A stretch of DNA of 64,000 nt from Spirochaetia bacterium (GTDB lineage Bacteria > Spirochaetota > Spirochaetia > DSM-2461). The stretch lies in the NCBI GenBank assembly GCA_963668315.1, contig OY764216.1:2880001-2944000 (forward strand), in the 5' to 3' direction. Position numbers and translations under genes: made by a program. Below the pieces are notes generated by a model. That model was not told the origin of the DNA and ran no database searches. It was given only the letters and a program-made list of their open reading frames with translations. Shown in pieces: positions 1 to 64,000 of the stretch. How positions within the stretch are numbered: position 1 is the first letter of the stretch; every line of letters starts with the position of its first letter.

Positions 1-376
1 CCACACCCAGGGCGGAAATCCCCCAGAAAGTGATCTGTATTCCCAGAAGGGCGATCAGCGACGCACCCAGGGCGGCGCCTGAGGAAATTCCCAGGATATA
101 GGGCTCCGCCATGGGATTCCGGAATACCGCCTGAAATACCATTCCCCCCAGAGCAAGGGAAATGCCGGTCAGGGAGGCAAGGAGAATACGGGGGAGGCGG
201 AGCTTCAGAATAATAAGGACCGCCGTTCCCTCCTGCCCGGTCCCCGTGAGGATGTGCAGAATCTCCCGGGGAGAAACCTTCACGGCTCCGAGAGAGAGGG
301 AGATCAGAAAGATAAGGGCGAATAACAGCCAGGCGGAGGACAGAAGAAGGGACGGTTTTTTTCTAAAAATCGACAC
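1..376 (-). CDS. FecCD/BtuC-family iron/cobalamin ABC permease, 5' part (runs off the window start)
   Basis: Hand translation from GTG 376: MSIFRKKP...LKLRLPRILLA...VFQAVFRNPMAEPYILGISSGAALGAS, the FecCD signature; overlaps the stop of the binding-protein gene. Confidence 0.9.
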   Translation of the reverse strand, partial: MSIFRKKPSLLLSSAWLLFALIFLISLSLGAVKVSPREILHILTGTGQEGTAVLIILKLRLPRILLASLTGISLALGGMVFQAVFRNPMAEPYILGISSGAALGASLIALLGIQITFWGISALGV

Positions 377-1229
377 CGTGTATAATCCTTGCCAGGTCCT
401 GAAGCCCTTCGGCCAGCCTTGGGCCCTGGCGGTCCAGTTTATTGTTGTCAATGGGAAAGATTTTTCCCTCTCGTACGGCGGTAAGCTCCCTGTACCCCGA
501 CGCTTCCTTCAGCTGTTCAGGTATATGGCCGTAACGGGAGCAGATAATGAGATCCGGGTCCTGGAGGAGAAGTTCCTCCAGGCTGTATCGCCAGCCGTCC
601 AGTTCGTCGGCCACATTGACGGCTCCTGCCATCTCCAGCATTTTTCCAATGAATGTATTTCCCCCGGCCGTGTAGTCGCCGTAATCGCCGAATCCTATCA
701 CATAATAGACTTTGGGGCGGGGTTTGCCGGCGACGCTGGCCTCCACACGGTTTACCCTGTCTTCCATACCGGCGATCAGCTCTTCCCCTTTCCGGGAGGC
801 GTCAACGGCGGAGGCTACTTCTCTTATGAGGGAGTAAACCCCTTCAAAACTCTCTTCCGAGTAGAGGGAGAGAACAGGGATTCCCGTCTCCTCAAGGGTC
901 GTGAGGGTTTCCGGCCCGGCGTGGGTCGAAGCAATAATCAGATCGGGATTCAGGGAGAGAATCTTTTCCAGGGAAGGATCGGATATGGTGCCTACCGAGG
1001 GAACGGCTAGGGCTTCTTCGGGGTAGTCGCAGTAATCGGTACGTCCCACAAGCAGATCCCCCCTGTCCAGGGCAAAGAGGGTTTCCGTTATATTGGGGCC
1101 CAGGGAAACGACCCTCTCGGGGATCTTTTTCCCGTTTCTGTCCGGCTGACCGGCCGTTTCTCCCGATCCCTGGGAATAAAGGGCCAGCGGAAAGAGGAGG
1201 ATACATAAGAGAGGCAGTGAATACTTCAT
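363..1229 (-). CDS. BtuF-like cobalamin/iron-chelate substrate-binding protein
   Basis: Signal peptide; RVVSLGPNITETLFAL, LVGRTDYCDYP, EKILSLNPDL, DRQGPRL; start chosen at MKYSLP. Confidence 0.85.
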   Translation of the reverse strand: MKYSLPLLCILLFPLALYSQGSGETAGQPDRNGKKIPERVVSLGPNITETLFALDRGDLLVGRTDYCDYPEEALAVPSVGTISDPSLEKILSLNPDLIIASTHAGPETLTTLEETGIPVLSLYSEESFEGVYSLIREVASAVDASRKGEELIAGMEDRVNRVEASVAGKPRPKVYYVIGFGDYGDYTAGGNTFIGKMLEMAGAVNVADELDGWRYSLEELLLQDPDLIICSRYGHIPEQLKEASGYRELTAVREGKIFPIDNNKLDRQGPRLAEGLQDLARIIHGVDF

Positions 1230-1246
1230 CCTATCCCACCGGTAAT

Positions 1247-2536
1247 TCAAGAGGGGAGGTCAAGGGGTTTGTGGGTGAAGGATTTTTTTCCCGTACTGTA
1301 GTCATCCACGATATGTCCTTTTCCATAGAGCTTCCATTTGTAAATCATCAGCCCTTCCATGCCGACCGGTCCCCGGGCATGAATCTTCCCGGTGGAGATT
1401 CCCACTTCCGCTCCCAGTCCGAAACGGAAACCGTCGGCGAACCGGGTGGAGCAGTTCCAGAGGGCGTCGGCCGTGTCCACTCTGTTCATAAAATCCTCGG
1501 CCCGAACGGCGTTTTCCGTGACGATGGCGTCGGTGTGTCCCGAACCGAAACGGTGGATATGGTCTATGGCTTCATCCATGGAGGAAACGATCTTTATGGA
1601 GAGAATATAATCGAGATATTCCGTTTCCCAGTCCGTCTCATCAGCTCTTTTTACATCGATGATCCGGCATGTTTCTCCGCAGCCCCGGATCTCCACGTGT
1701 TTCGCTTCCAGGGCTTCCTTCAGAGGGGGAAGCAGGGCGGGGGCGGCGTTCTTATGGACCAGAAGCGTTTCCAGGGCGTTACATACCGCCACGTACTGGG
1801 TTTTGGAATCCACCACGATGGGAACGGCTTTGGCAGGATCGGCTTCTTCGTCCAGATAGACATGGCAGATTCCGTCGGCATGGCCCATTACGGGAATATT
1901 GGAGTTTTTCATGATATATTGAACGAAACTGTTCGATCCCCGGGGTATTATCAGATCGATAAGCTTGTCCAGGGCCAGCATCTCCTGAACTTCCTCCCGG
2001 CTTTCCACCAGCTGTAGCCATCCCGAAGGGCAGCCCGCTTCCACGCTGGCTTCATGGATGATGGCGGCGAGAATCCGATTTGTCTCCCTTGCCTCGCTTC
2101 CCCCTTTGAGGAGGACACCGTTGCCGCTTTTCAGGCAGAGGGTGGCTATCTGGACAAGGGCGTCGGGGCGGGATTCGAAGATCATGCCGATAACGCCGAT
2201 GGGACAGGCCACCTGATATAGGTTAAGCCCCTCATCCAGTTCGGTGGCTTTGAGAACTTTTCCCACGGGATCGGACAGCTTTACAAGCGATTCGATTCCC
2301 CGTATGACCTCTTCCAGTTTGCTTTCCTTGAAGGTCAGTCTCTTAAGGAGGGGGGCGGCCAGATTTTCCTCTTCAGACCGTTTCAGGTCCTTATCATTAG
2401 CCGAGAAGATCTCCTCTTTTCGTGTCTGCAGTTTTTCGGCAATGGCCTTGAGAGCGCTGTTTTTCCTTTCTCCCTTCAGAGCGGCCAGGATTCTGGCCCC
2501 TTCCCTGGCACTGCGGGCCGCATCGGTTACGTTCAT
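1247..2536 (-). CDS. proA: Gamma-glutamyl phosphate reductase
   Basis: PIGVIGMIFESRP, LIIPRG, VCNALETLL, GSGHTDAI, STRFADGFRFGLGAEVGISTGKIHARGPVG; start at MNVTD. Confidence 0.97.
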   Translation of the reverse strand: MNVTDAARSAREGARILAALKGERKNSALKAIAEKLQTRKEEIFSANDKDLKRSEEENLAAPLLKRLTFKESKLEEVIRGIESLVKLSDPVGKVLKATELDEGLNLYQVACPIGVIGMIFESRPDALVQIATLCLKSGNGVLLKGGSEARETNRILAAIIHEASVEAGCPSGWLQLVESREEVQEMLALDKLIDLIIPRGSNSFVQYIMKNSNIPVMGHADGICHVYLDEEADPAKAVPIVVDSKTQYVAVCNALETLLVHKNAAPALLPPLKEALEAKHVEIRGCGETCRIIDVKRADETDWETEYLDYILSIKIVSSMDEAIDHIHRFGSGHTDAIVTENAVRAEDFMNRVDTADALWNCSTRFADGFRFGLGAEVGISTGKIHARGPVGMEGLMIYKWKLYGKGHIVDDYSTGKKSFTHKPLDLPS

Positions 2537-2546
2537 CGGGTAACTC

Positions 2547-2873
2547 CTAGTCTTTTTTACTGATCCATATGTCCACAAGGCCGAAAATGAGCAAGTATAT
2601 GATCATCATCTGCTGCCCTTCTATTACCGTTTTATGAAAGCCGTAATAGAGTATCAGAAGAATAATGGCGGCCCCTATGGCTATCCAGGCAAAGAAATTC
2701 GTTAAGAGAATAAATGCCAGAATGATGGCTGTTATTATAAGCATTAACGGGGACAGGGTAAATCCCAGCAGCTGGATTTCCCCTTCGAGGCCCACATCTT
2801 TCATAAAATAAAAACCGAGGAAGCCCGTTACCAGGATAATCACTCCCAGAATAATTCTTACAATGCCTTTCAT
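2547..2873 (-). CDS. Small hypothetical membrane protein (about 4 TM)
   Basis: 108-aa hydrophobic ORF; 4-nt overlap with the upstream glycosyltransferase. Confidence 0.7.
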   Translation of the reverse strand: MKGIVRIILGVIILVTGFLGFYFMKDVGLEGEIQLLGFTLSPLMLIITAIILAFILLTNFFAWIAIGAAIILLILYYGFHKTVIEGQQMMIIYLLIFGLVDIWISKKD

Positions 2874-4441
2874 TTACCTTCTCCATATAATAATCTGAGG
2901 TAGGGAAGGGAGAAAAACTTCTCTTCCATCCCGTTCTGTATAGTATCAATATCGGCTTTTCGGCATCCCAGGGAAAGGCCGTTCATAATGGATTGAAGAG
3001 TAGCGGCGTATTTCTTTTCGCCGAACACTCCTTCTAGACGGCTGTCCCTGTCTTCCCCGGTGGCAGAGGATAATCTGTCCAGTTCCTCCAGGTTCTCCCT
3101 GTTCATGGAAATCGTTTCACTCCGGAAGAGGGGGGCCGAATCCAGTTTTTTCAAAATCTCATACTGCATTTCCGGGGAAAGGTAGGAGAAGCAGAACCGG
3201 TCGCGGGAGAGCATTTCTTCCATCTGAAGGTTCAGGGCCGCTTCCTTTTCCCGGGGCATATGTTCGGAGAGAATACGGAATTTCCTTTCGTACTGCCGGG
3301 AAAGAGTGCTTCTTTCATCCCTGGTCAGCGGAATGTACACATGGTGGTAAAAATGGGAGGTATCCCTGTCGAAAAGATCGATAAAACCTTCCATTATATC
3401 AAGTTGCCGTGCAAATAGGGGCTTTTTCCAATGGAGGGCGTTCAGATAAAGATAGCCGAATCCCTCCTGTATGGAGGGGGAGACAATCATATCGGAGGCG
3501 GCCCAGAAATGGGAGTAATTCAACAGATCCGTCTCTTCCTGGGCGCCGATTCCCCAGAGACCGGGGATAAGCCCCTCTCGGAAGGCGCTTTCCACCAGAT
3601 CCGAATAGGCCTTTTCCATCGGGGAGACGCCGGGGAGGCTTACCATCAAGTTGGCCTTCCCCTCCATCAGTCTGACGAGAAGGGCCGCTTCCAGAATATT
3701 TTTCCGGCGGATAGTGCGGACGGGATAAAAAAGGAGTTTGCCCCCCGGAACAAGGGCGGGAAAATCTCCGCGGTACTTCTGGAAAAGGGCGTCCTTTATC
3801 TGCTCCGGATCGGCCTCCACCGTTCTGTCGAGGGGTACGGGATTATTCAGAAGCCAGATATTCTCCCTTTCCATTCCCGCTTCTATCAGATTATTCCTGT
3901 CCCGGGAGTTTATCACGCAGTAGGCGATGTTTTCCCGCTGGGGATAGAGGGTTTTGTCCGTTTCCTCCCGCAATGCGGCAAGATTGGCGTAGCGGGAGCA
4001 TTCGGGGAAGTCGTGTATCTGAAAAAGAATAGGCCTGTCTCTTCTCTCCGCCGCCAGAAGCATGGCCCGGGTAAAGGGAGGATTTTTTCCCAGGTGGTAG
4101 TTGTGGACCATCCAGAGATTATCCTGCCGGGGAAACCGTTCCTCCATAAGGGAAAGGAGCCTTTCCGCGGAAGGGAGATGGTCAACCTTTTCCCGGTAGT
4201 CTATTTCCGGAAGATGATACAGAATCAGCCTGTCCGACAGATCCTCTCCCATGGCCTCGAGGATTCTTCCGCGGACCCGGTCAATGTTTTCCTCCCGGCC
4301 GTAGACAATGGTGATCTTCTCAATATCCGGCAGATGGCGGAAAACCGCCCTTGCCGAAAGGATGATAACATCGGTCACTCCGCCGGGCAGAAGATGGTAA
4401 TGGAATATTGTTAATGCGCGGAATTTACCCGAGCCGGCCAT
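2870..4441 (-). CDS. GT-B fold (GT4-like) glycosyltransferase
   Basis: HYHLLPGGVT, HNYHLGKN, YPVRTIRRKNI, SPSIQEGFGYLYL (GT4-type EGFG motif). Confidence 0.75.
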   Translation of the reverse strand: MAGSGKFRALTIFHYHLLPGGVTDVIILSARAVFRHLPDIEKITIVYGREENIDRVRGRILEAMGEDLSDRLILYHLPEIDYREKVDHLPSAERLLSLMEERFPRQDNLWMVHNYHLGKNPPFTRAMLLAAERRDRPILFQIHDFPECSRYANLAALREETDKTLYPQRENIAYCVINSRDRNNLIEAGMERENIWLLNNPVPLDRTVEADPEQIKDALFQKYRGDFPALVPGGKLLFYPVRTIRRKNILEAALLVRLMEGKANLMVSLPGVSPMEKAYSDLVESAFREGLIPGLWGIGAQEETDLLNYSHFWAASDMIVSPSIQEGFGYLYLNALHWKKPLFARQLDIMEGFIDLFDRDTSHFYHHVYIPLTRDERSTLSRQYERKFRILSEHMPREKEAALNLQMEEMLSRDRFCFSYLSPEMQYEILKKLDSAPLFRSETISMNRENLEELDRLSSATGEDRDSRLEGVFGEKKYAATLQSIMNGLSLGCRKADIDTIQNGMEEKFFSLPYLRLLYGEGK

Positions 4442-4547
4442 TGCTGTCCCCTTTATAATTCATCATAACGGCCCCGGGTGCTCCTGTCAATTACGGGACA
4501 GATCCGGCCCTTGAGCAAAATACGGCAAAAGTTTATTCTTGACACCG

Positions 4548-5618
4548 ATGAAAAGAGTAGATGCGTTTCTCCGGCAGACTCAGGGGGATTTCTGGTATTT
4601 CGGCAAAAGTGCCCTGGACCGGTATGAAAATAACTCCCCCCTGGTGGTAAGTGTCGCCACCACAGCCGGACTGGGCGAACTGGCCGCTTCCTTCGAGGGA
4701 CTTTTCTTTCCCGGCCTGGAGGGAGCCGACGCCGCCGTAACCGTCGAAGGAGTCACCCTGCTCTTCACCATTGTCGATTCATCCGGTGCCATCCCCCGCT
4801 TCTCCCCGGCTCCCTTCAATATGATCTATTCCCCGTCTGAGAGAAAGTACGTAGACCGTGAGGGGGAGTATGACCTGATGCGCAGGGGCCTTGTGGAAGG
4901 GGAGCCCCTTTCATACAGAGACTGGAGCCATTTTGTCCGACGGATGGCCTGGTGTGACCGGGAAGACTCTTTTTCTTTCGATGATATATCCTCTCTCTTT
5001 TCAAGGGAAAACGACCGCTTCTTTCTGGAAGACGTAATAACCGGTCCCCGGGCGGATAAAGCCCTGGAATACCTTTTCAGCTCCCGGTGGATAGAAACTT
5101 TTTTCCCCTCCCTCGCGGCCCTGGCAGATGTGGAGCAGAACAAGGAGTTCCATCCCGAGGGCAATGTCTGGGAACATACCCTGGAAACCTTGAAATACAG
5201 AAAGGAGAGACCGGCGAATCTCTCTCTGGCTCTTCTTTTTCACGATCTTGGAAAGAGTCAGGCCGAAGAGGTCGGGCAGAACCGTTTTCACGGCCATGCC
5301 CAGATAGGAGCCCGACAGCTGACCTCCCTCCTGGATGAGTGGGATTTTCCCGATAAGCTGATGAACGAAACCGTCTACCTGGTGGCCAATCATATGATGC
5401 CCGCCGCCATTGAGCGCCTTCCCTACCACAAGAAAAAGGAAGTGATCGAAGATCCCCTTTTCCCGGTCCTTCTGGAACTGTACCGCTGTGATCTCTCTTC
5501 CTCCTTCAACGGGCTTGACGGCTATTACGACGCCTGCCGCTACTATAAGGCTTTCCGTAAAAACGTCCAGAATCCCTACCGGAAGAACGACGGAACACTA
5601 AAGAGGGGAGCGGTCTGA
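4548..5618 (+). CDS. HD-domain protein related to CCA-adding enzyme/poly(A) polymerase, with a degenerate N-terminal domain
   Basis: VEQNKEFHPEGNVWEHT, LLFHDLGK, FHGHA, NHM...CD HD motifs; TGATG overlap with dinG. Confidence 0.75.
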   Translation: MKRVDAFLRQTQGDFWYFGKSALDRYENNSPLVVSVATTAGLGELAASFEGLFFPGLEGADAAVTVEGVTLLFTIVDSSGAIPRFSPAPFNMIYSPSERKYVDREGEYDLMRRGLVEGEPLSYRDWSHFVRRMAWCDREDSFSFDDISSLFSRENDRFFLEDVITGPRADKALEYLFSSRWIETFFPSLAALADVEQNKEFHPEGNVWEHTLETLKYRKERPANLSLALLFHDLGKSQAEEVGQNRFHGHAQIGARQLTSLLDEWDFPDKLMNETVYLVANHMMPAAIERLPYHKKKEVIEDPLFPVLLELYRCDLSSSFNGLDGYYDACRYYKAFRKNVQNPYRKNDGTLKRGAV

Positions 5619-8056
5619 TGCTGAGCGATAGACGGCTGACCGCCGAAGTACGGCAGAAAATGGCGGAGGATATCGCCGATGCGGAGGGGAACGAGGTCCT
5701 CTGGTGGGGTAAACTCGACGAGGAGAGCCGTGTCTGTCAAGTGGAGGCCGCCGCCCGGGGCGATGAATCTTCCGTTCCCGCCCTCTTCCCCCATATGACC
5801 AAGGGGGATGTCATCATTCATAACCATCCTTCCGGTTTCCTCACTCCCAGTTCCGCCGATCTGGGGGTCGCTACGAATCTGGGAAACCAGGGCATCGGCT
5901 GTTTCATCGTGGATAACGAGGTCAAGCGCATCTATATCGTGGCCGAACCGGTGAAAGCCCGGGAGATACAGCCCCTGGACCGGGAGGGCGTCGGCGCCTT
6001 TCTGGAACCTGAGGGGGAGCTTTCACGCTTTCTTCCCAACTATGAGCCCCGTGAGCCGCAGATAGAGCTTCTCAAGCAGATCGTGGACGGATTCAATCTG
6101 GATAAGGTAGTGGCCGTCGAGGCGGGAACGGGCGTGGGGAAATCCTTTGCCTACCTGCTGCCCGCCATTCTCTGGGCGGAGAAAAACAAGGAACGCATCG
6201 TCGTTTCCACGGGAACGATCAATCTTCAACAGCAGCTGATGGACAAGGACATTCCCCTGGTGCAGAGGCTCCTGGGAAGCAAGGTCAAGGCGGTTCTCGT
6301 CAAGGGAAGAAGAAATTACCTCTGCCTCAAGCGTTTTTCCGAGGAGATGGAGGAGGGCTCCCTTTTCCGTGATGACAAGGATGAGATAAACTTGATCAGG
6401 GAGTGGTCCGAAACTACGGCGGACGGCTCCCTTTCCGACCTCTCCTTCAAGCCGAGCGGTGAGCTGTGGAACAAGATCAACAGCGAGGCCGATCTCTGTA
6501 CGGGAGTGCGGTGCCGCTATCATGAGCAGTGTTTCGTTATGCAGGCCCGCAGGGAAGCTTCGGCGGCGGGTATTCTTGTCGTCAACCACCATCTGCTTTT
6601 CGCCGATCTCTCCCTGCGCGTGGGGGGATTCGGCTTCGAGGCCTTTGCCGTACTGCCCCCTTTCCAGAGGGTTATCTTTGATGAGGCCCACAATATGGAG
6701 AAGAGCGCCACCAGCTTCTTTTCCCAGAGCTTCAACCGCTTCTCCTGTTCCCGCTATCTGAACAGGCTCTATAGAAAGAGCAGAAAAGGGCCGGGCGGTC
6801 TGATCCTCAAACTGGAGAAAATCACCGGTACGTCCGAGGAGTACCTCGCCGTACCGACCCTCATCGATGAAATCCTCTCCAAGTCGGTGCTGCTGGAGGA
6901 AACCACCCTGGCCATGAACCCCTTCAGGGGATCTCTCTGGATTCACGGACCGGAGTCCCAGAATATCGGTTACGGAATCCTCGAGCCCATGCTCACCCTC
7001 CAGAAGGCGATACTCGATCTGGTCGGCACGGTCTCCCGCCTGCTCAAGAAAGTCCCCGAGGACCAGGAAGAGGGGGATGTGCCCCTGGAAATCCGCAGTC
7101 TTATGACCCGCTTTGACAACATGGCCGCCTTTATGGAGGTCTTCCGCCATTACAGGGAACATTCGGAGAAGATTTTCTGGCTCCAGAAAGGACGGCTTCC
7201 CGACGGCAAGGAGTTTATCACCTATTATGTGACACCCCTGGATATCTCCCCCCTCATGTATGAAGCGGTATTCGAGCCCTTCGACAGCGTTATATGCACA
7301 TCGGCCACCCTGGCGGTAAACAGGAATTTCTCCTACTGGATGGACCGATCCGGCGCCTCCCTGGTTCCGGAGGAACGGCTGATCAGCGGGGTATACGATT
7401 CTCCCTTCAACTATCGCGACAGGGTGCTGCTGGCCATTCCGGCGGACGCTCCCCTGCCCAATAATCAGGACGCCTGGATTCAATTCTCCCTGCCCCTCAT
7501 AAAAGAGGCGGTGCTCCTCTCGGAGGGGAAGAGTCTGATTCTTTTCACAAGTTACGAAATGCTGCGCCATACCTACGAGTATCTGAAATTCGATCTCGAA
7601 TCGGCGGGGATTACCCTTTTCGCCCAGGGCGACGATGACCGGGCCCGTCTGCTTGAGCGGTTTAAAAACGAGGTAAGCAGCGTTCTCCTGGCCACCGACT
7701 CCTTCTGGGAGGGCGTGGATGTCCCCGGCGAGTCGCTCCGGCAGCTGATACTCTGCCGCCTTCCCTTCAGGGTGCCCACCGAGCCGGTCCTCATGGCCCG
7801 CGTGGAGGCTCTGGAAGCCAGGGGGGGAAACGCTTTCATGCAGATTTCCCTGCCCGAGGCCATCATGAAGTTCAAACAGGGATTCGGCAGGCTGATGAGA
7901 AGCAAGACGGACAGCGGGATCGTGCTCGTCCTGGACGGGCGTATCATCCAGAAAAATTACGGACGGTATTTCCTCTCCAGCCTTCCCGAAACGCAGAGGT
8001 CGGTAAAGCACAGCCGGGAGTTATTCATGGATATGGAGAATTTTCTGTACGAATAG
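5618..8056 (+). CDS. DinG/YoaA-family Fe-S helicase with an N-terminal JAB/RadC-like domain
   Basis: EAGTGVGKS, KGRRNYLC plus CTGVRCRYHEQC, DEAH, SATL, FWEGVDVPG, QGFGRLMR; N-terminal IIHNHPSGFLTPSSAD. Confidence 0.92.
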   Translation: MLSDRRLTAEVRQKMAEDIADAEGNEVLWWGKLDEESRVCQVEAAARGDESSVPALFPHMTKGDVIIHNHPSGFLTPSSADLGVATNLGNQGIGCFIVDNEVKRIYIVAEPVKAREIQPLDREGVGAFLEPEGELSRFLPNYEPREPQIELLKQIVDGFNLDKVVAVEAGTGVGKSFAYLLPAILWAEKNKERIVVSTGTINLQQQLMDKDIPLVQRLLGSKVKAVLVKGRRNYLCLKRFSEEMEEGSLFRDDKDEINLIREWSETTADGSLSDLSFKPSGELWNKINSEADLCTGVRCRYHEQCFVMQARREASAAGILVVNHHLLFADLSLRVGGFGFEAFAVLPPFQRVIFDEAHNMEKSATSFFSQSFNRFSCSRYLNRLYRKSRKGPGGLILKLEKITGTSEEYLAVPTLIDEILSKSVLLEETTLAMNPFRGSLWIHGPESQNIGYGILEPMLTLQKAILDLVGTVSRLLKKVPEDQEEGDVPLEIRSLMTRFDNMAAFMEVFRHYREHSEKIFWLQKGRLPDGKEFITYYVTPLDISPLMYEAVFEPFDSVICTSATLAVNRNFSYWMDRSGASLVPEERLISGVYDSPFNYRDRVLLAIPADAPLPNNQDAWIQFSLPLIKEAVLLSEGKSLILFTSYEMLRHTYEYLKFDLESAGITLFAQGDDDRARLLERFKNEVSSVLLATDSFWEGVDVPGESLRQLILCRLPFRVPTEPVLMARVEALEARGGNAFMQISLPEAIMKFKQGFGRLMRSKTDSGIVLVLDGRIIQKNYGRYFLSSLPETQRSVKHSRELFMDMENFLYE

Positions 8057-8059
8057 GGT

Positions 8060-8350
8060 TTAATAACCCTTTTTCTGCCTCTTCTTTCTGAGGTAATTCA
8101 TCTCGGCCATCAGTTCTCGCAGGCGGGATTCATCGGTCAGATCTCTTTCAAGCTGATCCTGAAGATCGTCGATAAGCTTCTCTTCCATATTATAGAAATC
8201 CCCTTCCATCTCCCCGGACCAGATATAGCGTGCCAGTTCATCCGGCTCATGCTGATAGGAGAGAAGTCTACGGGACATGTACGTGGCAAGATACCAGCGG
8301 ACATCGTCTATTTCCAGTTCGTATTCATCAAGAAGCTCTTTGACAGTCAT
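8060..8350 (-). CDS. Hypothetical protein, 96 aa
   Basis: Fills the gap between dinG and the MCP; preceded by a TTAACA-17-TATATT promoter. Confidence 0.65.
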   Translation of the reverse strand: MTVKELLDEYELEIDDVRWYLATYMSRRLLSYQHEPDELARYIWSGEMEGDFYNMEEKLIDDLQDQLERDLTDESRLRELMAEMNYLRKKRQKKGY

Positions 8351-8395
8351 GGAGGAAATATAACCTAAGGGAACCCCCTTGTTAAAGGGGCTCTC

Positions 8396-10435
8396 TCAGA
8401 ATTCTTCGAAATCATGGTCGTAGGTGGACTCTGTCGCGGGAATATCCGGGATAGCTTCCAGCCGGGGAACATCCTTGGCGGGAGTTTCCCGGGGCGCCTG
8501 GACGACCGATTCGCTGCGCGAGGGCCGGGCGGTTTCTCGGGCGGTTTCTCCCTTAATGCTTTTTGACGGCATTTTCCCTCCCTTATTCAGCTGAAAATAG
8601 GCGATACTGGCCTTCATCATTTCCGACTGGCTGTTCAGCTCTTCCGACATGGAAGCCAGCTCCTCCGAAGCGGAGGCGTTCTGCTGAATCACCGTATCGA
8701 GCTGCTGCAGGGCGGAGTTTATCTGCTCGGCTCCACGATACTGCTCCTCGCTGGCCGAGGTTATCTCCTGAACAAGATCGGCCGTATTCTGTATCTGGGG
8801 GACCAGCTCATTAATAATCGTACCGGCTTTTTCTGCCGCTTTGACGCTGTTCACCGAAATCTCCGTGATCTCCGCCGCGGCCTTTCCCGAGTTCTCCGCC
8901 AGCTTGCGGACTTCCGAGGCCACCACAGCGAATCCCTTTCCCGCCTCTCCGGCCCGGGCCGCTTCGATGGCCGCGTTCAAGGCCAGCATATTCGTATTCC
9001 GGGCGATCTCCTCAATGATCCCGATTCTTTCGGAAATGCTCTTCATCGCATCCACGGTCTGGTTGACCGATTCTCCGCCCAGGGCGGCGTTCTGGGCCGT
9101 CTGGCGGGATATGGCATCGGCCTTCTGGGCGTTCTCCGTATTCTGCTCAATATTGGAGGTGAGCTGTTCCATGGAGCTCGAGATCTCCTCCGTGCTGGAG
9201 GCCTGTTCGGACGCCCCGGTGGATATCTGCTGACTCGAAGCGGATATCTGGTTGGAACCGGTCGAGACCTGGGCTGCCGCGCTGTTGATATCGGTCAGAG
9301 TATTATTGAGGGATAGGACCATGTTTTTCATGGAGCAGTAGATGCCGACTTCATTTCTGTTATCAAAGTGGATGGTCAGATTGCCCCGGGCTATCTCCTC
9401 GGCGATTTCCGAAATCTCATTGGGTTCGCCGCCCAGCTTCCCGGTAAGGAGTTTCGTTATGGCTATGGCTATGATGATGCCGAAGATAACGCCGATGCCG
9501 ATTCCCGTCCAGATCACCATTGTCTGGACCATGCCCTTTCTGTCCGCCTTTGCCTGCAGAAGGGCCTGTTCCTCTTCGATAACCCCGATGCTGTTTTGGA
9601 TACCCGTAACGACCTTGTCCAGGTTGGGAAGAGTTTCGTTTCTGAATATGCCCTTGGATTCGTTCTGACCCTGCTCCAGAGCCTTCTCCATATCGATAAT
9701 CTGCTGGAAGTTTTCCTCAATAAAGGTCAGTTCCGGTGCTACCAGATTTACATAGGCGGAGTATTTATCCCCCACGGTCCTCTCTGCGTTGATGGTGGGG
9801 ACAGCTTCATGAAGGTTATCATGATGAACTATGATTTCTTTCATGAGCGATCTGTATTCCGGCCAACTCTGTTCAAGCTCCCTGTTTCTGTCGCTGTCCA
9901 GAAAACGGCCGAATCCGCAGAGGTCGGGATCGGCTTCCACCCGGCTCTGCCTGTTGTTGATGATATCAGCCAGAAGCTGCGCGGCCCAGCTGGTATGGTC
10001 GCTCAGCCTCAGGTAGAGCTCTTCCCCCAGGCCTTCGTGTGTAGCCGACCAGAGACCGTTTATTTTCTCCGCGCTGCTGTGAAGGGCCAGATGGGCCGCT
10101 TCGATCGATTTTACCGCCGCCGCGGCTTCCGGACTGTAGGAGGCGAGTTTCTCAAGCCCCCCCGAATAGTACCAAGTCCCGAAACCGCAGTCGTGTCCGT
10201 CAAGCTGTACGGAAAGTTCATTCTCATTGTTGACAAAGGTCTCTTCGAGGGACGCTTTCCATTCGTTGTGAGCCGACATGGCTGTAATAAGCTCGGAAGT
10301 CACATTGGCCAGCTCTATGACATCCCTGTTGTCCTGGAGTGTTGATGAACTGATAGTGAAAGCCACGAAACCAACTATGAATGTTATAAATGCCATTCCT
10401 AGAAAGCTGGAAAGGAGCATTGTTCTTACTTTCAT
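8396..10435 (-). CDS. Methyl-accepting chemotaxis protein with two CZB domains between TM1 and TM2
   Basis: [55 protein letters not shown] and [18 protein letters not shown]. Confidence 0.93.
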
Positions 10436-10530
10436 TCTGCACCTCGCAATCTATAAGTGAAAAATAAGCATTTTTTAAATGATTAATAATAAGTCTATTA
10501 TTAATATATAAGATTGCAAGCATTTCCTGT

Positions 10531-11238
10531 TTATTTATAGGAAAAAAAGATATCCACGTTTATGGGTACCCATTTATCTCTGTTTTTTTCCCGAAGGAGT
10601 GAAGGGCCGTGAATCTCTCTTATCAATTTTGTAGAATCATCGATGACATAGAAGACTCTGTCGATAAAAAGATTGACGATAATATTATTTGATTTCATTT
10701 CAAGAACCGTAAAGCCTTCTTTTTCGTATTCTGACCCTTCCACTTTTCTGAAATAGAAAGACGCCGTAGTGGTGAACTCCGGAACGGGAAGGGAGAAGAA
10801 AACCTTATCGCCCTGTGCCAGGTCTTCGTATCTGTCCCTTATCAGTTGCTGCTGTGTCGGTCCGAAGAGAAGATCTTCCCTGTTGTCGATAATTTTGCTT
10901 TTCTCCTCTTCCCCCCGACGGAATGTGATCTCAATCTTGTCTCCGTCCCATTCGAGCCGTGAATACTCTCCTATCTCATAAAAGACTGTGCTATGAACCC
11001 GTTTCCCCGATTCAAGGCTTTCAAGTCTCTCTTCGGCAAACAGATTCCCGTCCATGGAATAGTATTTATGGATGAAAAGGGCAGATTCCCCGTTGATAAC
11101 CGATTCGTTTTCCAGAAGGAACAGCGGTCCTTCCCCTGCCTGCCCCTGACGGAAAACCTGGGCGGTGAAGCTGTCGGTTCCCCACAGGGTGAGCGCCTGG
11201 AAAAACAGAAGGATAAAAAGCACTTCTCCTCTTTTCAT
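10531..11238 (-). CDS. Exported hypothetical protein
   Basis: Signal-peptide-like N-terminus; 6 nt downstream of the DUF1295 gene. Confidence 0.7.
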   Translation of the reverse strand: MKRGEVLFILLFFQALTLWGTDSFTAQVFRQGQAGEGPLFLLENESVINGESALFIHKYYSMDGNLFAEERLESLESGKRVHSTVFYEIGEYSRLEWDGDKIEITFRRGEEEKSKIIDNREDLLFGPTQQQLIRDRYEDLAQGDKVFFSLPVPEFTTTASFYFRKVEGSEYEKEGFTVLEMKSNNIIVNLFIDRVFYVIDDSTKLIREIHGPSLLREKNRDKWVPINVDIFFSYK

Positions 11239-11244
11239 TGGGTG

Positions 11245-12030
11245 TCACTCCTTTTTGGGAAACCAGGGAACAAAGAGACTGGTTCTCTTTTTGTATTCCG
11301 AATAGCCGGGAATGCTTCCGTATTTTTTGTCCCCGCTTTTTTCCAGAAGGGGAATTCCGGAGACGAAAAGTAAAAGGAACATAATGAATAGCGGACTGAT
11401 GACCAGCCACAGGAAGGCCGGGCCCAGGAGGGAAAGCACCATGAAAAGAATGCCCCACCAGAGGAGTGTCTCTCCGAAGTAGTTGGGATGGCGGGAGTAT
11501 TTCCAGAGGCCTGTTTCAATCCAGCCCTTGTTATCCTTTCGTGATTTGAACCGGTATTTCTGAAAATCGCTCACCGCCTCTACGAGAAATCCCGCCAGCC
11601 AGACAAACAGGCCGCACAGAAAAAGGGCATTCACTTCCGTGCTTCCCGGTGCGGAGAGGATAACGGCCATGGGCATCATCACTATCCACACCGTTACCCC
11701 CTGGAGTACCCAGAAGATCATGAAACGGAGAAAATGATCCCTTTTATCATCAAAGCGGTTGTCCTTGCCCATGCTTAGTATACGCAGGAGCAGGTAAGTC
11801 CCCAGCCTGAGGGCCCAGACTATGACGGCGGCCGAAAGAATCACCCTGGGGAGATCGGGCCGGGGATTGGCCGTATTGAGGAGAACCGTAAGGAGAATGA
11901 AGGTAAAACTATAGGTGAAATCGGTAAATTTATCCGTCCTCAGCAGATAGGCAAAGGTAAAAAAGACCGCTTGAACCGTCATGCTTATAAGCAGGGATAA
12001 AAGGATGTTGTATATATCAAAGGGAAACAT
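11245..12030 (-). CDS. DUF1295 / steroid 5-alpha-reductase-like membrane protein
   Basis: [52 protein letters not shown]. Confidence 0.9.
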
Positions 12031-12099
12031 GCTAAAGCTCCTATCAAATCTGAATGTAGTGTAAATTTAATATAATATCCTCTCTATGTCAAATAAAAC

Positions 12100-12127
12100 T
12101 TGAATAAATATAACAATATGTTATAAT
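12100..12127 (+). promoter_or_regulatory. Sigma70 promoter of the lipocalin operon with an overlapping palindromic operator
   Basis: TTGAAT 12100-05; extended -10 TGnTATAAT 12119-27; TATAAC-AATAT-GTTATA 12109-25. Confidence 0.7.
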
Positions 12128-12182
12128 TTAAAATGTGCAATTCCAGATGAATTGACTTAGAATAGAATTAAAGGAAGGACTA

Positions 12183-12731
12183 ATGAGAAAATTACTGTTT
12201 CCGATTATGATACTGATTTATCTTGCATCCTGCGTCAGTTACAAAGGGGATCAGCCTTTTCAGCCCATAGCGGAAAGGGTGGATATAAACCGCTTTCTGG
12301 GAGACTGGTTTGTCATTGCTTTGCTGCCCACTCCTATGGAAAAGAGTATTGCCAACGGTGTGGAGAACTACAGCCTCAGGGAAAACGGAGAGATTCGCGT
12401 TACCTATACATTCAGAAAGGGTAATACTTCAGGTAAGGAAAAGGTCATGTACCAGCGCGGTTGGATTGTTGATACCCATACCAATGCGGAGTGGAGGGTT
12501 AGACCGCTCTGGCCTCTGAAGCTTCCCTATTACATTCTGGAAGTGGGGAATGATTACGCCTATACGGTTATTGGGACCAATAACTACGATTATCTCTGGA
12601 TAATGTCCCGGGAGCCCGACCTGGAACCTCTTTTATTGGAGGGGATTATCCGGCGCATGGAAGAACGGGGTTATACAATGGATGATCTTGTTTATATGGA
12701 GCAGAACTGGGAGGGACGGGATGACCAATGA
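12183..12731 (+). CDS. blc: Bacterial lipocalin (Blc family) lipoprotein
   Basis: Lipobox LASC; VDINRFLGDWFVIA, WPLKLPYYIL, DYLWIMSR. Confidence 0.9.
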   Translation: MRKLLFPIMILIYLASCVSYKGDQPFQPIAERVDINRFLGDWFVIALLPTPMEKSIANGVENYSLRENGEIRVTYTFRKGNTSGKEKVMYQRGWIVDTHTNAEWRVRPLWPLKLPYYILEVGNDYAYTVIGTNNYDYLWIMSREPDLEPLLLEGIIRRMEERGYTMDDLVYMEQNWEGRDDQ

Positions 12732-14529
12732 GATAAACGGTTTTCATCTCTATCAGGCTTTTCTGGCGGGTTATTTCGAAATGAAAAAGAACAGGGAGGA
12801 AATGAACCGGATAAATGTATTCCCCGTAAGGGACGGGGATACCGGTTCGAATATGGTCGGTACCATGAAGAATGTAGCCGCGGGGCTTAAATCCTGCCGT
12901 TCCGCCGGAAAGCTTCTTGAGCGGATGGCCGAACTCTCCCTGGAGGGGGCCCGGGGCAATTCGGGTATGATCCTTACCCAGTATCTGAACGGAATGGCAC
13001 GCCACGGGAGGGGGAAGTCCACCTTGAGTCTGTGCGAACTGGCGGATATTATCAACCTTTCCGTGGAGGACGCCTATAAAGCGGTGGACATGCCGAGGGA
13101 GGGAACCATCCTTTCCGTCATGACCGCCTGGGCGGAGAAATTCCATTCCCTCTGCGCCATGCACCGTTCTCCCCAATCCCTCATGGAAGTATCACTGGAG
13201 AGAGCGCGGGAGGCTCTGGAACATACACCGGAACAGCTTGATATCCTGAAGGATAACCGGGTGGTGGATGCGGGCGCCCTTGGATTTGTCTCCTTTCTGG
13301 AAGGGGTGGATAAACTGGGTGACACGGGGCTTGTTGACGGGAGCATGCGGAAAAAGATTCTGGCCGATTCGGATCGCAGCACCCTGTCCTATGGCCTCGA
13401 AGAGGGGCACGGCGGAAGCGGTAAGTTCACCTACCGGTACTGTACAGAGGTTCTTCTGGAGAAAAGCGAGGCCGACCGTGATGAGCTGAGAGCTCTTCTC
13501 TCCCCCCTGGGAGATTCGCTGATTGTAGCTGAAGGAAGTGAAAAGTTCCGGATACATATCCATACGGATGAGCCGGATAGAGTGGTGGATACCCTGCGCC
13601 GTCTGGGGAGGGTCATACAGCAGAAAGCGGATGACATGAAAAGGCAGGAGCAAGTCGTATCGGCCCGGGCGGGAAAGATAGCCGTCTTGACCGATTCCAT
13701 AGCCGATATCCCCCGGGAACTGATGGACCGGTATCAGATCCACAGTTTAAGTCTTTCCCTGATCTGGGATGATGAGGAGTATCTGGACCGGCTTACCATC
13801 AGGCCCGGTACCTTCTATGCCATGCAGGAAGAGAGATCCTCCTTTCCGGCCAGTTCCCTGCCCTCCGCTTCCCGGGTGGAGAACTATTTCGCCTTTCTGC
13901 TCGAACACTACGAGGGTGTCATCGTCCTGTCCGTCTCCAGGGAACTGAGCGGTACCTGGAAACAGATGTCTCTGGCGGCGGAAAAATTCAACCGTCAGGA
14001 GAAGCGCATCGCCGTGGTGGACACGAGGCTGAATTCCGTCGCCCAGGGGCTGCTGGTTGAGAGGGTGGCGAGGGCATCCGTTCAGGGGGCGGGGCTGGAG
14101 GAACTGATTCTGCTGGCCGAATCCCTGAGAAAGAGAATAAAGATTTTTGTCAGCGTGAAGACCTTCCGGTATATGGTGAAAGGAGGCCGAGTCACTCCCC
14201 TGAAGGGAGCGGCGGCCAAATTACTCAACCTCAAACCTATCATCACCCTGGATGAAGAGGGAAAGGGGAAAGCCTTCGATAAATCCTTTTCCTCAGGGGG
14301 ACTGATGAAAAAGGTAACGGCTCTGGTGAGGGACATTCAGGAGGGAAAGGGGATAGAAGAGTATGCCGTAGTCCATGCTTCCGACAGGGAAAGGGGAGAG
14401 ACTTTTTCCCGTCTTGTCAGGGAGGTAATCGGAAAGGAGCCATCCTATATCTCGGAAATATCCCCCATTGTGGGGATGCATTCCGGTAAAGGGGCGGTGG
14501 CCATAGGAATTGTCGAACGTGAGGAGTGA
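12721..14529 (+). CDS. DAK2 (FakA-like) plus DegV (FakB-like) fusion, putative fatty acid kinase
   Basis: INVFPVRDGDTGSNM, GARGNSG, EGTILSV, VVDAG, YCTE..HIHT; then DegV TDS, SSLP, LSGT, GGR, HSG. Confidence 0.88.
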   Translation: MTNEINGFHLYQAFLAGYFEMKKNREEMNRINVFPVRDGDTGSNMVGTMKNVAAGLKSCRSAGKLLERMAELSLEGARGNSGMILTQYLNGMARHGRGKSTLSLCELADIINLSVEDAYKAVDMPREGTILSVMTAWAEKFHSLCAMHRSPQSLMEVSLERAREALEHTPEQLDILKDNRVVDAGALGFVSFLEGVDKLGDTGLVDGSMRKKILADSDRSTLSYGLEEGHGGSGKFTYRYCTEVLLEKSEADRDELRALLSPLGDSLIVAEGSEKFRIHIHTDEPDRVVDTLRRLGRVIQQKADDMKRQEQVVSARAGKIAVLTDSIADIPRELMDRYQIHSLSLSLIWDDEEYLDRLTIRPGTFYAMQEERSSFPASSLPSASRVENYFAFLLEHYEGVIVLSVSRELSGTWKQMSLAAEKFNRQEKRIAVVDTRLNSVAQGLLVERVARASVQGAGLEELILLAESLRKRIKIFVSVKTFRYMVKGGRVTPLKGAAAKLLNLKPIITLDEEGKGKAFDKSFSSGGLMKKVTALVRDIQEGKGIEEYAVVHASDRERGETFSRLVREVIGKEPSYISEISPIVGMHSGKGAVAIGIVEREE

Positions 14530-14530
14530 T

Positions 14531-15955
14531 ATGGACCGGGAGAGAGTCTTCTCCCTCAACCGGATTGCCGAGGAGGGCCCGGGGGATATTTACTATTGGA
14601 TGACCCGTGAGCAGCGGCTTGAGGACAACTGGGCCCTGAATTATGCCTGCCGCTGGGCGGATCTGAAAAAACGCTCCCTGAAAATCCTGTTTTTCCTGCC
14701 CCCCCGGCGGGAGGGATTCGCCGTGAAGTCCTACGATTTCATGGTTAGGGGACTGGTAAGATTGAAAGAGGAAGCCCTTCAGAAGGGATTTACCCTGTAT
14801 ATACTGCATCGTTGTGATCCGGAAGATCTCTTCAGGGAGAGGGCCGGAAGGGGAATGCTGGGAGGACTGGTCTGTGATTTCTATCCTCTGAAGGAATTCC
14901 GCGAGAAGAGGGAGAGGATCGCAGGGATATTGGATATCCCCGTACGGGAAGTGGACGGGCACAATATTGTCCCCTGCCGTTATCTATCGGATAAGCAGGA
15001 GTTCGCCGCCTATACGATCAGAAATAAAATCGCCCCCCTCCTGACGGGGTTTCTGAAAGAGATCCCCCCTCCGCAGTTTCCGGGATCTGCTGTTGCCCGG
15101 TCAGCCGATGAGGGAATGGAGACCTACTCTCCCTTCATTATGAGAACGGAGAATCTGGAGAGGCTGATTTCTTCCAAACCGATATATCCGGGCGAACCGG
15201 GCTACGGGGGAGGAATGGAGAGGCTCTACCATTTTCTGCAAAAGAAGTGGGACCTTTACGGAACGGAGCGGAATAATCCGGTAAAAGAGGCTCTTTCCGG
15301 GCTCTCCCCCTATCTTCATTTCGGTCAGATCTCCCCGCAGACCGCCGCCTTCGAGGCTGCCCGTCTGGGAGGGATCACCACGCTGAAAGGCGGCTTTCTT
15401 GACGAGATAATCGTCAGGAGGGAGCTGAGTGACAACTTCTGTTTTCATAACGCCCGCTATGACAGGGAGGAGGGATTTCCCGACTGGGCCCGGCAGACCT
15501 TGGCCAAGCATGAAGGCGATCCCAGGCCTTATCTATACAATCTCGAAGAACTGGAAGAAGGGGTCACCCATGATGATCTCTGGAACGCGGCCCAAAAGCA
15601 GATGGTTGATACGGGGAAGATGCACGGCTATATGCGTATGTACTGGGCTAAGAAAATACTGGAATGGAGCCCTTCGGCGGGAACCGCCATGGAACGGGCC
15701 GTCTATCTTAATGATAAATACTCCCTTGACGGGGAGGACCCCAACGGCTATGCCGGCTGCGCCTGGGCCATCGGGGGGCTTCATGACAGGGCCTGGCAGG
15801 AGCGGCCCGTTTTCGGGAAAATCCGCTATATGAATGAGGCGGGATGCCGGAGGAAGTTTCCGGTGAAAGACTATATAAGGGAGAATCTGGGTCATGGAAA
15901 AGAAGATACGCATAGGTATAAGCAGCTGTCTCTTGGGGAATCGGGTGCGCTATGA
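14531..15955 (+). CDS. phrB: Class II CPD DNA photolyase
   Basis: YWMTREQRLEDNWAL, VDGHNIVP, LSPYLHFGQIS, RRELSDNF, GKMHGYMRMYWAKKILEW, HDRAW, FGKIRYMN. Confidence 0.95.
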   Translation: MDRERVFSLNRIAEEGPGDIYYWMTREQRLEDNWALNYACRWADLKKRSLKILFFLPPRREGFAVKSYDFMVRGLVRLKEEALQKGFTLYILHRCDPEDLFRERAGRGMLGGLVCDFYPLKEFREKRERIAGILDIPVREVDGHNIVPCRYLSDKQEFAAYTIRNKIAPLLTGFLKEIPPPQFPGSAVARSADEGMETYSPFIMRTENLERLISSKPIYPGEPGYGGGMERLYHFLQKKWDLYGTERNNPVKEALSGLSPYLHFGQISPQTAAFEAARLGGITTLKGGFLDEIIVRRELSDNFCFHNARYDREEGFPDWARQTLAKHEGDPRPYLYNLEELEEGVTHDDLWNAAQKQMVDTGKMHGYMRMYWAKKILEWSPSAGTAMERAVYLNDKYSLDGEDPNGYAGCAWAIGGLHDRAWQERPVFGKIRYMNEAGCRRKFPVKDYIRENLGHGKEDTHRYKQLSLGESGAL

Positions 15956-16844
15956 CGGGCAGCACAAAAAAGATCCCTTTCTGACGGACGTTCTGGGGCA
16001 ATGGTGTGAATTCGTACCGGTCTGCCCCGAGGTGGAGTGCGGCCTGTCCATTCCCCGTGAGGCAATGCGTCTCGTAGGCAGCAGGGAGAAGCCGAGGCTG
16101 GTCACCTGGAAGAGCGGCGTCGATCATACGGAACGAATGGAGACGTGGTGCCGTGAGAAATGTGAATCCCTGGCTTCTGAGGATTTGGCAGCCTTTATCT
16201 TCAAGACGAAGAGTCCCTCAAGCGGATTGGGCCGGGTCAAGGTCTATAACGGGAAAGGAGACGTCATCCATAGGGACGGCCAGGGAATCTTCGCCCGGAT
16301 ATTTACAGAGACATTCCCCGATCTTCCCGTGGAGGACGAGGGGAGGCTGAACGATCCGGGCATAAGGGAGAACTTTGTGGAGACCCTCTTTGTTCTCCAG
16401 CGCTGGCGGGAGGCTCTGGCTGAGGGCACGGCCGGGGCGGTGGTGGAGTTTCACAGCCGCCATAAGTACACCTTTATGGCAAGAAATCAGAAAATCCTCA
16501 GGCAGATGGGACCGGTCATGTCCAATCTGGGGTGGGATAATTTCGCAAAGGCGAAGGAGAGCTATTACCGACTGCTTCTGGAAATCCTAAAAAGTGAAAA
16601 GGACAGAAAAAACAACTATAATGTTCTGCTCCATATGGCAGGATACTTCCGGGAGAATCTGGATCCGGAGGAGAGAAAAGAGCTGGGGCGGATTATAGAG
16701 GATTACGGCAAGGGATGGCTTCCCCTGCTTGTTCCCCTGACTCTCATCAGGCATTTCAGCCGTAAGTACGGGAGGGAGTATCTGATGGGGCAGCATTTCC
16801 TCAATCCCCATCCTCTGGAGATGAAGCTGCTCTATCCGGTTTGA
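15894..16844 (+). CDS. DUF523 (TudS-like) plus DUF1722 (YbgA) protein
   Basis: GISSCLLGNRVRYDG, VCPEVECG, KSPSSG, EDEGRLND, FHSRHKY, NVLLHMAGYF. Confidence 0.92.
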   Translation: MEKKIRIGISSCLLGNRVRYDGQHKKDPFLTDVLGQWCEFVPVCPEVECGLSIPREAMRLVGSREKPRLVTWKSGVDHTERMETWCREKCESLASEDLAAFIFKTKSPSSGLGRVKVYNGKGDVIHRDGQGIFARIFTETFPDLPVEDEGRLNDPGIRENFVETLFVLQRWREALAEGTAGAVVEFHSRHKYTFMARNQKILRQMGPVMSNLGWDNFAKAKESYYRLLLEILKSEKDRKNNYNVLLHMAGYFRENLDPEERKELGRIIEDYGKGWLPLLVPLTLIRHFSRKYGREYLMGQHFLNPHPLEMKLLYPV

Positions 16845-17460
16845 CCCTTTTCCATGTCTTCTCCTCCCCCCTGATTATCCGGCGGATATTGGAGCGGTGC
16901 AAGAAAAGGATGAGGAGGAAAAGGAGAGAGAGAAAAAATTCGGTCAGAAGAAAATCCTCCCGGGAGGTTATCAGATGGGCAGTAAGGTAGTAGAGAGGCA
17001 GAGTCATTCCGGCAAGGAGAGAGCCTAATGACGCGTAGCCGCTTATCAGGACTGCCAGAAGAAAGGCCGCGAGGCAGAAAGGGACCGCTCCGGGGATAAG
17101 GGCGCTGATTCCACCGGCCGTGACGGCCACACCCTTTCCTCCCTTAAATCGGGTCCAGGGGGGGAAGGAGTGTCCCAGCATGAGAAATATGATCATGACA
17201 AGAGTAAGGAGACGGGGCTCGTTCCAGCGGACGGCGGTCAGGATAGGAAGAAAACCTTTGGCAAAATCAAGGAGAAGCACAGCCCCGCCGGGCAGCTTTC
17301 CGAAATTCCGGTAGACGTTCGTCGCTCCTCCGTTTCCGCTTCCCAGGGTGTAGATGTTTTTTCCGAAGAAAATTTTCACCACGAGGAAAGCCGAAGGGAG
17401 TGAGCCGCACAGGAAGGACGCGGCCGGTAAAATCGTATAGGACAGGAATTCGGGAAACAT
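16801..17460 (-). CDS. plsY: Acyl-phosphate:glycerol-3-phosphate acyltransferase
   Basis: GSGNGGATNVYR, LLDFAKG, LGHSFP, FKGGKGVA, HRSNIRRI. Confidence 0.93.
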   Translation of the reverse strand: MFPEFLSYTILPAASFLCGSLPSAFLVVKIFFGKNIYTLGSGNGGATNVYRNFGKLPGGAVLLLDFAKGFLPILTAVRWNEPRLLTLVMIIFLMLGHSFPPWTRFKGGKGVAVTAGGISALIPGAVPFCLAAFLLAVLISGYASLGSLLAGMTLPLYYLTAHLITSREDFLLTEFFLSLLFLLILFLHRSNIRRIIRGEEKTWKRVKPDRAASSPEDGD

Positions 17461-17554
17461 GGCGAACCTCCGTTTGTATCAGTATAGCCCATGAACGGCT
17501 AAGGGGCGAGAATTCTTTCTTATCTCCTTGGCTGAGAACTTATGAAACTTTTTA

Positions 17555-17584
17555 TTGACGAGGAATATAACAAAGAGTTATATT
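17555..17584 (+). promoter_or_regulatory. Promoter of the regulator gene with a second copy of the operator palindrome
   Basis: TTGACG 17555-60; TATATT 17579-84; ATATAAC-AAAGA-GTTATAT 17565-83. Confidence 0.7.
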
Positions 17585-17590
17585 TTATTT

Positions 17591-18463
17591 GTGGATAGAA
17601 AACAGTTCGGAGAGAAAATCCGTTATTTTCGAAAGCAGAAGGGGCTGACACAGGGACAGCTTGCCGAGATGATCGGCGTTTCCCAGGTGACGATTGCCCA
17701 TTATGAGAGGGGAAACAGGTTTCCCAAGGGGACAAAACTGGCCCTGCTGGCATCGGTTCTGAATGTGTCAGTCGATTCCCTGATGGGCCTTGAGGTAAAG
17801 GAAGAGGCGGAAAGCCAGGGCCTTTATTCCATTGATGAGCTGATAGAGCTCCTCCACTCCGATTCGATGGAACGAAGCTGGGTTTACCTGAGACACTGGC
17901 AGCTGTCGAGGAAATACGACAGCATGGGGGTTTTCCGGGATATTCTCATTCCCCTCCTTGAGCGGGTGGGCGACCTCTGGCAGGAGAAAAAGATATACAT
18001 CTCCCAGGAGCATATCATTACCGATAAGGTCAAGCTGCTTATAGACAGGCTGGTAAGGGAGGAGATGGAGGAAAAGCATATTCTTCCCGACAGGGAGAGA
18101 AAATGGATGGGACTGTGTGCTCCCGGTGAGCAGCATGAGCTTGTGCTTTTCATGATAAGCCAGCTTATGAGACTGAGCGGCTGGGATGTCAATTATCTGG
18201 GAAAGGATATACCGCTGAACGATTTGAAGAAGATGGTCAGGCGTTACAAACCGGATATCCTGGTTTTTTCCATTACCATGAAAAACCATGGTAAGATACT
18301 GAAAGAGTATCTGGAGGGACTGTCGGTGTTCTTGAAGAGGTCACGCATTATTGTAGGGGGACGAGGCTGGATCGGCGGTACCGGAGAAGGACCTTCTGCC
18401 GAGGCGGAATATGTCGATAGCCTGGATCAATACTTTTCTCTGATAGGGGAAGGAAAGAAATAG
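17591..18463 (+). CDS. XRE-HTH plus cobalamin-binding (CarH/LitR-like) transcriptional regulator
   Basis: XRE HTH (LTQGQLAEMIGVSQVTIAHYERGNRFP); W-x9-EH (WQEKKIYISQEH); GEQHEL, GWDVNYLG, SIT, VGG; GTG start inferred. Confidence 0.88.
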   Translation: MDRKQFGEKIRYFRKQKGLTQGQLAEMIGVSQVTIAHYERGNRFPKGTKLALLASVLNVSVDSLMGLEVKEEAESQGLYSIDELIELLHSDSMERSWVYLRHWQLSRKYDSMGVFRDILIPLLERVGDLWQEKKIYISQEHIITDKVKLLIDRLVREEMEEKHILPDRERKWMGLCAPGEQHELVLFMISQLMRLSGWDVNYLGKDIPLNDLKKMVRRYKPDILVFSITMKNHGKILKEYLEGLSVFLKRSRIIVGGRGWIGGTGEGPSAEAEYVDSLDQYFSLIGEGKK

Positions 18464-18472
18464 GAGTTTATT

Positions 18473-19567
18473 ATGAATCTACCGGGGAAGTTGTACATAC
18501 CAATAGTATGTGTCTTGCTGACGGGAATGTTTGTTTCCTGCGGGGAGGAGTCCGACCAGGTGACCAGCGCCAGTTATCACGGGGACGGTACAGAAGAACC
18601 CCGGCCGGTGGAAGCCGTAGAGCTTCATAGGGATAAGCTGATAAAGCGGGTTAGCGGATCGGGTATCATCCGGGGACGTGACGAGGTGTGGAGTACCTCG
18701 GAGACCCAGGGGACGATTGTGGAAGTCTATGTCTCCCCGGGCGATTATGTCAGCAAAGGGGATCCCCTTATTAAAGTGGAGGACAACCTGGCTTACTGGG
18801 AGATGAAAAGGGCGGAACAGCAGTTTAAAACCTCCGATTTCGAGTACCGGGGCAAAAAGAACTCCTTTGAGAACGGCGCCGTATCGGAAATCGAATACAA
18901 CCGGTCCTATGCTTCCTGGTTTTCCAGCCGGGCCGCCTATGAAACCGCTCTGCAGGCCTATGAAAACTGCACTCTCCGTGCTCCTATCTCCGGCCATGTC
19001 TCCCAGATGGATACGACGCTGACGGCGGGGAACATTCTGAACCGGGGGACTCCGGTCATGAAGATCATCAATACCGATGAGTTTCTCCTCAATATAGCCC
19101 TGGGACAGAGGGAAGTCGGCCTGGTCACCCTGGATTCTCCTGTCGCTGTCACTATTGAGCTGGCGGATACGGTTCTGCGGGCCGAAGGAAGGGTTCTGGA
19201 CATCTCCACCGGAAGCGACGGGGAAACGGGCAGTTTTCCCTTAAGGGTCGTCTGGAAAAACGAGTGGGACAGCCTGGTCAGACCGGGAATGACCGCCCGG
19301 GTGGAACTGCAGGCCGAAAGGGGGGAGGAAGGCATAATCATCCCCTATGACAGCATTCTGGAGAGGGACGGTAAGAAATGGGTTTTCGTCGCCCTTGCGG
19401 AAGATAATGGGGTAAAAGCCTATCCCCGGGAGATACAGCCGGGCAGCAGGCTGGGAAACAGGATACGCATTGATGAAGGCCTGGAAGAGGGGGAATCCCT
19501 TATCATTTCGGCTCTGACGACCCTCTACCCGGGGGCTCCCGTTGAGCTGAGCTACCTGAACGAGTAG
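18473..19567 (+). CDS. RND efflux periplasmic adaptor (MFP) lipoprotein
   Basis: Lipobox FVSC; VSPGDYVSKGDPL, LRAPISG, RPGMTARV, GLEEGE. Confidence 0.92.
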   Translation: MNLPGKLYIPIVCVLLTGMFVSCGEESDQVTSASYHGDGTEEPRPVEAVELHRDKLIKRVSGSGIIRGRDEVWSTSETQGTIVEVYVSPGDYVSKGDPLIKVEDNLAYWEMKRAEQQFKTSDFEYRGKKNSFENGAVSEIEYNRSYASWFSSRAAYETALQAYENCTLRAPISGHVSQMDTTLTAGNILNRGTPVMKIINTDEFLLNIALGQREVGLVTLDSPVAVTIELADTVLRAEGRVLDISTGSDGETGSFPLRVVWKNEWDSLVRPGMTARVELQAERGEEGIIIPYDSILERDGKKWVFVALAEDNGVKAYPREIQPGSRLGNRIRIDEGLEEGESLIISALTTLYPGAPVELSYLNE

Positions 19568-19576
19568 GACACGCAT

Positions 19577-22500
19577 ATGAGTATCTCAAAGTTTTCCGTA
19601 AATAATCAGGTTTTTCTGAATATATTGATGATCGCCCTTCTGGTGTTCGGATTTTTTTCCGCCGGCAGGATGCCCCGCGAGCAGTATGATGAGGTTCCCT
19701 TCTATTTCGTGAACATCACCGTTCCCTATCCGGGGGCGGGCGCGGAGGATGTGGAAAGGCAGGTCACCATACCCATAGAAAATGAAATGCAGTCCCTCGA
19801 TGAACTTAAGGAGGTCTCCTCCCTGTCGTCGGAGGGGCTCTCCTTTGTTCAGATTCAGTTTGACGACGGGATTTCGGCGGCGAAATTCGATAAGCTTTTC
19901 AGCGATGTGAGAACGGCTTTTTCCAAGGCTTCCCTGCCCGACGGCGTCCAGGAGGAACTTATCGATGACTTCTCCTCCACCGATTTCATTCCCGTGGCGG
20001 AAGTCGTTCTTTCCGGTGATGTGGACTACGCCCGGCTCATCCGTACGGCGGAGCAGATGGAATCGGATATCAGAGCGATTCCCGATGTCTCCGGTGTCGA
20101 GATAGTCGGAGCCCGGGATAAGCAGATTGCCGTTGAACTGGACAAAGCGGCGGCGGAAGCGCGGGGCATTACTCTGGAAGAGGTCGCCCGGGCCATCCGG
20201 GGGGCCAATATGACCGTTCCCGGGGGAACCTTCGTCACCGATGAGGGGGAGTATCTTATCAGGACGACAGGAAGCATTGAGGGAATAGAATCGCTCGGGG
20301 ATATTATCGTGAGAAGGGGCAACGGGAACGGCGGCATCCTGCGGGTGGATCAGGTGGCCCGAGTGAAGGAGCGGTTTGATCCGGAGGGGACAAAGGCCCG
20401 CTTCAATGGAAAGACATCCCTTGTCCTGCGTATTACCAAAGTGCCCGGCGGGGACGGGGTGGGTATCATCGACGGGGTTAAATCCCTCATGGACGAGTAC
20501 CGGGAACAGACCGGCCGCCAGATATCCATCACCCTGGTCAACGATTCCACCATACAGATACGAAACAGTTTGAATGTCCTTCGCAATAATGTCCTCATAG
20601 GGCTGCTTCTTCTCGTGGGAATCCTCTTTCTATTCGTGGGAATCAGAAACAGTCTGATGACGGCTCTGGGTATCCCGGTTACCTTTGCGGCTACCTTCAT
20701 CGTGCTGGAAATCTTCGGGGAGACATTCAATACCAATACACTTTTCGGCCTGGTTTTAGTCCTGGGACTCGTGGTGGATCACGCCATCGTCATTATAGAA
20801 AACGGCTACCGCATGCAGGAGCTGGGACTCAGCCCAAGGGAGGCGGCCGTGAAGGGGACCTCCCAGGTGGCCGTACCGGTTATCGCCGCCACGGCTACGA
20901 CGGTCGCCGCCTTTCTTCCCCTTATGATACTGCCCGGGACAATAGGTAAATTCCTGCGGGTCATTCCTTTTACCGTTTCCATCGCCCTCCTGCTCTCAAC
21001 CGGGGAAGCCCTGCTGTTTATTCCCGCCCATTTCGCCCACTGGCCGGGAAACCGGAAAAGGAGGAATGATTCGGTTCGGTGGATCAGGTTCCGGGACTTT
21101 TTCGGCCGGATTCTCGAAAAACTGTACGGGAAAAAAGGGCTGACCGTATCTATCATTCTGCTGCTTATGGTGCTGAGTTTTACCCTCGTCCCCCTCCTGG
21201 AAACAGATCTGTTTTCCGCCGAGGACTATACGGTTTTTTATATCGATGTGGAGATGGCCCCCGGAACGACGCAGGAGAGAACGGAACAGGTCCTGAGCCG
21301 CTTTGAAGAGAGACTCCTTCCCCTGGTGGGGAACGGGGAGATTACCTCCCTTTCCCTCTCAATAGGATTTCTCGGCAGCGACAGCGGCAGCCGCGTCAGA
21401 AATAATGTGGGTCAGCTGACCGTGGACCTGGCGGAACGGGAGGAGGGGAGAACCCGTTCCATTACGGATATCATGGAGGATGTCCGGACTCTTACGGGGG
21501 ATATCCCCGGGCCGGAGTATGTGGAATACCGGAAGGCGACAAACGGTCCCCCCTCCGATGCCCCGGTGGCCTTCCGTCTCTTCGGAAACAGCCGGGAGGA
21601 ACTGGTGCAGGCTTCTGAGAGACTCCAGGAGGAGCTGAGAACATTTCCCGAACTGTTCAGTATCCGCGATGATTACGAACCGGGTACGCCGGAACTGCAG
21701 ATCACCGTGGACAAGGAGCGGGCCGCTTCATACGGTATGACGCCCCTCACGGTCGGTTTAGCCGTTCAGGAGGCTCTGGAGGGCTACGGGGCCGGTTCCT
21801 ACTTTAAGGACAACGAAGAGATCGATGTGGTGGTATATTACGAAGGGGCCGGTTCGGGAGCCCTGGAAGATCTTCTCCAGCTCTATCTCATTACCCCGCG
21901 GGGTGACAGGATCCCCTTTTCGGCTCTCTGCCGGATAGAGCCGAAATCATCCCCTTCGGCCATAAGCCGTGTCGACGGGAAAAGACAGATTCAGGTAACG
22001 AGCGAAGCCTATGACACGGAGAACCTGCCTGTCATCGACCGGGCCGTACAGCGGGTCTTCGACGAGGAGATCGCCCCCCGGTTTCCCGATGTGACGCTGA
22101 AGCTGGGGGGAGAGTTCTCCGAATTCGGCGACCTTCTCATTCAGATACTGCGTATCTTCCTTATCGGGATTTTTCTCATCTACATCATTCTGGCATCCCA
22201 GTTCAACTCCTATACCCAGCCTCTTATCATCCTCTTTTCCGTACCGCTGGCCTTCATGGGGGTCATTCTGTTCCTGGTCCTTTCGGGAAATCCCTTTTCC
22301 ACCACCGTTATCTACGCAGGGGTGGCCCTGGCCGGCATTGCCGTGAACGATTCCATTGTACTTATAAGCTTCATCAATGAGGAGAGAAGCGAGGGCAGGG
22401 GGATTTCCGAATCTGTGAAGGAGGCGGTTCTGACAAGGCTGAGGCCCATTCTTCTCACTTCCCTGACGACGATTGGGGGGCTCCTTCCCACGGCGGTAGG

Positions 22501-22672
22501 CCTGGGGGGCAAGTCCGTTGTCTGGGGCCCCATGGCGGGTACCATCGTCTTCGGACTCCTCTTTTCGACTCTTACGGCCCTGCTTTTCATTCCCTGCCTC
22601 TACGGGTTTCTTTATGACAGGAAGAAAGGGGCTGGAGCGGCCCTTTCTGATGGGGGAGAAGATAAACGCTGA
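19577..22672 (+). CDS. AcrB-family RND transporter
   Basis: 1031 aa; YPGAGAEDVE, GLVVDHAIVIIEN, RLRPILLT, QFNSY. Confidence 0.95.
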   Translation: MSISKFSVNNQVFLNILMIALLVFGFFSAGRMPREQYDEVPFYFVNITVPYPGAGAEDVERQVTIPIENEMQSLDELKEVSSLSSEGLSFVQIQFDDGISAAKFDKLFSDVRTAFSKASLPDGVQEELIDDFSSTDFIPVAEVVLSGDVDYARLIRTAEQMESDIRAIPDVSGVEIVGARDKQIAVELDKAAAEARGITLEEVARAIRGANMTVPGGTFVTDEGEYLIRTTGSIEGIESLGDIIVRRGNGNGGILRVDQVARVKERFDPEGTKARFNGKTSLVLRITKVPGGDGVGIIDGVKSLMDEYREQTGRQISITLVNDSTIQIRNSLNVLRNNVLIGLLLLVGILFLFVGIRNSLMTALGIPVTFAATFIVLEIFGETFNTNTLFGLVLVLGLVVDHAIVIIENGYRMQELGLSPREAAVKGTSQVAVPVIAATATTVAAFLPLMILPGTIGKFLRVIPFTVSIALLLSTGEALLFIPAHFAHWPGNRKRRNDSVRWIRFRDFFGRILEKLYGKKGLTVSIILLLMVLSFTLVPLLETDLFSAEDYTVFYIDVEMAPGTTQERTEQVLSRFEERLLPLVGNGEITSLSLSIGFLGSDSGSRVRNNVGQLTVDLAEREEGRTRSITDIMEDVRTLTGDIPGPEYVEYRKATNGPPSDAPVAFRLFGNSREELVQASERLQEELRTFPELFSIRDDYEPGTPELQITVDKERAASYGMTPLTVGLAVQEALEGYGAGSYFKDNEEIDVVVYYEGAGSGALEDLLQLYLITPRGDRIPFSALCRIEPKSSPSAISRVDGKRQIQVTSEAYDTENLPVIDRAVQRVFDEEIAPRFPDVTLKLGGEFSEFGDLLIQILRIFLIGIFLIYIILASQFNSYTQPLIILFSVPLAFMGVILFLVLSGNPFSTTVIYAGVALAGIAVNDSIVLISFINEERSEGRGISESVKEAVLTRLRPILLTSLTTIGGLLPTAVGLGGKSVVWGPMAGTIVFGLLFSTLTALLFIPCLYGFLYDRKKGAGAALSDGGEDKR

Positions 22673-22741
22673 TATATGGACGTAAATTTTCCAAATCATG
22701 GCCGGAGTACTGGTTTCTTACTCCCCGAAAGTGGTATGATC

Positions 22742-22842
22742 CGCTGTTGCATTATAAACCGGGCCTTGCCGATTTCAACAGCGCCGGGGTTCAGATCTGC
22801 ACGTTAAGGGCAAAATCGCCCTTTGGGCCGTCCATCCGTGCA
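22742..22842 (+). ncRNA. Putative structured cis-regulatory RNA leader (family not identified)
   Basis: Stems 22742-49/22776-83, 22798-803/22837-42 and 22806-11/22818-23, downstream of extended -10 TGGTATGAT (22732-40). Confidence 0.45.
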
Positions 22843-22859
22843 TTTAAGGAGAAGGGAAC

Positions 22860-23486
22860 ATGTTGAAAGTGGGTCAGTATAATAATTTCCGTGTGGTACA
22901 GGGTACCAACCGGGGCTGGTATATAGAAGAGGCGGGGGAGAAGCTTTTTATTCCCAAGAGAGAGCTTCCTCCGGGGACGATTGTGGGCCATCGGGTTAAA
23001 CTCTTCGTTTACAACAAGGGAAAGGGGGAGATCCGCGCCACGTCGGCCGTTCCCTATGCCCAGGTCAATCAGTTCGCCTATCTGAAAGTAAAGGATGTCG
23101 CCTCCTTCGGGATGTTCCTTGACTGGGGAATCGATAAGGATCTTTTCGTGCCCAACCGTTTTATGAAGGACAAACCCGAGCCGGGTACCTCCCTTATCGT
23201 CCGTCTTGTTCTGGATGAACAGGACAGAAGCGTCATCGGCAGCTGCCTGCTCGACGATTATCTTGAGGAGAAACCCGGAAAGGAACTCAAGAAAAATCAG
23301 CAGGCCCGGCTCCTTATCTGCGGTATCAAGGATATCGGGTTCCGGGTCATCATCAATGATAAGTACCGCGGACTCCTTTACCGGGATGAAAATGCCGATT
23401 CCATACGCTTCGGAGACAAGAAGCAGGGGTATATCAGGAAAATCCGTTCAGACGGCCTTATCGATGTTTCCCTCGATCGGAACTGA
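22860..23486 (+). CDS. CvfB/YitL-family S1-domain RNA-binding protein (short form)
   Basis: FAYLKVKDV..FGMFLDWGIDKDLFVP, GYIRKIRSDGLIDVSL; SD AAGGAG. Confidence 0.85.
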   Translation: MLKVGQYNNFRVVQGTNRGWYIEEAGEKLFIPKRELPPGTIVGHRVKLFVYNKGKGEIRATSAVPYAQVNQFAYLKVKDVASFGMFLDWGIDKDLFVPNRFMKDKPEPGTSLIVRLVLDEQDRSVIGSCLLDDYLEEKPGKELKKNQQARLLICGIKDIGFRVIINDKYRGLLYRDENADSIRFGDKKQGYIRKIRSDGLIDVSLDRN

Positions 23487-24684
23487 TGCGGCCCCTGAGC
23501 AGATAGATCAGATAGAACAGGGTCGCTATGGCGGCGAGGAAGCTGAAGGATGCCTTCAGGCCCCACCTGTCGCCGGTAATACCGATGAGCGGGAAGATAA
23601 TAATCATATATAAGCTGAACGCCATACTCTGGAAGGAGAGAATGGTGGCCCTTCTTTCCGAGGGGATCAGTCTGTTCAGATAGTCCTGTACGGCGACATA
23701 AAGAATCCCCTGGGCAAAGCCGGTCAGGCAGTAAAAAAAAGGAGCCCAGGGCGTCAGGGCGATTCCCCAGAAACAGACAATCAGATAAACGGGAAAAAGG
23801 AGGAACACCCGGTCCGGTCCTATCCTTTTTTCGAATTTCTCGGCTCTTAATCCGGCCAGAGCGCTGAGAAGGGAACCACATGCCAGAATAAGCCCTATGG
23901 TGAACTCATTTCTGCCCCCTCCCTTCCAGTAGGTCTGCAGGTAGAAGTAGAGGCTGGTGATAAACATCATAATCATTTCGGTAAAGAGGATGAGAAAGGC
24001 TATTCTGGGCTTCTCCCTGACAACTCTCAGACTCTCTACCGTCTGTACCTTCAGGGCGCAGAAGCCGCCCATCATGCGAAGGCGGTCCCTTTCTTCTCCG
24101 CCCAGCCGGGGTTCCTCAAAGAAACCGGAGGCGATGACGGCGCAGCCTGCCAGAGCGAAAGCCGGAAGAAATACCCAGGCATAGCCGAGGTAGTGGGCGC
24201 AGTAGCCTCCCGCCAGAAAACTGATTATCGCTCCCGACTCGAAAATGAAGTTATTCCGGCCCGCAGTCTTTTTGTACTCCTCTTCGCGGCCCAGTTCCTT
24301 GAGGGAGTCGTAGATGAGAGCTTCGCCGGCACCGCTTTCCAGGTTATATCCCAGGGCGCAGAAAATAAAACCGGCCGCCTGCACGGTAAATCCCCGGCCG
24401 TAGTAGAGTATGATCAGGCTTATGAGAAAAAGGATACGCCCCCACAGACGGCTTGTTTTCCTTCCCAGAAGATCGGCGACAAGACCGGTCGGAACTTCCA
24501 TCAGAAAACTGGTCAGGTGAAAAATCCCCTCCAGAATACCAAGCTCCGTAAGAGAGTAGCCCCTCAGAGAGAGCCATATCATCCATAATCCCTGTGTGAG
24601 GTTTATGTAACTCAGTCCAAGATAAAGATAATTCTTGGGTAGGTTTGCTTTCAGTCTTTCGCTGTGGTCCTGTCTGTTTTTCAT
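23458..24684 (-). CDS. MFS transporter
   Basis: EVPTGLVADLLGRK, SGAGEALIYDSL, IPSERRATILS; start at MKNRQ. Confidence 0.9.
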   Translation of the reverse strand: MKNRQDHSERLKANLPKNYLYLGLSYINLTQGLWMIWLSLRGYSLTELGILEGIFHLTSFLMEVPTGLVADLLGRKTSRLWGRILFLISLIILYYGRGFTVQAAGFIFCALGYNLESGAGEALIYDSLKELGREEEYKKTAGRNNFIFESGAIISFLAGGYCAHYLGYAWVFLPAFALAGCAVIASGFFEEPRLGGEERDRLRMMGGFCALKVQTVESLRVVREKPRIAFLILFTEMIMMFITSLYFYLQTYWKGGGRNEFTIGLILACGSLLSALAGLRAEKFEKRIGPDRVFLLFPVYLIVCFWGIALTPWAPFFYCLTGFAQGILYVAVQDYLNRLIPSERRATILSFQSMAFSLYMIIIFPLIGITGDRWGLKASFSFLAAIATLFYLIYLLRGRISSDRGKHR

Positions 24685-24706
24685 GGCGGCTTTAGGCCCG
24701 TTCCCT

Positions 24707-25351
24707 TTAAAGTAGTTCTTCCCCCCGGGATTGGAGGGCCTTTTTTTCGGCCTGATTAACCATGAAGAAAAGATTTTCAATTTCTAGACCGATATTCACA
24801 TTATGGATACGGCAGCCCTCTTTGCTCTTCAGTTGAAGGGGGGCGAAATTCAGTATTCCCTTTATGCCGCAGTTCACCATCATCTCCATGGTCTGCATGG
24901 CGGCAGAGTAGGGTACGGCTATGATTCCCACATCAATATGATGTTCGAGAACGTAGGGTTTGAGAATCTCCAGGGGGTAAAGGGGAATATTATTCATTTC
25001 TGCCTGGGGCGGATTAATATCAAAACCGGCGGCGATACGGAAGCCTTCCCTTATATAATCATGATTGATAAGGGCCTTACCCAGATTTCCGCATCCCACG
25101 ATGACGATCTCCTGGAGGCCCGAATCCCCGAGGAGGTGGTTCAGTTTGTCCAGCACACGGTTGATGCTGTAACCTCCTCTTCTGTTTCCCTCAATCTTGA
25201 AATGGGAGAAATCCTTCCTGACAAGGGCGGCGGAAATCTCAAGAGCGTCCCCCAGGTTATTTGAATAGACCCTGTCCAGGCCGAGTGATTTAAACTGAAG
25301 AAGTATCCTTTTGTACTTCATAAGCCGAAGCATCAGGTCCTTTTGTTCCAT
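24707..25351 (-). CDS. rex: Redox-sensing (NADH/NAD+) repressor Rex
   Basis: RLMKYKR, VRKDFSHF, GGY, VGCGNLGKAL, GILNFAP. Confidence 0.93.
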   Translation of the reverse strand: MEQKDLMLRLMKYKRILLQFKSLGLDRVYSNNLGDALEISAALVRKDFSHFKIEGNRRGGYSINRVLDKLNHLLGDSGLQEIVIVGCGNLGKALINHDYIREGFRIAAGFDINPPQAEMNNIPLYPLEILKPYVLEHHIDVGIIAVPYSAAMQTMEMMVNCGIKGILNFAPLQLKSKEGCRIHNVNIGLEIENLFFMVNQAEKKALQSRGEELL

Positions 25352-25374
25352 CAGATGATATCCTTATTTTAATA

Positions 25375-25392
25375 TTGTGAAATATAGTACAT
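25375..25392. promoter_or_regulatory. Putative Rex box (rex-proximal)
   Basis: TTGTGAAATATAGTACAT against consensus TTGTGAA-N4-TTCACAA. Confidence 0.5.
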
Positions 25393-25487
25393 TAAAAGGC
25401 AAATAATATCAATAAGTTGTAATTTAATGTAAGTAACAACTAAGTATATTAGGTATAAAGTTGACCTATGTAATTTTGGCTGTTTTG

Positions 25488-25505
25488 TTGTGAAATAAGT
25501 AACAA
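25488..25505. promoter_or_regulatory. Putative Rex box upstream of the hydrogenase operon
   Basis: TTGTGAAATAAGTAACAA, 18-bp imperfect palindrome. Confidence 0.7.
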
Positions 25506-25641
25506 TATAAAACATAACCGTATCAATAAGGCTAAAGTTTTAACGATTTTCCTTGCGCAGTAAAGGTAAAGTACCGTAAAATATCGTTGACTTTATACAA
25601 TATTAGTCAAAAACAAGATCACTATATGTTAGGGAGGTCCT

Positions 25642-26130
25642 ATGGCAGTAGCTGAAGCGGAAGAGCTTAAAATGTCCGATGAACTTTTGGCTTTCATCGG
25701 TGAATGGAAAGTCAAACCGGGTAACCTTATTATGATTCTTCATCGTGTCCAGGAGGAATTTGGTTATATTCCCCGTCCGGTGGCAATCGAATTAAGCCGT
25801 ATGCTGGAAGTGCCGTTGGCAAAAATTTATGGAGTTATCACCTTTTATCATTTTTTCAAACTGGTGAAGCCGGGTAAGCATAAGCTTCAGGTTTGTATGG
25901 GCACCGCCTGTTACCTGAGGGGAGGCGACGATCTGATTGCCGAGCTGGAGACCATGCTGGGAATCGGTGTTAACGAAACGACCGAGGACGGTCTCTTTTC
26001 CCTGGAAGCTGTACGCTGTGTCGGCTGCTGCGGTCTTGCTCCCGTTGTGGTTTGCGGTTCCGATGTTTATGGAAAGCTGACCACCGATCAGCTGGCGGAA
26101 ATCGTGGCAAAATACAGGAACGCCGAGTAG
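25642..26130 (+). CDS. hydC: [FeFe]-hydrogenase NuoE-like 2Fe-2S subunit (HydC/HndA)
   Basis: QEEFGYIP, VCMGTAC, RCVGCCGLAP. Confidence 0.92.
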   Translation: MAVAEAEELKMSDELLAFIGEWKVKPGNLIMILHRVQEEFGYIPRPVAIELSRMLEVPLAKIYGVITFYHFFKLVKPGKHKLQVCMGTACYLRGGDDLIAELETMLGIGVNETTEDGLFSLEAVRCVGCCGLAPVVVCGSDVYGKLTTDQLAEIVAKYRNAE

Positions 26131-26673
26131 ATGCACTTTGCCGTCTGCGACTATATCCTGGATATGGTTCAGAATTCCATTGAAGCCGGAGCGGACAGAA
26201 TTGAACTTATTCTGGCCGAAAGGTACAACGGATTGACGCTGAACCTCAGGGACAACGGTTGCGGCATGACGGAAGAAGAACTGAAAAAAGCAAAAGATCC
26301 CTTTTATACTGACGGTGTTAAGCATAAGGCCCGGAAAGTCGGGCTAGGTATACCTTTTCTTATTCAGATGGCCGAATCCACAGAGGGGCGATTTGATATA
26401 GAATCAAAGAAGAACGGAGGAACGGAAGTATCCGTTTTCTTCAATACGTCCCATATCGATACTCCCCCTGTCGGGGACCTGGTATCGCTGTTCTTACAGG
26501 CCATGACTTTCGACGGCTCCTATGAGCTGATTATCAGAAGGGTTTTCCCGTCTGGAGGCAGAGAGAGTTATGAGTTGGTCAGAAGCCAGCTCAGCGAGAT
26601 CCTGGGTGATCTGAACCGGGCAGGCAATATGGCGCTGCTCAGGGATTTTATCGCATCCCAGGAAAATGAATAG
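26131..26673 (+). CDS. Stand-alone HATPase_c (histidine-kinase-like ATP-binding) protein
   Basis: DMVQNSIEA, DNGCGM, DPFYT, GLGIP, GGT boxes; no H-box seen. Confidence 0.85.
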   Translation: MHFAVCDYILDMVQNSIEAGADRIELILAERYNGLTLNLRDNGCGMTEEELKKAKDPFYTDGVKHKARKVGLGIPFLIQMAESTEGRFDIESKKNGGTEVSVFFNTSHIDTPPVGDLVSLFLQAMTFDGSYELIIRRVFPSGGRESYELVRSQLSEILGDLNRAGNMALLRDFIASQENE

Positions 26674-26694
26674 AAGACGAACAAGGAGACAATA

Positions 26695-27084
26695 ATGGCT
26701 AAGATGACCCTTGAAGAACTCCGTAAACTTCGCTCCGGCGAAAAACAGGCCCTCAGCAACAGAGATATAGAGGGCAAGGAAGTTCAGGTTATAATTGGTA
26801 TGGGAACCTGCGGAATCGCCGCCGGCGCCAAGGATACCATGGACAGCTTTGTTAACTGCATCAACAGTAACGGGCTTCAGAACGTGACCATCAGACAGAC
26901 AGGCTGCATGGGACTCTGTTACGCCGAACCTACGGTGGAAATCAAGATGGCCGGCATGGCCGACACGATTTACGGCAACGTCAATGCCGAAGTGGCCAAG
27001 GAGATCGTGGAAAATCATATTCTGCACAAGAGGCTGGTTGATAAGCACGTTTTCGATAAACCCGCCGCCGATATCACACAGTAG
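26695..27084 (+). CDS. Thioredoxin-like 2Fe-2S ferredoxin subunit (HndB-like)
   Basis: IGMGTCGIAAGA, TGCMGLCYAEP. Confidence 0.88.
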   Translation: MAKMTLEELRKLRSGEKQALSNRDIEGKEVQVIIGMGTCGIAAGAKDTMDSFVNCINSNGLQNVTIRQTGCMGLCYAEPTVEIKMAGMADTIYGNVNAEVAKEIVENHILHKRLVDKHVFDKPAADITQ

Positions 27085-27095
27085 GAGACGAGAAA

Positions 27096-28889
27096 ATGGC
27101 TATTAAAACTTATGTAATGGTCTGCGGCGGAACGGGGTGCGAATCCTCCCGCGCGGACGACATATACAAAAACCTCCATAAGGAGGCGGAACTGCAGGGC
27201 GTCAGCGATGACGTTCAGATCGTTAAAACCGGTTGTTTCGGTTTCTGCGAGCAGGGACCCATTGTTAAAGTTCTTCCCAATGACCATTTCTATGTACAGG
27301 TCGTTCCCGAAGATGCCAAGGAGATTATCGCCGAGGATATTCTGAAGGGCAGGGCGGTCAAGCGTCTTCTCTATAAAGAAGAGAACATGACCGAAATGAA
27401 GAACAACGAAGGGGAAGACATCAAGTTCTACCAGAAACAGCTTCGTATCGTTCTGCGGAACTGCGGTCTCATCAATCCCGAAAATGTGAATGAGTATATC
27501 GCCAGAGACGGTTACCTGGCTCTGGAAAAGGTCCTTTTCGAAATGAGTCCCGACGATATCATCGAAGAGTTGAAGAAATCCGGGCTGAGAGGACGGGGCG
27601 GTGCCGGCTTCCCCACGTGGATGAAGTGGAACTTCTCCAAGCAGGTCGACAACGATGTCAAATATGTCGCCTGTAACGCCGACGAGGGCGACCCCGGCGC
27701 CTACATGGACCGCTCCGTACTGGAAGGGGATCCCCACTCCGTACTGGAAGCCATGACCATTGCCGGTAAGTGTATCGGCGCCAATCTGGGTATCATCTAT
27801 ATCCGCGCCGAGTATCCCCTGGCCATCAACCGTCTGAAAACCGCCATGGGCCAGGCCCGTGATCTGGGACTTCTCGGCAAGGACATCCTCGGTTCGGGAT
27901 TCGATTTCGATATCGAACTCAGACTGGGAGCGGGAGCTTTCGTCTGCGGTGAAGAGACAGCCCTCCTTCAGTCCGTTGAAGGAAACAGGGGTATGCCCAT
28001 TCCCAAGCCTCCCTTTCCCGCCGTGGAAGGTCTCTGGCAGAAACCCACCGTTATCAACAACGTGGAAACCTACGCCAACATACCCGTAATCATCAGCAAG
28101 GGCGGCGACTGGTTCGCCCAGTTCGGTACGGAAAAATCCAAGGGAACCAAGGTGTTTGCCCTGACCGGCAAGGTTCAGAACTCCGGCCTTGTGGAAGTGC
28201 CCATGGGATCCACCCTGCGGGATATCATCTTCGATATCGGCGGCGGCATCAGGAACGGCAAAAAGTTCAAGGCCGTTCAGACCGGCGGACCCTCCGGCGG
28301 TGTTATCACCGAGGACATGCTGGATATGCCCCTGGACTTCGACAGCCTCCTCTCCATCGGTTCCATGATGGGTTCCGGCGGTATGATCGTTATGGACGAG
28401 GACGACTGTATCGTGGACGTGGCCCGTTTCTACATGGACTTCTGCGTGGAAGAGTCCTGCGGAAAGTGTTCGCCCTGCCGGATCGGTACCAGAAAGCTTC
28501 TCGACTACCTGGAAAAAATCACTAAGGGCAAAGGGCAGATGGAAGATCTGGAGAACATGGAGAGAATCGGCAAGCATATGCATAAGTCGGCTCTCTGTAT
28601 GCTCGGCGGTTCGGCCGCCAACCCCATCCTTTCCACCCTGAAAGCCTTCCGCGAAGAGTACGTGGAACACATCCAGGAGGGCAAGTGCCGCGCCGGTAAA
28701 TGCAAGGCTCTCGTTCATTACGAGATTCTTTCCGACAAGTGTATCGGCTGTACCGTCTGCGCCAGAAAGTGTCCCGTCAACTGTATCACGGGAGAGAAGA
28801 AGAAGCCCCATGAGATTGATCAGTCAGCCTGTATCAAGTGCGGTCAGTGTTACGAAGGTTGTAAGTTCAACGCCATTGTCATTAAGTAA
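27096..28889 (+). CDS. hydB: NuoF-like FMN/NADH diaphorase subunit (HydB/HndC)
   Basis: LRGRGGAGFP, CNADEGDPG, GAGAFVCGEETAL, ESCGKCSPCR, C-terminal 2x[4Fe-4S]. Confidence 0.95.
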   Translation: MAIKTYVMVCGGTGCESSRADDIYKNLHKEAELQGVSDDVQIVKTGCFGFCEQGPIVKVLPNDHFYVQVVPEDAKEIIAEDILKGRAVKRLLYKEENMTEMKNNEGEDIKFYQKQLRIVLRNCGLINPENVNEYIARDGYLALEKVLFEMSPDDIIEELKKSGLRGRGGAGFPTWMKWNFSKQVDNDVKYVACNADEGDPGAYMDRSVLEGDPHSVLEAMTIAGKCIGANLGIIYIRAEYPLAINRLKTAMGQARDLGLLGKDILGSGFDFDIELRLGAGAFVCGEETALLQSVEGNRGMPIPKPPFPAVEGLWQKPTVINNVETYANIPVIISKGGDWFAQFGTEKSKGTKVFALTGKVQNSGLVEVPMGSTLRDIIFDIGGGIRNGKKFKAVQTGGPSGGVITEDMLDMPLDFDSLLSIGSMMGSGGMIVMDEDDCIVDVARFYMDFCVEESCGKCSPCRIGTRKLLDYLEKITKGKGQMEDLENMERIGKHMHKSALCMLGGSAANPILSTLKAFREEYVEHIQEGKCRAGKCKALVHYEILSDKCIGCTVCARKCPVNCITGEKKKPHEIDQSACIKCGQCYEGCKFNAIVIK

Positions 28890-28900
28890 GGAGTAGAATT

Positions 28901-30664
28901 GTGTCAACTGTAGATGTTAAGATAAACGGGCGCGACGTCAGTGTCAGTCCGGACAGCACCATCCTGGAAGCTGCCAAAAAACTGGGATGCAAGATTCCCA
29001 CTCTCTGCCACCATGAGGACCTTAAGCCTTCGGGCGCCTGCGGTCTCTGCGTGGTCAAGGTTAAGACGGACAGGGGTATCGGTCCCAAGCTGGTGAGAGC
29101 CTGCTGCACCAAGGTTGTCCCCGGTATGGATTATATCACCCATGATGCGGACCTTCAGGAGACCAGAAAGACGATTCTGGAGCTGATTCTGTCCAATCAT
29201 CCGGACGACTGTCTCTCCTGCGGAAGGAACCAGACCTGCGAACTGCAGCAGCTGGCTTCCGACTTTGCCATCCGGGAGACTCCCTTCCCGAAGAATCTGA
29301 AGGATTTCCCCCAGGACCACTCCACCGTGTCCCTGGTCTTCGATCCCAACAAGTGTATCAACTGCGGCCGCTGTGCCCAGGTTTGCCAGCAGCTGCAGGG
29401 TGTCTGGGCCCTTGAGTTCATCAACCGCGGAGAGGAAACCATTATCAAACCCGCCGGTGATATCATGCTCAACGAGAGCCCCTGTATCAAGTGCGGTCAG
29501 TGCTCGGCCCACTGTCCCGTCGGAGCCATCTATGAGAAAGATGAGACCATGGAGTTCATGTCCGCCATAAGGGACGAGAGCAAGCATGTCGCCGTTCAGA
29601 TCGCCCCCGCCGTGCGTGTCGCCATTGGTGAACCCTTCGGCCAGGAGCCCGGGGATATCTCCACCGGAAAGATCTACGCCGCCCTTCGCGCCCTGGGTGT
29701 GGACGCCGTGTTCGATACCAACTTCTCCGCCGACCTCACCATCATGGAAGAGGGAAGCGAATTGGTGGAAAGACTGACCAAGGGGGGAGATCTTCCCCAG
29801 CTTACCAGCTGTTGCCCCGCCTGGACGGACTACATGGAAAAATATGCCACCGATATGATTCCCCACTTCTCCACGGCCAAGTCGCCCATGATGATGCAGG
29901 GAGCCATTACCAAAACCTACTACGCCGAGAAGAAAAAGGTGGATCCCGCCAGCATCTTCAGTGTTGCCATCATGCCCTGTACGGCCAAGAAGTACGAGAT
30001 CAGCCGTGACGACAACATGCAGGCTTCCGGCTTTAATGACGTGGATCTGGTTCTTACCACCCGCGAGCTGGCCAGACTCATCAAACGGGCCGGCATCTGC
30101 TGGGATTGTCTTGATGAAGATACCAAGGCGGACAGCCCCATCGGTGCCTACGCCGGCGCGGGAACCATCTTCGGAGTTACCGGAGGCGTTATGGAAGCGG
30201 CCGTCAGAACCGCTCACAAGCTGGTCACCGGAAAGGAACTGGAGAAGGTGGAAGTGGAAGCGGTACGCGGACTGGACGGCATCAAGGTGGGCGAAGTCGA
30301 CCTGGGCGGCACCAAGGTAAAAGTTGCCGTTGCCCACGGTCTGGCCAACATTGAAACCGTTCTTAACGAGGTGCGCGAAGCCAAGGCCGCCGGCAAGGAA
30401 GCTCCCTACCACTTCATCGAGGTCATGGCCTGCCGGGGCGGCTGTATCGCCGGAGGCGGTCAGCCCTACGGCACCACCGATGAAGTAAGAGAAAAGAGAA
30501 TCGCCGGCCTGTACAGGGACGACGAGAAATCGGAAGTACGCTGTTCCCACCAGAACCCCGAGATACTTCAGATTTATGAAGAGTTCCTGGAAAAGCCCAT
30601 GAGCCACAAGTCCCATGAGCTGCTCCATACCAAGTATCAGGAGAGACCCGTTTATCACAGATAA
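28901..30664 (+). CDS. hydA: [FeFe]-hydrogenase catalytic subunit (HydA/HndD)
   Basis: H-cluster motifs TSCCPAW, MPCTAKKYE, EVMACRGGCIAGGGQP; N-terminal 2Fe-2S, His-ligated and 2x4Fe-4S sites. Confidence 0.97.
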   Translation: MSTVDVKINGRDVSVSPDSTILEAAKKLGCKIPTLCHHEDLKPSGACGLCVVKVKTDRGIGPKLVRACCTKVVPGMDYITHDADLQETRKTILELILSNHPDDCLSCGRNQTCELQQLASDFAIRETPFPKNLKDFPQDHSTVSLVFDPNKCINCGRCAQVCQQLQGVWALEFINRGEETIIKPAGDIMLNESPCIKCGQCSAHCPVGAIYEKDETMEFMSAIRDESKHVAVQIAPAVRVAIGEPFGQEPGDISTGKIYAALRALGVDAVFDTNFSADLTIMEEGSELVERLTKGGDLPQLTSCCPAWTDYMEKYATDMIPHFSTAKSPMMMQGAITKTYYAEKKKVDPASIFSVAIMPCTAKKYEISRDDNMQASGFNDVDLVLTTRELARLIKRAGICWDCLDEDTKADSPIGAYAGAGTIFGVTGGVMEAAVRTAHKLVTGKELEKVEVEAVRGLDGIKVGEVDLGGTKVKVAVAHGLANIETVLNEVREAKAAGKEAPYHFIEVMACRGGCIAGGGQPYGTTDEVREKRIAGLYRDDEKSEVRCSHQNPEILQIYEEFLEKPMSHKSHELLHTKYQERPVYHR

Positions 30665-30690
30665 TCCTGTCTGAAACGGAATTTATCCAG

Positions 30691-30725
30691 GCCGTCCGGG
30701 TCTTATCGTCCCGGGCGGCTTTTTC
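30691..30725 (+). terminator. Intrinsic terminator of the hydrogenase operon
   Basis: GCCGTCCGGG / CCCGGGCGGC stem followed by a T run. Confidence 0.75.
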
Positions 30726-30843
30726 ATTTCCGGAGAAGGGGAAAAAAGAATTTGCCTTTCGGTTGAAAAATGATTATATTCCCAATATAATAAAAAAGGA
30801 ATATAGGACGGGTGATTAGGTTTCCCGTAAAAAGGAGAGATAT

Positions 30844-31164
30844 ATGGCAAATGGTGTAATAAACGTAACATCGGAAAACTTTGATAAACTGATAGAGAAG
30901 GGAGTCGTCCTGGTGGATTTCTGGGCTCCCTGGTGCGGTCCCTGCCGGATGCAGGGTCCTATCGTTGAAAGGGTTGCCGAAACTCTGGGCGACAAGGCTG
31001 TCATATCGAAGATCAATGTAGACGAAGAGCAGGCTCCTGCTCAGAAGTTCAGCGTTACTTCCATACCTACTCTGATTGTTTTCAAGGACGGTCAGGTGGC
31101 AAAGCAGTTTGTCGGGGTTCAGAGTGAGGATGTACTGGTTTCTACCATCGAAGGCCTGCTCTAA
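30844..31164 (+). CDS. trxA: Thioredoxin
   Basis: DFWAPWCGPC, SIPTL. Confidence 0.96.
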   Translation: MANGVINVTSENFDKLIEKGVVLVDFWAPWCGPCRMQGPIVERVAETLGDKAVISKINVDEEQAPAQKFSVTSIPTLIVFKDGQVAKQFVGVQSEDVLVSTIEGLL

Positions 31165-31184
31165 TACCGCGTTAAGCGCTTGAG

Positions 31185-31220
31185 AAACCTTTCTCCTTTA
31201 AAGGGGGAAGGTTTTTTTTT
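31185..31220 (+). terminator. Intrinsic terminator after trxA
   Basis: AAACCTTTCTCC / GGGGGAAGGTTT stem plus T9. Confidence 0.75.
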
Positions 31221-31290
31221 GCCCGTCCCCTTAGTTCCGACCCATGAACATTACCTTGTCAAAATGCCGGCAAAGAGGTAAATTATAGGT

Positions 31291-31593
31291 ATGTCAGATT
31301 ATGAATATTCCAGCGGCGTGCTCGAAGAGGAAGAACTGAAAGAGCCTTCCATGTATCGGGTCGTCCTGCTTAATGATGATTATACGCCCCAGGATTTTGT
31401 TGTGGAAATTCTGAGCGGCATTTTCCATAAGCCCCCCCTTGAGGCCACCCAGATTATGCTGGATGTGCATAAGAAAGGGAAGGGGATTGTGGGGGTCTAT
31501 ACCTACGACATAGGTTCCACCAAAGTCCAGCAGGTATCGAAATTGGCCAGGGAAAGGGGATATCCTCTTAAATCCATACTGGAGAAGGTTTAA
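31291..31593 (+). CDS. clpS: Clp protease adaptor ClpS
   Basis: YRVVLLNDDYTP, MLDVHKKG, GYPL. Confidence 0.96.
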   Translation: MSDYEYSSGVLEEEELKEPSMYRVVLLNDDYTPQDFVVEILSGIFHKPPLEATQIMLDVHKKGKGIVGVYTYDIGSTKVQQVSKLARERGYPLKSILEKV

Positions 31594-33992
31594 TGATTGA
31601 ACTGAATGAAGAAGTACAGGCCATTTTAAATAAAGCCTTTCTTTTTGCCAAAGAAAAGAAACATGAGTATTTCACACCCGAACATCTGCTCTACAGCTCC
31701 CTGGAATTTGAAACGCCCCAGGAGATATTCGTCCAGTGCGATGTGGACGTCAGAGAGCTGGAGAAGAATCTTCTGGCCTATATGGATAAGCATCTTCCCC
31801 TGATCGACGACGGTTCCGAACCCATGCAGACCGCCGGTCTCATGGATGTCCTGGAACGGATGGTGACCCATATCGCCGCGTCCGGCCGGGAGATAGTCTA
31901 TCCCGCCGACATGATTGTCGCCCTGTACGATGAAGCCGAATCCTACGGCGCCTACTATCTGAAAAAAGCCGGTCTGGGCAGGCTTGATCTTCTTAATGTC
32001 GTGTCCCACGGGCTGGACGAAGAGGAGGAACCCGACGACTTTGAGGATGAGGGGCTGGACGACGGCGAAGATTATGCCGATACCATCTTTGACGATGAAG
32101 AACTGGGCGAAAGAATCGGCCGGGCGAAAAAGAAGAAGAAAACCGCCCTCAGCCGTTTTACCGTTGATCTGACCGCCATGGCGGAGGAGGGTAAGCTGGA
32201 ACCCCTCATCGGGCGGCGTGAAATACTGGAAAGGACGATTCAGGTCCTCTGCCGCCGTCTGAAGAATAATCCCCTCCATGTGGGAGAGCCGGGTGTTGGT
32301 AAAACGGCTATCTCCGAGGGGCTGGCCCAGCGCATCATCGAAGGAAGCGTGCCGGAGCAGCTCAGGGATTACCGTATTTACTCTCTTGATATGGGATCTC
32401 TCCTGGCGGGAACCAAATACCGGGGCGACTTCGAAGAGCGGATGAAGCTTGTCATGGCCGAGCTGGCCGAAGAGGAGCGGGCGATTCTGTTTATCGATGA
32501 GATACATACCATCGTGGGAGCCGGTTCCGTCTCGGGCGGTTCCATGGATGCTTCCAATCTGCTGAAGCCGGCTCTTGTGCGCGGCTCGCTCAAGTGTATC
32601 GGTTCCACCACCTACGGGGAGTACAAAAAGTACTTCGAAAAGGACCACGCCCTGGCGAGGCGTTTTCAGAAAATCGATGTCCCCGAACCGAGCCACGAAG
32701 AGACTCTGGAGATTCTCAAAGGGCTTAAGTCGGCCTTTGAGGAGCATCACCACGTGACCTATACCGATGAGGCTCTCGAAGGGGCAGTCAGGCTTTCCGC
32801 CATTCATATACAGGAAAGGTTTCTGCCCGATAAGGCTATCGACCTGATTGACGAAGCCGGCTCATGGAAAGTGCTTTATGGAGATCCCTCCCGCGGGAAG
32901 GAGACGGGTAAGAGTGAGGAAGAGAAGGATTACGGGGGAGACCTTTTTTCCGAGGATGATCTCCCCGAAAGCCCTCCCTCTTCCGATGAAAGCCGTATCG
33001 TCACACTGGAGGATGTGGAGAAGGTGGTGGCCCGCATCGCCCGTATTCCCGAGAAAAGCGTATCCTCCGATGAAAGGGGACAGCTCCAGGATCTCAAAGA
33101 CAGAATCTGTGCGAACATATTCGGCCAGGACAATGCGGTGGACAGCGTGGTCAAGGCCATCAAGCGCTCCCGGGCGGGCTTCGGGAAGCAGGAGAAGCCC
33201 GTGGCGTCCTTTCTTTTCGTCGGGCCTACCGGTGTGGGCAAGACGGAGCTGGCCCGCCAGCTGGCCGATGAGCTGGGCATCACCCTTCTGCGCTTTGATA
33301 TGAGCGAATACCAGGAGAAACATACCGTCTCCCGACTGATCGGATCGCCTCCGGGATATGTGGGATTCGAAGAGGGCGGTCTTCTCACCGAAGGGGTGAG
33401 GAAGCATCCCCATGCGGTTCTTCTTCTCGATGAGATAGAGAAAGCCCATCAGGATATCTATAATATACTGCTTCAGATCATGGATTACGCCACGGCAACG
33501 GATAATCAGGGCAGGAAGGCGGACTTCCGTCATATTATCCTCATCATGACTTCCAACGCAGGGGCGAGGAACATCGGGAAGCCTTCCATCGGTTTTACCG
33601 GCAGTACGGCTGACTGGGGGGTGGTCGACGAAGCGGTGGAAAAGACTTTCTCCCCCGAGTTCCGCAACCGGCTGGACCGTATTGTCCCCTTCGCCCACCT
33701 TCCCCAGGACGTGGTGGAAGATATTGTCCGCAAGGAGATCAAGGCCTTCCGCTCCGTTCTGGAAGAGAAAAACGTCATGCTTCAGATCACCAAGCAGGCC
33801 GTCACCTTCCTGGCTAAAAGCGGCTACTCCCCCGAGTTCGGTGCCCGGAATGTGTCCCGGATCATCGATGAGAAAATCAAGGAGTTCTTCGTCGATGCCG
33901 TACTCTTCGGGGATCTTTCCAGGGGAGGAACGGCCCGTGTCTCCGTTCAGGAGGACGATATCCGCATCGATATCGTGGAAACCGGTGAGTGA
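31593..33992 (+). CDS. clpA: ATP-dependent Clp protease ATPase ClpA
   Basis: Two AAA+ modules ([16 protein letters not shown]), [14 protein letters not shown]; coupled to clpS. Confidence 0.95.
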
Positions 33993-34710
33993 GGGGGACT
34001 TCCCCTGGCTCGATACGGAGGACCGGGTGGAATTTCCCGATCCCGAGACGGCTGACAGGGACGGACTTGTCGGTGTAGGGGGCAATCTCTCTCCCGGCAT
34101 GCTGTTAAGCGCCTACTCCCAGGGCATCTTTCCCTGGTTCAATGAGGGTGAGCCGGTTCTGTGGTGGAGCCTGGACCCCCGTTTCGTCCTCTACCCCCGT
34201 AATATCCGCATATCCCGTTCCATGAAGAAGTTCATGAAAAAAGGGGAATACACCCTTAGCCTGGACAGGGATTTTCCCGGGGTTATACGGAATTGCAAGG
34301 AGATCCGCCGGAAGGGGCAGGGGGGCACCTGGATTACCGATGATATGGAAGCCGCCTATGTACGGCTTCATAGGGACGGATATGCCCATTCCGTGGAAGT
34401 GTGGCGGGATGATGAGCTGAAAGGCGGCCTGTACGGGATTTCCCTGGGCGCGGCTTTTTTCGGCGAGTCCATGTTTGCCCTGGAGCCCAATTGCTCAAAG
34501 CTGGCCCTCATTTATCTGGCCCGCATACTCAGGGAGCTGGATTTTGATATGATCGACTGCCAGCAGCATACGGAGCATCTGGGGTCTCTGGGGGCGGAGG
34601 ATCTTCCCCGCAAACGTTTTCTCAGAGAGCTGGACCGGTCATTGAACAAGCAGAAGACCTGGAAGGGCAACTGGGGAAAGTACACCCACCTGATCAAGGC
34701 GGCTCAATGA
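33985..34710 (+). CDS. aat: Leucyl/phenylalanyl-tRNA-protein transferase
   Basis: GGNLSP, AYSQGIFPW, WWS, GTWI, AHSVEVW, FFGESMF, IDCQ; GTG start overlapping the clpA stop. Confidence 0.95.
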   Translation: MSEGDFPWLDTEDRVEFPDPETADRDGLVGVGGNLSPGMLLSAYSQGIFPWFNEGEPVLWWSLDPRFVLYPRNIRISRSMKKFMKKGEYTLSLDRDFPGVIRNCKEIRRKGQGGTWITDDMEAAYVRLHRDGYAHSVEVWRDDELKGGLYGISLGAAFFGESMFALEPNCSKLALIYLARILRELDFDMIDCQQHTEHLGSLGAEDLPRKRFLRELDRSLNKQKTWKGNWGKYTHLIKAAQ

Positions 34711-35699
34711 GGCACGCCGCGGCGGTACTCCTTTTTCTCCTCGCCTCTCTCCTTTGTGCCCAGGTTTCCGATATACCGGCCGCCCAGGCTTTTGCGGAGG
34801 AAGGACTGGCTCTTATAGAGGCGGAGCGCTACGGGGACGCCCTCCAGAAATTCCTTCTCGCCCGCGATCTGGACGGGGAGAATGAGCGGATAGAAGGGTA
34901 TATCACGTCTCTGAACCGTCTTATCACCCTTGAGAATTACCAGTCCGATTCGGAAAGCATTGACCGCTTCATCGAGGAACGGGAGAAAACCCGCGATGAG
35001 AAGAAAGAGGAATCTGAGCCTGTCGAAGGGGAAGTCGATTTTATCACCCAGGAACAGAATAAGGAAAAAGCGCGCCTAGATCGGGTGGTGGGGCTGATTA
35101 CTCTCCGCTTTCCCTTTCTGAATTCATCCAACGGCGACCCCCGGGTGGATAACGATCTGAGGCAGACGGGAGAGGTCTTCCAGGGGTTCTCCTACAGTCT
35201 CTCCTATTTCCCCGATATTTTTAACAGGACCATGGGGGTGGAAGGGGGATACGGCAGTTTTTCCATGGAAGTGAATGATGAGCTCAACCTCTATGATGAA
35301 GCCTACTGCGGTTTTGTCCTGCGCAATTATTTCAATGAGCAGCCCGGTTCCTACTCCCTTATCGGAACCCATTTCAATGTGGGTTTTTTCTTTCAGGAGA
35401 ATGTTGATGCCGAAGAGCGTCGGCTGCTTAATTTCTTCCGTTCCGAAGTTTTTCTCCACGATCCGCTTTTCTACCGATTCTTCAAATCCCCGGTTTTGAA
35501 GAACATTTCCGTGGACGGAACGTTCCAGATTACCTTTTTTGATGAGACCTATTTGCTCGCTTACGGAGGAGGCGGTACGGTGAAACTCGGAAGCCGTCTG
35601 GATCTGACGGCCAAATTCCTTTACCGAAACCTGATGGTTGACAATACCCCCTATCCCTCATGGACGACATTTATGGGGATAGACTACTCCTTCCGGTAG
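34707..35699 (+). CDS. Exported hypothetical protein (TPR-like N-terminus, beta-rich C-terminus)
   Basis: Signal peptide; ATGA overlap with aat; ends GIDYSFR. Confidence 0.65.
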   Translation: MRHAAAVLLFLLASLLCAQVSDIPAAQAFAEEGLALIEAERYGDALQKFLLARDLDGENERIEGYITSLNRLITLENYQSDSESIDRFIEEREKTRDEKKEESEPVEGEVDFITQEQNKEKARLDRVVGLITLRFPFLNSSNGDPRVDNDLRQTGEVFQGFSYSLSYFPDIFNRTMGVEGGYGSFSMEVNDELNLYDEAYCGFVLRNYFNEQPGSYSLIGTHFNVGFFFQENVDAEERRLLNFFRSEVFLHDPLFYRFFKSPVLKNISVDGTFQITFFDETYLLAYGGGGTVKLGSRLDLTAKFLYRNLMVDNTPYPSWTTFMGIDYSFR

Positions 35700-36871
35700 A
35701 TATTGGAATTGAGAAATTCGGTCCAGAGCTCTTTGGCACGGCTTTCGGAGAGACAGCACTCTATGCTCTCTTCATCAAGGGCGGCTTTGAGCAGTTCTTC
35801 AAATGTCACATCGTTTGGTTCCGAAGCGGGGACGAATCCTTTCTGATCTGTTTTAATAATAAGAACGTAACGGATGAGCCTGTCCAGCAGTACGAGCAGT
35901 TCCATTTCGGGAAGGCCCGTGAAGGCCGCCAGATCCTCAAGCTGGGGCGGTTTCCTTTTCTCCTTGAATTCCCGGACCACCTCCATGTAAACCTCCATGG
36001 CCATGACGGTCTGCAGTGACGGGGCATATCTGTTCTCTTCGAAATAGAGAAGGTATTTCGGGTGCTGGTGGAGATAGGCAATCTCCAGGGAGGATAATAT
36101 GATTATCCATGCCAGGTTGATCCAGATGAACAGGAGGGGAATCAGAAAGAGCGAGCCGTAGATAACCGAATTTCTTATGGAATAGGTCGCCCAGAGGGAA
36201 AATCCTTTCTTTGCCAGCTCCCAGACGACAGCCCCTGTAAAGGCGCCGGTAAGGGCGCTTTTCCATTTCATCCGTGCCGATGATACGAACATCATGAGAA
36301 GGAGTATGGTCACTCCAATAAGGACGATGGAGCCAAGCGATGAGAGAACCATCCTGAAGGTGGTGAACTCTTCGGGCAGTTTCAGTGTCATGATCTCTAT
36401 TAAGTCATTGGTCAGGGAGAAGCTGCTTCCTATGGTAAGGGTTCCGACAATTAACGTTACTATGTAGATGGCCAGACGGGTGAGCAGACTCTTGTTCGGC
36501 CGGGCCCTGAGAAGGGCATTCACATCGATCTCGATCTTGTTGATGAGAAGAAAAACCACCACAATGGTAATGGCCAGACCCCATGACCCCAGTTTGCGGC
36601 TGTTTTCCGCAAAGGATGTGAGCTGGTCAAAAATATATTCCTGGCTGGTCGGCAGGATCGTCATGGTGATATAGTCTTTGATGGGCCCTTCCACCAGCTC
36701 CCGGGAACCGAAGGAGATCAGCATGGCCATGAGAGGCACCATGGCAAGAATTGTCGTATAGGCCAGTGAAGACGCTTTCGCCGGTATCCTGTCGCTGATG
36801 ATCAGTTTCAGGAGAGTTTTCAGGTAGTCGAGAGGAGTAATTTTCTCCTTCGGGTACAGGATGCTCATCAT
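35684..36871 (-). CDS. YihY/BrkB-family membrane protein with a C-terminal winged-helix-like extension
   Basis: ASSLAYTTILAMVP, WELAK, IYGSL..IPL..IWI.L.W. Confidence 0.88.
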   Translation of the reverse strand: MMSILYPKEKITPLDYLKTLLKLIISDRIPAKASSLAYTTILAMVPLMAMLISFGSRELVEGPIKDYITMTILPTSQEYIFDQLTSFAENSRKLGSWGLAITIVVVFLLINKIEIDVNALLRARPNKSLLTRLAIYIVTLIVGTLTIGSSFSLTNDLIEIMTLKLPEEFTTFRMVLSSLGSIVLIGVTILLLMMFVSSARMKWKSALTGAFTGAVVWELAKKGFSLWATYSIRNSVIYGSLFLIPLLFIWINLAWIIILSSLEIAYLHQHPKYLLYFEENRYAPSLQTVMAMEVYMEVVREFKEKRKPPQLEDLAAFTGLPEMELLVLLDRLIRYVLIIKTDQKGFVPASEPNDVTFEELLKAALDEESIECCLSESRAKELWTEFLNSNIYRKE

Positions 36872-36908
36872 TCAATCATAGCCGATGGCATCCTGATTGG
36901 CAACAGCT

Positions 36909-38561
36909 TTATTCCCGGTCCAATCCGTTCATGATGAGAAACGCCGCCAGGGAGATCAGAATAAGAAGGGTTCCCATGGCGCAGGCTCCCGGATAGTTGT
37001 AACTGCCTATGAGCCGGTAAACGGCAATGGGAATGGTTATACGGTTGGGGGGGGCCAGAATAAGGACGGCATTGATCTCACCCATGGAGAGGGCGAAGGC
37101 GAAGATCGCCCCCGAAACCAGGGACCTGGCCAACAGGGGAAGCTCGATGTACAGGAGGGTCTGCCACTCTCCGGCTCCCTGGATAAGGGCCGATTCCCTG
37201 AGGCTCCTGTCCATCTGTCCCAGGGCGGTGGCTATACTTCGGTAGACGAAGGGCAGAGCGATGAACGTATGGGCCATAATGACGGACAGATCGGACAGGA
37301 AGGGACCGGTTCGCAGGCGGGAGGAGATCAGAAGATAGCCCAGGGCGGTGACGATGGAGGAGATCCCCATGGGAAGGAGAAGGAGCAGCTCGGTAAGACC
37401 GGGAAGGATCATTTTCTTCCTGTGAGAGAGAAAAGCGGCTCCCGTTCCCGTCATCAGGGTGAGGCATGTCGTCCATCCCCCGTAAAAAAGGCTGTTTTTC
37501 AGCGCCCGGAACGTGACTTCCGCTCCCGTTCTGCCCGTGGGGGAGAAGAGCCGCCTGTACCAGAAAAGGGATAACTGCGGTTCCGCCGTACGGGAAGGGG
37601 TGTACTGGAAGGAACGGGCTATCAGGGAGAGCATGGGACCGCCGAAGAACAGTGCCGAGAGAAGGAGATAGAGAAGAAGGAGAGGCAGGGCTCTGCGTCC
37701 GATTTTCCGGGGACGCAGGGTTTCTTCCGAGGAAAGGTCCTCCTCCTGACTGCTCTTTTTCAGATAAAAGAAAATGGCCAGGAGACAGATCAGGGTCTCT
37801 CCCGCCGCCAGGGCGCTACCCAGGGGGAAATCCAGGTTGAATTTTATCTGCCGGTAGATTTCCACTTCGAGCGTGCTGTACCGGGGGCCTCCCCCCAGGA
37901 CCAGTATGATGGCGAAACTGAGGAAGCAGTAAAGAAAGATGATCAGCAGAGAGGATGCGGCGGAGGGGGCAAGGCGGGGCAGGGTCACATGGCGGAACGT
38001 CTGGAACCGGGATGCTCCCAGGGTAGAGGCCGCTTCGTAATGGCTGCGGGGAAGGGATGACCACTGGGTGTAGAGATAGCGGAGCGCCAGGGGAACATTA
38101 TAGAAAACATGGGCAAGGATGATGGCCTTGAAGGAGTAGAGGAGAGAGAGGGGCGGTTCCTCCCAGTGAAGAAGGGACATGAGGAAGCCGTTGACCGTTC
38201 CCCTGTTCCCCCAGAAAATGACAAAGCCCAGAACCACGAGGATGGGAGGGAGTATAAAGGAGAGGGTGGTCAATGAGAGGAGAGCCTTCTTTCCGGTGAA
38301 ATCGTAATGGACGAACAGGGCGGCGCAGGGAAATGCCACCGCCAGAGACAGAAGGGCGCTCAGAAGGGCCTGGCCCAGGGTGACGAGCGCCAGCCTGCCG
38401 TAGTAGGGGTCTGTCAGAATCTGTGCGAAATTGCCCCAGCCCGGCCGGCCGTCCCGGAAGAACGCCTGAATGAGGATCATCAGGACCGGCAGGTAGAACA
38501 GGGCAAGCCAGCCGAGGAGGGCTGACCCGGGAATCTTCCGGACAAGGCGGGGCAGAATCAT
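36909..38561 (-). CDS. thiP: Thiamine ABC transporter permease
   Basis: Duplicated EAA loops, AHVFYNVP, LGGGP..TLEVEIY; downstream of thiB. Confidence 0.88.
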   Translation of the reverse strand: MILPRLVRKIPGSALLGWLALFYLPVLMILIQAFFRDGRPGWGNFAQILTDPYYGRLALVTLGQALLSALLSLAVAFPCAALFVHYDFTGKKALLSLTTLSFILPPILVVLGFVIFWGNRGTVNGFLMSLLHWEEPPLSLLYSFKAIILAHVFYNVPLALRYLYTQWSSLPRSHYEAASTLGASRFQTFRHVTLPRLAPSAASSLLIIFLYCFLSFAIILVLGGGPRYSTLEVEIYRQIKFNLDFPLGSALAAGETLICLLAIFFYLKKSSQEEDLSSEETLRPRKIGRRALPLLLLYLLLSALFFGGPMLSLIARSFQYTPSRTAEPQLSLFWYRRLFSPTGRTGAEVTFRALKNSLFYGGWTTCLTLMTGTGAAFLSHRKKMILPGLTELLLLLPMGISSIVTALGYLLISSRLRTGPFLSDLSVIMAHTFIALPFVYRSIATALGQMDRSLRESALIQGAGEWQTLLYIELPLLARSLVSGAIFAFALSMGEINAVLILAPPNRITIPIAVYRLIGSYNYPGACAMGTLLILISLAAFLIMNGLDRE

Positions 38562-38562
38562 A

Positions 38563-39600
38563 TCAGCGGGAAACGGTCTCCACCCACTCTCTGATCCATC
38601 TTTCCGAATTGGCTTCGATAAGTTCGTCGGAGAGCATGAGGGGTTTATCCGATTTCAGGGCGTAATCATAGGAAGGGGGGAGAGGGGTGGAAGAGACCAC
38701 GGGGAACATGGTGTTGGACATGGCCAGGGTATTCTGCGACTCTTCGGTGAGCATAAAATCGATGAACTTTTCCGCAGCCTCCCTGTTGGCCGTGCCCTTG
38801 AGGATGCCCATTCCCTCGATCTGGATATAGTTCCCCTCTTCGAACATCAACGCCTGGTATCTTGTTGTGTCCTCCCACTGAACATGGTAGGCCGGCGAGG
38901 TGCTGTAACTGAGAACGAGGGGAGCCTCCCCTGCCGTGAAAAGACCGTAGCCCGTGCTCCAGCTGTCGCTGATCGTGAGGATATTGGGAGCCAGCTGTTC
39001 CCAGTAGCTTTTCCAGCCGTCTTCACCGAAGGCGTCTATCGTCCAGAGAAGGAAACCCATGCCCGGCGTGGAGGTGCGCGGGTCCATGAGGACAACGCTG
39101 TCCTTGAAGCGGGGATCGGTCAGTTCGGTCAGGGAGCGGGGAGGATCGGTCAGGGTTTCCGTATCATAGCAGAGGGCGAAGAACCCCCAGTCGAAGGGGA
39201 CGAGGTGGAAGGATTTGTCGTAAATCAGATTCTCCGCCACTCCGGAAATCCCCTCCGGCTTATAGGGAGAGAGGATATCCTCAGAGAGAGCTCTGGTCAG
39301 GAGGTTGTTGTCCAGGCCGATAATGACGTCCCCCCGGGGAGCCGCCTTCTCCATGATGGCCTTAGTCATCACGGTAACCGCGTCACCGGGCGCTTCGAGG
39401 TTCACTTTGATTCCGTACTCTTTTTCAAAATTTTCCGCAATAATAGGGCCGGGGCCCCAGTCGGAGGCGAAGGAGTCGTAGCAATAAACGGTCAATTGTG
39501 CCGGTTGCTGACTCTGGGTGGATGATTCTTCACTTTTCGCCATGGAAAAAAGGGAGAATCCCGAAAGGATACAGAAAAAATAAAGACATAACTTTTTCAT
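38563..39600 (-). CDS. thiB: Thiamine ABC transporter binding protein
   Basis: YDSFASDWGPG, GLDN, DPRTSTPG, SYSTSPAYH, QIEG; TPP riboswitch upstream. Confidence 0.93.
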   Translation of the reverse strand: MKKLCLYFFCILSGFSLFSMAKSEESSTQSQQPAQLTVYCYDSFASDWGPGPIIAENFEKEYGIKVNLEAPGDAVTVMTKAIMEKAAPRGDVIIGLDNNLLTRALSEDILSPYKPEGISGVAENLIYDKSFHLVPFDWGFFALCYDTETLTDPPRSLTELTDPRFKDSVVLMDPRTSTPGMGFLLWTIDAFGEDGWKSYWEQLAPNILTISDSWSTGYGLFTAGEAPLVLSYSTSPAYHVQWEDTTRYQALMFEEGNYIQIEGMGILKGTANREAAEKFIDFMLTEESQNTLAMSNTMFPVVSSTPLPPSYDYALKSDKPLMLSDELIEANSERWIREWVETVSR

Positions 39601-39661
39601 AAGAAAAGCTCCTTTGATAAGGAAAATATGTCCCCGATGTGATGATAATAGAAAGGATGGG

Positions 39662-39744
39662 AATCCGCTACCTACGCCGGTATTATCCGGTTCAGGTTCT
39701 ATGGGTTTCATCTCAGGCCCTCAACAAGGACCACCCCAGGGATT
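39662..39744 (-). ncRNA. TPP riboswitch
   Basis: Minus strand reads GGGGUG...CUGAGA...ACCC..AGAACCUGA.CCGGAUAAUACCGGCGUAGG; upstream of thiB. Confidence 0.95.
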
Positions 39745-39845
39745 GAAAAAAGAATAGCCAAAAGAGAAAAAAAGATCAAGCCGTCAGGCTCTTCCCCTTT
39801 GTCCGTTTCTTGACATTGATTTAGGCACGCCTTATACTCGGGGCT

Positions 39846-40427
39846 ATGAATACGGCCACTAAAATTACCCTTTCGCGTTTTATCATCACCCCTTTGTTCT
39901 TTCTGGGGTTTTATTTTTTTATCTACCTCTCAGGAGGAGAACCTTCCCCGGCGGGACTGATCCTTTTGTGGATACTTTTCGCGGTCAGCGAAGTTTCCGA
40001 CGTTCTGGACGGACATATCGCCCGCAAGTACAACCAGGTTACCGATCTGGGCAAGCTGATGGATCCCTTTGCGGATGTGATCTTCCGGGTCACCTATTTT
40101 GTCTGCTTCGCCGCGTCCGGCTGGATTCCCTGGTGGGCCGTCATGATTATTCTCTGGCGGGAATTCACCATTATGTTCATCCGTACCCTTCTCATGAAGG
40201 AAGGGACAGCCCTGGCCGCCCGTTTCTGGGGTAAATTCAAGGCGGTATTCTACTTCCTTACCGGACTGGCCGGAATGATCTATGTGACCCTTTCCCGATT
40301 AACAACCTCCTTCCAGGAGGCGGGATTGATCGTCATGTACCTGCTGGCGGGACTCTCGGCCCTCTTTGCACTTATCTCTCTGATCAGTTATCTCATCCTC
40401 TTCGCAGGGAGAAACAAGGGAAAATAA
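39846..40427 (+). CDS. pgsA: CDP-diacylglycerol-glycerol-3-phosphate 3-phosphatidyltransferase
   Basis: SDVLDGHIARK..VTDLGKLMDPFAD, RE, WGKFK. Confidence 0.9.
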   Translation: MNTATKITLSRFIITPLFFLGFYFFIYLSGGEPSPAGLILLWILFAVSEVSDVLDGHIARKYNQVTDLGKLMDPFADVIFRVTYFVCFAASGWIPWWAVMIILWREFTIMFIRTLLMKEGTALAARFWGKFKAVFYFLTGLAGMIYVTLSRLTTSFQEAGLIVMYLLAGLSALFALISLISYLILFAGRNKGK

Positions 40428-40445
40428 TTATTTTTCCCCGGGAGA

Positions 40446-40486
40446 TTGACGAACTTTCCTAGCATCACTATATTAGATGGGACTAA
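40446..40486 (+). promoter_or_regulatory. feoB promoter with a putative DtxR-family operator
   Basis: TTGACG-17-TATATT; TTAG-ATGGGA-CTAA 40473-86 overlaps the -10/+1 region. Confidence 0.55.
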
Positions 40487-40508
40487 CAAAGGAATAAGGA
40501 AGTAATTC

Positions 40509-42431
40509 GTGAAGAATGTACTATTCACCGGTCTCCCGAACAGCGGGAAAACCCATATATTCAATGGCCTGACCGGAAGCTATGACATCGAAGCCAATTA
40601 TGCCTACACCACCATGGATTTCCGCGAAAGAGTGATTACTCTCTCCGGGGAGGAGTGGTGTCTGACCGATAGTCCCGGTTTTCACGGCTTGTACATTCAT
40701 TCCGAGGAGGAGATGCTCCTTCGCGAGTATATCTACAGGAACAAGCCCGATGTTCTTCTTCACTGCATCGATACGGGCCGTTTCAAACAGGGCCTGCTGC
40801 TGGCCCTGGATCTGGCCACCCTGTCCATTCCCATGGTTATCGTCATAAACAATGTGGATAACACCGCTTCGGGGGGAATGATCATTTCCCCGGAAAAACT
40901 GTCCGCGGAAACGGGGATACCCGTGGTCGAGGAGGATACCTTCTCATTCAGGGAGACGGCGGTTATCGGCAACGCCCTGAAAGAGGCATCCCTCCTTAAA
41001 CCGGCCGATCTGCCTGAGCGGGAAAAGCGTCTGCTCGGGGAGTTCGAAGAGAATCTTTTCCCCCTGAACATTCCCTTTAAAAGAACGACGGCCCTTCTTA
41101 TGCTCCAGAACGATGATACTCTGGAACCCTCTCTCCTTTCCCTTACCGGCGAAGAGCTGGCCCGCCTGAAAAGACTGGGGCAGCATATGATTTTCGGGAG
41201 GACAAGGGAGGATTTCAACGCCCAGGTTCTCCGGAGCCGGCAGGAACGGGTGGATCTGCTGGCCGAAGCCTGCCTCCGGGCCAAGGGTTCCTGGAAGGAG
41301 GATTTTCCCGAAAAGCTGGCGGCCATCAGCCGTCATCCCGTGTACGGTCTTCCCCTTCTGGCTCTGACCCTTGTCTCCGGTTATCTTCTTGTCGTCAATC
41401 TGGCAGGTTTCCTGGAAGGGCTTCTTTCCGGTTTTATCTTTGATCCCCTGGTCACCTATCTGTCGGCGCGGATCAATCCGCCTTTTCTCAGGGACATGCT
41501 GGTCGGGGAGTACGGCATCATCACCCTGGGACTTATCGCCGCCCTGGCCACGGTCCTTCCTGTCCTGACGGTCTTTTTTTTCTTTTTCGCCATTATCGAA
41601 GATACGGGCTATCTTCCCAATCTCATGGTTCTTCTGCGGAGGATGGGCGAAAAGCTCGGCCTCTCCGGTAAATCCCTTATGCCCCTGCTGCTGGGGTTCG
41701 GCTGCAAGACCATGGCCACCCTCTCTACGAAAACCATATCCAACAGGAAAGAGAAGCTCATCGCCATATTTCTCATAGGCTTCGCCATCCCCTGTTCCGC
41801 TCAGATGGGCTTGAATATGGCCATCCTGGGGCAGGCGGGAATCGCCGCCTTCCTCGTGGCTCTGATTTTTCTTGTCATGGCGGAAACGGGAGCGGGGCTG
41901 ATTCTCAACCGTATCCTCCCTGAACAGTCGGGTATGCCCTTTATTCAGGAACTGCCGCCCTTCCGCTGGCCCCGCCCGGCGGCGCTCTTCAGGAAAACCG
42001 GTTTCCGCATTATGAATTTTCTGCAGGAATCTCTCATCGTTTTCCTTATCGCCGCGATCTGTCTCTATCTGCTGGATATTACGGGCCTTCTGCTGGCGCT
42101 GAAAAGGCTGGCTTCGCCCATCGTCGTCCACTGGCTGGGCCTGCCGATAGACATGGTGGAGGGGCTGCTTCTCATTCTGGCTCGGAACGAAGCGGGTGCC
42201 GGTTACATCCTGCGCCTGGCATCGGAGGGCGGATTGACCGTACGGCAGACGATTCTGGCCGTTGTTCTGACCACCATGTTTGTTCCCTGTTTCGCCAATA
42301 TGGTCGCCATGGTGCGGGAAAGCGGAAAAAAAATCGGCCTCTTAATGATTCTGGCCATCAATATCTCTTCCCTGCTTCTGGCGGGAGGGCTTAATTTTCT
42401 GATACAGCTGGTCTGGAAGGGGGCCCAATGA
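40509..42431 (+). CDS. feoB: Ferrous iron transporter B
   Basis: GLPNSGKT, DSPG, EDTGY, LLGFGC, IPCSAQ, ELPP, FVPC. Confidence 0.92.
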   Translation: MKNVLFTGLPNSGKTHIFNGLTGSYDIEANYAYTTMDFRERVITLSGEEWCLTDSPGFHGLYIHSEEEMLLREYIYRNKPDVLLHCIDTGRFKQGLLLALDLATLSIPMVIVINNVDNTASGGMIISPEKLSAETGIPVVEEDTFSFRETAVIGNALKEASLLKPADLPEREKRLLGEFEENLFPLNIPFKRTTALLMLQNDDTLEPSLLSLTGEELARLKRLGQHMIFGRTREDFNAQVLRSRQERVDLLAEACLRAKGSWKEDFPEKLAAISRHPVYGLPLLALTLVSGYLLVVNLAGFLEGLLSGFIFDPLVTYLSARINPPFLRDMLVGEYGIITLGLIAALATVLPVLTVFFFFFAIIEDTGYLPNLMVLLRRMGEKLGLSGKSLMPLLLGFGCKTMATLSTKTISNRKEKLIAIFLIGFAIPCSAQMGLNMAILGQAGIAAFLVALIFLVMAETGAGLILNRILPEQSGMPFIQELPPFRWPRPAALFRKTGFRIMNFLQESLIVFLIAAICLYLLDITGLLLALKRLASPIVVHWLGLPIDMVEGLLLILARNEAGAGYILRLASEGGLTVRQTILAVVLTTMFVPCFANMVAMVRESGKKIGLLMILAINISSLLLAGGLNFLIQLVWKGAQ

Positions 42432-43192
42432 CAAATATCACACGTTTGGAAGATGAGCATCTGGAAGTTCTCTGGCTTCTGGAGGAGAAGGGACTTTCCA
42501 GTGAGAGGGCCCTGTCCGAAAGACTGGGAGGCCAGTATGATCCGTCCATTATGGAGAGACTGGAAGAGAGGGGGCTGTTAAAAGGCCTTCTCCTGACCGA
42601 GGGGGGGAAGGACTATACGAAAAGGCTCATAAGGGCCCACCGTCTGGCTGAGCGTCTCCTGAACGATGTTCTGGGCTTACGCGATTACGAAGTGGGAGCC
42701 TGTGAGTTTGAGCATATCATGAACCGGGAGATCCTCGACGGGCTGTGTACTCTTCTCGGCCATCCGACCCAGTGCCCCCACGGCCTTCCCATTCCCCCGG
42801 GAGACTGCTGCATCAAAAAGGAGAGCCACGTTAACCAGGCGGTTCACTCCCTTACTTCCCTGCGGCCGGGGGAGAGTCTGAAAATCCTCTACATACAAAC
42901 CCAGAACGACAGGGAGCTGCATATCCTGGAGGGGATGCAGATCCGACCGGGAAAAACGGTAAAAATTCATCAGACACGGCCGGCTCTGGTCATAGAAGTG
43001 GAAGGGACCCATATCGCCCTGGACGAATCGGTGGGAGATAAGATTCTCGGGCTTACGGAAGACCTTGATAACGAACTGCCCCGGGAGCGGGGGGCGGGAA
43101 ACAGGGGCAGACGCCCAGGATCACGCCGTCACGGCCGGGGCCGGGGGTTTCACCGGCACGACCATAATCCCAAAGCGGGATTGGATATATAA
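42428..43192 (+). CDS. DtxR/MntR-family metalloregulator with a FeoA-like domain
   Basis: IRAHRLAERLL, ACEFEH, LGHPTQCPHGLPIP. Confidence 0.9.
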   Translation: MTNITRLEDEHLEVLWLLEEKGLSSERALSERLGGQYDPSIMERLEERGLLKGLLLTEGGKDYTKRLIRAHRLAERLLNDVLGLRDYEVGACEFEHIMNREILDGLCTLLGHPTQCPHGLPIPPGDCCIKKESHVNQAVHSLTSLRPGESLKILYIQTQNDRELHILEGMQIRPGKTVKIHQTRPALVIEVEGTHIALDESVGDKILGLTEDLDNELPRERGAGNRGRRPGSRRHGRGRGFHRHDHNPKAGLDI

Positions 43193-44406
43193 TAGATATC
43201 CTCTCCCTTCACGCTGTTCCAGCCGTCCTTAAGCCTGTCGGAATCGTAGAGAGATTCGGTTGCCGCCAGATCGGCATAGCGGAAACCGGCGTTTTCTATC
43301 TCTTCCCTTGAAAGGCCGCCCGGGCAGTAGGTAATGGAGAACCGTCCCTCGGAAGAACCGTGGATAAGATGGGCCGCCGCGCTCAGGTTGGCGGCAAGAT
43401 CCTCCTCCTTCTCCACCAGTTCCAGAGTGCGCGGCGTTCCCTTATAGCCGTAGCGGCGGATGAGCCCGTCTATGGTCTTGTCCTCTCCGAATTCCCTGAC
43501 CCCCGGAGCCAGAACAATAAGTTCTCCCCCGTCCGCCATAGCCATTCTTGTGCGGTAGATGGACTTGTTGCCCAGCCAGGTTGACTTGAACTCATCCCCG
43601 TCCAGCCGGACGATACATTTGCGGAAGGGCTTGTCCACACGGATAAAATTGATCTCCTTCGAAAGGGCCGCCGCCCGGAGATAGCACTCCCTGTCATTGC
43701 CGATGAAAAGACCCCTGACCGCCAGGGAACCGTCCTTCCGTGCGCCGATGACGGTGAGGACATACACCAGGGGAAGATGGGCGGCAAAATGATCCGCTCC
43801 GTAATTCAGAACCCTTCTTACCGGGGAATCCGCCTCACCCATGATCCTCTCCATACCGTAGACGGCCCCCAGGAAATGGCTTTTGTGAATGGCCTCTTCC
43901 CCTCCGGTGCCCACAAAGACGTTTTTCGTGTAATTGGCCATGCCGATGACTTCATGGGGAACCACCTGGCCGATGGAGAGAATGAGATCATGGCCCCCCT
44001 CTGCCAGGAGGCGGTTTACCTGGGCGGGCCAGTCGTAGTGGAGCTTCCCTTCGGAAACTTCTTCGATAAAGGAGGCGGGAACTCTTCCCAGGGTCACCAG
44101 GTCTTCCCTCCATTGATGCTCCCGGAAAAGGGAGAGAGGGACGGGACCGAACATTTTTCCTATCTGTTCCGGCGACATGGGGGCATGGGTTCCCAGGGCG
44201 GGCATGACGTCGCTCAGTGAGTCTCCGTAGTGCTCCCAGGCCATTCTGGTCAGATCTCCCGCCCTTGAATGGAACCGGGTGAAATCCGGAGGAAGGGCAA
44301 GGACCTTTTTTCTTGAACCCAGCTTTGCGAAAGCCTCTTCCAGGCCTTCCCTCAAATCGGAATCGGACAGATCATCGGTGGGCGATCCCTTGGAAAAATA
44401 GATCAT
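43150..44406 (-). CDS. LarA-like (DUF2088) racemase/epimerase-domain protein
   Basis: PPDFTR, ALGTH.PM, EH.W, GQVVPHEVIG. Confidence 0.8.
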   Translation of the reverse strand: MIYFSKGSPTDDLSDSDLREGLEEAFAKLGSRKKVLALPPDFTRFHSRAGDLTRMAWEHYGDSLSDVMPALGTHAPMSPEQIGKMFGPVPLSLFREHQWREDLVTLGRVPASFIEEVSEGKLHYDWPAQVNRLLAEGGHDLILSIGQVVPHEVIGMANYTKNVFVGTGGEEAIHKSHFLGAVYGMERIMGEADSPVRRVLNYGADHFAAHLPLVYVLTVIGARKDGSLAVRGLFIGNDRECYLRAAALSKEINFIRVDKPFRKCIVRLDGDEFKSTWLGNKSIYRTRMAMADGGELIVLAPGVREFGEDKTIDGLIRRYGYKGTPRTLELVEKEEDLAANLSAAAHLIHGSSEGRFSITYCPGGLSREEIENAGFRYADLAATESLYDSDRLKDGWNSVKGEDIYYISNPALGLWSCR

Positions 44407-44463
44407 TTTTTTTCTCCCCGTTTCATTAACTGTACTATGGTTTTACCCCGCTGGCAAGATATT

Positions 44464-45285
44464 TCAGACCCGCTCCAGAATCCACCGGGCATAATCGCGC
44501 CGTACCTCATCCCCGCAGCTGTCGTTTATCAGGTTGTGATAGGCATCGGGGTATACCTTCAGGGTTTTATCATCGGAAGCAGCCTTTTCGTAGAATAGGG
44601 AAATCGGTTCGAGGGGAACCATTTTGTCTCCCGAACCATAGGCAATGAGAAGGGGCGTCGGGAAGTCCGGCGCTCCGGCCAGCAGCCGCTTCTGGGCTTT
44701 GATCATCTCGCTGCCCCAGCGGGCCGTCACTCTTCCGTCGCAGAGGGGGTCTTCATCATACCGACGGACGACCTGTTCCTCCCGGCTGACATAATCTGAT
44801 TTCAGGCCGATATCTATGCGCAGGGCGGGAAAGAGTTTGGATATAAGAGAGCTGACCATAACAAGAAAGGGAGGGACATTGTCGGTGCCGAGACCGGGGG
44901 AAGAGGCGATGACTCCGGCCGATTTTTCTCTGCTTCCCAGGGCAAAGTCGAGGACAACGGTTCCCCCCATGCTGAATCCCAGAAGAAACACAGGGAGATG
45001 GAAATAGCGCCTTTTCTGCAGGAACATCACCTCGGCGAGATCGCTGCGGTACTCCTCCCAGCGGGAAATATACATTCGTCTGCCCGCCGACCGGCCCGCT
45101 CCCCGGCAGTCATAGGCCAGCACGGCGATTCCCCTTTCGGATAGGGCCAGGCATGCCTCTTCATACATTCCCCCGTGCTCACCCGTTCCGTGGACGAGAA
45201 TTAAAGAGGCCCGGGGTTCCTCCGGATCGAAAAAGCGTATGAAAAGTTCCGTCCCGTCTCTGGTCATAAGAGTCGTCTCTTCCAT
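44464..45285 (-). CDS. Alpha/beta hydrolase (lysophospholipase/monoacylglycerol lipase family)
   Basis: HGTGEH, D.RG.GRS.G, GFSMGG, D..V, YHNL. Confidence 0.88.
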   Translation of the reverse strand: MEETTLMTRDGTELFIRFFDPEEPRASLILVHGTGEHGGMYEEACLALSERGIAVLAYDCRGAGRSAGRRMYISRWEEYRSDLAEVMFLQKRRYFHLPVFLLGFSMGGTVVLDFALGSREKSAGVIASSPGLGTDNVPPFLVMVSSLISKLFPALRIDIGLKSDYVSREEQVVRRYDEDPLCDGRVTARWGSEMIKAQKRLLAGAPDFPTPLLIAYGSGDKMVPLEPISLFYEKAASDDKTLKVYPDAYHNLINDSCGDEVRRDYARWILERV

Positions 45286-45440
45286 ATTGATACTCCTTGA
45301 AGGAAGATGTACTGATTGAATTTTAATCCACTTTGAAGGGGGATGCAAAATCTCGCCCCGCTCCCTTAGGGGGATTTCCGAAAAAACTGGCCATTTCATC
45401 CTATTCATGATAAGGTGTTCACCGGAGGATAGACTACTGT

Positions 45441-46184
45441 ATGAGAGAGCCCAAACCTAAAACCGAAGCCGCCGTCCGATCGGGAGTGGTCGTTTCACTG
45501 ATTGAAGAAATGCTGGAGTCCGATGAGGGGCTCAGAGCGTCCCTGCCTTCCGGTGCGTACGCCGTCGCCCTGTCCGCTCCGGAGGGTCTTCGCCGGAAAG
45601 TGAGTTTCAACGGAGGGAGGAGCGGGGTCTCCCTGTTTTTTCCCCGGTGGCAAAATATGACTTCCCTTCTTTCCGGAGAGAAGGGGACGGTTATTCCCCT
45701 CCCTTCCGGCACCGCTTTCCCCAAGGCGGTCAAGGCGTTTCAGAAGGCGGCGGGAGCCGTCGCCTCCGCCATGGGGGAAAAGCCCGTTGACGGCGATGTG
45801 GAGGGGCTTGAGAAAAAGACGCGCCTTTTACTGACCGCCGCGCTGAGGGGGGTCTGCGAAGTATACAATTACGACCACTGGGTCGATGTCAAAGCCCGGA
45901 ATATTCCTGCGGGAAGAATCGGCGTCAGGGTCGCGGACCGGCCCGATATGTGCGGGGTTCTGACCCTTGACGGTAAGACCATGACCCTGAGCCGCAGGGA
46001 CTATACCGACCGGGTCAATGCGGTGCTGGAGTTCCGCGACCCCTCCGTCTGCTACGCCGTTCTGACCGGGGCCGAACCGGCCCTGGGAGCGCTGGGGGAC
46101 GGACGGGTGATGATTAGGGGGCGTTTGCCCATGATACAGGGGCTTTTTCCCCTGCTGGACAGATTCGGGGAGATAATGGGATGA
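45441..46184 (+). CDS. Hypothetical protein with a possible SCP2-like C-terminal domain
   Basis: SD GGAGG; LEFRD....AVLTG......ALGDGRVMIRG resembles the SCP2 pattern; ATGA overlap with the next gene. Confidence 0.55.
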   Translation: MREPKPKTEAAVRSGVVVSLIEEMLESDEGLRASLPSGAYAVALSAPEGLRRKVSFNGGRSGVSLFFPRWQNMTSLLSGEKGTVIPLPSGTAFPKAVKAFQKAAGAVASAMGEKPVDGDVEGLEKKTRLLLTAALRGVCEVYNYDHWVDVKARNIPAGRIGVRVADRPDMCGVLTLDGKTMTLSRRDYTDRVNAVLEFRDPSVCYAVLTGAEPALGALGDGRVMIRGRLPMIQGLFPLLDRFGEIMG

Positions 46185-47395
46185 GATACGAGAAAAGTCA
46201 GGAAATATACAAACGAGCCATCAAGTGCATACCCGGGGGGATTTACGGGTCGAAAAGTCCCGGATTCACCGTGCCGGGGCAGTTCCCCTACTATTTTACC
46301 GAAGGCGAGGGCTGCCGGGTCAAGGATCCCGACGGGAACGAGTATATCGATTATCTGTGCGGTTTCGGTTCGATGCTTCTGGGATTCGGCCATCCCCGGG
46401 TGGACGAGCCGGCCATCGCACAGCTCAGGAAAGGGGACCTTCTGGACTGCCCTTCACCGGTCATGGTGGATCTGGCGGAGAGGCTGGCCTCGTTGATCGA
46501 CGGCATGGACTGGACGGTCTTCGCCAAAAACGGGACGGATGCGACGAATCTGGCCGTATCCCTGGCCCGGGTGCATACGGGGAAAAAACGCATTCTCATG
46601 GCCCGGGGGGCGTACCACGGTTCGGCCAACTGGTGCTCCACCAACGACTATCCCGTTCTGGATGACAAAGTCCATGTGCATACCTTTCCCTACGGAGACG
46701 AAGCGGCCCTGGAAGAGCTGTTTGAGAGGTATAAGGGGGAGATCGCCTGTATCATTCTCACCCCCTATCACCATCCGACTTACGGAAATCAGATACTGCC
46801 GGAAACAAGCTGGTACCCCAGGGTGGAGAGCCTTTGCGATTCCGAGGGAGCCCTCTTCATCATGGATGATATCCGGGCGAATTTCCGTCTCTCCCTCAAC
46901 GGTTCCCACAGTTACTTCGGGGCCCGTCCCCATATGGTGACCATGGGGAAATCCCTGGCCAACGGCTATCCCATCGCCGCCCTGATGGGAACGGAGAAGT
47001 TGAAATCCACGGCGGGGGGCTTTTTCATCACCGGAACCTTCTGGACCTCTTCTGTGCCGATGATCGCCGCCATGCACTGTCTGGATGTGATGGAGGAGGA
47101 GAAGGTGCAGGATCACGTTCTGAGGGTGGGGCGTCTGCTCAAGGACGGCCTGAAGCAGGCTGCCGCCGACGCCGGCCATGAAGTAACCCTGTCCGGTCCC
47201 GATTCCATCCCCTTCATGACCTTCGACCGTGATCCCGATTCCTATCTGAGTCAGCAGTTTTCCGCCTCCATGGCCCGGAGGGGCGTCTATCTTCACCCCC
47301 ACCACAACTGGTTCCTCTCCCTGGCTCACAAGGAGGAGGATATCGCCGAAACGGTGGAGAAGGCTGCCCTGGCTTTTAAGGAGCTAGAGGGCTGA
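46181..47395 (+). CDS. Class III PLP aminotransferase (GSA-aminomutase-like)
   Basis: DPDGNEYIDY.CGFG..LLG, KNGTDAT, YHG, MDDIR..FR, GKSLANG, GTF. Confidence 0.88.
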   Translation: MRYEKSQEIYKRAIKCIPGGIYGSKSPGFTVPGQFPYYFTEGEGCRVKDPDGNEYIDYLCGFGSMLLGFGHPRVDEPAIAQLRKGDLLDCPSPVMVDLAERLASLIDGMDWTVFAKNGTDATNLAVSLARVHTGKKRILMARGAYHGSANWCSTNDYPVLDDKVHVHTFPYGDEAALEELFERYKGEIACIILTPYHHPTYGNQILPETSWYPRVESLCDSEGALFIMDDIRANFRLSLNGSHSYFGARPHMVTMGKSLANGYPIAALMGTEKLKSTAGGFFITGTFWTSSVPMIAAMHCLDVMEEEKVQDHVLRVGRLLKDGLKQAAADAGHEVTLSGPDSIPFMTFDRDPDSYLSQQFSASMARRGVYLHPHHNWFLSLAHKEEDIAETVEKAALAFKELEG

Positions 47396-48532
47396 CATCA
47401 GTTTGAACATGAGAATCCCCAGGTAGTTCCCCAGGGCGTATCCCATCAGGCCGGCGGTTATGCCAGGCCCGATGAGGGACGGTCTTTTCAGGGCCGTGCC
47501 GGTGACGCCCACAAAGGGAGGGGAGCAGATGGCCGCCGTACTGGCGATGAGCATGGTATCCACGTCTATCCGGAAAATCCGGCAGAGCACCACATGGACG
47601 ATCATGGAAAAGAAGAGGGCGTAGGCCACGAAGAGAAACACGCCGGGAGTGGAGCCCAGGATGCGGGAAAAATCCCCCATAGCCCCGGTGGAAGCGCTGA
47701 ATACCAGGATAAAATACTCCCCGAAGGCGAAGGTATCGGGAATATTTCTGACCTTTTCATTCAGTGAAGCCAGGAGGCTGAGAGTGGTGATGACAAGTAT
47801 GACAACGAGGGTCTGATTCTCCTGGCCGACGAAAAGGGTGAAAGAGGCTCCCACGGCGAATATGATAACCGCCAGCAGCAGCGCCAATGCCAGAGGCCCG
47901 GTTTTTTCCCGGGTGAAAACTTCCCTGAGAGGCTTCAGCTCCTCCCCGTAGTCCCGGCCCTCATCCTCCCGTTCCGTTATCGATTCCTGTCTGAGGACGC
48001 GGGAGAGGACGGGGCGGGCGACGGTAATGACGAACATCAGGTAGAGGGAGCTCAGAAGAATATCCGAGGCATGGACGGCCAGGTAGAGATCCGCCGGAAC
48101 GGACAGGGCCGATCTTATGGCCGCCAGATTGGGCGTTCCCCCCGTATATACCCCCACAAGCATGCCGGCCAGGCGGGGGAAATCCTCCAGCCGGGGGGCG
48201 AAGAAGAACCGGCCCATTCCCAGAGTCAGTGCAATGGAACAGGCGGCCAGGGCCATGGCAATACCGGTTTTCCCCGATTCGGCGAACCAGGTACGGATAT
48301 TGACCGAGAAGAGCATGAGTGGGATGGAGAGGGCCACCGTGACGGTGGCAATAGTGTCCAGAAGGGGGGCGGCCTCCTCCCCGATGATGCCGGCGTTCAC
48401 CAGAATCAGACCGAAAAGGTAGGCGGCCACTATGGGATTGATCTTTCTGAGAAGGGGGTAGGTCGTCCGTGCATAGTGGACTCCTACGGGAAAGCCGAAC
48501 ATGGCGGCTGAGAGAAGCACTGTTTCCGTCAT
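47384..48532 (-). CDS. DUF819-family membrane protein
   Basis: GVYTGGTPNLAA, ICSPPFV, GLMGYALGNYLG. Confidence 0.8.
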   Translation of the reverse strand: MTETVLLSAAMFGFPVGVHYARTTYPLLRKINPIVAAYLFGLILVNAGIIGEEAAPLLDTIATVTVALSIPLMLFSVNIRTWFAESGKTGIAMALAACSIALTLGMGRFFFAPRLEDFPRLAGMLVGVYTGGTPNLAAIRSALSVPADLYLAVHASDILLSSLYLMFVITVARPVLSRVLRQESITEREDEGRDYGEELKPLREVFTREKTGPLALALLLAVIIFAVGASFTLFVGQENQTLVVILVITTLSLLASLNEKVRNIPDTFAFGEYFILVFSASTGAMGDFSRILGSTPGVFLFVAYALFFSMIVHVVLCRIFRIDVDTMLIASTAAICSPPFVGVTGTALKRPSLIGPGITAGLMGYALGNYLGILMFKLMSAL

Positions 48533-48609
48533 AGGGACATATCCTAGACGCAGGGGAGAATTACGTCAAGTTTATTAAGGATTATCCCCCGGGGAGAAAG
48601 GAAAAAACG

Positions 48610-49863
48610 CTATAAATCACGGGAATAGAGGGTGATGCGGTTCTTTCCCCTCTTCTTGGACTGGTACATGGCTTCATCGGCCCTGCTGATAATGTTCTTT
48701 TCATCCCCTTCCCAGTGGCGGCTGCAGAGGATTCCCATGCTCAGGGTAGGCTGCCGGTCGAATCCCAGGTCGGAAAGGGCTTCCCGGCTTTTAGCCTGAA
48801 AACGGTCTCGGATGCCTTCCGCTGCGTTCAGAGCCTGTTCTGGAGGGCAGTCATCCATAAGAAGGAGGAACTCATCCCCGCCGATTCGGGCGGGAATATC
48901 GCTTTCCCGGGTCTCATGGAGGAGAACCTCGCCCAGAATCTTAAGGATTTCATCACCCCCTTCGTGACCCGCTTCATCGTTGATCTCCTTCATCCCGTCC
49001 AGGTCGATGTAGAGTAGGGCGTAGAGGCGGAAATTCCTCCTCAGCTGGGATATGCAGTGGGAGAGGCTTTCCCAGATATAATCCCTTGAATAGACACCGG
49101 TCAGACCGTCATGGATGAGATCTTCCAGATACCGGGTCATCTCCTGCTCCAGAATCTCCTTTTCCTTCTGATCCTTACAGATGAAGGACTGGGTGTACCA
49201 GGTGAAACAGGCGGTCATGATGATCATGCCGATCCAGGACTGGGTTCTGGCCAGGGAGAACACAGCTGAGAGCAGTCCGTAGGCCCCCAGTACAAGAAAG
49301 CCTCCTGCCAGACCGATCATTAAAGGGCGGAATTCCCCGGCTTCCTTTCTCAGGAATACGGAGAGAGAGGTTCTTATGACCAGATAGGCGCAGATCAGAA
49401 TGTTGAGGATAATAAAGGGGGAAAATAACTCTCCTTTGACGAGGGAGTTATGGTTTTTTGCAGGATTCAGAACGGGAAGGAAGTAGTGATTTCCCTTCAG
49501 CCAGATCGAAAGGGTCAGCAGAATGAGGACCGTGAAGAGCCCCGCCCTAGTGATGGGGGGGATTTTTTTTATCCGATTGCTGAAAAGGGCGCCGGTCAGA
49601 GCGATGAGAAGGATGGCCGTGTAGTTCATCCTTGTCCAGAATAGTACCGAAGGAATACCCGGCAGCCAGGAGTAGAGGGAAAAACTGAATAGATGGAGAA
49701 AAATCGCCAGCTGAATAAGAATGATCTCCCCGATCGGCCTGTCCGTGCGGATGGTTCTGGCCTGTGATGCCAGAACCAGGGTTAAGCTGAGGATGATCAG
49801 AGCCGAGAGCAGGCTGATGGCGCTGTCGCAGGGGATATGGATATAGGAAGAGGAATCGGTCAC
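48610..49863 (-). CDS. Membrane-anchored diguanylate cyclase
   Basis: About 7 TM; DGLTG, DLD..K.IND..GH, RESD..ARIGGDEF. Confidence 0.92.
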   Translation of the reverse strand: MTDSSSYIHIPCDSAISLLSALIILSLTLVLASQARTIRTDRPIGEIILIQLAIFLHLFSFSLYSWLPGIPSVLFWTRMNYTAILLIALTGALFSNRIKKIPPITRAGLFTVLILLTLSIWLKGNHYFLPVLNPAKNHNSLVKGELFSPFIILNILICAYLVIRTSLSVFLRKEAGEFRPLMIGLAGGFLVLGAYGLLSAVFSLARTQSWIGMIIMTACFTWYTQSFICKDQKEKEILEQEMTRYLEDLIHDGLTGVYSRDYIWESLSHCISQLRRNFRLYALLYIDLDGMKEINDEAGHEGGDEILKILGEVLLHETRESDIPARIGGDEFLLLMDDCPPEQALNAAEGIRDRFQAKSREALSDLGFDRQPTLSMGILCSRHWEGDEKNIISRADEAMYQSKKRGKNRITLYSRDL

Positions 49864-51107
49864 GTCCCGTCCCCCCTGTAATGGGTGATTCGGTCTTTTC
49901 CCGATTTCTTGGATTGATACATGGCCCGGTCGGCGCGGGACACCAGCTCCTTGGGGGAATCGGTCCAGTACTCACGGCTGACGATTCCTATGCTCAGGGA
50001 GAGACTCTCCCTGTTGCTCCAGTCGGAGAAATCGCCTTCCCTCCGGGAGGCGAAAAGCTTCTGGATATGGCGGGCCACTTTCTCTGCCCCCGCGGATGAG
50101 CTGTCCGGAAGAAACACGACAAATTCATCTCCCCCCATACGGGCGGCAATATCATAATTCCTCGTTTTGTCGAGTAGTATGTTTCCCAGGGCCTTAAGGA
50201 GAGCGTCCCCGGCGGCATGACCTCTTTCGTCGTTGAGAATTTTAAAATTGTCCACATCGAGATAGAGCAGACTGCATTCGTGGATGTTTCTGTTAATCTG
50301 GCTGTTTACCTGATGAATCGTTTCATAGAGATAATCCCGGGTGTAGACACCGGTAAGATTGTCATGGATGAGGTTATGATAGATTTTTGCCCTCTCCTTT
50401 CTGAGCCTTTCCAGTTCCTCGTGGTTTTCATGGACGCTGCGGGATACGTAGAGGGCCAGGGAAAAGGCCAGGGCGGCCGGTCCTACCCAGAGCTGGGGCT
50501 TTCCCCGGGACAGAACCGCCGAATATATCCCATCGAAGGAAGCGGAGAGAAAGAAAACCGCCATCCCGAAGACGACAGGTTTCAACCGGGGCTGCCGTTT
50601 CCGGTTTCTGAGGATGAAAATAATCATTTTGATGAGAACAAAGGCTGAAAGGAGAATCAAAAGGCCGATGTAATAGGGAAAAAGCGGACCTTTGATGACG
50701 GAATGATGGGATTTTTCCGGATTAAGACTGCCGGTGAAAATATAGGAGCCGGGAAGGAACATGATGGCCGTCAGAGCCAGGGAGAAGACGGCGTAGACAC
50801 GGCTCGTCAGGCCGTGTTTTCTCCCTTTGAGAGAATCATCGAGTAAACTGCAGGCACCGGGAGTAAGGGACGCCCCGGCGTAACAGATCCTGGTCCAGAG
50901 CAGAACATTTTCTGCCTCAAGGGATGATGTGTACAGAGCATATCCCAGAAGAAAAATGAAAAGGGACAGCTGGATGAGAATAAAATCCAGGGTCAGAATC
51001 ATGGTATGTCTCATTCTTATGTATAAGAGGCTGTATAAAGTGAACAGGAATACCAGGAACGCCCCCGCCAGGCTTCCCAGGGCATCCGTGTGAATGGCCA
51101 GATACAT
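49860..51107 (-). CDS. Membrane-anchored diguanylate cyclase (tandem paralogue)
   Basis: About 7 TM; DNLTG, DVDNFK.LND.RGH, RNYD..ARMGGDEF. Confidence 0.92.
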   Translation of the reverse strand: MYLAIHTDALGSLAGAFLVFLFTLYSLLYIRMRHTMILTLDFILIQLSLFIFLLGYALYTSSLEAENVLLWTRICYAGASLTPGACSLLDDSLKGRKHGLTSRVYAVFSLALTAIMFLPGSYIFTGSLNPEKSHHSVIKGPLFPYYIGLLILLSAFVLIKMIIFILRNRKRQPRLKPVVFGMAVFFLSASFDGIYSAVLSRGKPQLWVGPAALAFSLALYVSRSVHENHEELERLRKERAKIYHNLIHDNLTGVYTRDYLYETIHQVNSQINRNIHECSLLYLDVDNFKILNDERGHAAGDALLKALGNILLDKTRNYDIAARMGGDEFVVFLPDSSSAGAEKVARHIQKLFASRREGDFSDWSNRESLSLSIGIVSREYWTDSPKELVSRADRAMYQSKKSGKDRITHYRGDGT

Positions 51108-51214
51108 CCGTTTCTCCTTCCCTGTAAGTAATATTGTAGCAGGAAATAGTCCGATGTACAGTCAAAAATTGTAAATCCTTGACAAAGCGGGATTTTGTCG
51201 ATATAAAAAGAGAC

Positions 51215-51307
51215 ATGAAAATTATTCTTTCCGCAGGAAAATCGAATGTCTCACTCGTCGTCGTCAGCGTGGTCGGCAGGAAAAAAGACATTTTTAGCGG
51301 AGAGTAA
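51215..51307 (+). CDS. Val-rich attenuator leader peptide (30 aa, below the ORF-track cutoff)
   Basis: MKIILSAGKSNVSLVVVSVVGRKKDIFSGE*; 6 Val in codons 12-20; directly upstream of valS. Confidence 0.8.
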   Translation: MKIILSAGKSNVSLVVVSVVGRKKDIFSGE

Positions 51308-51323
51308 GCAACCATAAAGGCAT

Positions 51324-51353
51324 AAGGCTCCGCTCTGGCGGGGCTTTTTTTTT
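51324..51353 (+). terminator. Attenuator terminator in the valS leader
   Basis: AAGGCTCCGC-TCTG-GCGGGGC followed by T9; alternative pairing with 51296-302. Confidence 0.85.
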
Positions 51354-51378
51354 GGGGCGATTACAGGAGGACAGGAAC

Positions 51379-54012
51379 ATGAAGGCGATAGAGCTGGAGA
51401 AAAATTACAACCCGGAAGATTTCGAAGACCGGATTTACAAAGACTGGATGGACGAAGGCTGTTTCAAGCCCGCCGGAGACGACAGTAAAGATCCCTTCGT
51501 CATTGTGATCCCCCCTCCCAATGTTACCGGCGTCCTGCACATGGGACACGGTTTGAACAACTCCCTGCAGGATGTGCTCATCCGGTATCACCGGATGCAG
51601 CAGAGACCGACACTTTGGGTTCCCGGAACGGACCATGCCGGTATCGCCACACAGAACGTCGTGGAGAGAAGACTGCTGAAAGAGGGGAAGAGCCGCCACG
51701 ATCTGGGCCGTGAGAAGTTTATCGAAGAGACCTGGAAAGTCAAGGAGGAGCATCACAGCATTATTAAAAAACAGCTGATGAAGATTGGAGCCTCCTGTGA
51801 CTGGAGCCGGGAGCGGTTTACCATGGACGAGGGCCTTTCCAAGGCGGTACGGGAAGTTTTTGTAACCCTGTACGAAAGGGATCTTCTCTACAAGGGCGAG
51901 TATCTGGTCAACTGGTGTCCCAGCTGCGGCACCGCCCTGGCCGACGACGAAGTGGACCACGAGGAGAAACCGGGAAAGCTTTACGATATCGCCTATCCCC
52001 TGTCCGACGGATCCGGTGAGATTATCGTATCCACGACTCGCCCGGAAACCATGTTCGGCGATACGGCCGTGGCCGTTCATCCCGACGACGAAAGATACAC
52101 CCATCTGGTGGGCAAAACTCTCGACCTGCCCCTGACCGACAGGAAAATCAGGATCATCGCAGACTCCTACTGCCGGATGGATTTCGGTTCCGGTGCCGTT
52201 AAGATGACCCCCGCCCACGACCCCAATGACTGGGAAGTCGGACTCCGCCATGATCTGGAGAGAATCAATGTTCTGAATCCCGACGGGACCATGAACGGGA
52301 ATACTCCCGCCCATATTCAGGGAATGGACGCCAAGACCGCCCGGAAGCAGACACTGGCCGACCTGGAAGCGGGCGGCTACCTCAAGGGCAGCAAGGACAA
52401 TCCCCATCAGGTGGGGCACTGCTACCGCTGCAAGACCGTGGTGGAGCCCTATATGTCCAAGCAGTGGTTCGTGCGGATGGAGCCCATGGCCGAGAAAGCC
52501 CTGAACGCCTGGAAGAAGGATGAGATCCGCTTCTATCCGCGTAAATGGGAGAACACCTACGCCCACTGGATGGAAGGCATCCGGGACTGGTGCATCAGCC
52601 GGCAGCTCTGGTGGGGCCACAGGATTCCCGCCTGGACCTGTTCCGACTGCGGCGAGCTCTCCGTTTCCCGGGACGATCTGACCGTCTGTCCCAAGTGCGG
52701 CAGCAAAAATGTTCAGCAGGATCCCGATGTTCTGGATACCTGGTTCTCCTCCTGGCTGTGGCCCTTCAGTACCCTGGGATGGCCGGAGAAAACGGCCGAT
52801 CTGGAGAAATTCTTCGCCACCACCGCCCTGGTTACGGGATACGACATCATCTTTTTCTGGGTGGCCCGCATGATTATGGCCAGCCTTGAGTTTATGGGGG
52901 AAGTGCCCTTCCGCGATATCTATATGACCGGTCTTGTGCGGGATGCCCAGGGACGTAAAATGAGTAAATCCCTGGGGAACGGACTCGATCCTCTGGAGAT
53001 CGTCGATAAGTACGGGGCCGACGCCATGAAATTCACCCTGGTTTATCTTTCAAGCCAGGGGGAGGACATCCCCGTGGGCATGGACACCTTCCAGATCGGA
53101 TCAAAATTCTGCAACAAGATCTGGAACGCCACCCGTTATATCCTCATGAATCTGGAAGGCCGGGAACTGGTGGAAAATCCCGAGCTCAGAACGGTGGACA
53201 AATGGATCTACCACAGGCTGAACGAGGCGGTGAAATCCATGGAGAAGGCCTTCGACTCCTACCGGTTCGATGACATGGGGCACGGTATCTACGAATATTT
53301 CTGGAACGACTTCTGCGACTGGTACGTGGAGGCCACCAAGCTTTACCTCTATTCCGACGACGAGGCGGAGAAGAACCGGGCCGTAACGGTCATCCTCAAC
53401 GTACTGGAAGAGTCCCTCCGGCTGATGCACCCCATGCTGAGTTTCCTGACCGAGGAGATCTACCGGAAGCTTCCCAATACCCGGGGAAACATCATTTCCG
53501 CCCGCTATCCCCAGGTTGAGGAGGCAAGGGAGGACCAGGCTCTGGCCGCCCATTTCGAACTTCTCCAGGATCTGGTCCAGAAGGTCAGAACTCTGCGCAG
53601 CGAGTTTACCATTCCCCCTTCCAAGAAGATCGGACTGGCCGTTCGCTGTGACGAAGAACTCTACGAATTCTTCAAGGAAGCGGGTGATCTGATCGCCTCT
53701 CTGGTCAAAGCCGAGGAGATCACGTTCGTCACCGGAGAAGAGGCTTTCTCCGGCGCGGTCACCGCCGTCGGCAAAGGGTTCGAAGCCCATGCCCTGATCC
53801 GTGATCTCATCGACATGGATAAGGAAATTGACCGAATGAAGAAAACCCTTGAGAAAAATATCAAGATGAAGGCCCAGACCGAAAAGAAGCTGGCCAATGA
53901 GAATTTTACCAGCCGCGCTCCCGCCGATGTTATCGCCAAGGAGAAGGAGAAACTGGACGAGTTCGCCCAGGCCATAGAGAAAATGGAAGCCTATCTGAAG
54001 GATCTGAGCTAA
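51379..54012 (+). CDS. valS: Valine-tRNA ligase
   Basis: PPPNVTGVLHMGH, GTDHAGIATQ, DWCISRQLWWGH, KMSKS, C-terminal coiled coil. Confidence 0.98.
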   Translation: MKAIELEKNYNPEDFEDRIYKDWMDEGCFKPAGDDSKDPFVIVIPPPNVTGVLHMGHGLNNSLQDVLIRYHRMQQRPTLWVPGTDHAGIATQNVVERRLLKEGKSRHDLGREKFIEETWKVKEEHHSIIKKQLMKIGASCDWSRERFTMDEGLSKAVREVFVTLYERDLLYKGEYLVNWCPSCGTALADDEVDHEEKPGKLYDIAYPLSDGSGEIIVSTTRPETMFGDTAVAVHPDDERYTHLVGKTLDLPLTDRKIRIIADSYCRMDFGSGAVKMTPAHDPNDWEVGLRHDLERINVLNPDGTMNGNTPAHIQGMDAKTARKQTLADLEAGGYLKGSKDNPHQVGHCYRCKTVVEPYMSKQWFVRMEPMAEKALNAWKKDEIRFYPRKWENTYAHWMEGIRDWCISRQLWWGHRIPAWTCSDCGELSVSRDDLTVCPKCGSKNVQQDPDVLDTWFSSWLWPFSTLGWPEKTADLEKFFATTALVTGYDIIFFWVARMIMASLEFMGEVPFRDIYMTGLVRDAQGRKMSKSLGNGLDPLEIVDKYGADAMKFTLVYLSSQGEDIPVGMDTFQIGSKFCNKIWNATRYILMNLEGRELVENPELRTVDKWIYHRLNEAVKSMEKAFDSYRFDDMGHGIYEYFWNDFCDWYVEATKLYLYSDDEAEKNRAVTVILNVLEESLRLMHPMLSFLTEEIYRKLPNTRGNIISARYPQVEEAREDQALAAHFELLQDLVQKVRTLRSEFTIPPSKKIGLAVRCDEELYEFFKEAGDLIASLVKAEEITFVTGEEAFSGAVTAVGKGFEAHALIRDLIDMDKEIDRMKKTLEKNIKMKAQTEKKLANENFTSRAPADVIAKEKEKLDEFAQAIEKMEAYLKDLS

Positions 54013-54037
54013 AAACGACGGTTGAAAACTGAAGTGT

Positions 54038-54106
54038 GAAAGCTGAAAGCGGATGGGCGAAAGCTGAAAGGGAATTTCCCGGCTTTTCTGTCTGCTTTCA
54101 GTTTTT
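54038..54106 (+). repeat. GAAAGCTGAAAG direct repeat inside a long G-U-rich hairpin after valS
   Basis: Repeat copies at 54038-49 and 54059-70; arms 54039-56 / 54088-105. Confidence 0.55.
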
Positions 54107-54429
54107 CCCGTTTATAACGGTTTTCCTGAGAAAACTGTCCAGTAAATCCCGGGAAAAATGCCCGCCCCTTTCCCGTCTTATCAACCGGCAATTACCTAAG
54201 AATCCGGCTGTCATTTCGGCCGTGACATAGGGAATATTCTCACTGTCCAGGCTGTGTTCCATTATCCCATTCGATTTAAGGTCCGCAAGATCAAAACCCC
54301 AGTTTTCACATCTGATCACCGCCTTTGATATGGGATATCGTCCATCAACGTTCCGTCTTTATCTTATCCCCTGAGGATTGCTTTTTTTCCTCCCCTTATC
54401 TAAAATAGGATTAAATCCCTGGAGGAAAT

Positions 54430-55854
54430 ATGAAAACATTTTTCACAAGACTCGAAACACTGGCAAAGGAGAAAAACAGTCTCCTTTGTGTGGGCCTTGA
54501 TCCGCGTATCGACTGGGAGGAAGGAACCTCTCCCTACCGTCCCCTGGTGGAATGGAACGAAAGAATCATCGAAGCCACCGCCGATTACGCCATATGCTAT
54601 AAACCGAACATCGCTTTCTTCGAATCCTACGGTCCGGAGGGACTCAGAGCCCTGGAAAAGGTCATGGAGACGGTTCCCGAAGAGATCCCCGTGCTTATCG
54701 ATGCCAAAAGGAATGACATCGGTTCCACGGCGCAGGCCTATGCGGATGCCCTTTTCGGTTATTACAACGCCGACTGCGTCACCCTTTCGCCCTACATGGG
54801 CCGCGACGCCGTAGACCCCTTCCTGAAATGGGAGGATCGGGGGATGTTCCTCCTGGCAAGAACGACGAATCCCGGAGCCCCCGCGTTCCAGGATCTGATG
54901 GTAACCCTTCCCGGCGGGGAACAGGGCGAGATGTATGTGAAAACCGCTATTGAATGCACCTCCTGGTCTGACCGGGTGGGGCTGGTTGTGGCCGGCAACG
55001 ATCTGGATGCCCTGCGGAAAATCCGTTATTACTGCCCGGATACCTGGTTCCTGACTCCCGGCATCGGAAGTCAGGGCGGTTCCATGGTCGACGCCGTGGC
55101 CGCCGGACAGAGAAAGGACGGGCTGGGAATCCTTCCCAACGTCTCCCGGGGAATAGCCGGAGCGGATGACCCCGCTAAGGCGGCCAGGGAGTTTGTCGAC
55201 AGCCTGAACAAGGCCCGCGAGAAGGCTTCCGTAACCGTTCAGGGTGCCGATATCAAGGAGATACAGAAAAGGGAAGTCATTGACGGCCTGATCGAAAATG
55301 AATGTTTCCGGGTAGGGGAGTTCACCCTTAAATCGGGGAAGAAATCTCCCTTCTACATCGATCTGAGAAGAGTCTCCTCCGATCCCTCCCTGCTGGCGAA
55401 AGTCGCCAGAGCCTACGCCTCCCTCCTCAAGGGGAAAAAGTATGACCGCCTGGCCGGTATCCCACTGGCCGCCCTGCCTCTGGCCACGGCCGTTTCTCTG
55501 GAAGCGGGAATCCCCCTTATCTACCCCCGCATGACCATGAAGGCCCACGGTACGGGAAACCGCATCGAAGGGGAGTGGAAAAAGGGAGAGAAAGTCGCCC
55601 TTCTGGACGATCTCATCACCACCGGCAAAAGCAAGATTGAAGCCATCGATATCCTCCGCGAGGAGGGACTGGTTGTGGAAGATCTCTTTGTCCTTCTGGA
55701 GAGGGGGGCTCAGGGGCGCAAGGACATGACCGCCGTGGACATCAGCCTTCACGCCTATGCCCATGTGGAAGAGTTCCTGGTTCCCTGTCACGAGAAGGAT
55801 CTGATCGATAAGGACCAGCTGGAGTCGATGCTCACCTACGCCCGGGAGGAATAG
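54430..55854 (+). CDS. pyrF: Bifunctional OMP decarboxylase-orotate phosphoribosyltransferase (PyrF-PyrE order)
   Basis: LCVGLDP, KPNIAFFE, DAKRNDIGST, PGIGSQGG; then FTLKSGKKSPFYID, LLDDLITTG. Confidence 0.93.
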   Translation: MKTFFTRLETLAKEKNSLLCVGLDPRIDWEEGTSPYRPLVEWNERIIEATADYAICYKPNIAFFESYGPEGLRALEKVMETVPEEIPVLIDAKRNDIGSTAQAYADALFGYYNADCVTLSPYMGRDAVDPFLKWEDRGMFLLARTTNPGAPAFQDLMVTLPGGEQGEMYVKTAIECTSWSDRVGLVVAGNDLDALRKIRYYCPDTWFLTPGIGSQGGSMVDAVAAGQRKDGLGILPNVSRGIAGADDPAKAAREFVDSLNKAREKASVTVQGADIKEIQKREVIDGLIENECFRVGEFTLKSGKKSPFYIDLRRVSSDPSLLAKVARAYASLLKGKKYDRLAGIPLAALPLATAVSLEAGIPLIYPRMTMKAHGTGNRIEGEWKKGEKVALLDDLITTGKSKIEAIDILREEGLVVEDLFVLLERGAQGRKDMTAVDISLHAYAHVEEFLVPCHEKDLIDKDQLESMLTYAREE

Positions 55855-55855
55855 T

Positions 55856-57022
55856 ATGGATTTTCTGACCGCCCCGCTTACCATGGAAATAGGAGAATTT
55901 GTCATCTCCATCAGTATTATGTCTGTCATTTTCAAGCTGATTCTGCCCGTGGCGGGTATGATACTGGGCTATTCCCTCATCATGATGGCGGTCAGAAAGA
56001 TCCTCAGAATTGCCAAGGCGGAGGAGATCGTTTCCAACCGGGTGCTCAAATGGAGCCGGATGCTTCTGAAGCTGGCTCTCTTCCTGGGTATCCTGGGAGC
56101 CCTCGGCTCCCTGCTGGGAATCTCCGCCTATAAGTACATCAACGACTTCCTCCGGTTTCTGAAGAGCCCCTTCTTTGAAACGGGAGGAACGTCCATCTCC
56201 ATCATTACCATCATCCTGGTGATCCCCATATTCTATCTGGCTGCCTGGGCCGGCCGGCTGGTGCAGAATCTGCTGGAGAAGAATATCTTTCCCGAAATAA
56301 CCACCCTGGACGAAGCCCGGAAGAGCTCCATGGGAAATTTCGCCCGTTTCGCCACCCTTTCACTGGTCCTGCTGTTCATGCTCTCCATGATCGGTATTGA
56401 TCTGACGGCTCTGGGAGTGGTATTCGGTGCCCTGGGAATTGGTGTCGGATTCGGTCTTCAGGATCTGGTGGCAAACTTTTTTGCCGGCATTATTCTTCTC
56501 TTTGCCCGGCAGATCAAAATGTATGACCGGATACTGGTTAACGATGTGGAGGGCAATGTGACGGATATCAAGCTCATGTCCACCACGGTCACCACCCTGA
56601 AAAATGAAAATATCATAATCCCCAACTCCCAGTTTATTAATCAGGTCGTCAATAATTTTTCCTATAACAACCGGCAGGTCATGCTGGTGAATACCATAGG
56701 AGTTCACTATAACACGGATATCGAGAAGGCCCTGGAAGTCCTTGAGCGGATCGGAAAGGATAATCAGTGGTATGTGAAGGGATCGGAAATCCGTTCCTTT
56801 ATCCGCTCTTTCGACGATTCGGGTATACTCCTGGAGCTTTGGGTGACCGTGAATGATGTTACCCACAGGGCGAAGGCTTTCGCCTGGACCAATCTGGAGA
56901 TCTGGAGAAGGTTCAAGGCGGAGGGAATAGAGATCCCCTATCCCCAGATGGATGTTCATGTCAAGGATCAGGCCCTTCCCACGAGACCGGTCAACCTCCC
57001 GGGAGACGGCAGTTCTGTCTAA
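55856..57022 (+). CDS. MscS-family mechanosensitive channel
   Basis: GALGIGVGFGLQD, IIIPNS, GIEIPYPQ. Confidence 0.92.
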   Translation: MDFLTAPLTMEIGEFVISISIMSVIFKLILPVAGMILGYSLIMMAVRKILRIAKAEEIVSNRVLKWSRMLLKLALFLGILGALGSLLGISAYKYINDFLRFLKSPFFETGGTSISIITIILVIPIFYLAAWAGRLVQNLLEKNIFPEITTLDEARKSSMGNFARFATLSLVLLFMLSMIGIDLTALGVVFGALGIGVGFGLQDLVANFFAGIILLFARQIKMYDRILVNDVEGNVTDIKLMSTTVTTLKNENIIIPNSQFINQVVNNFSYNNRQVMLVNTIGVHYNTDIEKALEVLERIGKDNQWYVKGSEIRSFIRSFDDSGILLELWVTVNDVTHRAKAFAWTNLEIWRRFKAEGIEIPYPQMDVHVKDQALPTRPVNLPGDGSSV

Positions 57023-57710
57023 GGCCGAAGAGAATCAGAATCCCATTCAGTATTTCATCGCCTTTCTTCTCATGATTCTGGGAGGCTTTCTCGATGCCTA
57101 CTCCTATATTCTCAAGGGAGGCGTTTTCGCCTGCATGCAGACGGGGAATGTCACGTTTTTCGTTCTATCCCTGGTCAGGGGAGAGTATGACCGGCTCATT
57201 CGCTATATACTTCCCGTCATTTTCTTTTCCCTGGGCATACTTACCTCGGAGTTTATCAAAAGCAGCTGCGATGCGGAAAAAATGACCGGAAGGAGAAAGC
57301 GCATCATGCTTATCAAGATCGTCTTTTTTGCCATAATCGGGTTGGCGGGAAAGAATCTGAACAATCTGATAGCCATTAGCCTGATTGCCTATGTGGCCGC
57401 TCTGCAGGTATCCTCCTTCGACCAGTTAAGGGGGGGGAGTTTCGCTTCCACGATGATTACCGGGAATCTGAGAACCCTGATGGTCCATCTCCATCGCTTT
57501 ATCCTGACCAGGGAGCGGGAGTCGGGGGTGCTGTCACTGCTATACCTGGCGCTGATCGTCTTCTTCGCCCTGGGGGTCGCTTTCGGCGCCTATGCCAGCC
57601 GGATTTTTGAAGAGAGGGCGGCCTTTTTCTGTCTTCTTCTGCTGGTACCCGTCTTCATTCTTCTCTCTGTTCTGGAAAAACGGGAGAAATCCTCCCCGAA
57701 GAATCGGTAA
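56952..57710 (+). CDS. YoaK/DUF1275-family membrane protein (start uncertain)
   Basis: GGFLDAYSY, FACMQTGN, ASTMITGNLR. Confidence 0.85.
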   Translation: MFMSRIRPFPRDRSTSRETAVLSKAEENQNPIQYFIAFLLMILGGFLDAYSYILKGGVFACMQTGNVTFFVLSLVRGEYDRLIRYILPVIFFSLGILTSEFIKSSCDAEKMTGRRKRIMLIKIVFFAIIGLAGKNLNNLIAISLIAYVAALQVSSFDQLRGGSFASTMITGNLRTLMVHLHRFILTRERESGVLSLLYLALIVFFALGVAFGAYASRIFEERAAFFCLLLLVPVFILLSVLEKREKSSPKNR

Positions 57711-57815
57711 ACGTCAGTAAAACAAAACAAAGAAAAAATAAAAGAAAGACCTCGGCTTGACAATTTTTTCCCTTTCTTATTAACTATGTAAATAGGAAAA
57801 AAGGATGGGTGTTTT

Positions 57816-59327
57816 ATGAATGGGAAAATCAGCAAAGAAAAGGTGTCCCTGTGGGACTACACGGAACTATGCATAACGGCCGGATTCGGGGGAAATCCCT
57901 TTTCCGAAGTGGACTTTGCAGCTCTTTTTACTTCCGGAGGAAAGAGTGTGACCGTTCAGGGGTTTTACGATGGAAAGGATGAGTGGAAAATCCGTTTCAT
58001 GCCCCCCTCCGAGGGAAGATGGCATTATCGAACTTCCTCCACTCTTCCCGCCCTTGACGGCAGTGAAGGGGAGATTCTCTGCGAAGGCCGGGAAGAGGGG
58101 AACCATGGCATGGTGCAGGTGGCCGATAAGATCCATTTCGCCTATTCCGACGGCACGCCCTACTATCCGGTGGGCACGACCTGCTATGTATGGAACCTCC
58201 AGGGGCCGGAGCTGGAGGAGAAAACCCTTCGCTCCCTGGCATCATCGCCTTTCAACAAAATCCGTTTCTGCGTCTATCCCAAGAGATACACATTCAACCA
58301 TAACGAACCGCCCCTTTACCCCTTCAAAGGAGAAATCGACAGGGCCTGGACGCGGGAGGAGCAGGATGACTATACTCCCAAGCCCCGGGATTTCTGGGAC
58401 TTTGATGAATTGAATCCCGACTACTTCCGCCATATAGACGAGTGTGTCCTCGCCCTGCGGGAGAGGAACATCGAAGCGGATCTTATTCTGTTTCACCCCT
58501 ATGATTTCGGGGCCTGGGGTTTCGACTGTATTCCGGAAGAGAAGAACCGGGTCATTCTGAAATACCTGGTGGCCCGCCTGGGGGCTTTTCGGAATATCTG
58601 GTGGTCCTTTGCCAATGAGTATGATCTCTTCCAGAACAAAGCCCTCCATGAATGGCACCGCTATATCCGGTTCGTGCAGGAGCTCGATCCCTACGGCCAT
58701 CTCCGCTCAATCCATAACTGCCGGGAATTTTACGACCATCACAAGCCCTGGATTACCCACTGCAGCATTCAGTCCGACCGTTTCGACCTGATAAAGGAGT
58801 GGCTGGAGGATTACGAGAAACCGGTGGTCATCGATGAGTGCGGTTATGAAGGCAATATCGACCGGGACTGGGGGAATCTCTCCCCCCGCGAGATGGTTCA
58901 CCGCTTCTGGTCAGGTTTCTGCCAGGGGGGGTACGTGGGCCACGGGGAAACCTATATGCACCCGGAGGATACCCTCTGGTGGAGCAAGGGGGGGACGCTT
59001 CACGGGGACAGCCCCGAGAGAATCGGATTCCTCCGGCAGGTCATCGAGGCGTTCCCCACTAAAAACTCGGCCCCCTTTGAAAGGCACAACGCTTTCATGG
59101 ACGGAAAAGGGTACGGGGTTTATCCCGAGTTCGGCCTCTACTACCTGGGCGTGAGACAACCCTCCTTCCGGGAAGTGACCCTGCCGGAAGAGGGGGAATG
59201 GGAAATCGATGTCATCGATACCTGGAATATGACCGTTAAATCCCTGGGGAAAAATTTCTCGGGCCAATGCCGTATCGATCTGCCCGGCAGGGATGGAATG
59301 GCCGTAAGGTTTCAAAAGAGGGGTTAG
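57816..59327 (+). CDS. DUF5060/DUF4038/DUF5605-type putative glycoside hydrolase
   Basis: GFYDG, RFMP, GTTCY.W, WWSFANEYD, SIHN, DECGYEG, HGETY. Confidence 0.8.
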   Translation: MNGKISKEKVSLWDYTELCITAGFGGNPFSEVDFAALFTSGGKSVTVQGFYDGKDEWKIRFMPPSEGRWHYRTSSTLPALDGSEGEILCEGREEGNHGMVQVADKIHFAYSDGTPYYPVGTTCYVWNLQGPELEEKTLRSLASSPFNKIRFCVYPKRYTFNHNEPPLYPFKGEIDRAWTREEQDDYTPKPRDFWDFDELNPDYFRHIDECVLALRERNIEADLILFHPYDFGAWGFDCIPEEKNRVILKYLVARLGAFRNIWWSFANEYDLFQNKALHEWHRYIRFVQELDPYGHLRSIHNCREFYDHHKPWITHCSIQSDRFDLIKEWLEDYEKPVVIDECGYEGNIDRDWGNLSPREMVHRFWSGFCQGGYVGHGETYMHPEDTLWWSKGGTLHGDSPERIGFLRQVIEAFPTKNSAPFERHNAFMDGKGYGVYPEFGLYYLGVRQPSFREVTLPEEGEWEIDVIDTWNMTVKSLGKNFSGQCRIDLPGRDGMAVRFQKRG

Positions 59328-60559
59328 TTTTTTCTGAGAATGAGGCAGCGGTTACCCTTGCTCCGTTCATCGGCCAGCGGGGTATAGCCGCGGTTGCCGC
59401 CCTTCATAAACTGATGAAGATCGTTGCTCTTGCCGTAAATAACGAGCAGACCGCCCTTTTTCAGCAGATTTTTTCCCGTCTCTTTGAGGGGGGTATACCA
59501 GTCCGTTCGGGGAATGAGGTCATTCAGATCGGCCAGAAAAAAATCAAGGGTGCCCTCGTCCAGCCTCTCTTCCAGGGAAGAGAACGTTGAAACGCTTTGA
59601 AGCTGTATCTCCCCCTCGAAGCCGTTTTTTTTCAGATTATGCTCTGTGATGCGGCACTGGAGAAGGTCACGGCCGGACAGGATGATGCGGTCGGCGGAGG
59701 GGCGGCATTTCTCCTGGAACCAGGCGGCCAGATGGCCTTGTCCGGGATTCCAGAAGCACCAGGTGCCGCTTTTGGAATGGGGCTTCAGAAGGCGGGCTGC
59801 CAGCTTATGCCGCCATCCTACCATATCAAAGTCGGGAACATTGTAAACCGTATCCAGATCGTAACGCCGACCTTCCAGTTCATAGTCGGCCCTATGGCGG
59901 ATATAGGGCGTCAACCCTTCGTCGGCACCTCTGTTATCGGCTCTTTTATAGTGGTAGACCGAGTGCATTTTCGTATGTTCCGAATAGGTCACCTCCACCC
60001 CGTGGCGTTCCATGAGCCGTTCCGCCTCTTCGCGCAGAGGGGAAACGATAACCAGGGCAACGGTTCCCCTGTCCGTCAGATAGTTGGTGGAACGGAGGAA
60101 AAAGTCCTCAATCACCTCTTCCCCCGCCTTGGCGGGGATATTGGTGACAAGTAGATCAAGGCTGTTCTCTTCCAGTCCGAAGAGCATCAGCTCCTGTTCT
60201 ATCCGGTCGGGAGTGATCTTATTCAAGGTTCCGTTCCAGCGGGAGAAATCCACCGCCAGAGCGTCACGGTCCCTGAGAATTACCCGGGATTCGGGCAGAT
60301 ATTTTTTCAGGGCCAGACCGATCGTTCCCACTCCGCATCCTATGTCGGCCAGGGAGCGGCACTGCTTGAGATCCACTTCCTTGGCCAGAGTTTTGAGGAG
60401 AAGGAGAGTTCCCGAGTCTACGTCGTTGCTGGAAAAAAGGCCCATGCTCAGGGCCAGTTTCATTTTCTGTCCGTAAAATTGAAAGGGAACCGTCTTATTG
60501 GATAGGGCGGAGAGATCCTGCTTAGCTATTGATGCGCTCCTGATACTCCATGGTATCAA
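59324..60559 (-). CDS. RsmC-like (MTS) SAM-dependent methyltransferase with a duplicated domain (start uncertain)
   Basis: LFSS.DVD.GT.LLL, DIGCGVG, NIPAKAG. Confidence 0.78.
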   Translation of the reverse strand: MIPWSIRSASIAKQDLSALSNKTVPFQFYGQKMKLALSMGLFSSNDVDSGTLLLLKTLAKEVDLKQCRSLADIGCGVGTIGLALKKYLPESRVILRDRDALAVDFSRWNGTLNKITPDRIEQELMLFGLEENSLDLLVTNIPAKAGEEVIEDFFLRSTNYLTDRGTVALVIVSPLREEAERLMERHGVEVTYSEHTKMHSVYHYKRADNRGADEGLTPYIRHRADYELEGRRYDLDTVYNVPDFDMVGWRHKLAARLLKPHSKSGTWCFWNPGQGHLAAWFQEKCRPSADRIILSGRDLLQCRITEHNLKKNGFEGEIQLQSVSTFSSLEERLDEGTLDFFLADLNDLIPRTDWYTPLKETGKNLLKKGGLLVIYGKSNDLHQFMKGGNRGYTPLADERSKGNRCLILRKN

Positions 60560-61097
60560 CGTTAATACGGATTTTTTCGCCCTGCTTGATGAAGATGGGA
60601 ACCTTGACGGTCAGGCCGGTTTCCACGACAACATATTTGGTGGCGCCCGTTACCGTATCGCCTTTGACGGCTTCTTCCGCTTCTGTGACGATCAGATCCA
60701 TCTTGGGAGGAAGTTTGATATCCAGTGTTTCCCCTTCCCACTGAACCACTCGATAGGTTTCGCCTTCAATGAGGAAGTACTTTTTATCCCCCAGAACGGC
60801 GGCGGAAACTTCGTACTGGTCGAAGGTATCGTTATTCATGAAGTGGAAAGACTCACCGTCGGTGAAGAGGTACTGAGACGCCACATCGGAAACATCGATC
60901 TGCTCCATGTTGTCCTGAGCTTTATGCGTTACCTTGAGTACCGCTCCGGTTTTCAGGTTCTTCAGCTTAAGTCTAACAAAGGACGAGCCTTTTCCGGGAT
61001 TGACGAACTCCCTCTCTACCACGGAATAGGGATCACCCTTTTCCTCTATGAACATGCTGTTATCGAGAGCACCGGCTTTAATTACACCCATTTTCAT
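60522..61097 (-). CDS. efp: Translation elongation factor P
   Basis: FVNPGKG, VKGDT, ETG..VKVP.FI. Confidence 0.96.
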   Translation of the reverse strand: MKMGVIKAGALDNSMFIEEKGDPYSVVEREFVNPGKGSSFVRLKLKNLKTGAVLKVTHKAQDNMEQIDVSDVASQYLFTDGESFHFMNNDTFDQYEVSAAVLGDKKYFLIEGETYRVVQWEGETLDIKLPPKMDLIVTEAEEAVKGDTVTGATKYVVVETGLTVKVPIFIKQGEKIRINVDTMEYQERINS

Positions 61098-61281
61098 ATC
61101 CTTTTATACGGAGAAACCGTCCGCGAACCGTAAAAACGGGATCGGCGGGGGAATCTCATATTTTTTGTTTCGGAGCAACAGTATATCAGAAAAAAAAGAA
61201 AGAATAAAGCTATATCTCCCCGTTTCGCAATTTTCCGGCGGAGCGGCACAGGCCCTGAGGAAAAACGGAGTCCCTCCCGTC

Positions 61282-62265
61282 TCAGCGCTTACCGTCGGAA
61301 AAGAGAAGCACGTCCTTAATGGAATCTGCCCCGGAAAGTGCCATTATCAGCCGGTCTAGGCCAATGGCGTTTCCCGATACGGCGGGGTAATCCTTATGGA
61401 AATAATCTCCGTAACGGGAATCTATCCCGTGGGGGACCCGGGCGGACTCCTTTGCTTTCCCTTCCAGGGCAAAGTATTCGGAAATCCGGGATTTCACTGT
61501 CTCCTCTGTGTAGCAGTTGGCCACTTCCATTCCGGCGATATACATTTCCCATCGCTCGCACCACAATGTCCCTTCCTTTCTCCTGGAGAGGGTCGGTACG
61601 AAAGCGGGGTAATCGGTCAGCACAACGGTCCTGTCTTCCGGCAGGGAGGGTTCCACCAGGGTCAGGAAGGCCCGGTTGAAGAGAACCTCTTCATCATCAT
61701 CCCCGTCATAGGGGATCTCCCGTGAGCTCAGTTCCCTCTGAAGGCCCTCAATGCTCCCCCTCTCTTCCAGGCTGAATCCGGCCCATTTCATGAAAGCCTC
61801 CTCCATGGAAATAAGGAGAAAGGGTTCGGTAAAATAGGAGCGCATCTCCTCTGAGGCAAGGGGGGCGAGGGCGTGGAAGAGCTCTTCGGTCAGGCCTATG
61901 TTATCCCGGTAATCCCTGTCTATGGCATACCACTCCAGCATGGAAAATTCATTGCTGTGGAGCCTGCCGGACTGTTCGCTGTTTCTGAAGCATTTGCTTA
62001 TCTGAAACAGGCTGGGAGATCCCTGGGAGAGGAGTTTCTTCATCCATACTTCGGGAGAGGGGACGAGGTAGCGATCGGCGCTCCGGCCGAGAAAATCAAA
62101 TTTTTCCGTTTTGAAAATCTCTATGGCGCTTTCGGGGATCAGATCGGGGGAGAGAAGGGGGGTTTCCACTTCCAGGTATTCCCGGCTCATGAAAAAATCT
62201 CTTATGGTGCGGTATACCCGGGAGCGAAAACGGGCGGCCTCCCAAATGTTTGAAAAGCCGTGCAA
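61282..62265 (-). CDS. epmA: EF-P lysine beta-lysylase (EpmA/GenX)
   Basis: EVETP, SPEVWMKKLL, CFRNSE, EFSMLEWY, ERWE, GLDRL; no anticodon domain; next to efp. Confidence 0.9.
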   Translation of the reverse strand: MHGFSNIWEAARFRSRVYRTIRDFFMSREYLEVETPLLSPDLIPESAIEIFKTEKFDFLGRSADRYLVPSPEVWMKKLLSQGSPSLFQISKCFRNSEQSGRLHSNEFSMLEWYAIDRDYRDNIGLTEELFHALAPLASEEMRSYFTEPFLLISMEEAFMKWAGFSLEERGSIEGLQRELSSREIPYDGDDDEEVLFNRAFLTLVEPSLPEDRTVVLTDYPAFVPTLSRRKEGTLWCERWEMYIAGMEVANCYTEETVKSRISEYFALEGKAKESARVPHGIDSRYGDYFHKDYPAVSGNAIGLDRLIMALSGADSIKDVLLFSDGKR

Positions 62266-62266
62266 A

Positions 62267-62440
62267 TCAGGCCTGGCTGATGCAGTCTGCCGGACAGGCG
62301 TCTACGCAGGAGCCGCAGTCGGTACAGGAATCGGGATCAATAACTCTTACTCCGTCTTTTTCGCTGATAGCTTCGACGGGACATTCCGGTTCGCAAGCAC
62401 CGCAGTTTACGCATTCACTGGAATCAATTACGTGGGCCAT
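62267..62440 (-). CDS. 2x[4Fe-4S] ferredoxin
   Basis: CVNCGACEPECP and CTDCGSCVDACP. Confidence 0.93.
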   Translation of the reverse strand: MAHVIDSSECVNCGACEPECPVEAISEKDGVRVIDPDSCTDCGSCVDACPADCISQA

Positions 62441-62555
62441 AGTGGTCCTCCCTTTATTGGATTTTCTCAAAGATTAAGGCCAAAAGGGGGGAAAAGCAAG
62501 GGGAAAAGGAAGAATTATTCTTAACTATGAGCCGATTTTATGATAGTTTTGAATT

Positions 62556-62972
62556 ATGAATACAGACCTGCCTCCCCTGGTCCTTATCGTGGGTATCCTT
62601 TCGTTTGTGCTTTTCCTGGCAGCTCTTATTACCATGCCCTGGATCATTGGCTCTCTGCCCCGGGACGTTTTTCTGAGAGGAAAAGAGAAGGAGCAATCCC
62701 ATCCTGTCGTCTCTATTCTCATCCTTATTGCTAGGAATGTCATGGGACTGCTTTTTTTTACCATGGGGTTTGTCATGCTGTTCATGCCCGGTCAGGGGCT
62801 GCTGACGATGCTGGCCGGTCTGGTTCTTATGAGATTTCCCGGGAAAACCCGGCTGGTACACCGTATCCTGTCCCTGTCAATCATTCAAAAGGGATTGAAC
62901 GGATTGAGAAGGCGGATGGGAAAGGAAACCTTCCTCTTCCCGGGAGAGGAAAGACCAGGGAAGGGTTCTTGA
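62556..62972 (+). CDS. PGPGW-like small membrane protein
   Basis: MLFMPGQGLLT motif, TM segments. Confidence 0.7.
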   Translation: MNTDLPPLVLIVGILSFVLFLAALITMPWIIGSLPRDVFLRGKEKEQSHPVVSILILIARNVMGLLFFTMGFVMLFMPGQGLLTMLAGLVLMRFPGKTRLVHRILSLSIIQKGLNGLRRRMGKETFLFPGEERPGKGS

Positions 62973-63053
62973 CTAATATCAACAAATCATAATATGGTGT
63001 TCCGAATCGAATTTAACCAGGTCTGCCGCCAGGCGTCCTAAGGAGTATTATCC

Positions 63054-63944
63054 ATGAAAGTCGTAGATATTTTGAAATCGGGAAATCAGACATCGGTCAG
63101 TTTCGAATTTTTCCCGCCCAAGACGGAAAAGGGCTTCCAGAAACTCTACGAAACCATGTCAGAGCTGGACACTCTCAAACCCTCCTATGTAAGCGTTACC
63201 TACGGGGCCGGCGGATCAACCAGGGAGAATACCCATAAGCTTGTGACGCGCATAAAAAAAGAGTCAAGCTTTGAAGTGGTGGCCCATCTGACCTGCGTCG
63301 GTTCCACCCGGGACGAAGTCGCCCGTATTCTGGATAATTATGACGAGGCGGGGGTTCAGAATATCCTGGCTCTGCGCGGTGATCTTCCCAGGGGAATGAC
63401 CGAGTGGAACCCCTCCGGGCAGGGTTTTGACCATGCCGCCGATCTGGTTGCCTTCATCAAGGAAAGGAAGCCCCACTTCGGTATCGGTGTGGCCGGTTTT
63501 CCCGAAGGCCATCCCGAAGCCTTCAACCGTCTGAGAGAGATCGATTACCTGAAAGAGAAAATAGACCGAGGGGCCGACTATATCGTGACCCAGCTGTTCT
63601 TCGATAACCGTGATTTCTATGATTTTGTCGACCGCTGCCGCGTTGTGGGCATTGAAGTTCCCGTAGTCGCCGGTATCATGGCCATCACATCCCGTCAATC
63701 GATGCTGCGCATGGCCGATCTTTCCGCCAATGCCCGTTTCCCCGCTCCTCTCCTCAGGCTTGTCAACAGGGCCGATGAGGACGAAGCCGTTTCCCGGGCG
63801 GGGATTCACTGGGCCGCCGAACAGGTCAGGGACCTTATCGATAACGGGGTCGCCGGCGTGCATATCTACACGCTGAATAACTCCCGGGTCTCCAAAGAGA
63901 TCTGCCTTAATCTGGGGTTAAAGGATTTCGCCTCTCTCCGATAG
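63054..63944 (+). CDS. metF: 5,10-methylenetetrahydrofolate reductase
   Basis: SFEFFPPK, VTYGAGG, AHLTC, LALRGD, TQLFFD, HIYTLN. Confidence 0.96.
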   Translation: MKVVDILKSGNQTSVSFEFFPPKTEKGFQKLYETMSELDTLKPSYVSVTYGAGGSTRENTHKLVTRIKKESSFEVVAHLTCVGSTRDEVARILDNYDEAGVQNILALRGDLPRGMTEWNPSGQGFDHAADLVAFIKERKPHFGIGVAGFPEGHPEAFNRLREIDYLKEKIDRGADYIVTQLFFDNRDFYDFVDRCRVVGIEVPVVAGIMAITSRQSMLRMADLSANARFPAPLLRLVNRADEDEAVSRAGIHWAAEQVRDLIDNGVAGVHIYTLNNSRVSKEICLNLGLKDFASLR

Positions 63945-64000
63945 GCCCTATATCTGATTTCTCAGATAAATCCGCTGGGCCCTCTCCATGAAGAAAACGG

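Follow-up and report, generated by a model that had tools for sequence, protein, structure and literature searches.

Candidate operator of a predicted B12-dependent XRE repressor at photolyase and fatty-acid genes of a spirochaete

Analysis of a 64,000-nucleotide stretch of a Spirochaetia genome (the window) identified a block of ten genes in which a regulator joining an XRE helix-turn-helix to a B12 light-sensor domain shares a 17-bp palindrome with an operon encoding a class II photolyase and a predicted fatty acid kinase. Because such a fusion is accompanied by a conserved palindrome over both promoters, light likely induces photorepair and the predicted lipid route. The overall model, which we consider on balance probable, is that an adenosylcobalamin (AdoCbl)-dependent repressor acts at the palindrome and that light would induce photolyase together with predicted fatty-acid salvage. 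The palindrome is, from its sequence and position, the candidate operator of the regulator; it was previously undescribed here and went unseen in an earlier sequence-only reading of this DNA.

Gene block and regulator

All ten genes proposed in the sequence-only reading were confirmed as open reading frames at their places and on their strands, with matching Pfam and NCBIfam domains, as were the two divergent promoter regions (intergenic 12031-12182 and 17461-17590). Leftward from the first run genes for a DUF1295 membrane protein of the steroid-reductase/ICMT clan (11245..12030, minus strand; PF06966, 1e-63) and an exported 235-aa beta-rich protein with no Pfam family (10531..11238, minus strand). 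Rightward run genes for a Blc-type lipocalin with a lipoprotein-like signal, LASC (12183..12731, plus strand; PF08212 Lipocalin_2, 1e-30; NF007786 below cut-off), a fatty acid kinase-like DAK2-DegV fusion (12721..14529, plus strand; Dak2, FakA-like_M, and DegV), a class II CPD photolyase (14531..15955, plus strand; TIGR00591, 6e-153), and a RudS-like protein with Pfam DUF523 and DUF1722 domains (15894..16844, plus strand). At the second region plsY, encoding acyl-phosphate:glycerol-3-phosphate acyltransferase (16801..17460, minus strand; TIGR00023 above cut-off), diverges from the regulator gene (17591..18463, plus strand; HTH_3, B12-binding_2, and B12-binding); 9 nt downstream of the latter begins the gene for an RND periplasmic adaptor (MFP; 18473..19567, plus strand; TIGR01730 above cut-off), followed by that for an AcrB-family RND transporter (19577..22672, plus strand; PF00873, 2e-188). 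Starts re-read from the sequence were ATG 12721 for DAK2-DegV, ATG 14531 for photolyase, and GTG 17591 for the regulator; the resulting 290 aa equal the length of an identical protein, P0004, in the protein collection. The window also holds an [FeFe]-hydrogenase operon with a divergent Rex (24707-30664). The reported lack of carotenoid and cyclopropane-fatty-acid synthase genes was borne out by genome-wide profile searches, which found neither phytoene synthase (PF00494) nor cyclopropane synthase (PF02353, E<=1e-10) in the 97%-complete genome.

The gene order from lipocalin to RND is kept in two of three congeneric genomes (one contig starts within DAK2-DegV), and parts of the block flank the regulator in 14/14 close orthologs, so the block is more than a chance arrangement. 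A neighborhood check thus upheld its conservation with the regulator as far as linkage to acyl-phosphate genes and the RND pump is concerned; close orthologs of the RND transporter (50-80%) adjoin the regulator whichever of the two operator classes it belongs to, and the lipid module together with this pump makes up the conserved core.

The N-terminal domain of the regulator matched HTH_3 (5e-16) and no MerR family in a Pfam search, and its matches were P22 c2, SinR, and 434; against the CarH model NF052513 the protein scores 63 bits, where the cut-off is 400. Its DNA-binding domain is, by these matches, a phage-repressor-type XRE domain and not the MerR winged helix of CarH. The proposal of a CarH/LitR-like sensor stands for the photoreceptor-type B12 domain, but it overlooked the different mode of DNA binding that an XRE domain implies. 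The photoreceptor signature of cobalamin domains (GxxW, EH, GxxH, and GxxxP; PMC11796333) is complete (G127/W130, E140/H141 in Wx9EH, G179/H182, and G204/P208); W, E, H, and H are kept in 65/66 family rows and all eight residues in 40/66. In both sequence and fold the regulator is closest to TtCarH (PDB 5C8D/5C8E) and CtMerR (PDB 8JBS), which likewise combine a four-helix bundle and Rossmann domain with Wx9EH and ExH; the same two folds are predicted here (AF2 pLDDT 91; Foldseek to TtCarH, E 2e-13, TM 0.8 over the domain). The genome encodes a CobA adenosyltransferase. Full-length matches to the regulator (rows beginning at profile position 9 or earlier) number 53, in 49 of the 401 genomes of the class, and there are many in Bacillota too.

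TtCarH His132, which one study found necessary for the tetramer to fall apart in light (PMC10442372), corresponds to Gln131 (His in 0/77 family proteins with the motif), and Arg176 is not conserved in the family; since neither is kept, the output step may differ from that of TtCarH.

The palindrome and its distribution

Exact TATAAC-N5-GTTATA occurs twice in the 5.62-Mb genome, both times in the block and over a predicted -10 box. Operator 1 (TATAAC-AATAT-GTTATA, 12109..12125) covers the spacer and -10 box of the predicted sigma70 promoter of the lipocalin-FakAB-photolyase-DUF523 operon (12100..12127, plus strand; TTGAAT-16-TATAAT, extended -10). Operator 2 (TATAAC-AAAGA-GTTATA, 17566..17582) lies 25 nt upstream of the regulator start, on the predicted regulator promoter (17555..17584, plus strand; TTGACG-18-TATATT); the start codon falls 6 nt past this -10 box, so a leaderless mRNA is likely. 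The same half-sites with spacers of 3, 4, 6, and 7 have 0, 2, 1, and 1 scattered copies. Operator 1 has the highest score in the genome (20.1) under a matrix trained without it, and its equivalent also precedes lipocalin in genome G002. From this pattern we expect, with high confidence, that the regulator binds the site. Palindrome and matrix searches point to one palindrome as the conserved element, not to the tandem 11-bp direct repeats of CarH type.

The idea that the whole block is one regulon survives in part: the common operator ties the lipocalin-FakAB-photolyase-DUF523 unit to the regulator-MFP-RND unit, but no operator of their own was found in this genome for plsY and the DUF1295/exported-protein operon, which are operator-preceded in relatives only. 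The sigma70 promoter predicted for the leftward DUF1295 operon (12064..12092, minus strand; TTGACA-17-TAAATT) does not overlap the operator, and 12031-12100 holds no second site (best score, -3.5).

The site precedes 14/14 close regulator orthologs, at -25 to -27 in 13; the matrix was trained on 13 ortholog sites, and the held-out site is found in the 14th. All three unlinked lipid modules have it (held-out scores of 15.5, 14.4, and 15.4 in G010, G005, and G006, each reached by 0/200 shuffles). Of 281 control upstream regions lying >3 kb away from the regulator, just 4 reach a score of 13, and these include a heliorhodopsin gene, a crtI-like gene, and the divergent neighbor of the latter. Outside the training set, 17 of 19 fasciclin-led operons of the distant class have an upstream site, and in Spirochaetota and anaerobic Bacillota variant sites lie upstream of genes for photolyase, heliorhodopsin, and fasciclin proteins as well as of uvdE and crtI-like genes; sites also precede uvdE-DUF523/1722 (L112), DAK2-DegV-DUF1295 (L116), and two regulator-photolyase units (L073 and L075). 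Half-site base 3 covaries with recognition-helix residue 33, being G in 0/18 half-sites with Val versus 69/106 with Thr or Ser, which is probably a single evolutionary event. A good site is missing from 8/43 distant-class and 4/13 Val-class upstream regions, and unlinked DUF523-1722 genes have a strong site in 1/10 genomes. G006 has near-type sites, yet the regulator found there is of the distant type alone, and in G012 a MerR-type B12 regulator lies directly upstream of the same lipid module.

The right half of the palindrome overlaps a TATAAT-like box and block shuffles of the genome yield 1-2 hits >=17, as would be expected if it were a mere AT-rich -10 region beside genes adjacent by chance. 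We regard this as very improbable: there are 199 GTTATA hexamers in AT-rich context, but the exact left half accompanies them at the two sites alone (4 strand counts); C at position 6 and G at position 12 vary little (95-98% constant); distant-class sites read TAACAC/TATCAC at a variable distance to the start; and the operator is missing from lipid-module promoters in 9/9 genomes where no full-length XRE-B12 protein was found (scores of -5.5 to 5.9).

The same repressor and operator could instead answer to the state of cobalamin in the dark (AdoCbl supply, oxidation, or NO damage), as a B12/redox sensor that would induce lipid and envelope repair. The absence of His132, the anaerobic Spirochaetota and Bacillota named as hosts, the oxygen required to complete the TtCarH switch (PMC10442372), and the recurrence of oxidative-stress genes (peroxiredoxin, MsrA/B, glutathione peroxidase, and TspO) near the regulator or module would fit such a sensor, as would a site-like sequence upstream of metE (score, 15.3). 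We nevertheless judge it unlikely, as operator-preceded photolyase, UvdE, pyrimidine-dimer glycosylase, crtI-like, and heliorhodopsin genes are sensible mainly under light, and domains lacking His132 (CtMerR, and SasPcob with its Gln) are known to be photoactive in vitro (PMC11796333); a site such as that at metE is no more than chance would give (shuffles give 3-4 genome hits >=15 versus 4 real), and other metE regions score <=6.6 in 7/7.

Lipid and photorepair genes

The DAK2-DegV protein, single copy in this genome, joins FakA N and L domains to a DegV/FakB domain in a single chain, its C terminus matching DegV at 3e-65 versus FakA-like_C at 5e-6. It falls below the YloV and FakA family cut-offs and keeps the Dak2 ATP-binding motifs and C241/H279/H281, equivalent to S. 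aureus FakA C240/H282/H284; we predict a single-chain fatty acid kinase-like (FakA-FakB) fusion. PlsY, also single copy, has all three cytoplasmic motifs, by patterns that we take to be those of the family. It is accessory to the module, since it was not found in 32/61 genomes, including congener G001. Relatives have an operon of exported protein-DUF1295-plsY(-plsC), with the exported-protein gene first. DUF1295 accompanies the fusion more constantly than any other partner, adjoining it in 41/80 metagenome loci; plsY does so in just 2/80, and a clear light gene is present at no fewer than 6/80 (36 loci are <8 kb). The exported protein is modeled as an open beta-sheet fold (AF2 pLDDT 89.7) with weak likeness to DUF1849/EipB (6NTR, Foldseek E 7e-5, TM 0.42) and LolA/RseB (LolA, E 1.4e-3, TM 0.27); its ESM Atlas neighbors include DUF3108-labeled clusters.

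Whether these genes serve lipid replacement is, in our estimate, an even call. A possible but doubtful alternative keeps the light regulon and assigns FakAB, PlsY, and DUF1295 to the synthesis or modification of one particular protective lipid, or to the detoxification of free fatty acids; lipocalin, the RND pump, and the exported protein would perhaps, and just as doubtfully, carry the product to the envelope. DUF1295 has no textbook role in Fak-PlsY salvage, PlsX was not found in the genome, so that PlsC would require another acyl donor, and LitR regulons are known, from excerpts of PMC9758184, to induce furan fatty acid synthesis. Against this, the catalytic residues of FakA and the FakB-type and PlsY motifs are all conserved, and plsC follows plsY in 3/14 ortholog loci, which fits ordinary phosphatidic acid synthesis.

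The FakA/FakB-PlsY systems of Staphylococcus and Streptococcus likewise have a kinase and linker with Cys-His-His, a DegV domain, and a PlsY partner (excerpts of PMC9136124), but there FakA and FakB are two proteins with FakA_C present, whereas here DegV/FakB replaces FakA_C in one polypeptide; the gene here is accessory, in a diderm host without detected PlsX, and under predicted photoreceptor control.

The photolyase scores 510 bits, slightly below the TIGR00591 cut-off of 550, and matches 2XRY-type class II photolyases over its full length (E 4e-118). Its proposed membership of the regulon is favored by its place in an operator-led unit here, but it is genus specific (2/22 family genomes) and is a genus-level add-on outside the conserved core. 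The RudS tRNA 4-thiouridine desulfidase is likewise a TudS-DUF1722 fusion adjoining photolyase (PMC11417400), and RudS_TT C47A, a published two-Cys mutant, remained active. The spirochaete protein has the fusion with the catalytic Glu, Arg, and two Ser (C12, C44, E46, R55, S107, and S109 are kept), but differs in the third cluster cysteine: Cys12, Cys44, and Ser110 stand against Cys12, Cys44, and Cys110 of RudS_ST, and the Ser (SPSSG) recurs in 11/14 spirochaete homologs examined. ThiI is encoded in the genome. The suggested tRNA protection is unproven, because Ser110 occupies the position of a cluster-binding Cys in the tested RudS enzymes.

Proposed light response and known systems

AdoCbl photolysis alters CarH-type domains; Fak yields acyl-phosphate, from which PlsY makes lysophosphatidic acid and PlsC phosphatidic acid. 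In the dark, the 290-aa regulator with AdoCbl would occupy the palindrome and repress, cofactor-dependent oligomerization bringing two XRE domains onto the two-fold site. Illumination, possibly plus oxygen, would free it from DNA, a step for which we have good confidence. Photolyase, the FakA-FakB fusion, lipocalin, and the RND pump would then be induced, along with PlsY, PlsC, and DUF1295 in relatives; the induced proteins would re-acylate membrane lipids using free fatty acids, and lipocalin and the pump would deal with damaged or surplus hydrophobic molecules. More tentatively, XRE-B12 proteins may be a widespread photoreceptor class in anaerobic Spirochaetota and Bacillota, acting as a light-and-oxygen AND gate whose main job in spirochaetes would be inducing single-chain Fak/PlsY/PlsC/DUF1295 lipid repair. 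If so, this induction would be a carotenoid-free defense against photo-oxidation and would explain the DegV-DUF1295-DUF2177 genes adjoining heliorhodopsins.

Class I CarH/LitR proteins are likewise autoregulated repressors on a sigmaA promoter, with photolyase and DUF523-1722 targets (excerpts of PMC8156234 and PMC11417400). CarH, however, has a MerR winged helix and an operator of 3-4 tandem 11-bp direct repeats, as against the XRE/Cro domain and one predicted 17-bp palindrome here, where His132 and carotenoid genes are lacking, lipid and efflux genes form the core of the predicted targets, and the hosts are anaerobic. Pseudomonas class II/III LitR regulons (PplR/PmlR; phrB, ufaM, folE, and RudS) also bring photolyase, RudS, and a fatty-acid function under light induction in a non-phototroph but, as far as the accessible text of PMC9758184 and PMC11417400 goes, use MerR-type proteins without B12 binding and make furan fatty acids rather than using Fak-PlsY. 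If our model is correct, B12 photoregulation would reach lineages of obligate anaerobes, through a DNA-binding domain other than that of CarH and an operator of different geometry; with the predicted operator available, the regulon would be readable in any genome. As a compact repressor responsive to green light, with a single 17-bp site and specificity switched by one residue, the protein would also make a simple optogenetic part.

The claim of novelty holds for the XRE-B12 variant, which was not found in the literature searched, but not for photoreceptor-linked DegV or Dak2-DegV with DUF1295: this neighborhood, as DegV-DUF2177-DUF1295 beside heliorhodopsin, has been published, and its authors proposed light-linked membrane lipid remodeling (bioRxiv 10.1101/2021.02.16.431466). 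The present block differs in its predicted transcriptional link through a B12 sensor and defined operator, in adding PlsY, PlsC, lipocalin, and an RND pump, and in lying in a genome where no heliorhodopsin was found; it provides a direct way to test whether DegV/DUF1295 adjoining photoreceptors remodel membranes under light, as has been proposed. At locus L285, XRE-B12, the operator, DUF2177, DAK2-DegV, and DUF1295 occur in a single unit.

The gene block and its predicted operator

Sequence and domain searches recovered all ten genes of the block that the sequence-only reading had described, each at the coordinates and with the domains assigned to it there, and the block as a whole is confirmed. 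Three start codons were corrected from the sequence: GTG 17591 for the regulator (a 290-aa XRE-B12 protein, 17591-18463, plus strand), ATG 12721 for the DAK2-DegV fusion, and ATG 14531 for the photolyase. The lipocalin, fusion, photolyase, and DUF523-DUF1722 genes abut or overlap and are predicted to form one operon; the regulator, MFP, and RND genes, separated by 9-nt gaps, form a second predicted operon. The proposed absence of carotenoid and cyclopropane-fatty-acid synthases held, as neither phytoene synthase nor cyclopropane synthase was found in this 97%-complete genome, and no RNA families were found within the block. Judging by the names of its homologs, the host belongs to Spirochaetales.

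The palindrome TATAAC-N5-GTTATA, the predicted operator, occurs twice in the 5,624,497 bases of the genome, at 12109-12125 before the lipocalin operon and at 17566-17582 before the regulator, and each copy overlies a predicted sigma70 -10 box. Versions with spacers of 3, 4, 6, and 7 nt occur 0, 2, 1, and 1 times, respectively, elsewhere in the genome. A matrix trained on 13 sites of regulator orthologs and the 17566 site gave its two highest genome-wide scores to the held-out 12109 site (20.1) and then to 17566 (17.4). When the genome was shuffled in blocks, 1 to 2 matches reached at least 17 and none reached 20. Matches below 17 are at chance level and therefore are not evidence, so additional regulon members in this genome were rejected, including metE (B12-independent methionine synthase), whose 15.3 match ~80 nt upstream (genome position 4620825) is not conserved. 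The matrix scan placed no site of its own before plsY or the DUF1295 operon in this genome, and the ortholog here of a peroxiredoxin that neighbors the regulator in relatives has no site. A predicted outer-membrane beta-barrel that is not annotated (L044:13388-14197; ESM Atlas, 0.99) is encoded within operator-led units of G005, G010, G014, G018, and G022; its ortholog here (genome positions 1925306-1926142) is unlinked and without a site.

A putative B12 photoreceptor with an XRE domain

Residues 1-65 of the regulator form a helix-turn-helix of the XRE/Cro type (HTH_3, 5e-16) that matches P22 c2, SinR, and 434, and residues ~80-290 form a CarH-type cobalamin domain with TtCarH and CtMerR as top sequence matches (E, 4e-11). 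TtCarH is also the top fold match of the predicted structure (E, 2e-13; TM, 0.8 against the isolated domain). The regulator carries all four motifs validated as a photoreceptor signature in PMC11796333; among 66 aligned family members, Trp, Glu, His, and His are retained in 65 and the full eight-residue signature in 40. Gln occupies the position of TtCarH His132, a residue that, together with oxygen, is reported to be required for TtCarH dissociation (PMC10442372), and this position also varies in the photoactive proteins CtMerR and SasPcob (PMC11796333). Because the signature is complete and the His132 position is variable in CtMerR and SasPcob, it is likely that the regulator is photochemically active; its output step may differ from that of TtCarH. 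Homodimer prediction gave a score of 0.14 against a mark of 0.42 and carries no weight either way. The genome encodes a CobA adenosyltransferase outside any cob/btu operon; a PduO-type enzyme was searched for in the genome and not found, and the one cobalamin riboswitch candidate is below threshold (30.4 bits versus a cutoff of 31.5).

The regulator would resemble CarH in its mode of working but differs in its DNA-binding domain and operator type, and hence we do not count it as a CarH; in CarH operators, MerR domains recognize direct repeats of 11 bp arranged in tandem (PMC8156234). Full-text searches, which covered few subscription papers, gave no description of an XRE-B12 regulator, such a palindrome, or a B12-controlled Fak-PlsY module. 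PMC11796333 mentions "HTH" fusions of unspecified type, and the XRE-B12 architecture is already present in automatic annotations.

Conservation of regulator, site, and neighborhood

Full-length regulator orthologs (E < 1e-47) were found in 14 relatives, all within the family, among 61 genomes searched. A matching 17-mer lies 25 to 27 nt before the start codon in 13 of them, often beside a weaker second copy near -65 that faces the divergent operon; the site of the 14th, held out from matrix training, scored 16.2. Since the site-to-start spacing is fixed, the regulator mRNA would be leaderless. Because the relatives are kin and not independent, the co-occurrence counts that follow, and the site scores at unlinked lipid modules below, are patterns, not p-values. 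The counts for the 14 loci, each taken as 20 kb or as a complete contig, are: DAK2-DegV and plsY, 10 each; DUF1295, 8; MFP-RND, 6; DUF523-DUF1722, 4; plsC after plsY, 3; photolyase, 2. Most often, exported protein-DUF1295-plsY(-plsC) is divergent from regulator-lipocalin-DAK2-DegV. A class II photolyase was found in 2 of 22 family genomes.

Lipid modules (the fusion gene and its lipid-gene partners) that are unlinked from the regulator keep the promoter site in G010 (15.5), G005 (14.4), and G006 (15.4), with 0/200 shuffles each, and in nine genomes with a lipid module in which no full-length XRE-B12 protein was found the best promoter scores are -5.5 to 5.9. A strong site precedes 1 of 10 unlinked DUF523-DUF1722 genes. 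This count speaks against a uniform regulon, as do plsY and the DUF1295 operon here, which have no site of their own. The original interpretation is supported in part and stands on much firmer ground than before. We consider the proposed light-regulon mechanism reasonably probable.

Other B12 proteins occur at related loci. In G012, one of the nine genomes, a MerR-type B12 regulator is directly upstream of the same lipid module (L172:7200-12695), and in G026 and G034 a MerR-B12 gene (with a fasciclin gene) and an XRE-B12 gene share one locus (L034, L035). A third cobalamin-domain protein (L183:5742-8830, 389 aa), without a recognized DNA-binding domain, is divergent from CIA30 and DUF523-DUF1722 genes in G005; similar proteins of 360 to 410 aa are found across the class.

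A genome scan gave 135 relatives of the regulator, of which 80 were kept, with names from Spirochaetota and anaerobic Bacillota. Clostridium amylolyticum and Thermohalobacter berrensis (loci L106, L097) are cultured carriers. In most of the relatives, Thr or Ser replaces Val33 in the predicted recognition helix. The palindrome of this distant class, TA(A/T)CAC-N5-GTG(T/A)TA, was found in 35 of 43 training regions and before 17 of 19 held-out fasciclin-led operons. In the helix-site comparison (site obtained from 62 of 75 loci), G at half-site position 3 occurs in 0 of 18 Val-class versus 69 of 106 Thr/Ser-class half-sites; this covariation is probably one event but does link the XRE domain to the palindrome. 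Among 281 control upstream regions >3 kb from a regulator, 4 reach a score of 13: they belong to a heliorhodopsin, to a gene called crtI-like from its BLAST label alone, to the divergent neighbor of that gene, and to one unrelated gene. Sites also precede uvdE-DUF523/1722 (L112), DAK2-DegV-DUF1295-DUF523/1722 (L116), regulator-photolyase units (L073, L075), and crtI-like genes (L083, L214), and the L041 operon ends with a pyrimidine-dimer glycosylase; many family loci have no nearby light gene (Pfam on 117 of about 170 neighbor representatives). At L051, L053, L055, and L057, Val-class regulators with a recognition helix nearly identical to the one here have a weak or absent upstream palindrome and are followed by a 300- to 320-aa gene that is not annotated.

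Lipid genes, the RudS homolog, and flanking loci

The fusion retains the FakA nucleotide motifs and a C-terminal DegV domain, and its Cys241/His279/His281 align with the S. aureus FakA catalytic residues Cys240/His282/His284 (PMC9136124); the PlsY match exceeds the curated cutoff. Both genes are single copy, FabF is present, and PlsX was searched for in the genome and not found. A housekeeping role for plsY/FakAB was rejected: searches of 61 genomes failed to find plsY in 32, among them the 96%-complete congener G001, in which the fusion and the regulator were not found either, so the lipid module is accessory. By established pathway logic, the fusion and PlsY would convert free fatty acid through acyl-phosphate to lysophosphatidic acid, and we infer that the module may replace photo-oxidized lipid. 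Published work reports that the LitR regulons of Pseudomonas switch on photolyase as well as the synthesis of furan fatty acids (PMC9758184) and that DegV, Dak2-DegV, and DUF1295 genes adjoin heliorhodopsins, for which lipid remodeling was proposed (bioRxiv 10.1101/2021.02.16.431466).

The fusion has 579 metagenome loci, and in the 80 that were analyzed (Pfam on 76 neighbor proteins; 36 loci <8 kb) DUF1295 was found at 41, DUF2177 at 9, plsY at 2, and a clear light gene at 6 (L254, L281, L285, L287, L293, L297); oxidative-stress genes recur too. The fusion-DUF1295 pair is thus widespread, with a visible light link only sometimes. In G032 (L050:1267-2907), the fusion is split into four fragments by frameshifts or assembly errors. 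The exported protein has a predicted open beta-sheet fold with weak resemblance to DUF1849 and LolA/RseB in a fold search, which offers a lead toward a possible lipid-carrier role.

The suggestion that the DUF523-DUF1722 protein protects tRNA fared less evenly. This RudS homolog keeps Cys12, Cys44, Glu46, Arg55, Ser107, and Ser109, residues tested in PMC11417400, but has Ser at position 110, which is Cys in all six enzymes tested there. Because ThiI is present in the genome and a mutant enzyme with two cysteines is reported to have retained activity (PMC11417400), RudS activity is possible. SPSSG replaces SPSCG in 11 of 14 spirochaete DUF523-DUF1722 sequences, a conserved two-cysteine RudS variant.

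Immediately downstream of the exported-protein gene lies a chemoreceptor gene with two CZB zinc-binding domains (8396-10435, minus strand), a placement not conserved in relatives, and at 5618-8056 is a DinG-type helicase with a RadC-like JAB domain at its N terminus. Close to the block, at 24707-30664, a Rex repressor gene and an [FeFe]-hydrogenase operon run divergently, the operon encoding a NuoE-like protein, an HATPase, a ferredoxin, a NuoF-like protein, and the large subunit, and a TPP riboswitch was identified at 39651-39748 (minus strand, 66.8 bits).
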